Shown here: one piece after another, positions 1 to 64,000 of the stretch | Layout: every line of letters starts with the position of its first letter | How positions within the stretch are numbered: position 1 is the first letter of the stretch | Assembly: GCA_039621445.1 (NCBI GenBank) | Contig: CP154954.1 | Span: 49,641,847-49,705,846, forward strand | Reading direction: 5' to 3' | Source: Euglena gracilis | Taxonomy: Eukaryota | DNA: 64,000 bases | The notes under the pieces: model-generated | What the model was told of the DNA's origin: nothing | Seen by the model: the letters and a program-made list of their open reading frames with translations, nothing else | Database searches by the model: none | Translations under genes and position numbers: made by a program

Positions 1-290
1 GGCCAGTCGACATGGCCCTTCGCCCAAAGGAGCCCAAAAATGCTCCAAAATGTTCGAAAAATGGGTATTTAGGCCGAAATTGGCCTGGATTCCTTGAACG
101 CCGGTTCGGGCGTGAAGCCAGAGCCCCTAATCCACGGTTTCAACAACTGTGTCCAGAACGCCGGTTCGGGCGTGAAGCCGTGTTCCAGAACGCCAGTTCG
201 GGCTGCTGCCCGAACCGGCGTTCTGGAACACGGCTTCACGCCCGAACCGGCGTTCTGGACACAGTTTTCGTATCAGAATTGACCTTGAAA
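1..290. mobile_element. Copy of a dispersed repeat family built on GAACGCCGGTTCGGGC motifs
   Basis: Inverted homolog at ~16020-16620; the same motif recurs at 17170-17400 and 18820-19350. Confidence 0.75.
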
Positions 291-353
291 CTGTCAAAAA
301 AAAGTCACATATTCAAAAAAAGGAGAAAGGATTGCCAAAACCCACACCATGAT

Positions 354-2096
354 GAACTTAGTCGGCCTGCGGCCTCCTGGGGGGGGACCCCCCCCTAAAA
401 TAACAAAATCCCTTTGTGTGTACAAGGCAAGGATGGCCAAAACACACACCCTGATGAACTTGATGAAGGTGTTTGGTAGGTACCATCCCCCCCCCATTAA
501 CCTCCCCCCGGGAGGCCGAAATTGGGGGGGAGGTACACAATGGGGGGAGGTACACAATGGGGGGGGTACCCAGGTCCCATTCCCAGACCCGACCGAACAG
601 TCCAAAAGGGGTCATTTTTGGCAACTTTTTGGATGTTTGCAATAAATGGTCAATTTTCAGCACATTTGCCAAATATCACTTTTTGAAAACGTCCCAAAAA
701 CGTCGATTTTTGAGCATTTTTTGGGAAATTCTTTAGAAAAAGTGTTATGACAGTGAGCTACCATCCCCCCCCCATTATGTACCCCCCAGGGGGTACATAA
801 TGGGGGGGGGTACATAATGGGGGGGGGGATGGTAACATAGCCCCTCTGTATGTTCCACAGGTTTGGCCAAAGAGTTTGTATGCTTCTTTGAAATGGGAAA
901 CCATGGAGGTCGTTTCTACTGACCACATTGGTTGTTACCGACCACTGGGTCACGGTACTGAAAAAAACACCAAAATAAACCAGCTCGGGGGGGGGGGGGG
1001 GGCAAGGTTCCCGAGCTATTTCCTTTCCCCAAACTCGGACAGCCCAAAAGTGGTTCTTTCTGGCTACTTTGAGTTGTTTGAAAGACATCATGAAAAAGTG
1101 CTTTGGCAGTGAACTATTCTTGTCCCCCCACATGGAACAAAGTGGCACAGTCGCAAACCAGTCAAAAAGGGGGTTGTATGTGGGCCAGCCGGATGTGGGG
1201 CTCTAGGCGGTAGACTGGGGGGGGGGGTCCTGGGTGGTCGGCCGACTAGTCGGCCGACCACCCAATTGGTCGGCCGACTAGGCCTGGTCGGCAGCTAGTG
1301 GCCCCGGGCGGAATATTGGCCATGCTAGTTCTGGAGGTCGGGCCGACCTATGGTCGGCCCGACCATGGTCGGACCGACCTCTGGAGGTCGACAGAAATGG
1401 CCACTGTACCGCATTACCCCCCCCCTTTTTCAAAGGACTTTTGACTATAGGTCGGGCCGACCTGGTCGGGCCGACCTGTTTGGGTTACCGACCATATGGT
1501 CGGCCCGACCAATTGGAGGTCGGGCCGACCACATGGTCGATAGAAACGACCTCAATGGTTTTCCTTTTCAAAAGCATCCAAAACCTTGGCCAAACCCTGT
1601 GGAGCATAAAAAGCGCAATTTTAGCACAAAAAGAATTCCTGATGGCATCAACCTATGGTAAAAAGGAATTTCTGACGTTATTTGAAGGAGTAGGGTTAGG
1701 GTTACGACTCTTATCCAAACAGCAGAACATTTCCCGCTCAACGTTGTTAGATTGGTCTCTACAGGTACCCAGCGAACCCAAAGAGCCGCCCAACTAGGGT
1801 TAAAAACATGGGGGGACCCGAGCGAGGCGCCAAAGGCGCCGAGCGAGGGTCCCCCCATGTGTATTAACCCTAGTTGGGCGGCTCTTTGGGGTAGCTGGTA
1901 CCTTGTAGGGGCCAATTTATCACGTTTCTGAACAGCCGGCTACAAACATCACAAATTTTTCTGGCCTCAAAGAAGATACTTGTTTTGGCCATCATTGCCT
2001 TGCACACAGAAGGGGATTTTGTTATTTTAGGCGGGGGGGGGGTGGGGGGGGGGGGCGCCAGCCCCCCCCGGAGGAGGCCGTAGGCCGACTAAGTTC
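354..2096. mobile_element. Element with ~90-bp terminal inverted repeats and nested insertions
   Basis: 354-445 (GAACTTAGTCGGCCT...TAACAAAATCCC...GGCCAAAACA) is inverted at 1981-2096. Confidence 0.7.
483..832. mobile_element. TA-flanked MITE (Tc1/mariner-pogo type)
   Basis: TA|CCATCCCCC...GGGGGATGG|TA; internal 575-760 is homologous (inverted) to 16250-16440. Confidence 0.65.
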
Positions 2097-2133
2097 CCGT
2101 TTTTCAATTTTTTTCAATGTGGGATGAAAGAGC

Positions 2134-2209
2134 TGGGTTAGGGTTACGGTCAGGGTCAGGGTTAGGGTCAGGGTCAGGGTCAGGGGTAGGGGTGGGGTTA
2201 GGGTTTGGG
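2134..2209 (+). repeat. Degenerate interstitial telomere-like array (TTAGGG/TCAGGG)
   Basis: GGGTTAGGGTTACGGTCAGGGTCAGGGTTAGGG...; TTAGGG is the euglenozoan telomeric repeat. Confidence 0.7.
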
Positions 2210-2976
2210 CATTGCACACCAAAGGAATTTTTGTCATTGGCCATGGATCACACCTGATTTAGCCATTTTGGTCAATTAGGGGGGGGGGGGGTCAATTAGG
2301 GGGGGGGTACCGTCAATTAGGGGGGGGGGGGTACCGTCAATTTCTAAGGACATTCCGATGGGTTTACGTTCATTTCGAATTGAAATAAGAGAATCAAATT
2401 TTTGAGGGGGGGGGCTTAAATTTCCAAAAAAGGGGGGGGTATTGCGGATTATTGGAGGTCGGGCCGACCTGGTCGGCCCGACCTCCAGAGGTCGATAAGC
2501 CATGGCCAAAGGTCGGCCCGACCTAGGTCGGCCCGACCTCCAGAAGTAGCATGGCCAGGAATTCGCACGGAGCCGCAGCTAGTTGGCGAGACGGGGGGGG
2601 GGGGGGTAGTGGGTGGTCGGCGGATTAGTCAGCCGACCACCCACTCTAATGTAGTTACGGGCCAGTCTCGCCGACTTTTTATGAAGAAAATTGCATGCAA
2701 ACTAGTCGGTGGCTAGTCGGTGGTCATAAAAATGGTCTGTGGCGGGCCCAAACCACCCGGAAATGGTCCGGATGGGTCCAAATAAGTGCCTTACACCAAC
2801 AGGAACACCCTCAGATGGAAATCCTTGGTCGGTGGGGGGTCGGTGGGCCCTTGATGGGGTCCGGAGGGGTAAAAAACCAATGACGAAACAGGGATTACAT
2901 GAAAATCCTTTAGAAATGCAAGCATTCTGCATCACGACAGGCTGAAAACTCCCCCCTCCACCCCCATCCGAGCCTC

Positions 2977-3352
2977 AGATAACAAAATCCCTTCTGTGTT
3001 GGCATCATGCTCGGGGGCTAAGTCGTTTTGTGGCTCACTTTGGCATAGGCGGGGGGGCTCCGCCCCCCCCCCCCCGCACCCCCCCCTCAAATAACAAAAT
3101 CCCTTCTATGTTGGCAACATACTCCGGGGTTAAGTCGTTTTTGTGGCTCACTTTGGCATAGGCGGGGGGGGGGGCTCCGCCCCCCCCCCCGCACCCCCCT
3201 CAAATAACAAAATCCCTTCTATGTTGTCAACATACTCCGGGGTTAAGTCGTTTTTGTGGCTCACTTTGGCATAGGCAGGGGGGGCTCCGCCCCCGCACCC
3301 CCCCCCTGAAATAACAAAATCCCTTCTATGTTGGCAATATACTTGGAGGGCT
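2977..3352 (+). repeat. Tandem repeat, ~110-125 bp unit, three full copies plus one partial
   Basis: ATAACAAAATCCCTTCTATGTTGGCAACATACTCCGGGGTTAAGTCGTTTTTGTGGCTCACTTTGGCATAGGC reiterated. Confidence 0.85.
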
Positions 3353-3531
3353 AAGTCCTTTTTGTGCAAAATTTGACTTATATTGACTTATATACAACGG
3401 GGAGAGGTGTTCTTTTGCCAAAAGTGGCCCAAAATGGACACTTTGCCCCCAGTTTTTTGCATATTCACCCTCGATTGGGGGTTCTGGAGCCATTTGGGTG
3501 GGTTTTGACTGGTGTTGAGGTGATTTGGGTA

Positions 3532-3756
3532 CTTGTCTGTTATCGCACGACATACCCCCCCCTTTTGGTTATCGCACGACACCTTATTTTTAGTCCTATG
3601 GGGTTATTGAAGGAGTAGGGTTAGGTGCGCACAGGCCATGTAGCGCAACATGGCTTGTGCGCACCTAACCCTACTCCTTCAATAACCCCATATTAACCCA
3701 AAAAAAGGGCGTCGTGCGATAACCAAAAGGGGGTATGTCGTGCGATAACAGACAAG
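3532..3756. mobile_element. TA-flanked MITE with a nested near-perfect 96-bp hairpin (3597-3692)
   Basis: TA|CTTGTCTGTTATCGCACGAC...GTCGTGCGATAACAGACAAG|TA; inner GGGTTATTGAAGGAGTAGGGTTAGGTGCGCAC followed by its reverse complement. Confidence 0.8.
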
Positions 3757-5402
3757 TACCGTGATTGGACAAAAAAATTTTTCTCAGGGGGGGGGCTTAA
3801 AAGTCGGCGAAACTGGCCCGCAACTACATTAGAGTGGGTGGTCGGCCGACCAGTCGGCCGACCACCCACTACCACCCCCCCCCCCCGTCTCGCCGACTAG
3901 CTGCCGACCAGGCCTAGTCGGCCGACCCCGACCCCCCCCCAGTCTACCGTCTGGCACTCGGATGTGGCAACAACCCCCACCGTCCTGCTAGTGATCACTG
4001 ATCCCTCTTCTGATCCTGTTGGCAGAATAGACGGTGCTGTGGCAATGCTGGTAGAAGGCAGAAAGCTCGTTGTTGGCAATGCATTGGTGACAGCACTGCA
4101 CATGAGGACCAGGCAGACATTTGACAAGAATCAGAGCAAAGACTATTGTTTTTTTTTTGGAATACCATGACCCCCCTTGCTGTTCCCGTCCTATGGATCC
4201 CTTTTGGGTGTATGGGAACAGCAAGGGGGGGGAGCTCCCACCTTGCTGTTCCCATGGGCCATGAACTAACCAACCAAGTTAGACCCAAAAGGCCACCTAA
4301 AATGCCAAAATGAAGCCTTTATGGTTCACATGCTTGAAAATTGAACCTCCACAACACCCATTTTGGTGTTGGTTTAGAGTTTGATGGACTAAAACCAACC
4401 AAAAAATTCCCTTTTTCTCTCTTTCTTCCAAGAATCCCTGGCAAAAAGTGCCCTGACACTGTACTGTTCCCGTCCCCCCAATGGGAACAGTAAGGGGGTG
4501 AACAGTAAGGGGGAGGGGCATGGTAGCAACGTCCAACAGCAAAAAAAACACCCCAAAGTTCAATGAAAAGTTGAGTTCTTGATGTGAGAAATTGAAGAAA
4601 AAAAACCACAAAGAATGTGGTGAGTAAATTACACACATTTTTTCTTTCCAAAATCTCGGGAGTACCCCCCCTTCTTCCACGCCAATGAATGGCACACGCA
4701 GCCGTCGACCAAGATGGTGTTGTTGTCGTCTGACTGAGGACAAACTGGAGGACTTCTGAAGCAAAAAAACTGTGTCTTGGATGCATACTCCGTCCTGAGC
4801 ACTGTGTTTTGGACACAGGACTCAGGACGGGGGGGGATGCACTAGCGCGAGTGGGAAAAAATTAGTTCCCACTTGAAATGCCCATTTTTGGCAACAAAAT
4901 CAGAAAAAAACACACATTGCCACATTACACAACGGAATCTCATAGATTTGCCCACCGGTCTCAATGATTTTGACGAAAGGTCCCAGGCGTTTTGGCAAAA
5001 AAAGCCCCAAATTATGGGGAAAATGGTCAAAAATTTTGGCAAGAAGTCCCAAAATTGTGAGTGTCAGTTGAAACACCCTGCCCACAGGTGAACGCCATTG
5101 CCCACAGGTCAACTCTGTGAATGAACTTAAGTGTGACTGGCGGGGGATGCCGACACCCCCCCCTTCCCACCCTCCAGTGACAAAAGCCCATTGGGTGTAC
5201 CAAGGGTATTAATCCAATCAAATTTTTTCTCTCCGCACAAGACAGCCCAAATACCATCTCGCCGCCCTTCGGGCGGCCAAACAAGTCCAGAACTCATGGG
5301 TCGGAGGGGGCGAAAATCTTCTTTTTTAAAATTGGGGTTGTTGTTTGTGAATATCTCCAGCCGCCCTTCGGGCGGCAACAAGAAACACATGTACCTTGGG
5401 TA

Positions 5403-5621
5403 CTTGTTCGCTGCACGACCGCCAGTGAAATTTTTCTAAGTCGGATTTTGTAGGGTTATTGAAGGAGTAGTGCGCAATTGGCCACGTTGCGCTACATGGC
5501 AATGTTGCGCAACAGGGCCATGTGCGCAAAATGGCCATGTTGCGCAACATGGCCATGTGCGCACCTAACCCTACTCCTTCAAATAACCCCATAATTCACT
5601 GGCGGTCGTGCAGCGAACAAG
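5403..5621. mobile_element. Related TA-flanked MITE carrying the same inner hairpin
   Basis: TA|CTTGTTCGCTGCACGACCGCCAGTGAA...TTCACTGGCGGTCGTGCAGCGAACAAG|TA; inner GGGTTATTGAAGGAGTAG...CTACTCCTTCAAATAACCC. Confidence 0.8.
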
Positions 5622-7429
5622 TACCGTACCTTGACCTTCTGAAATTAATGTTTTCAAAAAGCACACCATTTCTGTTAACAGATTTGGCCTTTTGGGGGAA
5701 TTTTTTTTGGAAAAATGCATTTCCAGCCACCACCACCAGCCACCACCAGCCACCCTTCGGGCGGCAATGGATTGGGGGGGATTTTCCGCAGGGAGGGGGG
5801 ATGTTGTGTCAAAAAAAATGGAGGGCGGCCTGACCTCCATTGGTAGCTCTAAAGGTCGGGCTGACCGTGTTCAAAAATCTGCACTGAACAAGGACTTTGT
5901 CATTGGGGGGGCGGTGCCCGGGGGGGGGGGGGGCTGGCCTCCCCTTAGGCCCCCTGAATAAATCCAACACTCATTTGCACATCTCACAGTTTCCAGGATA
6001 TTTTGCCATAATTTTGAAAAAAAAATGTGTACTTTGTAAAATGCATTTTTGAAAAAATTGTGTACTTTTTTGCCATAATTTTGAACACTTTGCCAAAAAT
6101 TTCGAACAATACTTTTAACTGCTTTGTCAGAGGTTCGGGACTCCGTGGTCTGGCAGTTTTGGGACTTGCCAATTTTTTTTATTCCTTTGCCTGCAGTGTA
6201 TATTTATTTTTTTGAATGCCTGTCCATCCAAACGCCGGCATGCCTGGCAGCTCATTTAAACCGAAGCCAAAAATATTTTAAAATTTTCCAAAATATTTTT
6301 GTTTTGAAAAGGGCAAAAAAGTAAAAATACACCAGAGGCTTTTGAATTTCCTTTCCAATGACGTTGTATGGAATGTGCAACTCTGACTGACAGAGTAGCT
6401 GAGGCTTGAAGAGGTGAAGGGCAAGGTGGGTGTAGCAGCAAATGGAAGTGATGTAGTCAATGCGGAGGAGGGTGCACTCACAGTTGCTTGATAACCCTGC
6501 AGTGTCTTGTTGTTGTGAGGGACTGTGGCAAGGTTTGTAACAAATGCACCATAGAACTTGTTGTCCACTCTCCCATCAGCTCGGTCAAGAGTCGACGCAT
6601 GCAAATCACCCTCTGCAGCCACTGTTGGCCTCAAAAATTCGTTCTCAAAAGAAGTGAGTTTCACAAGTGGAGGAGAGTTGAAAACAACTTGACCATGACT
6701 TGGGATGTAAGGCTAGAGCGTAAGAACAAAACAGAAACATGTGTACGGCTGGGATCCAACCTGACCAACGGCGGAATAGGTTGTCATAGCTCAAAGGAAT
6801 TGCCAATATAGAGAAAGTCGTCGCGTTTTCGGTTTTTTTTTATGTTAGCCGTTCGTTTTTTTTTTAAAAAAACCAGTTTAACCGTCACGGGTTACCCTAC
6901 GTGAGGAAATCGTGATTTATCGTTCCATGGAATTTCTCGTGAGAACTTTTTGTTGAGAAACTGAAACAACTGAGAACCGGGTTCACTTTCGTTTTCATCA
7001 TTCGGAAGAATGGGAAAATAACACGATGCTCGCCACTTGGAAAACGGGATTGGGACACGATTTCATTGTCATGAATACCGTCATGTTTACAAACACGTTT
7101 TCCAAGGCATGGTGTGGCCTGAACACGTTTTTGATTAATGTTGAAACCGTGTCTGGGAACTCCAGCTTCACGCGCCAACTGCGCCAACTGGCGTCCGGGA
7201 CGGCTCTGAGTTTTCACGAAATGTAATTTCACGAACAATGAACAGTGATACATACTTTCATTGCCATATTATGTAATTGCATTGAGCGAAAAGTGATATA
7301 TTTTTGTGAAAGCAAAAAACACGGCAGTAAAAACCAGAAGCCTGCTCACTGTTCGTCGCGAAGCAGCCGGGAGGCCCCCCCATGGATGCCAAACTTCTCT
7401 GAAAGGGGGAGAAACAACGGGCCCAAAAC

Positions 7430-8430
7430 GGTTACACCAAACTGGCCCCAAGATGTGCCATCAAACCGTTCCACCACCCCAAGGTGTGGCATCAAACTGT
7501 CCCAAAGTTGTTGCACAAAACTGGCTCCAAGTTGTGGCACCAAACTACGGCATCAAACTGGCCCAGAACTGTGGCACCAAACTGGTCCCCACTTGTGACA
7601 CCAAACTGGACCAAATTGTGGCCCCAAGATGTGACATCAAAATGTGGATCCCGAACTGCGGCTCCAAGCTGGCCCTGAGATCTAGCACCAAACTGGCCCA
7701 AAAATGTTGCCCTGAGCTAGAACAGATTTGGGGATGACAATCCCCTTTTCCCTAGGGGTCAGCTTCGCTCTTACCCTAAAGAGATAAGAACTCGGCGACC
7801 CCCATATACGACCCCCCCCCCTGGGATTTTGGCTCCGGGGGGGTCTCATATGGGGGGGGGATCAAACCAAAGTCGCTGCCGGCTGAACGGACAGAATTAA
7901 AAGGCGTCGTGACCGAAGGCATACCCGGCCCAGGGTTCGAGCCAGAGGGTTTTGGACAGGACCCTCTAAAATATAAAACAGGCACCACCTGTGTCACAAA
8001 ACTTGCCCGAGATGGGGCACAAAACTGCCCACAAGCTGGGGCACCAAACTCGCCCCAAACTGTGGGTGACCAACCTGTGGCACCAAATGTTGCCCCAACC
8101 TGTTGCACAAAAATAGCCCCAAAAACAAAATGGACAAAAAATATTTCACCCATCTGTGGCCAATCTGTGGCCCACAGCTGTGCCCAAGATGTGCCAGCAA
8201 TGGCCAAGATTTGTGGCCCAGTAAAATGTGCCAGGAAATTGGAGCCAAAATGCTTCCCCCAACCATGGCCAAGATGTGTGGTATCAAAATGTTGCCCCAA
8301 GCTGTGGCACAAAACTGCCCCAAGATGTGCACCAAAATGTCCCCAAAATGGTGATGTGCACCAAGATGTGCACCAAAATGTTTCCCCATCTGTGGCCAAG
8401 AGGTGGCCTCCAAGATGCGGCACCAAAATG
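7430..8430 (+). repeat. Degenerate ~24-bp minisatellite, interrupted at ~7740-7980
   Basis: Repeated CAAACTGGCCCCAAGATGTGGCAC-like units. Confidence 0.75.
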
Positions 8431-8756
8431 GGGGAGGGGGGTGAATGTTTCAGTTGCTGGGTTGACAAAAAAAAACTGTTTGAAAGAGTTTTTCTCAGAT
8501 CTCAGGGCAAGGCAAAACGCAAAGGAGGCAAAGGTACCAATAACTTCTGCAGCACATCACGAGGCAACATGGCAGGTGAACATTGGAATTTGGAATTTGC
8601 GAAAAGGGTCGGAACATGCGATCGGCGATTTTCTGAGCGCTGTGCAGTGTGGCTGAAGCTCAAGCGAAAGGGCTTGGGGAGAGCTTCGATATTTGGGGTC
8701 CTCTAACAGTTGAGCAACTAAAGGGATTTGCCCCCCCAAAACGGGTGGGTAACATA

Positions 8757-8991
8757 CCCTCACCCCCCCCCTCAAAGTGGCCGCCCTCTAGGGACTGCGG
8801 GACCCCAAAATGGCCACTCTCGAGGGGGGGGGGCACTTTGGGGGCCCCCAAAGTGCTCCCCCATGGCGAATTTTGGCCTTCGGCGCCAAAGGCACGGAAG
8901 TAAAATGGCCACTTTGAGTGGGGGTAAACCAAAACTTGCCAAAAAATTTGGCCACTTTGGGAGGGGGGACACTTTGAGGGGGGGGTGAGGG
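8757..8991. mobile_element. TA-flanked MITE, TIR CCCTCACCCCCCC
   Basis: TA|CCCTCACCCCCCCCCTCAAAGTG...CACTTTGAGGGGGGGGTGAGGG|TA; inserted in an array of GAACAGTTGAGCAACAAAAGGGATTTG repeats. Confidence 0.8.
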
Positions 8992-9395
8992 TAACGATTT
9001 TTGTTATTTTCGGGCCCTCGAACAGTTGAGCAACAAAAGGGATTTGCCCCCCAAAATGGGTTTGAAACACAATGGATTGCCCCCCAAAACGACTTGGCAA
9101 CACAAGGGATTTTTTTATTTTGGGGCCCTCGAACAGTTGAGCAACAAAAGGGATTTGCCCCTGACCTCTACCTCTACCTCCATCCAGCCCTGCCTAGGAA
9201 CAGAAGGGATTTTGTTATTTGGGGCCCTCGAACAGTTAATCAACAAAAGGGAATTGCCACAAAACCAGTTTGTTGCCAAGTTGTTTTGGGGGGGAAATCC
9301 CTTGTGTTGCTCAACTGTTTGAGGGCCCCAAAATAACAAAATCCCTCGTGATGCCAAGCCGTTTTGGGAGGAAGTCCTCTACTTCTATCTGACCC

Positions 9396-9797
9396 ACCTC
9401 TACCTCTACCTCTACCTCTACCTCTACCTCTATGTCACCTCTATGTCCATAAAATGTCATAAACTGGCACCAATAAGGGCCACAAAACGCTCCAAATGCC
9501 TCAAATTTGGCAAACTAGCATCTCAAAGCATCTCACTTAGGTTAGGAACGAGAAAAAATATCCGGGATGGGTGGTTTCAAAATTGCCATGAGAGGTTTGT
9601 GACAAGAATGGCCAATTTCTGACTTTTCCATAAATTGCCTTCGTTCAGCACACATTTTCTTTTGATAAGCCACTTTCCTCAAAAGTTTGGCATTGAGGTG
9701 ACATAGAGGGATAGTAGAGGTAGAGGTGACCTCTACCTCTACCTCTACCTCTACCTCTACCTCTACCTCTACGTCTACCTCTATCCCTCTACCTCTA
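9396..9797 (+). repeat. (CTCTAC)n microsatellites at ~9396-9432 and ~9730-9797
   Basis: Directly visible. Confidence 0.9.
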
Positions 9798-11896
9798 TCC
9801 AGCCCTGTCCTAGGTCGTTTTGGGGGGCAAATCTCTTGCGTTGCTCAACTGTACCAGGGCCCCAAATAACAAAATCCCTTGTGTTGCCGAGTCGTTTTGG
9901 GGGGCATAGTAGTATTTCTTCTTTCTGTTTTCTTTGTATTTGGTCAAAAAAAAAAAATCTCGAATTTTTCGAAAAAATTCGAAAGATCCAAGAGCCTTGT
10001 TTTTGGACCCAAATGGTACGCAAATTTATTACCCCCCCCCTAAATGACCCCCCCCCCTAGATGACCCCCCTGGGGGGGTCATCTGGGGGGGGTCATAGAG
10101 CAGAGCAATTTTTCAAGTGGGAAAAGTATCCCCCCCCCTAAATGACCCCCCCCCCCTAGATGACCCTTTGGGGGGTCCTGAAGCAACATTAATAGGGTCA
10201 TTTAGGGGGGGGGGGGTGGTAGAGGAAAGGGGCACAGGATGGCACAGGTACCGGGGGCAGCCAAAAGTCGCATGGCATTAAACGCCAACCGGTTTTAACC
10301 CGTGTGTTTTTATGTCGCCCCCCACCCCTCCACCCGTCAGGCTTAATCCCGCCCCCTCCCCCGGAGGGGTACGACCGGATTTATCCCGACCCTGCTATAT
10401 TCCCCCCCCCGCCCTTGCGGCGAAAGTGAGTCGATTTTTTTTGCGTAAAAAAACAACGGCACAGAAGGCTGCGGCAGGGCACGCAGTGCTCGGCGTTCAC
10501 TACAGTTGGGAACTGAATGCTCTACCGCGCACATTCGGTGAGCCCACGCAGAAGCCTGATTTGAGCATTTACCCAAGGTGCGCCCATGGCCTCTGCAAAA
10601 AAAAAAACAAGCAAGCCTGAACAAAGGCCGCCTGGAAAAGAAAAGGTTTTGTTTCAAGGCAAATCCCTTTTGTTTCAAACCCTTTTTGGGGGGCAAACCC
10701 CTTTTGTTGCTCAACTGTTCAAAGGGCCCCAAAATAACAAAATCGCTTTTGTTACCCACCCCTTTTGGGGGGCAAATCCCTTGTCTTGCTTAACTGTTCG
10801 AGGGCCCTAAAATAACAAAATCCCTTGTGTTGCCAAGTCGTTTTGTTGTGTTTCAACCCCGTTTTGGGGGGCAACCGTTTTGGAAACCCAAGAAAAAGTA
10901 CTCTTAAGGAGAAATGTTCCTGAAAATCTCTGAACAAAAAAGTTTGATCCAACGGGGGTGTTTCCCCCCCCCCCGCGACCCCCGTGTTTGGCAAAATGTT
11001 GCAAATATGAAGTTGTAATGAAATGCACAGCCAGTTATGCACCGTCCCAACATTGGTTTCCAAGCACCAAGTTGCTTTCTTTTTGGTTGGGGGTGTTGGG
11101 GTGGTTGGGGGGGTGGGGGGGGGGGGGGGCGGGGGGGGGGTGGTCGGGGGGGGGGGGGATGGGTTTCGCGGCAAGTCATGCGTGACTTGTGTGATGTCAT
11201 CCTGTCCTCTAATTTTAGATCCTAATTAGGAATTTGCGTGCCATTTGGGTCCTAAAATAGGTCCAATTAGGAATTTGGACCAATTTTCGTACTTCTGATT
11301 CCTAATGCAGTGGCAAATTCCTAATTAATGCGAATTTTTGTACTTTTCGGAAGCCCGAAGCGGGTTCAGGGTGGGGTCGCGGGGGGGGGTCGCGGCATTC
11401 ACAGGAAATTAAAACACAAATTTGAATAAAAACACAACCCTCTGAAACTGAAACAAACAGCGCTATGTTACAAAAAAATGCAACAGTTAAAAACGACCGT
11501 TCGTTGTCAAGACTGTTTGCTTAAGTTTCTTCAGCTTCTTCACCTTCTTTCTCAACTCTCCTGAAGAAGGAATTTTGTGTCACACAAATATTGGCTGTGG
11601 GCTGTTGTTGGAAGGTGGGGGTGCACAGGGAATGCTGAGTTGAATTGTGATGCATGAAATGCGCAAGATGTTGCATGAATGATTTCACAGAAAATGCCCA
11701 GAAAGAAACGTTCATAGGGTTTGCTGGAATATTGTCTTTGAAAAAACGATTGTGATGACATGCCGCAGACAAATGTTGCTAAATGATGTTGCAGATGCAT
11801 TCAGACATTTTGACAACAAAAAAAATGTTTTTTGGCAGTTTGTGAACACTGCAGAAGAACGCAGGGGACAACACAGGGATCATACCTCCAACTGTA

Positions 11897-12056
11897 CCAT
11901 GCCCCCCCCCCATATAAGACCCCCCCATATAAGACCCCCCCTGGCCGGCCGAAGGCCGGCCCTTTGGCCGGGACCCCCCCATATAAGACCCCCCCCCATA
12001 TAAGACCCCCCTGGGATTTTGGCTCCCGAGGGGGTCTTATATGGGGGGGGGCATGG
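11897..12056. mobile_element. TA-flanked MITE, CATATAAGAC family
   Basis: TA|CCATGCCCCCCC...GGGGGGCATGG|TA; inverted copy at 14127-14271, partial copy at ~7797-7862. Confidence 0.85.
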
Positions 12057-14126
12057 TAAAGTGATCAGCAGAAACTGTACAAACCGGCTCAAAATGCATA
12101 TCCATGATTTCTTCAAATTAAATCATCTCAAAGAGGAAAACAATGGTTCCATTTGACTGTGCCTAGATCTGAATTCAAAAAAGGTCGCAAAAAAAGTTGA
12201 AAATCATCCACAAACCTGACAAATTAAGATCACTTCTGGAATTGCAATTCCGAACAGGTTTGAGCAGGTTTTCCCAAATCACCTCCCCCAGTAAAATACC
12301 TCGACCAGACTAAAGCCGTCAGGATCAATGCCGCCCCCACAAGTGTGAGTCGTCGGGCAGGGGGGGGGGGATATGCACCGTGCAGTTTTTGCAGTTTTTT
12401 TTGCAGTTTTGCGTTTTTGGTTTTTTGCAGTTTTTTTTTGCAGTTTTTTGCAGTTTTTTCTTCCCTCAAAAAAGCACATGTGCATTTTTTTTGCAGTTTT
12501 TCGGTTTTTGAAAAAGTTGAAAACACATTTTTTGATGTGCTCCAAGGCTGGAGGATTTCAAAAAGAACATCAATGCAATTCCATCACATGTTTTGTACAG
12601 CCACAAAATTCTTCGGGGCATTTTTTTTCTTTTGAACACAACGGGTTGCATAGCTGGCACTTCGTTTAAAACGAAGTCAAAAAAAACACGTTTTTTAAAA
12701 AAAACATGTTTTTTTTTAAAAAAAACAAAAAAAACGCCATTGAGGGTCCAGGGCAAAAAAAATTTTTGCCTTTGATTTTAGGTTTTTTTGCCCATCCTCG
12801 GTCAGAGAAAGACACCAAATTTGGGATGTTTCAAGTTAGTTTGGAATGGTTTCAAGCCAAAATGGCAGAAAAATGCCCTATTTTGACCATTCTTGTTGAA
12901 GACAACCAAAAGTATTGGTTTTGAGCTAAGATTGGTTCACCCTTGCGATCAAAGGCAAAATTTGGACCATCATTTTCCCCTTTGTTTTTTTTGCCGTTTT
13001 TTTTGCCCGTTTTTTTAATAAAAAAACAAAAAAAAACGTTTTTTTAAATAAATAAAAAACGCCAGCTATGACGGGTTGGGAGAGAGCCCAAAAGGGCATC
13101 CACCGTTGTTCCACCTAGCGAATTTGTGGTTCGCAAAACAGCCTCAAATTCTTGTACGGTGGGGGGTTCAGGCATCTGAGCATCCATCAGGTTCACAGCA
13201 CGCTTCATGGCTGTGGAACACATCGAAAGGATATTGGCGGCTGAAATAAATACGAATGGTTTTTGTTTCATTTTCCGTTCACTGGTGCCCATAGGGGTAA
13301 CTGTGAACGTTAAATGGTTGTTCCTATGGTCACCCGTGAACACCTTTGAGTGTTCATGGGTACCATTGCATACAATAACTTAGTCACTGCCCCCGCCCCC
13401 CCCCCCCCCCGGGGGGTGACTGGTTTTTTCAGAGTGACTGACTGGTTTTTGGCCCGGACCCCCTCCGGGGGGTCGGCAAAAAATCGTACCGGGGGGGGTC
13501 GGAAAACAAAAGTGACCCGGCGCCTAAGGGGGATCGGCACACCCCTCCCCCCCCCCCCCCCCCCCCTTTTCAGACCCCCTCGCCACGCCATGTCAGGCCC
13601 GCCAAAGAAAATTTTCTTGGCAAACCCCCTCTAGCCGGAAACCTCGCCACGGCGTGCCGACCCCCCTCCGGAATTTTTTTTGGCCTTTTTTTCATGTTTT
13701 GGGTCAAATTTCCTTTGGATTCCAGAGTGGCCGCCCCCCCCCCCCGGGGGGGGGGGGGTAGTGACTGATGGCTTCCCGAAAAAAGTGACTGACTGGTTTT
13801 TTTGAAAAGTGGAGTGACTGGGGGGTCGGTAAAAACTTGTATGTACCCTTGGAGGTACCCGTGAACGCCCAAAAGTGCACCCATGAACGCTAAAAACACC
13901 AAAAATAGCCCGGTAGGCATCTGGTCGGAAAAAATTGCCTACATTAGGGTAACCCGTGACTTTGTTAAACGGTTTTAAACTGGAAACGGGATTCAACCCC
14001 CGTTTTCGCACGGGGAATCATGTTTGAATCCCGTTTCCGCTTATAGAACGCGAGGCGTAAGCAATGAGGAGCACACCAACTGTCTGCCTCCATTTTTTCC
14101 CCTCACGGGACCCACCAGTAGCATTA

Positions 14127-14271
14127 CCATGCCCCCCCCATATAAAACCCCCCCTCGGGAGCCAAAATCCCAGGGGGGTCTTAAATGGGGGGGTTGGTCC
14201 CGGCCAAAGGGCCGGCCTTCGGCCGGCCAGGGGGGGGGGTCTTATATGGTCTTATATGGGGGGGGGCATGG
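14127..14271. mobile_element. TA-flanked MITE, second copy of the CATATAAGAC family
   Basis: Reverse-orientation homolog of 11897-12056. Confidence 0.85.
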
Positions 14272-14735
14272 TATGTGTGATTGTACCAGGTTTTTTTTTG
14301 GGTGGCAGCTCTTTCTTCCCTTGTGCTGTGCCTGGCAATCTTGTGGTCCTCCTGGCGTCTCATGTGGATAATGGTTCTCTCTGGCTTAGAATTGGTTGTT
14401 CCGCACATCCACACACAATTCATTCATTGGGGGTGTACCCCCCGCGACCCCCCCCCCGCGACCCCCCCGAGACCCCCCCCCCCGCGACCCACACATGGCG
14501 GGTTTCCGGATCCCAGTAGGAGCCAAAAATAGCACCTTAATTAGGAATTGGCACCCAAATTAGGGGTCAGAATTGCCAAAATGTGTTCTAAATTCCTAAT
14601 TGGATCTATTTTTGGATCCAAAAGTTCTAAAAATAGGTCACACGTGACGTTGTATGTCAGGTCACACTGGTCACACGTGACCCGTCAAAGCTGCCACGTT
14701 TCCCCCTAATGAGCCCCCGCGACTCATACACCCCC

Positions 14736-15517
14736 TAAGGTTGTTTCGATTAATCGATTTTTTGATTAATCGTTCGCCACCCCTTGATTAATCGTTCATT
14801 CGTCCAGGGGGTGATTAATCGAAATAATCGGCCTTCCCAAGGAAACCATTGAAAAAACAGTGCAGGAAAACACTTGGGAGTGATCATTTTGGAGGCTCTG
14901 TCTCACAGATATGTCACTGTGTGTTGCTTTCTTTTGGGGGAGACCCATTAGGAAACAAACGGGATAGATTCATACGCACAGACATCAGAGCACGGATGGA
15001 AGAGTCATCCAGCTTAGCGCGCAAGTCGCTATGCAGGAGACTCTGGTGAGAAAAACTGCGCTCAACACAAGCATCTGAAACACCAAGGCTGAAAATTTCA
15101 ATTGCAACTTTGGCCAAAATCGGCACATGCAAAGCAACCTCCTCCCAAAATTGCACAGGCTGAGGAAGTGGCCGAGCGGTGATGGCCAGAGGGCCATTTC
15201 GGGTCACCCATTGCCCCACCTCCCGTTTCAGCCGTGGCAAAATACCATCCTCATGACCCATTTTTTTCAGTAAGGGAAGGCAGTGTGAGGTCGGAGCGGT
15301 GTTCAGCTTAGCCCTGTTGGCTGATGTCCAGGAAGAAAGGTCAGATGTTGGTTTTTAAGGAAAAACATTATTCTTCAAGGGAAATGAAACGTTTGTTGGT
15401 CATCATAATGCTGGGAACCCAAAGGGGGCATTAATCGTTCGGTAATCGTTCGCCACCCCCCAATTAATCGGCATTAATCGTTCGGTGCCGTCGATTAAGA
15501 TTAATCGTCCAACCTTA
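14736..15517 (-). mobile_element. Internally deleted hAT transposon
   Basis: TIR TAAGGTTG..CGATTAATC / GATTAATCG..CAACCTTA, subterminal TTAATCG repeats, flanking direct repeat CACCCCC (7 bp exact, in a homopolymer); contains a hATC-coding fragment. Confidence 0.85.
14914..15261 (-). pseudogene. hAT transposase C-terminal dimerisation domain fragment
   Basis: PVQFWEE..VPILAKVAIEIFSLGVSDACVERSFS..R.KL matches the hATC (Dimer_Tnp_hAT) signature; the rest of the transposase is missing. Confidence 0.9.
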
Positions 15518-16188
15518 CACCCCCATTCATTTTTGAAAATTAGGGGGGGGGATCAACAATTAGGGGGGACTCAGGACAAAGCCGCTGACCGGCTTTGTCA
15601 CCCCTGACTCCATCAAGGGGTTCACCGACTTAAACCGGCATTTGGGACGCCGGGCTCAGGACAGAACCGGCGTCTCCCCCCCCCCCTCACGGTTTTTCCA
15701 AACGCCGGTTCTGTTCAAAAAAGGTGGTTAGGGACACCGGTTCTGTCCAAACCCGACGTCCATTTTTTCATTCCTAAAAATGTCATAAAAAGTGCCCCAA
15801 CATGGCCCTGAGGTCCCGAGATGACTGTTTTAACCATGTAGCACAATGAAATTTGCCATTTGGGGACCACTGGGGTGGAAAACCAATTTTGGTGAAAATT
15901 GGCCCTGTTTTGGAAATAGAGTACTGTGTAGCGTGGAAAACCCTGATGACCACCGCTGGTCGTCTGTTGAAAACAGCTTTCGATCGAGGGGTAACTTGGG
16001 ACCCTGACGTTGCACACAGCCCGTGTTCCAGAACGCCGGTTCGGGCTGCCGCCCGAACCGGCGTTCTGGAACACGGCTTCACGCCCGAACCGGCGTTCTG
16101 AACACAGTTGTTGAAATCGTGGATTAGGGGCTCTGGCTTCATGCCCGAACCGGCGTTCAAGGAATCACGACCAATTTCGGCCTAAATA

Positions 16189-16555
16189 CCATGCCCCCCC
16201 CCCCGAGCTGTTCCCCCCCCCCCCGAGCTATTCCCATAGGGGGGACGGGAATAGCTCACTGTCATAGCACTTTTTACAAAGAACTTCCCAAAAAAGTGCT
16301 CAAAAATCGACGTTTTTGGGACGTTTTCAAAAATCACTTTTTGGCAAATGTGCTTAAAATTGACCATTTTTTGCGAACATCCAAAAAAGTTGCCAAAAAT
16401 GGCCCCCTTTGGGTTGCCCGAGGGTCGGGTATGGGAACAGCTAGGGGGGGAGGGACCTAGGTCCCCCCCCCCCCCGAGCTGTTCCCCCCCCGTACTGTTC
16501 CCATTGGGCCGTAAAGGGTCCCGGGGACGGGAATAGCTCAGGGGGGGGGGCACAG
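16189..16555. mobile_element. TA-flanked MITE inserted into a copy of the repeat at 1-200
   Basis: Host reads AAATA[insert]TACCCATT; the uninterrupted site (ATGGGTATTT, reverse strand) is at 61-70. Confidence 0.85.
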
Positions 16556-16899
16556 TACCCATTTTTTGAACCTTTGAGCATTTTTGACCTCCTTTGGGCG
16601 AAGGGCCATGTCGATCGGCCGATTGAAGTTTTCACGCGTCTGCTGCCATGTTGCCCATCAATCGAAAGCTCTTCTCAAGGGCTTTTGACAGGATGCAACA
16701 GGATTCAGCAATAATAATGCACACAGCGCTTGTTTTCAGCGATTGTGTGTTTCAAAATTTGACATTCTAATTTGTGAAATCCCACACCTCAGGTGCCATA
16801 CAGCATATCAATCGAGAGCTCTCCCCATGAGCTTTCATTTGGTACCCTCAGAACTCAGCCACAGTGCACAGCGCCCTGAAAATCGCCGATCGCATGTTC

Positions 16900-19350
16900 C
16901 AGCCCTTTTCGCAAATTCCAAAATCCACTGTTCACCTGCCATGTTGCCCCTTGTTTGAAACCTCTTCTCAAGGGCTTTCAGCAGATGGCCTTAGATTTCA
17001 GCCGTACTGCATGGTACTCTATTTCACAAAATCGCCAAATTGGGCCAAATGGAAATTGTTGCACAAAATACCCCAATTTCTGGCCAAATACCCCCCCAAA
17101 AACTGGTTAGATATGATTGCCACATGTCTAAAAACCATTTTGGACACTTTTTGGCACTTTTTATTTTGGGTCCCCTGGACGCCGTCTTCCCACCCGAACC
17201 GGCATTCTGGACACCGGTTCGGCGCAGAAAATTCTGCGCCGAACCGGCGTCCTGAACGCCGGTTCGGGCGTGAAGCCAGAGCCCCAATACACGGTTTCAA
17301 ACAAGGGGGGGTGGACGCCGGTTCTGTCCTGAACCCGGCGTTCCCGGACGCCAGTTCCGTCCTTCGGATGGAACCGGCGTCCGCCCCCCCTTTTTTGTAG
17401 GAAACCCTAAAAGCATTTTTGAGAGTGATCACGTTTTATTGACTGTGCAAATGTGGAATGAACACGTTTATCTGCCAAAAACTGTTTTTTGTTACCCTCA
17501 CCCCCCCTAATTGCCCCCCCCCCCCTAATTGGCTAATTGGGGGGTCCTTAAGTGAGGTCCATTAGCCAATTAGGGGGGGGGTTAGCCCAATTGGCCAATG
17601 GACGTTCCCTTGGCCAACTTTGGCCAATTTCGGCAAGGGCTCAGAAAACCTCCAAAAACGTCCGTTTTGAAAATGTTAAAAATTGCCGGATAAGAAAAAG
17701 TCATGACCAATCCAAAAAATGCACAAAAAATTGACCAATTTTGCCCACGTCAAAAATTATGGGGTCGGGGTCCTCGAGCCCCCCCCTAATTGTCCCCCCC
17801 CCCCCTAATTGGCTAATGGGGGGTCTGAAGGAGCCCGGCCATTAGCCAAATAGGGGGGGGGGGGTGAGGGTAGCTCTGGTTCTGGGCCACTTGCCGGGCC
17901 GGGCTGGCACCATCAGACAGGCAATCAGGGTTGACGTTTTTTTTGTTTTTTTAAAAAAAAAACACAAAAAAACATGTTTTTTTTGAAAAGCAAAAATTGA
18001 CCTTTTTCCTTGCGAAATCGCCATTTTTTGAGGAAAATTTTTCCGGGGTGGTTCGGGTCACGGGGGGGGGGGGTTCACGGGGGAACACCACATTTTCGGT
18101 GGTTAAATTAGGAATCATTGAAAACGAATTTTTTGGGGAAAATCCCTTGTGGCGCCAAATTAGGAATCCCCAACTTAAAATTAGTATTTTGACACCAAAT
18201 TAGGCATCACCAGTCCAAATTTTGCAAAATTTATGCCTCAAAATTATGAATCTACCTGAATATTTTGTCAGATTAGGCATCACCGGCCAAGTTATTTTTC
18301 AGAAAAAAATTGGCCGAAAAGGGTCTTAGGTCGGGTCGGGGGGGGGGGGTCACGGGGGGAATACTCCCTCTAAAGTTTTTTTTATGTGTGAAAGTATTTC
18401 CAAATCTGTGTTTTCTGGTGCAAAAAATCATGCTTTCAACCCAAAAAAAAAGAAAAAAATGAATGCCGCAGAGATAAAAAATGAACTTTTTTCCAAAAAA
18501 AAATTGCAAAAAATTTTTCCCCCAAACCCTCCATGACGTTTTTTTAAAAAAAACATATTTTTTTTAAAGAAAAAACATGTTTTTTTTGTTTCAAAAAAAA
18601 CAAGCCGTCAACCTTGCAGGCAATTGCACAAAATCTGGCCCCCCAAAACCCCAACTGGATTGCCAAGCAGAGGGGGGAGGGGAGCCTTGTCTAACCGGGG
18701 TGGTGCATGCGGCACTTCAGTCGTTGCATGGGCCAATTTTTTGGCAATTTTTTCGGAGAAATGTTAAAAATGTCACCTTGTTTGGACATTTTTTGGGTCC
18801 GGAAGGCAAATTTTCTGATACGAAAACTGTGTCCAGAACGCCGGTTCGGGCGTGAAGCCGTGTTCCAGAACGCCGGTTCGGGCCCCTGGGTTTTTCAGAA
18901 TTATGGTTAGGAAATTTTAGCTGGACCCCTTGGGTTTTTTCAGAATTACGATTTTGGACCCTTTTCGCAAATTCCAAAATCCACTGTTCACCTGCCATGT
19001 TGCCCCTTGATCGATAACCCTTCTCAAGGGGTTTAGATGGCCTTAGATTTCAGCCCTGCTGCATGGTATTCTATTTCAGAAAATCCCCAGATTTGGCCAA
19101 ATGGAAATTGTTGCACAAAATACCCCAATTTCTGGCCAAATACCCCCCAAAAAGTGCCCAGATATGATTGCCTCGTGTCTACAAACCATTTTGGACATTT
19201 TTTGGCACTTTTCATTTTCGGTCCCCAGGACGCCGTTTTCCCGCCCGAACCGGCGTTCTGGACACCGGTTCGGCGCAGAAATTTCTGCGCCGAACCGGCG
19301 TCCAGAACGCCGGTTCGGGCGTGAAGCCAGAGCCCCAATACACGGTTTCA
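16900..19350 (+). repeat. ~400-bp direct duplication (16900-17300 and 18960-19350)
   Basis: CTTTTCGCAAATTCCAAAATCCACTGTTCACCTGCCATG...GCCCCAATACACGGTTTCAA is present in both copies. Confidence 0.85.
17495..17870. mobile_element. TA-flanked MITE, TIR CCCTCACCCCCCC with CTAATTGG subterminal motifs
   Basis: TA|CCCTCACCCCCCCTAATTG...GGGGGGTGAGGG|TA. Confidence 0.8.
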
Positions 19351-19756
19351 AGGAAATACATGTTTCTAACAATTCAATCTTGTTTTCGGGTCATTTTTGG
19401 TGGGTTCAAAAAATTTTGTGATCTCTTTGGCACCCGAAGGGGTCGAAGGGGGGGGGGGTAAGGGCCTTCGGCAAACGTGGTCTCCAACCCAAGTCAACCA
19501 TGGGCGCCCCCCCCCCCGGTTTTATGATCTGAAATGGGAAAATAAATACAAAAGATGCTCTTGCCCTCAAGTGCCATCGCGCATCAATCTTTGCAATTTC
19601 TCTTGATTGTCCTTCCGGGGACAAATTCTACAGTGGGTTGTTAAATGTTTTCTTTCTGGGGTTGTGCAATTCTGCCCACCGGATGATTTTTCGCAGCAGA
19701 GGTTGGCAAATTTGCCACCGGTTCTTCTAAAAAAAATGCTTTTGCCGATTTGCCGA

Positions 19757-19771
19757 TTGTCTTTCCTTCAG
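19757..19771 (+). promoter_or_regulatory. Candidate spliced-leader trans-splice acceptor for the SPFH gene
   Basis: Polypyrimidine tract + AG (TTGTCTTTCCTTCAG) 25 nt before the ATG; SL trans-splicing is general in Euglenozoa. Confidence 0.45.
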
Positions 19772-19796
19772 TCTTGGACTTGTCGATCCTTTTTGT

Positions 19797-22700
19797 ATGG
19801 GCTGCGTCTATTGTGTGGAGCAGTCAGAGGTTGCTATTGTTGAATCATGGGGAAAGTACGAAGCCACACATCTCCCTGGCATTCATTGTTTAGTTCCATG
19901 CAGAGATCAAGTTGCCGGCAAATTGACTTTGAGGACACGAGAACTCCACATCAAAGTTGAAACTAAAACAGCTGACAATGTGTTTGTGACAGTGCTCATG
20001 CTCCTTTCTTCATCCCTTGTAGTTATTTTCCCATTTTATATCAGAGCTTGAAAGAACTTTTTGAGGATTTTGCCTTTCACTTTTTTTCCATGCAAAAATT
20101 TACCGACACTAACAGATTCTGCAGGGGCGCTGGGACATGCGAGCGAAGCGAGCGGCCCGGTGCCCCTGCTGTTAGTGTCGTTCTAAAAACCTATTTTGTG
20201 TGCCCGCACGCCTGTCTTGAATTTCATTCTACCGAACCGCCTGGATGGAAATATTGCCAAATAAGTGGTTTCCTGAATGGAGATCCACCGACCTAAACAG
20301 ATTCCGATGTCTTGGAAATCGACCAACCTTTGTTTCATTTTTCTGAATGACATTTTGTTCCATTTTGGGCATTTTTGGCAACATCTACATTTCCCCAAAT
20401 TCTCGACCAATGAAACTGAAATTCCTGATTGTTAGATGATCAGGATCGTATCCGCCTGTTTCTGTTTCCACCAAAGAGTAGTAGCCTAGTAGGTCAATCT
20501 TTGTTCTTAATGGGATCCCCACCCCATTTTGCACAGCCAAAGGAAAAACCAGTGAAACCAGATTAGGGGAACCCCCTTTTCCATTTGTTTTATCGAAGCT
20601 TTGCATCGGTCACAAAGCTCAGTGGCCAGAACACAGGGTCAGTGACCTGAGGTTGTGGGTTCGAGCCCCACTGTGTGCATTTCCATTTTTGCACTAATGT
20701 GAAATGATGTGCCTTGGGTTCAAAAACTGCATTCACAGTGGGGTTCATAATGGGCATTTTTTGAAGAAAAAAAACAAAACAATGTGCTCTTTTTAAAAAA
20801 AAAACATCAAAAAACAAAAGGGGAATTTCATTGAAAAAAAAACTCGTCCACACTACGAAACAGAGTCCTCGGGATCCTTTTTTCACCACAGCAGGTGCTT
20901 TTTGCATCTCAGCAACAAGAAACTCCAGGGATGAAGGGGCTTTCAGACTGGCCTCCCACACGAGGTTTTGCCGCTTGGCCACGAAGAACAATCTATAAAA
21001 AAAATGAAGAATCAAAATTTCGCTTTTCAACTTCACCTATTTCAACATTTACGGATTTTAGCAGGGGCACCGTTACAATGAAACGGGTTTAAAGACAGGA
21101 GCCCGTTTCTTTGAAACGATTTTCAGAGGGGCGCCTTTACTATAAAACGGTTTTCTGAGGGGCGCCGTTTTCTTGACAAAAACCACAAAAAAAAAACGGG
21201 AAAAAAGCGTCCGTACGGGTTACTAATCGTCGAACGTTGTTCAAGACAGGCGTGCGGGCCCTGCAAAATAGGTTTCAGAACAATCGACTGCACTAACAAT
21301 TTTAGCAGGGGCGCCGGAGGCGCCAGGCCGCCCGGCGCCCCTGCTAAAACCGCTAGTGGCAGTTGATTTTTGTATAAAAACTTTTTTTCTGGGCTCGATG
21401 TCTGTCTTGAATTTCTGCTGATTTAAATGGAATTCAGGCTAAAATTGTTTAGGTCATTCCATTCAGGCGCCCGCTTAGGTCAGTCAATTTCCAAGCCGTA
21501 GAAATCTGTTGCTGGTCAGATTCGGAATTTTTAGTGAAATTTTGGACATTTTTGGAGTTTTACTTTTCTTCGAAATTTTGGGCACCATGGAGTTCAGGGA
21601 GCATTTTTAGCCTAGTCAGAGTGAATTTTTTCGGTCAGAGGGCAAAGATGACAGTTTTATTTTCTTGTCAATTCAAAGTTTTTTGTCCATTCTGACTTGC
21701 ATGGCTGTCATCGCCCACATAGCTGGATGGAGATGTGTGTTCGAACTGCACCATAGTTGGCAATTTGTTTTTTTTTGGATGCTGTTTTTTTCAAAATTCA
21801 ACAATGTTTTTTAAAAAACAACAAAAAATACCCATGAGGTTTTGCACAGAAAAAATTTTGAAAGCATATTTTCACTCATTTTGGCAATTTTGGGTCATTT
21901 CTGCCAAAAAATCCTTCCACAAAAAAGTGAAAAAAGTCATAACACAACATTGTTTTGCATTTTTGGATGGTTTTGACCATTTTTTTGGCAGTGTTTGAAT
22001 TTAGTGTCAGCGGCCCAAAAAAGGCTGAATGCCAAGATTTTCGAGGTGTTCGCTGTGAAGTGTGTAGTGTTTGGTGGCACTGGAAGTGTGTGGATCTCCG
22101 ACATCCATCCAGATTTGGGTGGATGTGCGAGGGCTGTCGCAACGCTATGCAGTAGTTCGGTTTCAGTTGTGCAGTCCTGGTCGTGATTGTGTCTGGGTTA
22201 TTTTTGTCACGTTTCTGTACTTACCACGTTTTCAGCTCTTTTTGAGCTCTGGGACACTAGAACCAAACCTGCGTGTGCAATTCTGCATTCACATATTCGT
22301 CATCTGTTCCATCAGTTACCAGGCAGGTACAAGTACAAGTAAACGGGCGCCCCTCTGAAAACCGTTTTAAAGAAACGGGCGCCTGCCTGTCTTGAAAACC
22401 GTTTTATTGAAACGGATGCCTGTCTTGAAAACCGTTTCATTGTAACGGCGCCCCTGCTAAGTTCCGTTAATGTCATTAAATTTTTAGGACAGGCGTCGGG
22501 CCCTGGAAATAGATTTTAATGGAGGCTGGGTGGTCAGGGGGGAGATGAATTTGAGGGGGGGTCTGGCCGGGGCGGCGCACGCGGCGCTTTTGCTACGGGC
22601 CAAATTTAGGACATTTTTTAAAAAAAATTGAAAAATAAAAAATTTCGGTAGTTTTTCAGACCGGGACAGCAGTTGTTTAATGAAATAATGTCGAAAAAAT

Positions 22701-25700
22701 TCAGTCCAAGTTTTTTGGGGCATTTTGTGGGTCAGATTGTTTTGTGACCGCCTAGGCAGAGGGGGGGGGATGAGGGGGGGTCGGGTGGGGGGGGGGGCGC
22801 CACAGCATGCGTTGTGCCACGGCGCCAGGGGGGGGGATGGCGTCCGGCAAAATGGCGCCATCTATACAAACAAGCCATTCACCTCCAAATGTTGAGTCTC
22901 AAATCATTTTCTGAACATCCACTTAGGCGGCCGGATTTGCACTCAAGTTTTTTTATGATTTGCGCACTTGCACTGCAGTATTCAAGCCGGTTCAGTCACC
23001 CCGTCGGCACCAGTTCCAAGTGTCGTAACAGCCGGTGTGTGCCTCTCACCTGTTTGATGTACGAGAGCACCAGTCTCACCCTCGGCCCTATTCACGTCAC
23101 TCGGTAAGCAGCATGCACACCAAACCACCGGGAGTTAATGCCCTACAACACAGGGGTGTAACAGTTCATTAACTGTCTTCCGTGTGTCAGGGTACAGGGT
23201 CCCAGAAATTTCGTAAAATGGTCGAATTTGCGCAAATGAGCCCATTTCAAAGAAGAAACCCTTAAGTGCAAATCCGGCCGCCTAAGATCCAGCAAAAAAT
23301 CAACCAATGTAACCAATATGGTTTTTGCATTTTCAGAACGTCGCAGGGCAAAAAAACACCCCATTCAATCAAGTGACCACCCCAGAATGACATGAAAAAT
23401 GAAAAATTAAACACAATAGTGGGGAACACAGGGGGGAACACAAACGTGTTTTTTTTACATTTTTGGATTTTGGCAAAATTTGCTTTTTCTTGGCATTTTT
23501 GGGATTTTTTTGTTGAATATCTGAAAAATATCTGATCCAAAAAATTCCTCATTTTTTGTCCGATTTTCCGCCGACGCTTAAAATTTTGTCAAAAAATTTC
23601 CACTTTTGTAAATAATTGGCATTGCATTTTTTGTCAACAAAATGCTTATTTTTATGCAAAATGAGAAATTTTCCCCGGCGGAGCCGAAAATTCCTTTCCA
23701 ATGTACATCCTGGGAGATCCTAAAGAATTTTGTATGCAATTTGCGGTTTTTTTTTGTGGGTTTTTTTGTGGTTTTTCGGTGGGTTTTTTTTGTTTTTTTT
23801 TGTGTTGTTTTGCGTCGTGTTTTTTTGGGGGGTTCCATGTGTTTCCCCCCTGGTAAACAGCGTGGAAAAGATTTCAAATGAACAATGTAAGAGTGGGATC
23901 GAATGTGTAGGTGCCACTGACCTCCCTTCAATGGTTGGGTTTTGGTGCGGGTGGGTGGTGTATCACACCGAGAGGCCCCGAAACAGTTTTGAGCGGAGAG
24001 AGTGAAGCAAAGGGCTTTAGAATGGAAAGAAAGAGTGCGACACCAACCGTCACCATCATGTTCATGCAGGGTTGCTTGCATTCCTTGAATCTGTTCTGTC
24101 ATATCCCCCCCCCCGATCTTGTCCCATACCTTGGCCCACAACAGTCCCGGTGTGGGACAAGATCGGGGACAACAAGGGGGTCAACGAATTTCCTTTTGTG
24201 GACCCTTCCTTAACCCAGGCCATTGGCCGGGCATGAGACAAGATTGGGGACAAGATCAAGATCGGGGGGGGGGATGATAATGAGGAAGGACCCCAAGATA
24301 GTTCTGTCTCAAATTAGTCCCAGACCCTCCCCCATTGTTCCTGACCTGAACTCTCAACCAGTTGACCCCCCACCCCAAATGGCCCAAATTTCATTGATTT
24401 TTCATCGAAAACCCCCCAAAAATTCAGTGCCTTTGGCGCTGGAACCCTGCCCCTCTCTGGGAAGTCAGCCGGTCCGAGTGACTAGCGAAGTCAACTGTGG
24501 GGGGGGGGGTCCAGCAGCCCCAACCCTCCCCAGTTGACAAACAAAGTCAACCGAACCGGGGGCGGTCCGAAAATGAAGTCAACCCAACTATCTACCTCCA
24601 AGGATGGCTGGAGACAAAGACCTATCAGAGGCAACTGCGCTTCCATAAGCCTGCAGTTTTCTTTCAAGACCAGAGGCGTCCAAAAAATGCAATTGGAACA
24701 AAAATTGAGAGCAGCAATTCCAAATTTAAGGCCTGTTTTTTTGAAAGAAAGCATTTTCTTCTTTTTCAAAAATATACGGAACATATTATCCCTGGGTATA
24801 GTATTTTGTGCATTTTTTTGCAACGTTCATGTTTCCTTTTTTTGCAAGTTTTTTTTGCAACTATGCGCAAAACCAAAAGAAACAAATGAATTTTTACATT
24901 TTTATATCTTTCAAATGTGAACTCCTGCGAAAGGAGACCAGGCAGAGGGGAGGGGTTGCAGCGCGCGCCGGGAGGTCCAGTGGGGCAGAACATGCGGTGC
25001 TTGCATTGTGGCGTGGGCCAAAATTTGGTCATTTTCTTCGGAAAAATGTTGATGTTTTGGCCATTCTTCGGGTCGGGATGGTGATTTTTCAAGGAAACAT
25101 ACAGGAAAAATAGTTTTAATTTTCGGGCTATTTTACGAGGGGTCAAAATTTTTTGAAACCCCCCAGCAAGGCTGGCAGTAAAAAGAATTTTTTTTTGAAA
25201 AAAGAACACAAAAAAATCCAACAAGGGTTGGAGGAATATTCTTTTGAATGGGAATTTTGGTAGGGTTTTCCCATCGGCCATCACATACACAGCGATTTCC
25301 AGGGGGATTTTGCCTGTGCCCAGGCTGGGCCGCCGGGCTGCCGGGACGTGCCTCCGGGTCGCCGCTGGGCAGGAGAAAAAGTCCCTTTTCAGAAAAGCCA
25401 TCTTTTATGGCATTTTTTAAAATTCAAATCCCGACCCGGCTCGGCAGCTTGGGGTCGGCCTGACCTCCCAGCCTGGGCGCAGCTGGATCTGGTGGAGCAT
25501 GCTGTCCTGGCTGTTGGCCTGATGGCCCAGCCCGGCCTGACTTCCTTGCATCCCACCCTAAAAGGGGCTGCTGCCGGGGGGGGGGGGTTCCCATCCCTCC
25601 TAGTTTAGTCGTCCTCTGCCAAGGAGCTGCATATTTGAAGACCAAAAAAAATCTTCATTTTTGCTGGGCTTTTTGAAAAACTCAACATCCAGTATTGTTG

Positions 25701-28700
25701 AGCACCACACGTTCAGGGCAGACATTTATCAAGCCAAAACAAAATTTGTTGTTTGGGCGACTGGGACCAACAGACTGGATCAAAATGTGAACAGCAGTTT
25801 CAACCGAAATTGCAGCGGTGTGACGCTTGGCTTTCAGTTGTTGGGAGAGGGGGAGGGGACAGGTGGAAAACAACAGGGCAGGGATGGGATGCAGTAGCCT
25901 GAGAAACAATATTGGTTGAAACCCATGTTCAGCAGCATTTTGCACGCAGAAATATAGGGGGTGATAGCTTCGGAACCAGTCGTACACCTGCAGTGCGGTA
26001 TTGTGTCTCTTCCCTCCCCCACGTACATAACATCCCTGATACCCTCAAAACTCCCCTGGTGTATTTATGGGGAGGTCCAATAAAGGCAAAATCCCCTGGA
26101 CTGGTCACCAGCGGCCTTGGACGGGTCACTGGAGGCCAAAAAAAGTGCGATTGGGAGGGAGGGTGTTACTTAATTGGGGTGGCATTTATGTCGGGAGTGG
26201 TTCCATATCTATTAAAATATGCTGTGTGGTACAGTGTCATGTGGTGTGAGGAAGCTGGACGATGCAAACTTAAAAACAGGAGGGGCTCGTTGCTGGGTTT
26301 TGCAATGCGAGTACCCCTGGGCCAAGGTGCTGGACACCGGCCTGCGGCAGGCCTTCTATGAGCTGTCCCATCCAGGCTGAATTTTGAAGGTGAGGCCGAC
26401 CCCGCTCCGGGAGGGGGGGTAATGCCTGGCTGCCAGACACTCAAAGGCCCTCCGACATCCCCCTCTGCCGGGGGTTGGACATACTCAGCCTAGTCCCATC
26501 CAGACCAGCAGCTGCACTCTTATGTCCTGAACAATGCCCACACAGGCGCTTTGGTTGGCTCTGAAGGGGGAGGGTTGCACCGGTTATTGCTTAAGGGTTC
26601 GCAGTGCCCCGGGGGGGGGGGGGTGAATTCAGGGGGGAGAAAATTGCACCGTGCAATTTTTGCAGTTTTGTGCAATTTTCGATTTTCCTGAAATGTGCAA
26701 TTTTTGGCAATTTTGTGCAATTAATTGCACATGGCCCAGGATATTTTGTTTTGGAAAATGTCAGTTTTTGATGCCTTTGAGAGCTTACCGGTTTTTTTTT
26801 TGCTGGGAAACTGATGTGCGTAGTGAAAATTTCCGTTCAAAGGCTGTTTATTGTTGGTTTACTCAGTGTGCGAACCCTAACTTGAGTCCCCTGCCCAAGT
26901 GTCTTCCAACAGAAAAGGAAAAGGAAAAAGGAAGAAAAAAGGAGTTTTTTTTATTTTTTTTGGAAAACCGTGCAATACGTTTTTTTTGGTTTTCGTGGTG
27001 CATGGTCCCTGGCATTCTTGTGAAGTCTGTCCATGCCTCTACACGTCGTCGGGTTTTCAAATTTCTCAAGGCGCAAGGTCGCCCCCTGACCCTCCCCCCC
27101 AAAGTAGGGGGCACCCGCTGGAACTCTTGCAGGGTTTTCCCCCTCAAGAAAAGGACCCTGTTACTGTGCAGGGACGCTTTTAAATGGTGGTGTGAGCATC
27201 TTTTGGAAATGAAAAATTTTTTAGCATCGGAAGTACAGCGCATGACACGTTGCGTCTTCCGCTGGATGATGAAAAAATTCAGGATGTCCACTATGATGCT
27301 GTTCAATGGTGACATTGATGGCCGCTTTGTTTGACCGCGGCGGACTGCTGCCCAACAGGCTTCACCTGTTTTGCTGTGCCGCGCTGTCATTTTTGGATGT
27401 TCTTGACAAAGGAACAAGATGAGTCTCCAAGTAGGTGCATGTGTGCATGCTCGTTACAAGGGATCCAATGCAATCTCCAAGTATGTGCAATTTTGTGCAA
27501 TTTTGTGCAATTTTGTGCACTTTTGTGCAATTTTTTTTGCACTGCAATTTTTGACCTTCCGATGTGCAATTTCTCCCCCCCCCTGCTGAACTGCAGCTAG
27601 TCCAAATCTGCCCAGTGGGAATTCCAGTGGACTCCCCGGCGGGGGTCCGCCAGCAGGGCTAGCTAGTGGAAAGATTGAAAAAGATTGAATTTTTTTTCAA
27701 AACTTGCCAAAAATGGCCATATTTGGCCATGTTTGGGATTTTTTTTTGGAACATTTAAAACCTGATGTCCACCTCGGCACACAGCGCCGAAAATTTTTTT
27801 CCAGTCAGGGGGGACCCCCGGACACCGGCATTAAGTGAGCGTTGGTTTTGTACAGAGGGGTCCCTCCTCCCTCGGAGTAAGAGGCGGGGTCCAACCCCCC
27901 CCCCACCCCCCCCCTCATTTTCTTCTTGCTCCAAGAAAACATCCAAGGCTGGGGTCGAGTGGAATACCAAAGCAAATAGAAATAAGGGAACAGTGAGAGG
28001 ACACATCCATTTTGATTGTGTGATCAGTTCTGAGTCGGACGTTCACAACGCTGGAGAGCCTTTGTGACCTGGTCAGGGCCCAGATCCCGAAGTACGAGCT
28101 CGACCAGCTGTTTTTGGCGAAGGATGAGATCGCCAAAACCCTGAAAACCGAGCTGGAGCATGAAATGAATCAGTTTGGCTACACGATCGTGCAGACCCTC
28201 ATCACGGACATAGACCCTGCTCCGCTTTATGCTTGAAACCACAACCTCATCAGCTCATCGTCTATGCTTTGGAAATTCTGTCGGTGTGAGTTGATTTCCA
28301 CCATCGTCATAAAGCGCTCGTTTAGAGAAAACAAAAGCAAACAAACGCATACGCACATATCCAACCTCCGCATGTGACCAAGTGTGCCCGAGTCAACCTG
28401 TGCTTTTGCTGCGAAAGCGCATTAAAAAACTCCTCCAAAAGGGAAGCACTGTTTCTTTTGATTTGACTTTAACATGCCACGTTGACGTCGTGTACTGTGG
28501 CATTTTTTTTTCTTTTTCAATCTGGCAAGCGATTTCCAGAATACCAAGCATGCTTCAGAATCAGACGCAACGGTGAAGCGTGCTGGACAGGCTTCTTCAA
28601 AGCAGTCTCCTCTCCTCCAACTTAGCAACAAACTGTTACCGGCTGACAGGGATAAGATCAGACAGACCGCAGGAGAGTTCGACAGACCTGTCCTATATGG

Positions 28701-31634
28701 TGGCCAGATGTTTCTTTTAAAGGCTGGCGACCCGTGGGCTAAGTTACCCCCCCCCCCACCAGAATGCTGTAGTTACCCCATAGCACAAGGCACATTAGTT
28801 TGGTTCAAAAGGGGTGTTGTTATCATAGAGGGGGGGAAGGGGGGTTTCCAGAAAAAAAAGAAAGATGAGTTGGGGGATGGCCACAGGCCCCCTCTCCCCA
28901 CCACCCAGGGTATTAAGTGAGCGTTGGTTTTGTCCAGGATGGAAGGGGTCAAACTATTGGGGTCCATATCCCCCTTTCCCCTTTCAGACCAAGGGTGAGG
29001 GGGTGTCCGGGACCGACCCAGAAACCAAAATTATTTTTCTTTGGCACTTCGTGCCGGTGAAGATGAAATTTTGAGTGTACGGTTGGCCGATACTTTTTTC
29101 AGCAAAAAAGTGCGCGAGAACGCCACTTTTGGGCCTGTTTGTCAAGGGCCGAATTATTCCGGTGCATTCCACTAAAAAATTTTTGCCCAGGGGAAGTGGG
29201 GTCCGACCCTCCCCTCCAGGGGGAGGGAGAGGGGTCCAGACCACCCCGCCTCCCCTCCTCTCTGCCACTTAAATACCCTGCCCCCACCGTCCGTCACCCC
29301 CCCCCCTGTGCTGGCCCGGAGGGCATGGAATTCGAGACTGTGGTCACTGCTGCAATGTGCGAAAACGTTGTACACAGAACTTCCCAATTTTTTCCTGTTG
29401 CCATCTTGCCTATGTTGATTACTCTCTGGGAAACTGCAGCAAAAACAATAAAACCTTCTTTCAAATATTGTTCACAAATTACGTGATCTGACGCTCCATG
29501 AAGACTCTTCCAGGTTACCAAAAGCCGTTATTTATAACTCATTGTTGGCCTGGATGCAAAGCAAACTTGAGTGCAAGGACTCCATAGATTGTCAAATGAA
29601 GCCTGGGGCTATGAATGACATCAACGCTGCCCAGCGATTGCGTGTCGCCTTCATACTTCCTTTCCTCTGTTCGTTGCCGAGTCGGCTACTTGAATTTTTC
29701 CAACATTTCTGAATCTTGCAGCAGTTTCCAAAATCGTTCAGTTACGACTCTGCCCTGTCTCTGTCAGTGAAAGGCAGTATGGCAACGGCTCATGACAAGG
29801 CGGAGGCGGAGAAGTTGGCAATTGTCAAAGCAGCTGAGGCGGATGCCGAGAGCAAACGGCTCTCTAAGGGAGAGGGCCAAGGGATGGCAACACTATCCTC
29901 TACATCAGCAGAATAGTGGAAGTGCAGTGGAATTGGGGCCTCTTTCCTGTTTCCCGAACAACCCCCCCCCCCCGAAGAGCTTCCCCCGCCTACCATGATC
30001 CAAGGTGGCCACTTATTTTAAGGAAGCTTCCCATATCGTGGCCGAAGTTTATTCAAATTTGCATGATTCTGAAAAGAGTTTTACATGTTCTTTCGTATTC
30101 CCAGGAAACCGTTTTGTGCCGTTTCTTATGTTTACACTCCCCTGAACCTACGAAAAGAATTTTTAAGATTTACAAAGTGCAAAGTTGTGTCCACAAGTCC
30201 ACACTTTGTGCTGCTCTTGTATCAAAAGGTCCTCCCCCTCGTTGGGCGTTGGCCTGGCCGAGCAACGCAAGGCGATCATTATGGGCCTCCATGACTCCAT
30301 TCGAATGTTCACAGCCCGACAGAGGTACCCCACAGACGTTACCCCTTCATTTACAGGACAGCTGTGTGTCCTTTGTGTTTTTCTTCGTAGTTGAGGAGAT
30401 GCCTCTCCCCCACACCAACATCACGCAGTCGGAGGTGATGGAGCTGCTCCTCATGAATCAGTACTTCGACACCCTGAAGGAGATGACCGCTTCCTCTCAC
30501 GCGAAGACAATCTTTGTTCCCCACGACCCGGTCGCAGGCCGGGCCATCCCCTGGAGTTGTGTGATACCGCTGCTGGTCCGTTGCTCACTCCAAAAGTGTT
30601 GGACAGGGTGGTGCATGAACCCCCACCCCAAGACAAAGCATCTAATTGAGAGCATGCATCCATTTGAGGGCCCCTGGGGGTTGCTGAGCTTGGGTTAGAA
30701 TTCGGGCTGCCTTGCTAATTCCCTCCGGGGGCTGTGCAGGCTGGGCCGTACCAAATGGGACAATTGCCAAAAAATCACCTGCAGAACACAGCTTTGAAAA
30801 GAAAATGAGCGTCTGGTGACTCCCCAAAACCCCCTGAAAACCCTCAAATAAACTTTTTTTTTAACCCTTTTCGACCATTTCCCCATGGTTTCACTCAGCA
30901 AAAGGGGGCTGGATGTTGGGCTGGTGGTACCCCGGAGGGGGGTGCTGTGCGGCTGGACCGGGCCAAAATCGACCTCTGGGGTCTGCAAAACCTTAGAGAG
31001 CCAATGACCCATACCTTTTAATGAGGTGCCAGCACCGGTGGCATTGGTAGCCCAGCGATGATTCATTCTTCAAATGAACTTCAGATGAAGGGGTTTTCTC
31101 TGAAATGCGAATTCCCTCCACTAAAACCACGCGCCAGAGAGAGAAGGGATACAGAAAACCTCGCACTGTCCCCCAGACGCCCCAGATGGAATTACAGCAT
31201 TTTTCACACCGAATATTGCGTATGCCGTATCCTGGGGTGCTTGCTGGCGATGGGCTTTTTTAGCCTGCCCAAACGAGGGCATTTTCATTTATTTCATTTC
31301 GTCGAAAAAAGTGCTCAAACACAGTCAAAATTGGTGAAATGAAATGAGCGTTTTTCTCCTTACATGGTTTCCGTGCATATTTTTTTGACTGAAATTTCAG
31401 TCCAGCTGCATTTGGATGATTTCCTTTTGGGCTGTAGCCCGGTCAAGCCTGGCAGTCACCTGGCCTCCTCCCCGCCGTCCTCCGCTGTGCTAACTGTATT
31501 CCCCATCCTTCAATTTGCGGGAAAAACAGCCTGACACATCACACCACATGTGGTGGCTCGCCCTCGCCCAGGGCATCGGGCAGCAGATACGACAGGGTTT
31601 GCTGGAGGCTGGTCAAAGCTTTAAAATGGACTGA
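19797..31634 (+). CDS. SPFH/band-7 protein, hypersensitive-induced-response (HIR)-like, ~285 aa. Exons approx. 19797-19991, 22299-22320, 26325-26369, 26498-26529, 28066-28218, 28564-28584, 29611-29643, 29779-29865, 30245-30313, 30393-30530, 31572-31634
   Basis: Joined translation MGCVYCVEQSEVAIVESWGKY...ETKTADNVFVT/VICSISYQ/VLDTGLRQAFYELSH/PDQQLHSYVL/DLVRAQIPK...GYTIVQTLITDIDP/DATVKRA/MNDINAAQRLR/MATAHDKAEAEK...SKRLS/GVGLAEQRKAII.../...QYFDTLKE...IFVPHDP/GIGQQIRQGLLE is colinear with plant HIR proteins. The exons total 858 nt in frame; several junctions are ambiguous by a few nt. Confidence 0.9.
20608..20679 (+). pseudogene. Degenerate tRNA (Thr-AGT-like) or tRNA-derived SINE head in intron 1
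   Basis: A box AGCTCAGTGG, T-arm GTGGG-TTCGAGC-CCCAC, AGT in the anticodon position; acceptor stem has 2 mismatches and U8 is replaced by A. Confidence 0.6.
21045..22473. repeat. Long inverted repeat pair (arms ~21045-21170 and ~22341-22473)
   Basis: TTAGCAGGGGCACCGTTACAATGAAACGG versus CCGTTTCATTGTAACGGCGCCCCTGCTAA; related mini-hairpins at ~20103-20180 and 21301-21349. Confidence 0.85.
22025..22155 (+). pseudogene. PHD-finger-like fragment, probably transposon-derived
   Basis: VRCEVCSVWWHWKCV...WMCEGC matches the CxxC-x4-HxxC...W.CxxC pattern; isolated inside intron 1. Confidence 0.5.
26370..26497 (+). other. 128-nt nonconventional intron equivalent to a MITE with a perfect 8-bp TSD
   Basis: GTCCCATC (26365-72) CAGGCTGA...TCAGCCTA GTCCCATC (26493-500); removal restores ELSHPDQQLHSYV. 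Confidence 0.85.
26630..27585 (+). mobile_element. hAT-derived element with a transposase remnant, inside SPFH intron 4
   Basis: TIR CAGGGGGGAGAAAATTGCAC / GTGCAATTTCTCCCCCCCCCTG, TGTGCAATTT subterminal repeats, internal frame with PPKVGGTRWNS (hAT TRW motif). Confidence 0.75.
28585..29610 (+). other. Textbook euglenid nonconventional intron
   Basis: T|GGACAGGCTTC...GAAGCCTGGGGCT|A: CAG at +4..+6, CTG at -8..-6, extended pairing; joins VKRA to MNDIN. Confidence 0.9.
28906..29280. mobile_element. hAT-type MITE nested in a nonconventional intron
   Basis: TIR CAGGGTATTAAGTG / CACTTAAATACCCTG; flanks CCACCACC / CCCCCACC (7/8). Confidence 0.85.
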
Positions 31635-34456
31635 ACTCTGTCCCCGACCACTGCTGTCTGGGGGCCTCCCCAGTCAGGGCGTCGCTGAAGCCAGAGAAGG
31701 GTACCAACTGCCTGCCAGAAGGCAGCCCCCGAAGCGACTACCTGGAAGGTGTCAAAGTTGATGTGGGCCAAAGTTGGACGAAAATGCACCTGGCACACAT
31801 CATTGGTTGATTCCCAGTTGTTTTTTTCCTCGCAGTTTTCGAGCCTGGCTGGACCTTGGCCCCATTCCGATCGGGACAGCCAGAAATTTTTCCAGCCAGC
31901 CCGAATTTCCTTTCCTCTGAACTTCCTCTGAGCTGGATCCTTCACTGGAGGGTTACCCCCTCAAATAATACCCCCTGGGGTATTTTTTTTCCGCCCGATG
32001 TCCCAGCCGAGGAGGAGGGTATTATTGACCCCAAAATTTTCGAAATTTTTCGAAGTCCCATAGGACCCAAAATAGCACCCAAACCCCCCCCTTTGGTCAT
32101 CTATTTTACTTTCTCATGAAATTTAGCATTTTTGGAGGCCAGATGGTCCAGAGAAATCGATTTATCGTCAAAGATTAATATTTTTCTACGTACATTTTCA
32201 GGTCAAAATCCGGGGTGTCGGCCCGAAATTGGGGGGGGGGGGAATTAAATCGGTCACCGAAGTCCCGCCCCGGGGGGGGGTATTATTTGGGGGGGGGGGT
32301 TTATTCAAAGAGGTTCTTTCCCCAGCTTTTGACCTCCTCCTCACCCCGCCCACCATGCCCACCCTGCCAATCGCACGTGTCTTGCCCGCCTCCCCGCAAT
32401 GTACAGTACCTGGCTCAGGCCTTCCCCTGCAAACCATCACCTAGGTTAAAGTTTGTGTTTCTTGCTTCCTGGGGGGTTCGAAATCAGTTTGGTTGCCCAG
32501 CCGGATTCTTAAGGTTCTCAGGGGGTTGGATGGGTGAGTTCACCCTTGCCTTGAGGGTGTCCACATTGGATGGCTGGTAAAAGATGCAAACCTTGGTTGG
32601 GTGTGGGAGAAAGTTCCCCAGGATCTCAATTATCATTGAGCTGACCCCCCCCCCCTTCGCCAGCGTCTTGGTCTCGAGGCAACGTGGAACCTAGGGAAAT
32701 ATATGTTTCATTCTCCATCTGCTTTCTTCGAGTGAAATTATGGGGGCGGCCCTGTCACTGGCCTGTGTCTTCTTCCACTGGCCTACACCCACCCCTCAGG
32801 CACTGCCTTTGAGCAGAGGTTCTGTAACATATGCCTGGGCCTCTGAACCCCGCACCGCGCATCCGCACCTTCACTGGCGTGCCCTTTTCTTGACCCAGCG
32901 TTTTCATTTGCATTTCCATCCCAGAAAAAAGCTATTGCACAAGGACAGCTGAAAGTACCGAGGAATCTTATTTTATCGAGACATTGCTATTTTCTTTGGA
33001 GGCACTGGCTGCAGAAGGTTTCATCATCCCCGAGAGCCCTCTGTCGACCCCGCGACAAAAGGATATTCCTTTGGGGATGGGCCATTGCCTAGTACCCAAA
33101 ATACGGCTTGATTTGGATCAGAATGCGTTTCATTTTCTGATCACCGCTCATATTTCTCGGGCAAATGACAAGAGCAAGCCCCCCTCCCCACCCTCAACCT
33201 AGTTGGAGGAGATCTGGAACCCACTTGGCGGGATTGGCCATTTTTTTTTCCTGCGGAAGGGTTCCCCCCACCCATGCCAGTGCATGGAGACCGGGGAGTC
33301 CAATTGTGTCCAGAACGACTCCATCTCCGGAGAAAATGCCTGATCATAATTGGTGGATGATCACCAAAGCATGAGGTGATGAATTTGGCGAAGTTCCAGA
33401 GTGCTCAGTGTGGCAGCTGATGACTGTGGTTTCAGCGCGATTTGGTTGCCATACTGTTGCTTGTACAATTTATTTTGTTTATTATATTATATATTATATG
33501 TTGTATATTAAAAGGCGCACCAAATTCAAGTCTTTCACATTAGCCAATAACGACCAAAAAAGCCCAAAATGGCCATATTCCCCCACCAATGGGCAATTTT
33601 TGCCAACCTGGGGTCCCCTTTCCCCCTTGTCTGGCGACCCCCCCCCCCCCCCACCCAGAGGCCATCGGTTTTCAGAGAAATATTGTGCCAAATTGGCCAT
33701 TTCCCCATTTTCACGCCCCAAATTGGCCATTTGGCCTGGGAAAAATTTATCCCCCCAAAATGGGCCATTTTGGTCCAAAAGGTGCTGATTGTTCCCCCTC
33801 CCAGGTTGGCCATTGTCCAAGGCCGCCCAAGGGGTGGCCAATCTGGGGGGGGTGAGGGTCAATTGTTTCCAGTGTTCATCTCCGACTGCGGGACAATCTG
33901 GTAAGGTTTCAGTTCGCCCTAAGGCCCCCCAAGGGGGGGGGATGGTTTGGACCCCTGGGGGGGGGTCCAAACCATCCCCCCCACCAGCCCAGAAATATGC
34001 AGGCTGGTAGTGTCCTGCCCCCCGGGGGGGGGCAGGATACTACCTGCGACGGTATTGCTTGGGGTTACTGAAGGGGTTGTGTATATAGTGTGCCAAAAGT
34101 TTGTGTACCCCCTCGGGTTTTGTTGGGGGGGGGACTCAACCCCAAGCCCCAAAGCCCATGTTACCGATGGGCTGTGGTGATGGTGTGCGCACACACCCCA
34201 GTATTGACCACCTCGCCCCCTTGCCGGGCTGGGGTTTGAGTGCCAAACAAAAGGGCCACAGATTGAAAGGTTTTGCTCTTGCACAATTGGCCTCAGATTT
34301 GCACAAAGCCCTGTGTGTGGCAGAGGTTGGTGCTGCTGTGCGGCAGGTCTGTGCAAGCATTTACACCCCATCACCACAGCCCATGGGTAACATAGGCTTT
34401 GGGGTTGAGTGCGCGCCCACAAAACTCGAGGGGGTATAAAATTTTTTTGGCACACT

Positions 34457-34501
34457 CCACACACACACACACACACACGCACACACACACACACACACAC
34501 A

Positions 34502-34588
<87 letters not shown>

Positions 34589-34591
34589 GCA

Positions 34592-34671
<80 letters not shown>

Positions 34672-34681
34672 CACACACACA

Positions 34682-34761
<80 letters not shown>
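34457..34761 (+). repeat. (CA)n/(CGCA)n microsatellite
   Basis: Directly visible. Confidence 0.95.
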
Positions 34762-34765
<4 letters not shown>

Positions 34766-34989
34766 AGCAGGGTCAACATCAGAATGAAAAATTGAGAAAT
34801 GAAGTTAAAATATGCACCGTGAGGACTTGAGTTCGAGAATTTTATCCAAAAAACATATGTCACAAAATAATGAACCCCTGATCCCAAAATGATATGCCCC
34901 CGGTGCATTATTTGGGGCACTGGCGTTTATTTGCAAGAAGGACAGGTAATGTGCGCATGTGTTTTCCCACGAACCTCGCAGGGGAGGCG

Positions 34990-43152
<8,163 letters not shown>

Positions 43153-43476
43153 ACCCTCCCTCCGAACGTTAAAATCGCGTGATTTTGCTTTTGAGCGGAG
43201 ACACTGCAATCCCCCTCCTCCCGCGGATTTCTTTCGACGGCCTTGTTCCAACCTGGCCGGCCCCATATCGCATAAAGGAACATGGCCAGTGATCAAAATT
43301 GATCTTGGACCATTTATCTTTGTGACGACTTGCGATATTCTTTGCGCAAAACCAAACCGCCCCAAATGTGAACACTCACCCCATCATATTCCCTGATTTT
43401 GACTTTGCCTTTTTTTGGAGCCAAATGGGCTTTCCATTGCCTATTTTGAGATTATTCTTTTCACTGGTTTTTGATT

Positions 43477-45108
43477 TCACATCTGAAGCGGTGATCGGGA
43501 CCTTTGGCGATAACCCGAAGATTGTGATTGTCCGGATTTGTGTGAAAACCCAGAGGAGCGTGAGCTCCGCGAGGATTGTGAACCCCTTGGACTCTGATAC
43601 CGCTTTCGCGTATCAGGGTGGGGGGAATCACGGGACGTATGCCCCGCTTTGTTGCACAAAAAGCAAGTTTTGTCAGAAGATTGGTCAGATGAGCGCGGAT
43701 AGCGCGTTTTTGTATCTCCTCTTGGAGAATTTGTATGTTTACCGTATCCCCGTGGGGATTTTGGCGATTTTGGAGAAGAAGTCTTTTGTAGGGCACTTAC
43801 CGTACCGCTAGGGAGACCAGCGGTAGGGTGGTGGGTGTAAGCCGATTGTATCTGTCCCAAAAGTTGTGAGAGTTTCATTTGTTTGTATACAGAGTTACAT
43901 TGTTGTTCTAGTGTATGTTTGTTGGCCGCGAGTTCCTCGCGGTGAATGTCCTTGATAATTGTAGGAATGAAATGGAGGAGAACCGCATCGAATTGTTCTT
44001 CTTTCATTATGTTCACTCCCAGTTCATCAACCTCAGAAGCCAATCCCACCCAATTGGAATACCAAAGGTCGATGGACTTCCATTTTCGGTCACTGGGCGC
44101 GAATTGCCGCCATTTTTTCTCCAGCGTAATTCGCGAAATGAGGCTTGAACAGGTTGACGCATATTGGTCAACCAGTTCATCAAAAGTTATCCGATTCCGG
44201 ATCACAAGTTGTCGGGCGCGTTCTTTTTCTTCCTTGGGGAGGCAATCAATGAATTCCATCTTGATTACCTCAGGGTTCCCATCCTGGGTTGGACCCTTCA
44301 AGTCCCAGTAGTATGTCCAGTCGCGCCAAAATTGTTTCCAAGTTGTGGGATCTCCGTCCCATTGTGGCTTTATCTTGTTAGCAATTGTGATTGTACCTTT
44401 GAAATCGCGTTGTGGACCACGATTTCCATCGTAATTGTTGGGGTAAGGTTGTTGTTGTGGCATGCGCGAATGCGCATCCATGATGGTACTCATGGTACCG
44501 TAGGTACCATGGGTATTTGGTACATCGCAATTCCGCGAATTGTATGGTTGTGGTTCACGATTCCGCGATTCGGGTTGTAAAGGGTCGCGATTCCGTGATT
44601 CGGGGTGTGGCAACATACCAGGGGGGTAGGAATCCCGTTGTTCACCCGCAAATCGGGGAACCGCGGTAAATTCCGTGTTTCGCATTCGCGATCCATGGCC
44701 AATACCCGGGGTAGGGGTATGGCTCATACCACGAATCAGTCCCGATTCGCGAAGTTCTTGTTGTAAAACCGGAGGATTCGCAGTTTTTGTGGTAAAAACC
44801 GGTTCCTCATCCGAAGATTCACCCTTAGGGGGGGGGGGGAATCTTGAGTTGTGGAATAAACGGGCGATTGTAATCGTGATTGTAGGCATGTTCATGATCA
44901 TGTGCATCCGTGGATGCTTGTAGGGCACGCACATCCGAAGATGCTTGTAGGGATGCGCATACTGCGCTTTTGGAAGGATTGGCATCCAACGAATCGCGAA
45001 TTTGATGCACAAAGTCGCGAGTTGGATGTCGGGCATCCGAAGATGCTTTGGTTGATGCGCGAAAAGCGCGTTGTGAGCTGGAAGTTGCATTTTGACCACC
45101 GAAAACAC
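43477..45108 (-). pseudogene. Gag-like ORF (capsid-like region plus degenerate zinc knuckle)
   Basis: WDGDPTTWKQFWRDW (gag-type F/W-x-G...W..F motif) and CFLCNKAGHTSRDS (CCHC with the last C changed to S), then a Ser/Arg-rich tail; frameshifted at both ends. Confidence 0.75.
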
Positions 45109-45113
45109 GGTTT

Positions 45114-46730
45114 TCAGGGGGCAAAGCGCGGGGGGTTGCGGGATTTTGCATGAATCTCGTCCAAAGTCAATGCAAAATCTTGGATACTTTGTTCCAATGA
45201 ACCAACCACTTGGAAAAGGTCCGAAATTCTTTCAACATCACTCTGCAAACGCTTAATACGTTTGCGGTATGAGGGTAACTCATCCAAAAGTGGTAGTTTG
45301 TCAACAATGGAGGCAAAATCCGCTGAAAGCTTTGGAAAAGTGGTGTCCAAGAATTGGACCCGCTTAACCAAAGTTTCCATTGCGGTTGTAAGGGTGTTCA
45401 ACCGATTCTCGGTTTGTGGGGTTGTGGTGCCCAACAGGGGTTGGAGTACCCCTACTGCATTTTCAGCGTTTTTGTCATCCATCATTGTAGAAAGTCGGTT
45501 CTCCAACACCGAGATTTGTTGTTTTAGTGTGAGAACTTGTTGGGTGACCGAATTTTCGGTCCTCATCAAGGTTTCACAAAATTCTTGTAAGTTTTCCTGA
45601 TTTTTCGCAAGCATTTGGTCGTAAAATGTGCGAAAATCAAGGGGTAGTTCGACTTCGCGAACCGTTTGTCCATCCGAGGATGGTTGGAGTCCGGAGACCC
45701 TTGTAGAAAGTGTTTGTACGCGTTTTTGTAAATGGGAAGTGGTGGATTGTAAGGTTTTGTGTTGGGTATTCAAATCCGCAAGTGCGGTTTCAATGCCGGT
45801 GATATCCGGAATTGATTTTTGAATACCGTTGCACCGTTTGTGCAAATCCGCAAACGCGGATTCGATTTTGTTCACATCCGCTTGTAACTGATTGTGCAAA
45901 TCGGTTACAGTGGATCGTAATGCTCCCATACTGGGATTTTTGTGGTAAATTTCCGCAAAGCGGCGTTGTAAGTCCCCAATTGCAGTTTGTAGTCCCGAAA
46001 CATCCGCAAAAGCGGTTTTCAGGTCTGCAAACGCAATTTGGAGGTCCGCATTCGCGGGTTGGATGGTACTTATGACCGTTTCTCGGTCTTGGAGTCCCGC
46101 ATTAGCGGTTTGTAAGCTAAGAATCACCGCATCGCGGGATTGGAGTTCCGCCGTAGCGGTTTGTAGCGCATTGGACGCAGTTTCAAGTTTTTGTATGTCG
46201 TTTTGCCACTTTTCATGGAGGAAATCTTGTCGATGCGCGATGTCCGCCACTTGAGTGTGCAATGTGGTCAAATTGTGGGAAACTTCACCGCATTTGCAGG
46301 AAGTTTGTTCCAAACGAGCAATCCGCTCTTCCAGTTGTTGAGCAAAAGCTCTTTGTACATAGTTTTCGCGTATTTGTGCAAAATTTTGATGAAAACTTGC
46401 GTTTTCATCACCCAAACGCAAAATGCGTTCCTGGGATTGTTGTACAACATTGGATAGGGTTGAGAAGTGCTCCTTTGAGAAATATGAGCCAAGTTCCGCA
46501 CCCGTAGGCGCTTTATCCCGTTGTTGTAGGCGGGACTGCATTTCTTGCATTGTATATGAAAAGTTTTCCAGTTGTGTGAACAATTGTTGTACATTTTGTT
46601 GTAAATGTGAAAATTTTGCGTTATTCCGCGATTCCGCGGTTTGGAGGGTCTCTTGTACCTGTTGGAAGTTGTGTACCAAGGTGTTGCGCAAAAATGCGTC
46701 AAAACCTTGGTGGAGGTTCTGAAGGTCCAT
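45114..46730 (-). pseudogene. Long coiled-coil ORF upstream of gag, probably the same frameshifted ORF
   Basis: 538 aa heptad-rich frame (LQTA.ADL repeats) abutting the gag frame; further upstream pieces at 46730-47142. Confidence 0.6.
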
Positions 46731-47339
46731 TGTAGTGGAGTTAAAATTCTTTTGGCAAAATTGTCCAAATTCTTGGATATATTGCCAAAGGAAGTCCAGC
46801 TTGCCGAAAACGGCCTTGTGACTGTCTTCATCAAATTGTAGGACTTGGTTCAGTGTTTTAGCGCAATTTTGGACACATGCTTCGATGTGTCGAAATTGCT
46901 GTTGTAGTGGGTGGTTTCTCCGGTAGATTTGCGACTACGCGCTCAACGGTATTACTGGAGAACGAATCCCGGTCTTCCTCGGGGTCATTGTCCATGGGAA
47001 CAATGACACCGGCAGTGTCCGGGACCACCAACCGCATTTCAGCGGACCAAGGTAGTTCTGGGATTTCTCCCAATTGTGGAGGGGGGGGCAAGTCCCGAAT
47101 GGGGCTTACCGGTGGTAGTGCCGGGGGGGGGGGAAAAAACAAGGTGTTTCCAACCCGTCCTCGTAAGGGGGGGGCTCTGTAGGCAATTGGGTGCCAAAAG
47201 GCACTAATTGCCAGTTCCGTTCGGGCATTCTGCCCACTTGTGAGTCAGACTCCGCAGAAGCGGAGGGGGTCCATAGACCCATTGTAGGGTTATGTTGTAC
47301 CGCAAATGCGGCTGTTTTAACAGTGTGTCCGCGAATGCG

Positions 47340-47720
47340 GGTTGGGTCCGTAGACCCTTGTAGGGGGGGGGTACCGCCGAAGCGGCTTGGGTCCGAAGAC
47401 CCTTGGAGGGGGGGGGGACCGCCAAAGCGGCTTGGCCCCAAAACCCCTTGGAGGGGGGGGGGGACCGCCGAAGCGGCTTGGGTCCGAAGACCCTTGGAGG
47501 GGGGGGGTACCGCCGAAGCGGCTTGTTGGGGGGGGGGGCACCGCCAAAGGGGGTTGGGTTCGAAAACCCAGTTGTGGGGGGGGTGCCGCCGAAGCGGCTT
47601 GGGCTTCCGCCCCTTGTATGGAAAAATTTTCCACCACAGAAGCGGCTTGGGCATCCCCCCCTTGTGGATAAAAAGTTTCTGTCGCTAAAGCGACTTGGGC
47701 ATTCGCCCCTTGTAAAGAAA
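47340..47720. repeat. ~42-bp tandem repeat in the retroelement leader
   Basis: CCGCCGAAGCGGCTTGGGTCCGAAGACCCTTGGAGGGGGGG reiterated and decaying. Confidence 0.85.
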
Positions 47721-48034
47721 AATTATTTGTCGCCGTAGCGACTTCGTATGCAGTGTCCAGTCAACGAAGCGACCCAATTAACAAAGCATAGTTAATAGGT
47801 GCGTTTCCAGTATGTGCATGTGCACTTTGCATTTTAGATTAAAAAATGGGAAAATTTTTGTGAAAATCGTAAAAATTGTAAAAATTTGTGTGAAAAGACC
47901 GAAAAATATAAGCAAAGGTGGGGGCTCAGAGGCGTTGTGATGCAGCCGTAGCCACTTGTTCCCCTGAGACACCTCGCCCGTGCTTAGGCGCCTTATTCTG
48001 AGTTTTTCTTTGGTCGTTCGACCGTTAAACCTAT

Positions 48035-48044
48035 TCTGCTACCA
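48035..48044 (-). promoter_or_regulatory. Primer-binding site complementary to the initiator tRNA-Met 3' end
   Basis: TGGTAGCAGA lies 2 nt after a CA; eukaryotic tRNA-iMet commonly ends ...UCUGCUACCA. Confidence 0.7.
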
Positions 48045-48899
48045 AGTGTACGTCCCACCCCGGCTTTTCTACTTATGCTTTCCTCCCGAAAAGCCCGTGG
48101 GGGGAGTAACAATAAAATTTGCTTCCCTTTTCCCCTTTTGAATGCAAAGCACACAAGCAGAAGAATTGGTGGGACCGCAGTTCCTTATATGAAAGTGACT
48201 TTTGCTGTTTCGAGCTTTGTAAAATAAAGAAATAAAACTTGTATTCAATTGGGACTTCGCCCTCAGAATTCTAAATCAGAATTGCAAAGCACCAAAACCC
48301 AATAACCTTGAATTAGGAACCAGTTACTTTCGCTAAGCTTTCGCTAGCTCTGAGATTGTCTCTTTGTCTTATGGTTTAACCATGCCACTGTGTACAGCCT
48401 GGCCGTAGCCAGCTTGTAGGCCGTAGGCCATTGTATCTGGTACACAGTGCCATGGCAGAATGGCTGCCTGGTACACAAGACACCCCCCTCCATCAAAGGT
48501 TGCAAAAAAGCCTAAAATGTCCAACACCCCCAGCCCAGCCCCCCCCAAAATCATCTGATCCAAGAAATAAATTCCATGGAGGAAAAATGGGGAGACACCC
48601 CCCTCCCCCCCTGCAAAACACCCCCCCCCCCCCCATCATCAGCACAACCCCCCTGGTCCACCCCCCAGCCCCCCCTTCCCCAGCCAGCCAAAAGGAGAAA
48701 AAAAAATGAAAAAAAACAGGAAAAAAAGGTGGCAAAACAACCAAAAAAAATGGGGAAAAAATAAAACAGGAAAATGATCAGGCAGATGGGCATTCAACAT
48801 CCCCCTGGGTCAATGCACATTTTCCACCCACCCAAAACCCAGAGCCAACCTGGACCTGAAAGCAGCTGTTGGATTATTCAAGTCAGCAGCATTAATCCC

Positions 48900-50570
48900 A
48901 GTTTTAATTTCGAAATCAGGGGGCCAAATGGGAATGATCAGCGACTGCAGAGAATTAATCAGCAGTTTCAAGTGAAACCTTTCAAGCTGGATCACATCCA
49001 GCACATTTTCCAGTTTTGGAAAAGGGCCACTGGGCAGCCAAATAGACCTGAAGATGCCTATTTTCATATTCCAGTAAGTCCAGGCCTAAGGCCATTTTAA
49101 GGCATCAGGTTGCAGACCTGGCAATTCCAGGCAGGCCGTTTTGGCCTGAATTTAATGCCCAAACTTTTCATGTCAGTCATGAAAATCGAAAAGCTGTAGA
49201 GGAAAAGGGGCATCCAGGTATTTATTTACCTGTACGACATTTTGCTGGTGGCCTCAACACAAATCATCTTACAAAATCACCTGAACACAGTGGTCAGGGA
49301 TTTAATCAAATCAGGGTTCAAAATCAATGTAAAAAAGTCCACCCTGCAGCCCACCCAAATCGTAAATCATCTTGGATTTCAACTAAACTTCCAAGAGGGA
49401 AAATTACAGGTGCCCCCCCAGAAAATAAAAACAGTAAAAAAGGAGCTGGGAAAAATGGTGAAAAAAGATTACATGTCAAAAAGGCAATTGGCTGCCATTT
49501 TGGGCCAAATCAGATGCAATCTCATGGCCCTGCCCTTTCTAAGGGCCTTTACGGATGCCCTGGCAAATTTTTCAGTGGAAAATTCTACAGCCCCCTGGGA
49601 CTCAAAACACCCCATCTCCCAAAGAATAAAGGACCAATTAAGAGAAATAAAAAACCTGCTGGACACCTGGGGGGGCAGACCCTTCCCCCAAAGTGCAACC
49701 AGAGAGTTGCACTCAGACAGCAGCACCCATGCCTGGGGGGGGGGGCTGGACATTCGAACAGGAAAAATTGTGCAAGAATTTTGGAGGGAAAACTCCATTC
49801 TGCACATAAATGTCAAAGAATTAAGTGCAGCAATAAGCACAGTTCAAAGCCTCAGCCAGACAGGGGAAACTGTGTCCCTATCCGTGGACAGTCAAGTAAT
49901 TTACTATTACTTAACAAAAGGGGGGGGGGCAGAAAGACCCCTTCAATTCCATGCTAAGACCCTTCTTCAAATGGTGCATGGAACACAACATAAACCTGCA
50001 AGTAAAGTGTGTCCCTCAAAAGAATGCCTGGCAGACCCCATAAGCAGGTGGGAAATGGACAGGGGGTATTATTCCCTAGACCCCCAACTTTTTCAATGGC
50101 TGAGGCAGCAGTTCAAAAATTACATAAGCCTGAAAACAGACCTTTTTGCCTCACCAGGCAACAAAAAACTGCCACAATTTGTGGCCAGGTGGCCCCACTG
50201 GGAAGCCACAGCAGTTGATGCATTGCAATGTCCACTGGACAACATGGGGGGCCTTTATGCAAATCCCCCCTGGTCTGTAATTCAAAAATTTCTCCCCAGA
50301 TTAAGAAGGTTTCCACAAGACAAAGTTTTGATGGTCACCCCCTACTGGGATTCAGCCACATGGTGGCCCCAGTTAATAAAAATGAAAGTACTAGGGTCCC
50401 CTTGCCTGAAAATCACCCCTTACAAGGGTATGTTCACTAATTGCAGGGGGGAAGAAATGCCACCCCCCAGGTGGCCCCTACTTTGCATGGTTTGCTCAGG
50501 CAAATTCTGGAGGGGAAACAAATACAAAATACATCCATTAACGATTTCCTGGGAAGAAACCCCAGATTAA
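48900..50570 (+). pseudogene. DIRS pol: reverse transcriptase, RNase H and DAM-like methyltransferase domain (frameshifts, stops)
   Basis: RT: FKLDH, DAYFHIPV, FGL, IYLYDIL (YLDD mutated), GFKINVKKS..LG. RNase H: SDSS..AWGG, HINVKELSA, ADPISR. MT: DLFASPGNKKL, DAL, YANPPWS. Confidence 0.9.
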
Positions 50571-51420
50571 AGCGTTATCAAAGCGCTTTTACGCTTTTAT
50601 GGGTGATTTTGGACAAAATGGGGGTACCCCCCCCTGAAGCCACCACTGACCAAGTGGTTGACGCTTTAATTCAACTGTTTCAATTTTCAAAGGCCCAAGC
50701 ACGCAATGCATACAGTGCTATGCTATTAATCCCTTGCTTTGGGGGCCTGAGGTTCCATACCATGTTAGCACCTTATAAAAGGCTTTGGAACCAAAACCTG
50801 GAGAAATATGGTGCATTCTGGGATCCCCTCCCAATCCTCCTGGGGCTGGCACAGTCCCCCCTGCCCTCTGATATTTGCACATTGCGTACACAACTCATTT
50901 TCTGTTCACGCATCCTCTGTTTATACAGAAGTTCAGATTTGGCACAGGTCCAAAGAACCACCAGTGTGTTGGGGGCGGCACCCTACATCAAAATTAAACG
51001 TAAAGGGCAAAAGCTCCATATGTGGGAGAGAGTTGTCTCCATTCCCCAGTGCCCCCAAATCAGCCCCTTTCATTTAATGTGGCTTATGTGGCAGCAACAC
51101 GTTTCTTTATGAAACCTGGGGGCCCCCTGTTAATTACGTTAAAAACCCCCTACAAAGCCATTAAGGCAGATACCATTGCTTCTATCACCAAAGAATTTTT
51201 GCCCAAACAGGGGGTACTCCCCCAGGTTTGGGGACCCCACTCCACCAGAGGGGCAGGGGTTGGTTTACTCAAAAAAATGGGCCTTTCTGCCCAAGAAGTT
51301 TGTGCAATTGGTCAATGGAAGGGGGTGGAGGCTTTCACAGCCCACTATCAAAGACTTGGTGCTCAAGGTTCTTTGGAGAATGCCCTGGCCCCCCTTTTTT
51401 CAGTGCACAATCTGGCCTCA
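50441..51420 (+). pseudogene. Tyrosine recombinase (one frameshift near 51080)
   Basis: YRSSDLA (R), KRKG (K), HSTRG (HxxR), GQW (H/W), HY (Y). Confidence 0.88.
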
Positions 51421-51448
51421 CAATGGCAAAGTGCGGAGCCCGAGGTGT

Positions 51449-51821
51449 CTCGTACTCCCTCGAGGCAGACCGAGAAGGGAGGAAGGGACACCGAGGGCGA
51501 AGCACAAAGACATTGTGAGCCCGACCCTCCCACCCACATACGAAAATTTGTCTTCAAACGCCCTCCGTCAGAAGATGGGGGCCAGGGGGGGGGGGGGGGA
51601 GGGGGGGGGGCCCGCCAGGGGAAAAGACAGCGCCATGGTCGCCACGTCGGAGACAATGCAGCCAACTCCGGCGAGGCAGCACTAAGCGGGACCTCCTAAC
51701 CCAGCGCAGCGAACAGTCACACAACAAACCGCCGGCGAGCAAGGCATGGCCTCACAATGTCTTTGTGCTTCGCCCTCGGTGTCCCTTCCTCCCTTCTCGG
51801 TCTGCCTCGAGGGAGTACGAG
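51449..51821. repeat. Perfect 71-bp inverted pair (51449-51519 and 51751-51821), DIRS ICR/right-terminus-like
   Basis: CTCGTACTCCC...CATTGTGAG and its exact reverse complement. Confidence 0.9.
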
Positions 51822-51913
51822 TCAGGCCGCGGCCCAACCAGGGCCAAATTTGGCTTTTTTTGGTTGGGCCGCGGCCGGTACACAGCGAACCGGACAGTCA
51901 TGGGAGGTTGGGC

Positions 51914-52196
51914 CAGGCTTCTTTTTAAGTTCCCTGCCCCCCCCCCCCCCCCGGGGGGTGGGTGGGTGGGTCCGGGCCGGACCCCCTCCCGGGGGGGGGG
52001 GGTCCCGCGCCGGAGGCGCTGGGTATACCTTTTCGGCGCGAAGCGCAGAAAATTTTTGAAAATTACCTTTAACGGGCCCGATTTTGGGGGGGTCCCCGGA
52101 CCCCCCAACCCCCACCGGGTGGGTTCCGCCCCACCCTGCGTGGGGGGGGGGGACCCCCCCCCCTCCCCCCCCCCTGGGGTCTTAAAAAGAAGCCTG
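51914..52196. mobile_element. hAT-type MITE, TIR CAGGCTTCTTTTTAAG
   Basis: Perfect 16-bp TIR; flanks GGTTGGGC / GGTTTGGC (7/8); nested in a CCGCGG-motif element spanning ~51823-52460. Confidence 0.9.
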
Positions 52197-53800
52197 GGTT
52201 TGGCCGCGGTCGGCCGCGGCCGACGGCGGCCCAACCATTTCTTTTTTTTTTTGGTAGGGTGACGGTCAACCGCGGACGAACGCGGCCCAACCAAAATTTT
52301 ACCCAAGGTTGGGTCGCGGTCGACCGCGGTCAGCCGCGGTCGACCGCGGCCAAACCAACTTCATTCTGGCTGGAACTTGGTTGGGCCGCGCACGACCGCG
52401 GCCAAACCCAAACACAATTTTGGTTAGACCGCGGCCGACCGCGGCCCAACCAACGGCCGCCCAAACTCCCGCGAACATCCACCCCCTTCCCCTCCACCTT
52501 CCTTTGTCGGTTCCGGATGGGGGGCGGGGAGGTCACATCTTCTATCAGCCCGATTTTTCCTGTCTTTCTTCTCCCTAGGGATTGTGGGGGGTACATTGTC
52601 TGTTTTTTTGCATCTCCTCTGTGGTGGGGTCGGTTTTCTGGTGGCTGCTGTTTTTTGCGAAGGCCAGCGCGGGCGACACGCCCTCACAGGAAAGGCGCAG
52701 GGACTGTCGTTTTAAAACGCACGACGTCCTCCCCCCAAAATAAAAAGCCCCCCTGACTTTAATTTTCGACTGGCTTTTTTGGTGGACACAAGGGTATCCC
52801 CCAAGAAACTTTCCGGACCGCAATACCATCTTCCGGGGGGTGGAGCCTACCTGCCCAGGCACTCCCAGGCCCCCCTTTGATACCCTCCCCCTTCCAGCTT
52901 GCAACCTGGACATGGTCGCCCCGGCAGCTTACCGTTGCCACGGTGCGGGCTTGGGGTGGGGACCCGCGAATCCCCTTAGGGCAAACCGACCAGGGAGGAG
53001 GGGACACCGAGGGCGAGCCAATAGGGCGAGCCAGCGAATAAGGCCATGCCTTATGCGCGGCGGTGCTGTGCGATTGTTTTGCTCTTTATTGGAGGCAAAG
53101 CGCAAAACCCGGATGGCGCTGGTCTTGGGAGTTCCGTCGTTGGGGTTTGGAGGCCTCATTTTTTTTCCCTTTCGGAAGCTGGAGGGGAAGAAGTCGTTCA
53201 GTCGTTTAAGTTTATGACCCTTTCATGATTTCAGCTTTTTGGATTGGCGGTGGCGGTCGGAAAACCAAAACGTTGCCGCCAGAAGAAAAAACTTTTTTTT
53301 GCGCCGAAGGGAACCTTTGGCCTAAAAGTCTCCGCGCAAAGGCAAAGGCGCAAAAAATACGACAACTCGGGCTCCGCACTTTCCCCTTGTGTGGGGCAAT
53401 TGGCGGGGGGAAAACGCTGCCCGGGACATTCCCAGAAAAACAGGGGCCTTTTTTTTCCTCTTGAGGCAGATTCCGAAGGTGCGCCCCAAAGAACAAAAAT
53501 GAGGGGAGGAGGGGGAAGAGGAGGGCTTTATTTTTTTTACTGGCATTGACCCCAAAAAAACCCCGCAATTTCCCACCAGGAATCAAAACCCAATTCTCCA
53601 GCCTGGAACCAGGGAGGACGCCTGCTCAGTCGCCTTCAAAGCAAAAAACAAAGCAATGAACATTTTTTGCGAATGTGGAGGGGCAAAAAATTATCAATGG
53701 TTAACGTTGCTTTGAGATAATATACAACGTACGCTCCCCAACAGTGGTCAGACATAAAAAGAAGAGAACACAGGAAGAGGAAGAATAAGCTGCATGCCGA

Positions 53801-56800
53801 TCAGTCATCCTGAAGAGAAAATAAATGGAAAAATCGAACGAACAAAAGCAGGAAAAAAAAGACAACACAGAATGTGCTTACCCCCCCCCCTATGTCCAAT
53901 GACCGGTAACCTCTGTCCGGGTGGTCGTTGGACATAGGGTAGTGACCAAAAAGGTGTCCTCTGACTATACATCTCTCTAAGGTTTTGCGAACCCCCCCGG
54001 GGGGGGGGGGCGGCTGCAGCCAGCCCCGAGTTGGGCCCAGCCCAGCCGCAGCAGCACCCCCCCGGGGGGGGGGGGTTGCTAGCCCAGCTTGCCAGCCCTT
54101 TTTTGGGGGTCCAGCACAAAATTTTTCGGCGCAAAGCGCCGAATTTTTTTGAAAAATTGTGTTCAAAAGTGGCCAAAAATGGGGTTTGGGGGGCGTTTGC
54201 GGCATTTTTGGGGGGTTTCAGATGCATCATTTTTCAAAACTGTGTTCTGCAGGTCATTTTTGGGCATTTTTCCGATTTCAGTCCAGCTCGCCCCGGTTCG
54301 GGTCCAGCCGGGGCCTAGCCCCCCCGGGGGGGGGGGGCGGGCTAGCCAGCCCAAATTTCTAGCCCTAGCCCAGCACCCCCCCCGGGGTCCTTAAAGAGAT
54401 GTATGCCTCTGACCTGGGGGGGGGGGTCGTTGGACATGGGGTCAAAAGAAAGTTGGTGGGTACCCGGGTCCCTGCCCACCCAAAAATGCCCAAATTTTCC
54501 CTTCCGGCGCTTCGCGCCGAAAATTTTGGGCAATTTTGACAAATTTTTGTCCAAAAAGTGTCAAAAATGGCATTTTGGCCAAATTTTTGGCCAAATTTTG
54601 GGCAAAAATTTTCGTCCCGGCGCTTCACGCCGGGACCAAAAATTTGGTCAAACCTCCGAAAAGGTGTCCTCTGACCGGGGGGGGGGGGTGGTCATTGGAC
54701 ATAGGGGGTTCGTTGGACATAGGGAGGGGGTACCTTAAATACACATCCGGCACAGGATTGTTTTTTCGGATGCTAAAAAAGCAACTAAGAAATACCTTTC
54801 CATCTTTCTCGTCATCATCATCTTCGATATCCAGATCCCAGCCATCCTGCAAGAACGACAGGGAAGACCTTCGAAGGCTTAAAAAGAATGCAAAGAAAAT
54901 GATTCCTTTCAAGCAAGAATGGAACGGAACTTTTTGGAATTGCATTTTGATGCCAGCATTCCAAGGTGGGAAACGTTCCAGGCTAAAGAAGAAACCAGCG
55001 CACAGCAAAAAGTCTTTGGTTTGATGCCAATGCCCACAACCATTGAACCTCCAAATCAAGCCACGCCACACCGCGCCGTTTCACACAGGGGCACACCCCA
55101 CCCTCCACAGCGTCCACCCCGTCCACGTCTTCCGCGCGCTCCCCGTCCCCGTCCGCCCCGTCCTCCGGCTCCTCTACGACGTGCACGCCATCCCCAGGGA
55201 GGCATGGGAAAGCTGTTGGGGGGGGTCGCGCCCCCCACCACCACCCATGGCATTAAAGAAAATTTGAGCGGGAGGGTGGTCCTCGTAAATTTTTCACTTG
55301 GGCTCAAATGGGTCGTAGGGAAAACGAGGGAGGTGGTTGACCCGGCCCACTCCGGCCCGGCCCAGTGGCCCAGCAGCCCGGCAGGCTGGTGGGGTGCTTG
55401 TCGGCCTGGCATTTGGTTTTGGCCGGTCTGGGGGTTGAAAAGCACTCTTTTTTGATGTTTCTGGGTGGATGGGCGAAGGGTGGGGGCCAGAGGTCTCAAA
55501 CATCTGCCGCCTCATGGCATCATCAGGCAAATACCCCATAGTCGTGCTCCAGACCTCCCACTGACTTTGTGTTTTGAAAGTTATCATCAGGGATGAGAGG
55601 CAAAAATGCCGAGATCAAGACAATTTTCGCTACGTTGCCTTTCCTGGTCACAAATTTTCCTTTCGTTGGCCATTTTCATTGCGGTTTTGACATGGAGGTG
55701 ACACAGAGGGGCAGAGGAGGTTGAACAACCTCCACCTCTGTCTCTGCCTCTATCCCTCCACCTCCATGCAGCCTTGGGCCAACAAGGGACCCCCCCCTGT
55801 TTTACCGGTGCAAGGGGTGCACAATAGACCTCACTTGGGGGAAGTGCGGAGCCCGAAGCCCGAAGGGTCTCGCACTCCCCCGAGGCGGACCGAGAGGGGA
55901 GGAAGGGCAGTCCTTGACAAAAAAAATTCTGTCCCACATTGACTGCCCGGGTGGTCCGACCTCCGGGGGCGGGGGTCAGCCCCCCGTCGGAATTTGGGGA
56001 CTCCCGGACAGCCCTGGCCGTCCCCGTCCCCGTTACTGGCGTCGGGCTCCCCAATGGGGTCCGCCGCCGGGGCGGGGGCGCCGGTGCCCATCGCGTCGGG
56101 GGCCAGGCCGGCGGGGGCGTCGACCTCCTTGGGGGCTGTCCGCTGCGGACCCCCGGGACCAGGCACGGCCCATGGCAGGCTTTGTATGTCGAGGGGGGGG
56201 TACCCGAAGCAGACTGCCTGGGTCGACGGTGGCTGTTCTAGCGGGAAACCTTGGACCCGTGCATCAAAGGGCATCAAGGGGCAGCAGACTTTGCCCAGCA
56301 AAGGCTCGCGAATGGGTTACACCCCAAACAAAAAAGCACCCCGTTTTTTTGTTGTGGCGGTGAAAGATTTGCCACATTAAATTCATTGTTTTCTTTCAAT
56401 TCACTTTCATTTGTTAATTTTTCTGTCAAGAATTTCTGCCTTTATTGAAAAATATTCAACAATTATCAACTCAGTATTATCATTGTCATCGTCATCATCA
56501 TCATGCTGATGAATGTTTGAGAATTTCACAATATGTTTGAACACAACAAAACACTCTTTAACGTTTGTCCAATGGAAGCCAACACAATTTTTGGAGTGTC
56601 GAACCGCATTGTCAATATGGTGGTCCACGATGTTCCTTGAGTCCTGTGTGTGTGTGGATGTGTGTCGGCGCACGCATGCGGGTGCGTGTGCGCAGGCACG
56701 TAACTGCTTTAGATGTCGCTCAGCAGAATTCCGCAGGAAGTTTTACATGGGGGCAACTTTTCCCATCCCCAACCAGCAGCGGTTGGAGGCCCGCAGGACG

Positions 56801-59800
56801 GGGCATCCCCAGAGGCGGACCGCCTCCAGGGGGCCATCAGACTCGGCTGGACAAACGCCCGCCCCCCACCAAACATGCGTGGCGGCAGGAACCGGGGGCC
56901 CCCTGGCCCAACGGGCGGGTCGGCCACCCCGTCCCCCACCACCTCAGTGGCTGGTGGTGGCTCCTCTGCAGGCGCAGGCGCTGCCGCCTCGGCCCCCGCC
57001 TTCTCCGCCTTCTCCGGGGCCGTACAGGAAGGCCCGGTGAAGGGGGGAGGGTCCCCCGCCACAGCATCCGGCAAAGAAAAACTTGAGTGTCTTGAAGGAA
57101 AATGTTGACCTTACACTGGCGCCGCAGAATTACGGGAAAGCTGGGGGAAGGGGGGGGTAGTCGGGCCCCCCACCGCCCATATGGGTTCGAAAGCCCCGGC
57201 ACGGCCCTGGCCGTCTCCTCCCCTTGGACCTCGGCCTTCTCTGCCAGGGTCGGGGTCTCGGCCGCCTGCCCCTCCCGCTCCCGCAGCGTCGCCAGGCAGG
57301 GGCACGCCACGTTGTGGGGGCCGGGGCCACCCGGAGGTGTTGCTTTGCTTTGGGCGTCTTCTTTTGTGCTTTGGAGGGCTGCGCGGCATTCCCCCCCCCC
57401 CTGGTGACAGACATCTGATTTTTTTGCAGTTGTTTTTGTCACCACTGTGCAGGGCAGTGTTGGCCAAAGCCATTCTGTCATTTTCGGTTTTATTCTTGAC
57501 CACCTGGGGGGGGTCAGGGATGCACGTGAAGGGGAGGGCGGGGATTGGGGGTACCTTGGCACGACCTACTTCTAATACCCCCGGTCGGGAGACCTCTCTG
57601 GTGACACAACCGGGGGGGGGTTATAATTTCGTTTCGGCTCTTCAAGCCCAGCTGGCATTCAGGTTTATCATTCCAAGAAACAACCACACTCTCCATCCTT
57701 CAGCCAGCAGGGAGAGAGCCAGGCCGAAACCTCCCCTCCCCCATGGATGGGATGGGTTTCCCCCTCAATTGTCAGCATTCAAAAACAAAAAAAATTGACC
57801 CGTCAAAAAATGCGAGCCCCCCCCCAACTTTACCTCGAAAAAAATTCATGAGATGGTGCGAAACACTAGGGTTGGTGAAAGAAATAACTGAAAATATTTG
57901 AAACCACCAAATTTCAAGCATTCCTGTTTCAAACACCATCTGTCCATGGAAAAAAAACTTCCCCCCCCCCCACCGCGTTTTTTTCTCTTCCCTTATGCCA
58001 AATGGATTTCTTCGTGTACCCAGCTTTTTTGCTGCACATCTTCATCTGCAAAAACAAGAGCTGGTGCGTCGAACAGCGGAGCGAGGCTGCAGCTCTGCTT
58101 CAGCGGCGGCATCCACCGCAGCCTTGGCTTTCTGTTCCGCCTCTGCAAATTGGGCCTGCACCGCCGCCTCCCGGGATGCCGAACGCAACGGGCCCATCTG
58201 TGTCCCGGGGCTCTTTGGGGGACGGGGGGGGGGGGGAACAGCTGCGATTGCAAGTGCAAGTACAGAAAAAAAATGCGCACATGATCATCCATTGCCTTCT
58301 GCTGCCCAACATCCGCTTTTGTTTTTAGCACCGACGCCATTTTCGTTGGCAACATCCTGAGAACAGGCACGGGAACAAGCAGGACTGGCCCCTGCAACAC
58401 TGCAACCGGTCCCTGGCAGGCATGTCAAGTGAATCAACTTGTTTGTCAGACCCCCGGCTGCCCAACCCCAACCCCAACTCCATGGGCAATGGGGCCGCTG
58501 GGCAGGGCCTCCTCCCGGGCCGTCAGCTCCGCTTGCAGTGCCGCCAGCGCCTTCTGGGCCTCCACCACCAGTGCGGCCTCCGCCGCCTGCGCCTCCTCGC
58601 CGGGGGTGCCGGGGACTGGCCCCAACCCCGCCGCGGTTGACCGCCTGCGGCCCTGCCATGCCCCAAGCCACCCCCCACCCACAGTGTCCACGGAAGACCA
58701 ATGCAAAAGACCGCCAAGAAACGCATCGGCCGGCCGCCAGTGCCGCGGGGGCACCTCCGGTCGGCCACCGCCGCGGCTTCCTGTTGCTTCGCCTCCGCCT
58801 CCTGCGCCGCCACCGCTCGCTGCGCCTCCGCCGCCGCGGCTCGATCCGCCGCCTCCCTCTCGCGAGCCGGCCGCAGCCCAGCCCCTCCACGACAGAGAAC
58901 GGTGGCCTTGAAAAATACATCATTCGGAAAGGGCCCTTCACCCCGCCCCCCCCTCGGTCTTTCAGTCCAATGCCGAGGCGCAGCACACCGGTGGTGGGGG
59001 TCGACTGTGTTGAAAAACTCTGCGGCCAGGGGGGCATATGGTGCAACACCAAGAGACGACCCCACAAGTATGGTCGGTTGGTAGTCTAAACCACCTGCTC
59101 GTCGGGTAGGTTGGAGTATGGGTATTTTTTTTGGTTGGCATATTGTTGAAATGTTCTTTGAAGGGCAGAGGAAAGGGCAGAGGCCAATCTATACGAGGCC
59201 CAAATTTGCGACGAGGGAGAAATAAAATAATATGCAGTGCCTCGGGTGCCCTGCCATTTTGGGCACTTTTTGGGCAAAACTTTGTCAAAATTGCCAAAAA
59301 TTTAGGCACAAAGTGCCAGAAGGAAATATTTGACCTTTTTGGGGGTGGTCCTGGGTTCCCCCCCCCCCCGGATTGGTCCGGACCTCCCTGGGCAGGTGGG
59401 GGTGTGTCCCCTGTCCAGGAGGGGGGGGCAACCCACCTGAACCCCGAACACCCTCCTCATATCGCAGCCTGCCCTCCCCCTGGCACATTTCCTCCAACAC
59501 TCTTCCAGTCCTGTCGGGCCCTCATGTGCCACCACGCCATATGCCGCAAGAGGAAGTATCCCCTCCCCTGGTTAGGATTGGCCTGCCCGTTAACAGCTCT
59601 TCCCTCGCAGCCAGCTCCGCCTCTTGTTGCGCCAGCCGAGCCGTTGGGGGTGGGGCTGCTCGACGGGACAGAAAACAGACAGCAGAAGCAGAAGGGAGAG
59701 GGGAAGAGAGGGAGGAAGAGTCGTTATCCGACTGGTGATCAATTGCATTATTTAGCACTTTGTTCAAAGCCCCGCCGCGTAATTTTTGGGGTAATTATGC

Positions 59801-62800
59801 AGGGAATCTTTTCAATCAGTCTTTGTCCAAGCCTGAGACATTACAGCTTCTACACCCTCAGAAAACCCAACCCTGAGACATTACAACAATTACATCTCCG
59901 TTGAATGTTCTATTGATTTTGGGAACCTTTCCTGGAGATGGAGCAAAATATGCGCAGATGTCTGGCAGATGAATTGAGAAATGGGCCCGCAGAGCAGCGT
60001 CCCAGCTTCGAGAGCACTCCCCGGCAGTGTGAACATATTTGGCAGGAAGGCACAATTCTTTGGACAGGTATATCCCGGAGGGGGGGGGAGGGGTTATCGC
60101 TGGTAAGCCCTAGTCGTGGCCTCAGCAGCAGCCGCAGCGGCGGCCGCCTCGCCGGCCTTTGCCTCCAGGGCGGCTGCTGTGGCCTCCAGCTCCGTCTCCT
60201 TCGCCACCGACAGGGCTGTGTGCCACTCTCCCACCGGACTCCGAAGCCCCCCCCCCCCCCGTGGCACACCAATGGCCAGCCGACGGTGGCCGTGTGAACT
60301 GTGGAATGAGGGGGATTGGTGTGGTGGTCGGGACCAGTGATGGTGGTCAGGACCCCCCCCTCGGGGGTCGGGGTTCAGACCTAAACATGGCCCCTGCACT
60401 TAAACATAGCCAAAAATGATCTATTTCCAATCAAAATCCCCCGAGTCGACCAAAAATGCAATCTTGAGGGCTTTTTTTGGGCGAAAATTTGTCCCAAAAA
60501 TTCGGCTCAAAGCACCGAAAAGAAAAATTGACATTTTTTGGGTTCCCGGTGCCTTGTGCTATGGAGTGCATAGCACCCCCCGCCCGAGGGGGGGTGTGAA
60601 TGGGCTTGCCGCCATCTACCCTGGCTGCCAGCTGCTGCGCCTTCCCCTCCGCCGCCTCCAGCTCCGCCTGCCGGGTGGCCACTTGCGCCAGTGCCTCCTC
60701 CGCCTGCAGCTGCTGCGCCGTTTTGCCGCCCGCTGCTCCGTGGGTGGGGGGGGGGACGGCGGGGTGCCCACCAATGACACCGGTGCCATCCCCCCGTTGG
60801 CGACACACTCATGGGTCAGGAGGGGAGAACCGTACCGCCGCTGCCACTGAGCCTGGAACGATTGAGGGGGGGGGTGACTGTTTACATCCAACGAAGACAA
60901 TGAACGAATGGCATGGTGTCTATGACACCTCCTCCCTTGCCAACCATAATTGCCCACAACTTTGGCGTGTCAAGGACAAGTGGGGCACCGAACATTTTGT
61001 GTGTCAGCACAAAATTTGTGGATCCCCTCTGGATCACCGCAAAAATATGTGCCTCACAGCGACATTATCGAAAATTCTCTGCGCTTCATCGAGCAGAATG
61101 AGGAAAACGGAAATGAAGTGAAAACTGGAGCAACAGTCGGGACACCAACGCCTCCTGCTGGGTAGTCAGAGCCTTCTCCTTCTCCGCCAACGCCTCTTCC
61201 TGTGTGTGGTATGGGGAAGGTGTGCGGGGGGGGGGGGACTTTGTGGGACTGCATTCACCCTCCCTTCCAGGGTCCCCCTGGGGAAAAGCATTCAATGCGA
61301 AAGAATTCCTGCACGCTTGTACAATCCATGGACCATTTTGAACTCATTCGAGGAGTGATATTGTCCAGGAGTGCTCCCAACTGCACAGAACTGTGTGGTG
61401 GACGACCCCTTCCAGCTGGAACTTGGTGATCTGATGCTAATAAAATGTTGAACATGGTTTTCAATCAAGGTGAGGTACGACGATGATCAGCAGACAAGAG
61501 TTGAAAATTATGGCTTTTCAAGCACTGCGCTTCCAATCTGTTGGGACCAGGCATTTGCATTTGGGGGGGGGGTAGCCAGTACCCCCCAGGACCCGGGGGG
61601 GTGGGTACTGGCTAGCCAATCGGCTAGACACTGGAAAAAATGGACTAGCTAGACCCCCCCCCCTGGGGGGGTCCGGGGGTCCCCCGAACTGGAAAAAAAA
61701 TTTTCCTCCGGCGCTGCGCGCCAGAGGAAAAATGAGGTTTTTAATAGGTTTTTGGCTGATTTTGTTCCAAAAATTAGCTGCAGTCCAGCCCCCCCCCCCC
61801 CCCGGGGTACTGCAATCCCTTAAGCAAATGCCTGGTTGGGACCCCCACCAATCTCCCCCCACAAAAAGCTCCCGCCGCACGCGTCCCCCAGCGAAGCGCG
61901 GCGCGCCGCTCCTCCAGTGCCCTCAGTGCGGCGGCGTGCTGCGCCTCCGCCCCCGCTACTGCGGCCTCCCGCGCCGCAAGCGCCGCCGCCCGTTCCACGG
62001 CCGCCGCCTCGCCCGCCATGGTCGCTGCGGCGGCCCCCACTTGCCGCTCCCGCAGCGCTTGGGCCTCCGCCTGTGCCGGCCGCCCCGTGTCACCGCCGGG
62101 GATGGGGGCTCACAAGGCCCCGGGTCGGCCTCCAGGAGGATCGATGCAGCGATGTGGACCACGTTGACTTCGATGGCGGGTTTCCCGGCTGATCCACCGC
62201 GCAGGATTCCAAGGGCGTTGACCCAACCTCATCGAGCCAATTCCTGACAACCCGAACACTAAAGCGGCTCAGTGCGAATGGGGTGGTTGGTGCATGACAC
62301 CTGGTTGTGGGTGTGGGGGTGGGTGAGTGGGTGTGGGTGTGCGCGTGTGCAGGTGTGGGTGTGCGCGCTTGTTACTCGGTTGGGCCCAACGCCGCAGCAG
62401 GCGGCACAGCACGGGGCGGGGCAGGGCAGCCATCTGCGACCGTAGCTCTTGGAGGGCGGCTTCCTTCCCCTCCACCACCAGCAGGGTCCCTCCGGCAAAG
62501 GGGAACCCAAACCACCCCCACCAGGGGTTTTTCTTGAGACCGGGGGGAGGGCCTCCCCACCCACCCACCCCCTGGGGAGGCCCCCCGGAGGGGGGGGCTG
62601 GGGGACCCACCACTTTCCCCGAAAAAATTGCTAAAATGCTAAAAATAGCACTTTTTTCAAAAATTTTCGGTGCCTTCGGCCCCGAGAAGTGAATGCCCCC
62701 CAGGGGGGCCCCACAGAGGCGCTCGGCTGGACCCACCCACACTACCCCCCCCTCCCCCCCAGGGGTTCAAGACTAAAAAACACCCCTGACCCCCACCCAT

Positions 62801-64000
62801 AGGACGACACCCACACGGACCCGCGGTGGGGGGCCCCGGGCTCCGCCTGGAGGTCCAGCAACTGCTGCTGCTTCGCCTGCAGTTGTCGGCAGGGCGGGAG
62901 GGAGGGGGCCGGAAGGGGGCCCACCCGTTAGTGTAGGCTGCCCTCCATAGCCTGGCTGGGTCTCCCGGGCCTTCTGGTCCTCCTGGGACGCCTGCACCTG
63001 CGCCTGCAGTGCTGCGTGCAAACCGGCAGCGGATTTTGTGTTCCGCCTCCGTTCGGGTGGTATTCGGGTGACAAAGCCATCTGTGAATACCCACCATCTC
63101 CTCCTTCTGATGGACTGTACCAAAACTGGTTGTAATGTCACCAAACGTGTTGGCCAGGTAAGAAATCGCGGTGGTCGTTCCATCAAACAGCCATTAAACA
63201 ATATGTGTCAGCTGAAACAATGAGAACTGGTATTCCCATTTTAGCACAAGCATGCCGCCCTGTCTGCATTAGAGCAATGCAAGGCAAAAACGGAAACAAA
63301 GGGCGCTGCTGGGTTGGGCGCGATCTGCTCCTGCAAGGCAGCGGTGTCCCGGGTGTGCGTCTCCACTGCCCTTCGCTCCTCTAACTGCTGCTGTGCCAAA
63401 CCAGTGCCTTGTCACCTTCCTGCCCACTCAAAAAATGTCCCTCAAATCACAACCCAGAGCGGGGGCGGGTTAATGTTGCTGTGCATCGATTTCGGGTCAA
63501 AACCCATCGGGAGCAGGCTTCTTTTTAAGACCCGGGGGGGGGGGAGGGGGGTACCACCCCAGCCACCCAGCCCGGCATAGGAACCCCCAAAATTGGGCCG
63601 TCTGAGGGCATTTCCTAAAGGATTTTCGGCACTTCGCGCCAAAACCCATGCCTGGGCCTCTGGCCCAGGACTCCCCCCGCCCCCCCAGGGCCGGCACTGG
63701 ACCCCCCCCCTATGGGGGGTCTTCTGACTTAAAAAGAAGCTGGTCGGGAGATTTGGGAAAAGCAATTTCGGCAGACTTCCATCGTCACACTCATTCCACC
63801 CGGGCTTAAATATCTCCCCAGCAAGGGCAGACTCGTTGGCCGCATCGGCTGTATTTCAACGCGTGGGGCCACACGTTGCTTCTTTCCCATCAAGGTCTGG
63901 GGCACCGGCAAGGCCGCGGTCTGCCTCTCCCACCGCTCCGCCTCAAGCCGCAGCGCCTCCTCCCGCTCCCGCAGCGCCGCCGCCCGGCCCGCCAGCTCGG
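53801..64000 (-). CDS. 3' part of a multi-exon Ala/Glu/Gln-rich coiled-coil protein with a Pro-rich region and acidic C-terminal tail; function unknown, 5' end outside the window
   Basis: GC-rich exon islands, e.g. ELAGRAAALREREEALR (~63910-64000), AAAVERAAALAAREAA (~61890-62080), QLQAEEALAQVATRQAELEAA (~60620-60740), LAQQEAELAAREELL (~59589-59640), AREREAADRAAAAEAQ (~58760-58868), VEEPEDGADGDGE (~55097-55200), DGWDLDIEDDDDEKDGK (54796-54846, AG/GT-bounded), DD* (53801-53809). Not all junctions are resolved. Confidence 0.75.
53881..54730. mobile_element. TA-flanked MITE with a second TA-flanked MITE nested at 53970-54401, in the last intron of the minus-strand gene
   Basis: Outer TA|CCCCC..CTATGTCCAA...TTGGACATAGGGAGGGGG|TA; inner TA|CATCTCTCTAAGG...CCTTAAAGAGATG|TA. 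Confidence 0.8.
58869..59588 (-). other. Nonconventional intron on the minus strand
   Basis: AC|GGGCAG...CTGCGGCC|G: CAG at +4, CTG at -8; joins EELLT to AREREAADR in frame. Confidence 0.7.
61548..61834. mobile_element. hAT-type MITE with a perfect 8-bp TSD
   Basis: GTTGGGAC|CAGGCATTTGC...GCAAATGCCTG|GTTGGGAC. Confidence 0.9.
62522..62788. mobile_element. hAT-type MITE with a perfect 8-bp TSD
   Basis: ACCCCCAC|CAGGGGT...ACCCCTG|ACCCCCAC. Confidence 0.88.
63514..63742. mobile_element. hAT-type MITE, TIR CAGGCTTCTTTTTAAG (second copy)
   Basis: ATCGGGAG|CAGGCTTCTTTTTAAG...CTTAAAAAGAAGCTG|GTCGGGAG (7/8). Confidence 0.88.

What the first reader, a model, noticed from the sequence alone, without database searches (positions are those of the whole stretch)
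28585..29610. A spliced intron shares its ends with a free MITE family in the same window
The intron stem begins CAGGCTTCTTCAAAG and ends ATGAAGCCTG. Free MITEs at 51914-52196 and 63514-63742 have the TIR CAGGCTTCTTTTTAAG with 7/8 TSD matches. The first 10 nt on the left and 8 nt on the right are identical, and the intron flanks (GTGCTGGA / GGGCTATG) retain a partial TSD. Inference: this is an older exonic insertion of the same TIR lineage, now fixed as an intron.
Basis: partly seen in the sequence, partly recalled or inferred. Interest (0 to 1): 0.78.

Follow-up and report, generated by a model that had tools for sequence, protein, structure and literature searches.

The report
Euglenid nonconventional intron with transposon-like ends
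This is an ordinary Euglena-type nonconventional intron in a stomatin-family gene whose paired ends resemble those of small mobile elements nearby, which supports, but does not prove, the old idea that such introns began as transposon insertions.

Summary
28585-29610 is a 1026-nt nonconventional (NC) intron in an SPFH/Band_7 gene. CAGGCTTC lies at +4..+11 and GAAGCCTG at -13..-6, which is the published Euglena geometry: 3-nt spacer, CAG...CTG, 5-nt spacer. The elements at 51914-52196 and 63514-63742 are real MITEs with TIR CAGGCTTCTTTTTAAG and 8-bp target-site duplications (TSDs) matching 7/8.

Both intron arms are reciprocal best matches to that TIR among 2117 CAG-started 14-mers (12/14 and 11/14). 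I estimate window-wide p at about 0.01-0.05.

Three points weaken the lineage claim:
- The claimed partial TSD (4/8) is at chance level.
- The outer intron has no internal homology to the MITEs.
- The outer intron is single-copy.

So shared lineage is plausible but unproven.

The window carries stronger evidence for the general idea:
- At least seven CAGG-ended MITEs have 8-bp TSDs, plus one ambiguous case.
- A hAT transposase fragment is present.
- One such MITE is nested inside this intron.
- A neighbouring intron of the same gene (26370-26497) is a 120-nt CAGGCTGA element flanked by a perfect 8-bp TSD.

The 3+5 spacer rule adds up to one 8-bp TSD. The MITE origin itself is already a published hypothesis.

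The parts
28585..29610 (+). Nonconventional intron (1026 nt) of the SPFH/Band_7 gene. It can slide by 3 nt (GCT repeat). This register gives the 3-nt spacer GGA and the 5-nt spacer GGGCT.
   Evidence: stem 8/8 in this register only; the MFE fold pairs +4..+11 with -6..-13. RNA depth drops inside.
28588..28601 (+). 5' arm CAGGCTTCTTCAAA. It matches the MITE TIR at 11/14, and the first 10 bases are identical.
29592..29605 (+). 3' arm, whose reverse complement reads CAGGCTTCATTTGA. It matches the MITE TIR at 12/14, and the first 8 bases are identical.
28564..28584 (+). 21-nt microexon (DATVKRA) directly upstream of the intron
28906..29280 (.). MITE nested inside the intron (375 nt). TIR CAGGGTATT(T)AAGTG; TSD CCACCACC/CCCCCACC (7/8) at 28898-28905 and 29281-29288. 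It carries the superfamily's central palindrome at 29044-29055.
   Evidence: score against MITE1 24 versus 10.5+-1.5, 0 of 200 shuffles; this bin is about 27 times single-copy depth.
28705..28871 (.). Putative second nested element. Its left end CAGATGTTTCTTTTAAAGG is supported by a second copy at 15342-15360. Its right end is uncertain.
   Evidence: 2 matches against 0.03 expected; pair I18.
51914..52196 (.). Free MITE 1 (283 nt). TIR CAGGCTTCTTTTTAAG is perfect on both ends. TSD lies at 51906-51913 and 52197-52204 (7/8).
63514..63742 (.). Free MITE 2 (229 nt), same family in inverted orientation. The right TIR has a 1-nt deletion. TSD lies at 63506-63513 and 63743-63750 (7/8).
61548..61834 (.). 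Free MITE with TIR CAGGCATTTGC and perfect 8-bp TSD GTTGGGAC. It has the same central palindrome.
62522..62788 (.). Free MITE with TIR CAGGGGT(T/G)TTTT and perfect 8-bp TSD ACCCCCAC
41231..41453 (.). Free MITE with TIR CAGGGCA and TSD CACCCATG/CACCCGTG (7/8)
26370..26497 (+). Sister NC intron of the same gene (128 nt). It is the 120-nt element 26373-26492 (CAGGCTGA...TCAGCCTA) plus one copy of a perfect 8-bp TSD, GTCCCATC, at 26365-26372 and 26493-26500.
   Evidence: of 12 possible registers, the best stem (7/8) is in the 3/5 register.
26536..28071 (+). NC intron with CAC/GTG at +4..+6 and -8..-6. RNA reads confirm the junction.
   Evidence: loose ends at 26536 (14 reads) and 28072 (14 reads)..
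29649..29786 (+). NC intron with CAT/ATG termini. The stem is 11/12 in the 3/5 register.
   Evidence: I chose this junction after the fact; it uses a synonymous Ala codon.
12649..13070 (.). Free MITE with CATAGCTGGC termini and perfect 8-bp TSD ACGGGTTG
14917..15354 (-). Fragment of a hAT transposase (C-terminal dimerisation domain)
   Evidence: PF05699, E 1.5e-9; 204 relatives; 19 of the 20 longer relatives tried match the window, all in this stretch and nowhere else.

Best explanation
28585-29610 is a working euglenid nonconventional intron.

**Mechanism.** Its RNA ends pair (CAGGCTTC with GAAGCCTG). The pairing puts the two cut sites 3 nt upstream of CAG and 5 nt downstream of CTG, as in the published Euglena splicing code. 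Removal restores ...VKRA|MNDI....

**Origin (inferred).** Most likely it began as an insertion into the exon of a non-autonomous DNA transposon of the CAGG-ended, 8-bp-TSD (hAT-like) superfamily that is common in this window. Removing the element plus 3+5 = 8 flanking bases takes out exactly one TSD copy. Such an insertion is therefore removable without a scar from the moment it lands. Later the unconstrained sites decayed and at least one further MITE inserted inside it.

**Family assignment.** Descent from the very CAGGCTTCTTTTTAAG family at 51914 and 63514 is the best single candidate. I put it at only about 0.4. Descent from the superfamily I put at about 0.65.

**Shown versus inferred.** Shown: the intron's anatomy, its pairing, its depletion from RNA, the MITEs and their TSDs, the nested MITE, and the sister intron with an intact TSD. 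Inferred: the ancestry of this particular intron.
For: **Anatomy matches the published code.**
- CAG at +4..+6 and CTG at -8..-6, with an A as first base of the acceptor exon. None of the 4 possible registers gives GT/GC-AG borders (code from PMC12501133, passages and section 5).
- The MFE fold of the whole intron pairs +4..+11 with -6..-13. The end duplex scores -21.2 kcal/mol against -9.5+-2.9 for shuffles, and 1 of 1000 shuffles reaches it.

**Removal from RNA.**
- Depth falls to 0.5 or less in the inner bin, against 10-16 beside it.
- Spliced-leader-like loose ends at 19771 and 34981 mark the organism as a euglenid.

**Match to the MITE TIR.** The arms are reciprocal best matches at 12/14 and 11/14 of 2117 sites.

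**The superfamily is real.**
- Of 159 CAG..CTG pairs with TIR at least 11/14, 5 have a TSD of at least 7/8. Eight shifted controls average 0.38.
- Three more elements were found by eye: MITE2, the nested MITE and intron 26370-26497.
- The central palindrome GCRCTTCGYGCC occurs 10 times against 0.67 expected, including once inside this intron.
- A hAT dimerisation domain lies at 14917-15354.

**The sister intron** at 26370-26497 is visibly element plus perfect TSD.

**Literature.** A recently gained E. agilis gapC intron has eight-nucleotide direct repeats at its junctions (PMC4770533, passages).
Against: - The flanks match only 4/8, which is chance level (controls).
- The outer intron has no significant similarity to the MITE1 or MITE2 interiors. 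BLAST of the intron against the window finds no MITE.
- The outer parts are at single-copy depth (about 113-114) in DNA run X1.
- After removing the nested MITE and its TSD, and the putative second element, about 460 nt remain. The free copies are 229-283 nt.
- All nine elements tabulated that start with CAGG have C or G next. The shared CAGGC is therefore superfamily-level, and the pairing makes the right arm's first 8 bases dependent on the left arm's.
- The junction reads for this intron were not displayed.
- The sister intron ends in CTA, not CTG. That change blocked splicing in the published assay, and its removal from RNA was not shown here.
- A generic TIR+TSD scan without the CAG constraint showed no enrichment: 8 observed against 5 to 8 across six shifted controls.
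Confidence: 0.6

Rival explanations
1. Chance or convergence. The intron has no transposon ancestry that can be traced. Its stem is kept by selection for splicing, which needs CAG/CTG and favours a G+C-rich helix, and it happens to read CAGGCTTC.
For: - TSD match is only 4/8 (controls).
- No internal homology.
- The outer intron is single-copy.
- CAGG(C/G) is general among the elements here.
- My window-wide estimate for the arm matches is only about 0.01-0.05 after allowing for introns times families. I derived it from the counts.
Against: - Both arms continue to resemble the TIR beyond the paired 8 bases, at 3/6 and 4/6 of positions 9-14, although those positions do not pair with each other.
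- The arms are reciprocal best matches among 2117 sites.
- CAGGCTTC is over-represented, 8 against 2.07.
Confidence: 0.2
2. The intron derives from a different family of the same CAGG/8-bp-TSD superfamily, a sister of the 51914/63514 family rather than a member of it. A variant is a long non-autonomous element that shares only the transposase-binding ends.
For: - TIRs in the window diverge after CAGGC: CAGGCATTTGC, CAGGCTGAATTT and CAGGCTTCTTTTT.
- The residual length, about 460 nt, and the interior are unlike the 229-283-nt copies.
Against: The first 8-10 bases match this family and no other in the window.
Confidence: 0.15
3. The intron arose by another route, such as double-strand-break repair as proposed for the gapC intron, or change of an older intron. 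It only later collected MITE insertions inside.
For: - At least one MITE is clearly nested inside.
- Double-strand-break repair was the published reading of 8-nt junction repeats (PMC4770533, passages).
Against: - Free elements with the same ends carry 8-bp TSDs, the mark of transposase integration.
- The sister intron is element plus TSD with nothing else between.
Confidence: 0.05

Closest known systems
Nonconventional (NC) introns of euglenids (Milanowski et al. 2014, 2016; splicing code in Euglena, PNAS 2025, PMC12501133)
   Same: - No GT-AG borders.
- CAG at +4..+6 and CTG at -8..-6, with 3-nt and 5-nt spacers.
- Purine at the start of the acceptor exon.
- Pairing ends.
- A short direct repeat that makes the junction slidable.
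   Different: Nothing in the intron itself differs. What is added here is that its arms match the TIR of free, TSD-flanked MITEs in the same 64 kb, and that one such MITE is nested inside it.
hAT-superfamily non-autonomous elements (Ac/Ds type), including Ds acting as an intron in maize (Giroux et al. 1994, seen only in the reference list of PMC3935182)
   Same: - 8-bp TSD.
- Short TIRs starting CAGG. From memory, the Ac/Ds ends start CAGGG/TAGGG and the hAT terminal consensus is YARNG.
- A hAT transposase fragment lies in the window.
   Different: - No autonomous element with these TIRs was found here.
- CAGGC departs from YARNG at the fifth base.
- Removal from RNA would be by the euglenid NC pathway and exact, not by cryptic spliceosomal sites.
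Introner elements and MITE-derived non-canonical introns (Micromonas, dinoflagellates such as Amoebophrya, Fritillaria), as reviewed in Mob DNA 2024 (PMC11282704, passages)
   Same: A DNA transposon with TIR and TSD lands in an exon and is removed from the RNA, with the TSD supplying part of what is cut out.
   Different: - Introners are many near-identical copies, removed by the spliceosome, with 3-5-nt TSDs.
- This intron is single-copy and diverged, and its TSD would be 8 bp.
- The removal pathway is the unidentified NC one.

Membership tests
Euglenid nonconventional introns | No GT/GC-AG borders in any register compatible with the mRNA | tested here: met
   The four registers begin GC, CT, TG and GG, and end GG, GG, GC and CT.
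Euglenid nonconventional introns | CAG at +4..+6 and CTG at -8..-6 (3-nt and 5-nt spacers) | tested here: met
   Register 28585-29610 gives an 8/8 stem from +4/-6. The rule comes from PMC12501133.
Euglenid nonconventional introns | Intron ends pair and bring the splice sites together | tested here: met
   MFE fold of the whole intron. The end duplex scores -21.2 against -9.5+-2.9, and 1 of 1000 shuffles reaches it.
Euglenid nonconventional introns | Purine as first base of the acceptor exon | tested here: met
   A at 29611.
Euglenid nonconventional introns | Absent from mature mRNA | tested here: met
   - RNA depth is 0.5 or less inside, against 10-16 in the flanking bins.
- Homologous proteins are continuous across the junction.
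- The junction reads themselves were not among the rows shown.
Euglenid nonconventional introns | Excised as a full-length circle, after the conventional introns | not testable with these tools
hAT-like MITEs (the free elements) | 8-bp target-site duplication | tested here: met
   - 5 of 159 CAG..CTG pairs have TSD of at least 7/8, against 0.38 in controls.
- One of the five (51466-51804) has a palindromic TSD that may simply extend its TIR.
hAT-like MITEs (the free elements) | Terminal inverted repeats with the hAT-type end (YARNG, recalled from memory) | tested here: inconclusive
   CAGGG fits. CAGGC fits 4 of 5 positions.
hAT-like MITEs (the free elements) | A hAT transposase in the same genome whose element carries the same TIRs | tested here: inconclusive
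   Only a C-terminal fragment is present (PF05699). It is not linked to any TIR.
CAGGCTTCTTTTTAAG MITE family (as the source of the intron) | Family TIR at both ends | tested here: inconclusive
   11/14 and 12/14. These are reciprocal best matches but are not within 3 mismatches of the 16-mer.
CAGGCTTCTTTTTAAG MITE family (as the source of the intron) | 8-bp TSD at the flanks | tested here: not met
   4/8. About 16% of control pairs do as well.
CAGGCTTCTTTTTAAG MITE family (as the source of the intron) | Internal homology to family members | tested here: not met
   Outer left and right parts against the MITE1 and MITE2 interiors: the best of 8 tests was reached by 2 of 200 shuffles. The positive control, MITE1 against MITE2, was reached by 0 of 200.
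Introner elements | Many near-identical intronic copies in one genome | tested here: not met
   The outer intron bins are at single-copy depth, 113-114, in DNA run X1.

The most novel reading that the evidence does not exclude
The euglenid nonconventional splicing rule is a molecular ruler for one transposon superfamily.

- The fixed 3-nt and 5-nt spacers add up to the 8-bp TSD of CAGG-ended hAT-like MITEs. Every insertion of such an element into an exon is therefore born as a precisely removable intron.
- The Y|R preference reported at both junctions would then be one and the same TSD position (5|6) seen twice.
- The majority of Euglena introns would be the fossil record of these MITEs.
- Free copies such as 51914-52196 would be removed in the same way wherever they are transcribed.
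Probability: 0.45. Interest if true: 0.85.

Novelty: new member of a known kind. Interest (0 to 1): 0.6.

Why it matters
Where euglenid nonconventional introns come from, and what removes them, are still open questions. They make up 71.8% of introns in E. agilis (PMC12501133, section 5). A MITE origin has been proposed since 2013 from inverted repeats and short direct repeats alone.

**What this window adds.**
- Free MITEs with the same CAGG ends and 8-bp TSDs.
- An intron that is still element plus perfect TSD.
- An older intron whose arms match one MITE family.
- The arithmetic that 3+5 = 8.

**What becomes testable.** With a genome and RNA-seq, NC intron ends can be clustered with MITE TIRs and TSD-register repeats scored. 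With the published knock-in assay, a free MITE can be tested directly.

**What I did not find in print.** In the papers I could search I found neither the hAT/8-bp link nor a named free MITE family. Subscription journals and supplements were not visible.

Tried and rejected
- **Whole genome.** None is held.
- **Generic TIR+TSD scans without the CAG constraint**. The window is full of palindromic repeats. TSD of at least 7/8 was no commoner than in shifted controls: 15 against 8-17, and 8 against 5-8.
- **Metagenome scan for the 16-nt TIR.** Each locus had a single match, and none had a second TIR or G/C tracts, so these are chance hits.
- **hAT fragment.**
  - A word-based search among longer proteins found nothing.
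  - The exhaustive search found 204 relatives, mostly fragments.
  - Of the 20 longer ones run by tblastn, 19 matched the window, all within 14917-15354.
- **Read laying.**
  - In the second, the joints table was filled by DNA-contig joints, with 245 rows not shown. RNA junctions of the target intron and of 26370-26497 were therefore not seen.
  - The DNA joints I inspected sit at homopolymer tracts and say nothing.
  - No RNA holder was listed by the index.
- **ORF across simulated excision of each element.** Uninformative, because G+C-rich DNA is open in many frames.
- **Pfam beside the free MITEs.** No domains, so 'free' means only that no coding evidence was found.
- **Introns of the same gene that do not fit the 3/5 stem rule well.**
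  - 28219-28563 and 29866-30244 fit weakly.
  - The first intron (about 19996-24044) does not fit. The second (24063-26322) has CAGGG ends but spacers of 3+4. Both were judged by eye.
  - The DnaJ-gene intron 35402-37295 does not fit either.
- **Rfam.** Only a tRNA-like hit at 20608-20679. No tandem repeats in 28300-29900.
- **Supplementary files of PMC4770533.** Closed, so I could not check the ends of the gapC intron with the 8-nt repeat.
Full report
**What is there.**
- The window is euglenid nuclear DNA. RNA reads carry the loose end ATTTTTTTTC at 19771 (19 and 25 reads) and at 34981 (21 and 16 reads), which I read as trans-spliced leader ends. The Euglena leader sequence itself is recalled from memory.
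- A gene of the SPFH/Band_7 family (PF01145) runs on the + strand from 19797 to 31631 in about twelve exons.
Homologues read VKRAMNEINAAQRLRVA without a break.
- A GCT repeat lets the junction slide by 3 nt. Of the four registers, only 28585-29610 gives a stem from +4/-6 inward (8/8).

**The intron is an ordinary nonconventional intron.**
- In that register it begins with a 3-nt spacer (GGA) and then CAGGCTTC. It ends with GAAGCCTG and a 5-nt spacer (GGGCT). The next exon starts with a purine.
- This is the cis code defined experimentally for Euglena (PMC12501133; passages, section 5 in full).
- The MFE fold of all 1026 nt pairs +4..+11 with -6..-13. The 25-nt ends form a duplex of -21.2 kcal/mol against -9.5+-2.9 for shuffles, and 1 of 1000 shuffles reaches it.
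- RNA depth in the bin that lies wholly inside the intron (28616-29279) is 0.27+0.25 in X21 and 0+0 in X22. The flanking bins show 9.2+6.5 and 6.2+3.5.
- The joints table of that call was filled with DNA-contig rows, so I did not see the junction reads of this intron.
- The junction of the neighbouring intron 26536-28071 is directly supported by 14 and 14 loose-end reads.

**The free MITEs are real.**
- MITE1 (51914-52196) has a perfect 16-nt TIR and flanks matching 7/8. MITE2 (63514-63742) has one deleted base in its right TIR and flanks matching 7/8.
- They are homologous inside in opposite orientation: 65% over 237 nt, and score 54 against 13.6+-2.3, 0 of 200 shuffles.
- They belong to a wider superfamily.
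  - Among 159 CAG...CTG pairs with TIR of at least 11/14, five have an 8-bp flank match of at least 7/8. Eight shifted controls average 0.38.
  - The five are 41231-41453, 51466-51804, 51914-52196, 61548-61834 and 62522-62788.
  - The TSD of 51466-51804 is palindromic and could be part of its TIR.
  - MITE2, the nested element and the sister intron fail that filter, because of an indel or a CTA end. I found them by eye.
- Most share a central palindrome, GCRCTTCGYGCC, which gives 10 hits against 0.67 expected, and the same layout of G/C tracts.
- A fragment of a hAT transposase (PF05699, E 1.5e-9) lies at 14917-15354 on the minus strand.
- An 8-bp TSD and CAGG ends are what I recall for Ac/Ds-type hAT elements. 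That comparison is from memory.

**How good is the match between intron and MITE family?**
- The left arm matches the TIR at 11/14 and the right arm at 12/14. The arms match each other at only 10/14.
- Among 2117 CAG-started 14-mers in the window, the three intact MITE ends score 14/14 and the intron's right arm is next (12/14). Four sites score 11/14, one of them the left arm.
- Seen from the intron, the MITE ends are the unique best match for the right arm and tied best for the left.
The pairing makes the right arm's first 8 bases depend on the left arm's. CAGG(C/G) is shared by every element tabulated that starts with CAGG.
That is roughly 0.01-0.05 for the whole window, given some tens of introns and about eight families. 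This is my calculation from the counts, not a tool result.
- The result is suggestive, not decisive.

- The 'partial TSD' is 4/8. About 16% of control flank pairs reach that.
- Outside the arms, the outer intron (28602-28704 and 29289-29591) shows no significant similarity to the MITE interiors. The best of 8 tests was reached by 2 of 200 shuffles.
- BLAST of the intron against the window finds no MITE.
- The similarity of the whole interior to MITE1 (24 against 11.4+-1.6) comes from a nested element.
- In DNA run X1 the bins holding the outer intron are at single-copy depth (113-114). The inner bin is at about 3050.
- If the intron descends from this family it is old. At the level of decay seen in its free sites (about half changed), internal homology would no longer be detectable anyway.

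**Anatomy inside the intron.**
- 28906-29280 is a 375-nt MITE of the same superfamily. Its TIR is CAGGGTATT(T)AAGTG, its TSD is CCACCACC/CCCCCACC, and the central palindrome lies at 29044-29055.
- A second element probably starts at 28705. Its end CAGATGTTTCTTTTAAAGG has a relative at 15342-15360, giving 2 hits against 0.03 expected. I could not fix its right end.

**The stronger evidence is next door.**
- The intron between ...AFYELSHP and DQQLHSYVLNN is a 120-nt element (26373-26492, CAGGCTGA...TCAGCCTA). It is flanked by GTCCCATC on both sides, and those are the only two copies of that 8-mer in the window.
- Of 12 registers compatible with the mRNA, the best stem (7/8) is the one that cuts 3 nt before CAG and 5 nt after the right end. 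The cut therefore removes the element and exactly one TSD copy.
- Other introns of the gene keep the same 3/5 register with other end triplets:
  - CAC/GTG in 26536-28071 (7/8, junction confirmed by RNA).
  - CAT/ATG in 29649-29786 (11/12, junction chosen after the fact).
  - AGA/TCT in 30318-30411 (6.5/8).
- A free MITE with CAT ends and a perfect 8-bp TSD lies at 12649-13070.
- Not all introns fit. Two fit weakly, and three do not.
- One caution on the sister intron. It ends in CTA, a change that blocked splicing in the published assay, and I have no RNA junction for it.

**Mechanism proposed.** 3 + 5 = 8. An element with CAG...CTG ends that integrates with an 8-bp TSD meets every published cis requirement at once, and its removal restores the exon to the base.
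- The free MITEs here also have a purine at TSD position 6, which would be the first base of the acceptor exon. That holds in 8 of the 9 elements, counted by eye.
- The Y|R preference reported at both junctions (PMC11282704, passages) would follow, because both cuts fall at the same position of the two TSD copies.
- The eight-nucleotide junction repeat of a recently gained E. agilis gapC intron fits as well (PMC4770533, passages). Its authors read it as double-strand-break repair.
- These links are my inference.

**Comparison with what is known.**
- The MITE origin of NC introns has been proposed since 2013 (PMC3935182, passages).
- It is repeated in 2024 and 2025 as unresolved.
- TSD-like junction repeats are in print.
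- In six searches I found no paper that names a free MITE family with matching ends, a hAT link, or the 3+5 = 8 argument.
- Subscription papers were not searchable. That includes the 2021 circular-RNA paper, which I know only through citations.

**Verdict.**
I put transposon ancestry of the intron at the superfamily level at about 0.65, and membership of the very CAGGCTTCTTTTTAAG lineage at about 0.4.
- The intron itself is an ordinary member of a known kind. The value of the window is as concrete material for a long-standing hypothesis.

Noticed in passing
window 26365-26500: NC intron that is a 120-nt CAGGCTGA element with a perfect 8-bp TSD (GTCCCATC). Its right end is CTA instead of CTG, a change reported to block splicing in the published assay.
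   Followed up: partly
window 14917-15360 (-): hAT transposase C-terminal fragment. On its own strand the homology begins right after ...CATCTG plus 5 nt, which looks like the 3' end of an NC intron. That end (15342-15360) resembles the putative nested element end at 28705.
   Followed up: partly
window 28564-28584: 21-nt microexon (DATVKRA) lying between two introns.
   Followed up: partly
window 16000-19319, 26624-27951, 31936-32599: Stretches at 500 to 4000 times single-copy word depth in DNA run X1, which marks very abundant repeats. Two of them lie inside introns or the 3' UTR intron of the SPFH gene.
   Followed up: no
window 3528-3760 and 5399-5625: Two copies of another small element (ends GGTACTTGT, TIR 20/20) with 8-bp flank repeats matching 7/8 and 8/8.
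   Followed up: no
window 43480-46934 (-) and 49200-50567 (+): Long ORFs of 584 and 606 aa without clear domains, and an ORF with a reverse-transcriptase match below the curated cut-off (RVT_1, E 1.4e-5). Probably retroelement remains.
   Followed up: no
window 20608-20679 (+): tRNA-like sequence (Rfam RF00005, 31.5 bits) inside the first intron of the SPFH gene.
   Followed up: no
window 28157 and 30416: - RNA reads show A>G at 28157 in about a third of reads, while DNA run X1 shows none.
- At 30416 both RNA and X1 read T where the window has C.
These are most simply strain or allele differences; editing was not tested.
   Followed up: no
window 31674-32325 and 35402-37295: - A 3' UTR intron of the SPFH gene with a 7-nt junction repeat.
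- A DnaJ-gene intron whose ends do not fit the 3/5 stem rule.
Both are inferred from RNA loose ends that match the window only with 4 differences each.
   Followed up: partly
window 27356-27369 (+): Solo CAGGCTTCACCTGT inside intron 26536-28071. It matches the target intron's right arm at 11/14, and no partner end was found. Two other solo CAGGCTTC sites lie at 7337 and 10551 (-).
   Followed up: partly

Follow-up and report, generated by a model that had tools for sequence, protein, structure and literature searches.

A locus of Euglena gracilis bears on two questions at once: where the euglenid nonconventional introns come from, and why their terminal stems leave three nucleotides free on the 5′ side and five on the 3′ side. 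The window analyzed here, a 64-kb stretch of contig CP154954.1, contains an SPFH/HIR gene in which a coding exon is split by an insert lying between two copies of the octamer GTCCCATC (Table 1). The initial annotation described this insert as 120 bp with inverted ends between perfect 8-bp copies, which we confirm, except that the true direct repeat is 11 bp long (GTCCCATCCAG, 26365–26375 and 26493–26503) because the exon past the right-hand copy also begins with CAG. Therefore, 12 cut positions yield identical mRNA. Within the window the octamer occurs only these two times on the + strand, and its reverse complement once, at 42463. The ends of the insert are inverted repeats complementary at seven of eight positions, the outermost pair (C and A) being mismatched. 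The seven consecutive pairs (26374–26380 with 26485–26491) form a stem that is present in the minimum-energy RNA fold, notwithstanding that the fold energy of the whole insert is no better than that of shuffled sequences (z 0.32). In its anatomy, with CAGG-starting TIRs and an exact 8-bp target-site duplication, the insert matches DNA transposons that move by cut-and-paste. No second copy was found in the 64-kb window. In the DNA runs X1 and X6 single unbranched contigs (unitigs) cross the insert with no differences at full single-copy depth, and neither the window nor these runs present it as a member of a repeated family. As these contigs are uniform at single-copy depth, no empty allele appears in the two samples.

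We think it probable that the insert and the nonconventional introns of the locus are transposon insertions whose 8-bp duplication matches the 3+5 spacer rule. A short non-autonomous cut-and-paste transposon (120 bp, ends CAGG..CCTA) would have entered the coding exon of the SPFH/HIR gene and duplicated 8 bp of its target. In the pre-mRNA the inverted ends would pair, and the nonconventional splicing pathway would cut 3 nt before the 5′ arm begins and 5 nt past the end of the 3′ arm. The 128 nt taken out by these cuts would comprise the element and one of the two duplication copies, neither more nor less, bringing back the reading frame with no scar. The other nonconventional introns of the locus would be older insertions of the same kind, with partly decayed duplications. 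We propose that the spacers add up to the duplication length for the reason that, with any other sum, removal of such an insertion would leave a scar; the causal direction between spacer rule and duplication length is one that we infer, and removal would presumably be independent of orientation.

Table 1. Genes, introns and transposon-like elements of the window.
Feature	Position	Strand	Remarks
Left GTCCCATC duplication copy	26365–26372	+	In the 3/5 register, 5 exonic nt followed by the 3-nt spacer of the intron
MITE-like insert, 120 bp	26373–26492	+	TIRs 26373–26380 (CAGGCTGA) and 26485–26492 (TCAGCCTA)
Right GTCCCATC duplication copy	26493–26500	+	Identity extends 3 nt further (CAG, 26501–26503) into the exon
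Predicted nonconventional intron, 128 nt	26370–26497	+	Placed by the N3/N5 register; 12 placements (starts 26365–26376) are equivalent
Free MITE-like element CAGGGTATT..AATACCCTG	28906–29280		7/8 8-bp duplication (CCACCACC/CCCCCACC); nested in intron 28585–29610
Free MITE-like element CAGGGCAGAA..GTGCCCTG	41231–41453		7/8 duplication (CACCCATG/CACCCGTG); nested in conventional GT-AG intron 41178–41541
Diverged second copy of the 41231 element, about 75% identity	36530–36751	-	Flanks match 5/8
MITE-like element CAGGCATTTGC..GCAAATGCCTG	61548–61834		Exact 8-bp duplication GTTGGGAC
MITE-like element CAGGGGTTTTT..AACACCCCTG	62522–62788		Exact 8-bp duplication ACCCCCAC
MITE-like element CAGGCTTCTTTTTAAG.., 16/16 inverted repeat	51914–52196		7/8 duplication (GGTTGGGC/GGTTTGGC)
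691-bp element CAGGGTTGACG..CGTCAACCTTG	17926–18616		Exact 8-bp duplication CAGGCAAT; upstream of the SPFH gene
SPFH/HIR gene (Band 7, PF01145)	19771–31631	+	Spliced-leader addition near 19771; start codon 19797; last coding exon ends about 31631
SPFH/HIR nonconventional introns, 3/5 register	22321–26324, 26536–28071, 28219–28563, 28585–29610, 30318–30411	+	Homology and stem register
DnaJ-enoyl reductase fusion gene	35002–42443	+	
DnaJ-enoyl reductase nonconventional introns	35098–35332, 37954–38045, 38094–38437, 39201–39563, 39662–39724, 40331–40535, 40588–41093	+	
DnaJ-enoyl reductase conventional GT-AG introns	35401–37294, 37485–37867, 38547–39034, 39848–40225, 41178–41541, 41691–42356	+	
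Nonconventional intron of a coiled-coil gene	58869–59588	-	GGG-CAGGCC...GGGCTG-CGGCC/G

Other elements of the window also combine CAGG..CCTG ends with 8-bp duplications, without being introns themselves. Two of these, starting at 28906 and 41231, are nested in introns and one of them has a diverged second copy; they are therefore DNA insertions and not products of splicing. The element at 51914 has its first 10 and last 8 nt in common with the core of the intron starting at 28585. When the window was searched for inverted ends of the form YAG..CTR, matching at 7/8 or better and 30–2000 bp apart, 915 candidates emerged. Exact flanking repeats of 8 bp were seen in three of these, against 0.02 expected, and none of 7 bp or of 9–13 bp. 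When up to one mismatch was allowed, six repeats were found at 8 bp (0.58 expected), none at 7 bp and one at 9 bp. Twelve shifted registers yielded no 8/8 match, and forty Markov simulations produced 0 exact and 0.2 near-exact 8-bp matches per run. The peak in flanking-repeat length at 8 bp is specific among the CAG-ended elements. Four 6-bp matches belong to candidates whose ends are weak (7/8) and probably arose by chance, and a candidate at 51466–51804 that scored 8/8 was dropped as an artefact, being a long palindrome with arms that pass through a self-complementary 8-mer. We used the CAG-anchored scan as an unrestricted inverted-repeat scan was too noisy for the repeat lengths to be read cleanly, microsatellites and interspersed repeats being the cause, and the true elements also influence its “gap” controls.

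The initial annotation assigned these elements to the hAT superfamily. YAG or CAGRG termini with 8-bp duplications are typical of hAT (Ac, hobo, Hermes), and the insert shares with hAT MITEs of the Ac/Ds type an 8-bp target-site duplication and short YAG-starting TIRs, cut-and-paste movement being compatible with its single copy. The outermost base is mismatched between the ends of Ac as well (C versus T). The ends of the insert, CAGGC and TAGGC (7/8 inverted), fit the first four bases of the hAT consensus, YARNG, and not the fifth. The ends of the sister elements read CAGGG or CAGGC, so that half of the elements have C at the fifth base, a position occupied by G in the hAT consensus. Nor do the 8-mers follow the hAT target preference, nTnnnnAn. 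In contrast to hAT MITEs, no subterminal repeats, family or transposase are shown here: the seven window ORFs scanned, the longest included, gave matches to reverse transcriptase and a Dam-like protein only, and our literature search found no report of hAT in Euglena. The initial reading is thus supported in part: the transposon anatomy, the free elements and the residual 8-nt identity described below bear it out, and the hAT label, compatible with YAG termini and an 8-bp duplication, stays putative, as do the splicing of this insert and its independence of orientation.

There is an appreciable possibility, although we would not favor it, that these are real MITEs with 8-bp duplications from a different superfamily, Merlin being the leading candidate and P-like or Mutator-like elements also coming into question. 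Merlin DNA transposons have been reported in E. gracilis, where PMC8101967 describes two families, both with 8-bp duplications, a conserved DDE motif and transposases. Two elements of the window (5399–5625 and 3528–3760) have 8-bp duplications and ends that start with GG, the terminal dinucleotide given for Merlin in that source, and the GGTAC-ended elements of the window fit Merlin better than the intron-like ones do. However, the intron-like elements end in CAGG..CCTG, and re-reading their ends as GG.. throws the flanking repeats out of register. The insert itself has a duplication within the 8–9 bp described for Merlin (PMC8101967), but its ends start with CA. Elements with other ends (GGTAC.., CATAG.., TATAC..) are also flanked by 8-bp duplications in the window, and in a per-terminus control with a low-complexity filter exact 8-bp duplications were not exclusive to CAG ends.

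The insert resembles the euglenid nonconventional introns (Milanowski 2014, 2016; Nomura et al. 2025) in several respects. Their code is 5′-N3CDG...CH'GN5–6/R, with an acceptor spacer that tolerates 5 or 6 nt (Nomura et al. 2025); both spacers, N3 and N5(–6), were delimited by mutating knocked-in introns (PMC12501133). None of the 12 placements of the insert gives GT..AG, the sole GT start (26365) ending in TA, so its borders are neither GT-AG nor GC-AG. In the predicted intron three spacer nt are followed by CAG at +4 to +6 (ATC-CAG, 26370–26375), the seven-pair stem joins the ends beyond the motif with 3 nt free on the 5′ side and 5 on the 3′ side, and the exon resumes with a purine, A at 26498. 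As in the known introns, the direct repeats make the junction slidable. The insert differs from them in its 3′ motif, CTA (26490–26492) at -8 to -6 where theirs is CTG, and none of the 12 equivalent placements satisfies the published code. It also differs in its perfect 8-mer repeat (11 with the chance extension), which is far longer than usual, and in that splicing is here deduced.

The CTA motif could indicate that a transposon has landed here only recently and is spliced poorly or not at all, the allele being null or weak and the RNA coming from another allele or a paralogue. Indeed, the same CTG-to-CTA change in the E. gracilis knock-in assay led to intron-retaining transcripts and abolished splicing, according to PMC12501133. 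An insertion with a duplication still perfect would be too young for the gene to have decayed, and that the frame is intact elsewhere is then no proof. The exact protein of the SPFH gene in the window is also absent from a collection of 5.8 billion proteins. The RNA reads also show a second allele or paralogue, about half of them differing at 31592–31652 and 16 of 53 differing from the rest at 30416. We nevertheless regard this explanation as unlikely. The same source places 38.8% of the annotated E. agilis nonconventional introns outside the code, and other SPFH introns depart from CAG/CTG too (26536–28071 with CAC/GTG, 28219–28563 with CCG/CAG and 30318–30411 with AGA/TCT), their removal likewise being deduced from homology. 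Moreover, the insert lies on unbranched contigs at full single-copy depth in both DNA runs, and the depth of the exon beside it equals that of the gene's other exons.

Removal of the insert from RNA is suggested, only indirectly, by homologues and by binned depth. Among the joints listed for the mapped reads, all from DNA contigs, there was no RNA joint linking 26369 to 26498. In tblastn searches two euglenid HIR-like proteins (P0001 and P0002), both uninterrupted at the site at the protein level, were colinear over it (..AFYELS[L/M]PDQQLHSY..) only if 128 nt were removed. As this exon is conserved and both proteins run colinear through it, exactly 128 nt must go, in agreement with the earlier claim that excising 26370–26497 restores the frame. 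In RNA run X21 the bin holding 45 nt of exon and 88 nt of the insert has a summed depth of 3216. This corresponds to ∼71x if it falls on the exon alone, the gene's other exons having 56–74x, and retention of the insert would predict 7300–10000. A metagenome scan for a close orthologous locus with or without the insert found none; its best match had 46% identity and no euglenid locus was among the matches. Decay of unspliced RNA together with transcripts from another allele or paralogue could also be reflected in the depth pattern of X21.

If the preferred reading, transposon insertions removed in a 3+5 register, is right, the older introns should retain traces of their duplications. The initial annotation placed ten other introns in the +4/-6 register, and eight of these fit homology and register as given (those starting at 22321, 28219, 28585, 35098, 37954, 38094, 39662 and 40331). 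The intron it placed at 30314–30392 had to be moved, as homology gives a 94-nt intron with its best register at 30318–30411, and the one at 58869–59588 fits on the minus strand only. The test covered 11–15 introns from three genes in one window, the core ones being fixed by homology and stem register. Four that could not be fixed in this way (19995–22301, 29650–29787, 29866–30244 and the last SPFH intron) were kept outside the core count and entered a sensitivity count. The comparison of the 8 nt before +4 with the 8 nt after -6 that had been suggested gave, within this window, an excess of identity in the 8-nt register: 39 of 88 positions were identical in 11 introns, against a mean of 22.8 and a maximum of 31 in 24 shifted controls. 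Counted over 12 introns, identity was 42/96 inside -5 to +3 and 46/192 outside; with the four uncertain introns added it was 48/120 against a control mean of 31. The excess spans all eight positions from -5 to +3 and then stops. Residual identity in the older nonconventional introns is thus raised over precisely those 8 nt at which a 3+5 model would place it.

It had also been claimed that 3+5=8 is no coincidence. The spacers could instead be set by the geometry of the splicing enzyme, with junction identity reflecting sequence preferences. A pyrimidine/purine preference has been described at both junctions (PMC11282704), the acceptor spacer tolerates a sixth nucleotide, the sample is small, and one local intron, 40588–41093, has 3/6 spacing, so that the spacer sum is not always 8. 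Yet permuting the 5′ against the 3′ flanks among introns, which keeps positional preferences, gave P=0.002, the excess fills the eight positions and ends there, and a message is restored after insertion only if the spacer sum equals the duplication length. We judge coincidence to be improbable.

Intron 4 of gapC in E. agilis ACOI 323, a strain-specific new nonconventional intron, likewise has eight-nucleotide direct repeats, in a different gene and species from the insert, and its authors read them as a trace of double-strand-break repair (PMC4770533). Repair of staggered breaks during intron gain, with no transposase involved, would suit that case and an insert that has no sibling copies, but it explains neither TIRs abutting the repeats nor the sharp 8-bp length, leaves the same architecture in non-coding DNA and the two-copy family unexplained, and is in our view very unlikely here.

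Extending the transposon reading, we put forward, tentatively and as something short of an even chance, that euglenid nonconventional splicing is fitted to a single class of DNA transposons, whose insertions it excises at the RNA level. The stem offsets of 3 and 5 nt would sum to the 8-bp duplication, and exon insertions with CAG..CTG ends would be removed scarlessly in either orientation. A bolder version, offered as a proposal, is that the splicing machinery reads the very ends that the transposase binds, or is itself descended from that enzyme. The introner elements of Micromonas and Aureococcus, as Huff et al. reportedly described in 2016, are DNA transposons that create introns on insertion, and their target duplication is said to be used so that the element and one duplication leave the RNA. 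Introners depend on the spliceosome and on GT-AG sites that come partly from the duplication, whereas the removal proposed here would be guided by structure, non-spliceosomal and independent of orientation. If true, DNA transposons would have a second way of making introns at genomic scale, one that bypasses the spliceosome, and this would explain the ∼70% share of nonconventional introns in Euglena, most of them being decayed transposon insertions. The hypothesis becomes one of a genome-wide count and a two-orientation knock-in in the existing assay. Earlier work suggested, in general terms only, that these introns stem from MITEs and carry “TSD-like” repeats (PMC3935182, PMC11282704, PMC12501133), and the 3+5=8 link did not appear in our literature search. 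To these proposals the locus adds free CAGG-ended elements with exact 8-bp duplications adjoining introns, one such element placed as a predicted intron in a conserved exon, and a measurable decay signal at exactly the eight positions predicted by the spacer rule.

The window DNA is euglenid nuclear. RNA reads (run X21) have a loose 5′ end, ATTTTTTTTC, at 19771, in keeping with the Euglena spliced leader as read at its 3′ end. The initial annotation described, in the SPFH gene starting here, an insert with inverted ends between two direct repeats, and listed ten other introns of the same register (3 free nt before the 5′ stem arm, 5 after the 3′ arm). The observation stands: GTCCCATC is present on both sides, and the 120 nt between start with CAGGCTGA and end with TCAGCCTA, ends that are 7/8 complementary with the outermost C/A mismatched. 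The list needs two corrections, as 30314-30392 was misplaced and 58869-59588 is on the minus strand. The true direct repeat is 11 bp, and the exon past the right-hand GTCCCATC copy also opens with CAG; thus, 12 placements of a 128-nt intron yield an identical message. Two euglenid HIR-like homologues, P0001 (a transcript-sized contig) and P0002, were found with exon 1, across which they show 85% and 82% identity. Both contain ..AFYELS[L/M]PDQQLHSY.., which the window matches without gaps only when 128 nt are removed, so that excision of the insert with one 8-bp copy does restore the frame, as had been proposed. At 31592-31652 (last SPFH exon or 3′ UTR) roughly 50% of the RNA reads contain clustered T>C or A>G differences, and at 30416 the window has C where both DNA runs have T; either a second allele or a close paralogue is expressed.

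Coordinates of features in the window
Feature	Position	Strand	8-bp duplication	Remarks
Band 7/SPFH (HIR-like) gene	19771 to ~31631	+		start at loose RNA 5′ end
GTCCCATC direct repeat	26365-26372 and 26493-26500	+		third coding exon of SPFH gene
MITE-like element CAGGCATTTGC..	61548-61834		GTTGGGAC, exact	
MITE-like element CAGGGG..	62522-62788		ACCCCCAC, exact	
Element CAGGGTTGACG..	17926-18616		CAGGCAAT, exact	
Element	28906-29280		7/8	nested in nonconventional intron 28585-29610
Element	41231-41453		7/8	nested in conventional GT-AG intron 41178-41541
Element	51914-52196		7/8	
MITE-like family, ends GGTACTTGT..	5399-5625; 3528-3760		GTACCTTG, exact; GTGATTTG/GTGATTGG, 7/8	two copies
Element, other ends, CATAGCTGG..	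12649-13070		ACGGGTTG, exact	
Element, other ends, TATACATCT../CATACATCT..	53966-54405		CCTCTGAC, exact	
Nonconventional intron, 3/6 spacing	40588-41093			AGA-CAGGGACC..GGTCGCTG-ACCCCC|G; clear CAG..CTG stem, six 3′ spacer nt
DnaJ domain + trans-2-enoyl-CoA reductase fusion gene	35002-42443			fusion also in Eutreptiella protein P0006
Retroelement	49050-51810			reverse-transcriptase fragment, Dam-like methyltransferase match

RNA depth suggests, indirectly, that the insert may be spliced. The X21 bin 25961-26457 comprises the 45-nt exon and 88 nt of the insert and has a summed depth of 3216, corresponding to 71x if wholly on the exon (56-74x in five other exon-bearing bins), while retention of the insert predicts 7300-10000. 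In two DNA runs the insert lies on unbranched contigs at single-copy depth with no differences. The 3′ motif, CTA, counts against splicing. In the EaNC-INT1 knock-ins every single CAG or CTG change is reported to impair splicing, and with CTG changed to CTA, transcripts that retained the intron were obtained (Nomura et al., 2025, PMC12501133). None of the other equivalent placements agrees with the published code. Neighbouring introns, whose removal is inferred from homology, are also off-code (CAC/GTG, CCG/CAG, AGA/TCT, GTG/CAC), as are 38.8% of E. agilis nonconventional introns (Nomura et al., 2025, PMC12501133).

The window was scanned for elements of 30-2000 bp starting with YAG, ending with CTR and having inverted ends of at least 7/8, which left 915 candidates once palindromic flanks were removed. 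Among these, exact flanking direct repeats were seen three times at k=8 (0.02 expected) and not at all at k=7 or k=9-13. Allowing up to one mismatch gave six at k=8 (0.58 expected), none at k=7 and one at k=9. No 8/8 flank match was found in 12 shifted registers, and no exact flanking repeats in 40 first-order Markov simulations. Six free elements are built like the focal insert (61548-61834, 62522-62788, 17926-18616, 28906-29280, 41231-41453 and 51914-52196); they are DNA insertions and not splicing by-products. A diverged second copy of the 41231-41453 element is present at 36530-36751. CAGG..CCTG ends are common to the free elements and the local nonconventional introns 22321-26324, 28585-29610, 39662-39724 and 58869-59588, and the core of 28585-29610 equals element 51914-52196 in its first 10 and last 8 nt.

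Introns of two genes were fixed using P0001/P0002 and the Eutreptiella DnaJ-enoyl reductase P0006 as guides. This yielded 6 conventional GT-AG introns, 12 nonconventional introns with the +4/-6 stem (focal insert included) and one with 3/6 spacing, which shows that the N6 form allowed by the published code occurs in nature; four more, whose placement could not be fixed, were used only in an added count. The check suggested with the initial annotation, comparing the 8 nt preceding +4 with the 8 nt following -6, was run within the window on the 11 older 3/5 introns and gave an excess in register: 39/88 identities, compared to 14-31 (mean 22.8) in 24 shifted controls. Permuting partners among introns, which keeps any junction preference, gave P=0.002. 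With the minus-strand intron 58869-59588 added, identity was 42/96 within -5..+3 and 46/192 in the 16 positions outside; with the four uncertain introns it was 48/120 (control mean 31), and with the ten coordinates as first listed 34/80 (control mean 20.8). In this small sample from one window, the excess does not extend past the 8 nt predicted.

Within the window there is thus real support for the central proposal, that nonconventional introns originate as insertions with 8-bp duplications and that the 3+5 spacer nt match that length. Intron generation would be independent of the orientation of the insertion. MITE-like insertions were proposed as an intron source owing to the inverted repeats (Milanowski et al., 2014, PMC3935182), direct repeats of eight nucleotides at a new, strain-specific intron were interpreted as a break-repair trace (Milanowski et al., 2016, PMC4770533), and a 2024 review treats the CAG/CTG ends as TIRs and describes the repeats at the junctions as TSD-like (PMC11282704). 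The code N3-CDG..CH'G-N5-6|R was defined via knock-ins, with the MITE idea in the discussion (Nomura et al., 2025, PMC12501133). In the literature we found on euglenid nonconventional introns, the spacer sum is not linked to an 8-bp duplication and hAT is not named. By their ends, the CAGG elements would fit hAT best. They may still belong to another superfamily, as E. gracilis is reported to carry Merlin transposons, which have GG ends and make 8-bp duplications (PMC8101967); the GGTAC-ended elements 5399-5625 and 3528-3760 fit Merlin in both ends and duplication length.

Conventional GT-AG and nonconventional introns alternate in the 35002-42443 gene, several of them containing long (GT)n/(CA)n arrays. 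The retroelement is presumably DIRS-like and is followed by a 339-bp palindrome with perfect arms (51466-51804), which scored 8/8 in the scan and was dropped as an artefact. A very high-copy repeat at 32029-32295 has a DNA contig depth exceeding the single-copy level by a factor of thousands; in many contigs its end is joined back to its start across just 3-17 other letters, a pattern suggestive of copies arranged in tandem or nested at other sites of the genome. On the minus strand, 43480-46934 holds, in repeat-rich surroundings, long open frames of 584 and 606 aa, whose only Pfam matches are weak coiled-coil ones. In a minus-strand coiled-coil gene region, 57 nt at 60123-60179 have the ends CAGCAGC..GCTGCTG and a flanking 6-nt direct repeat, TGGCCT, and could represent a nonconventional intron of very small size, or chance.
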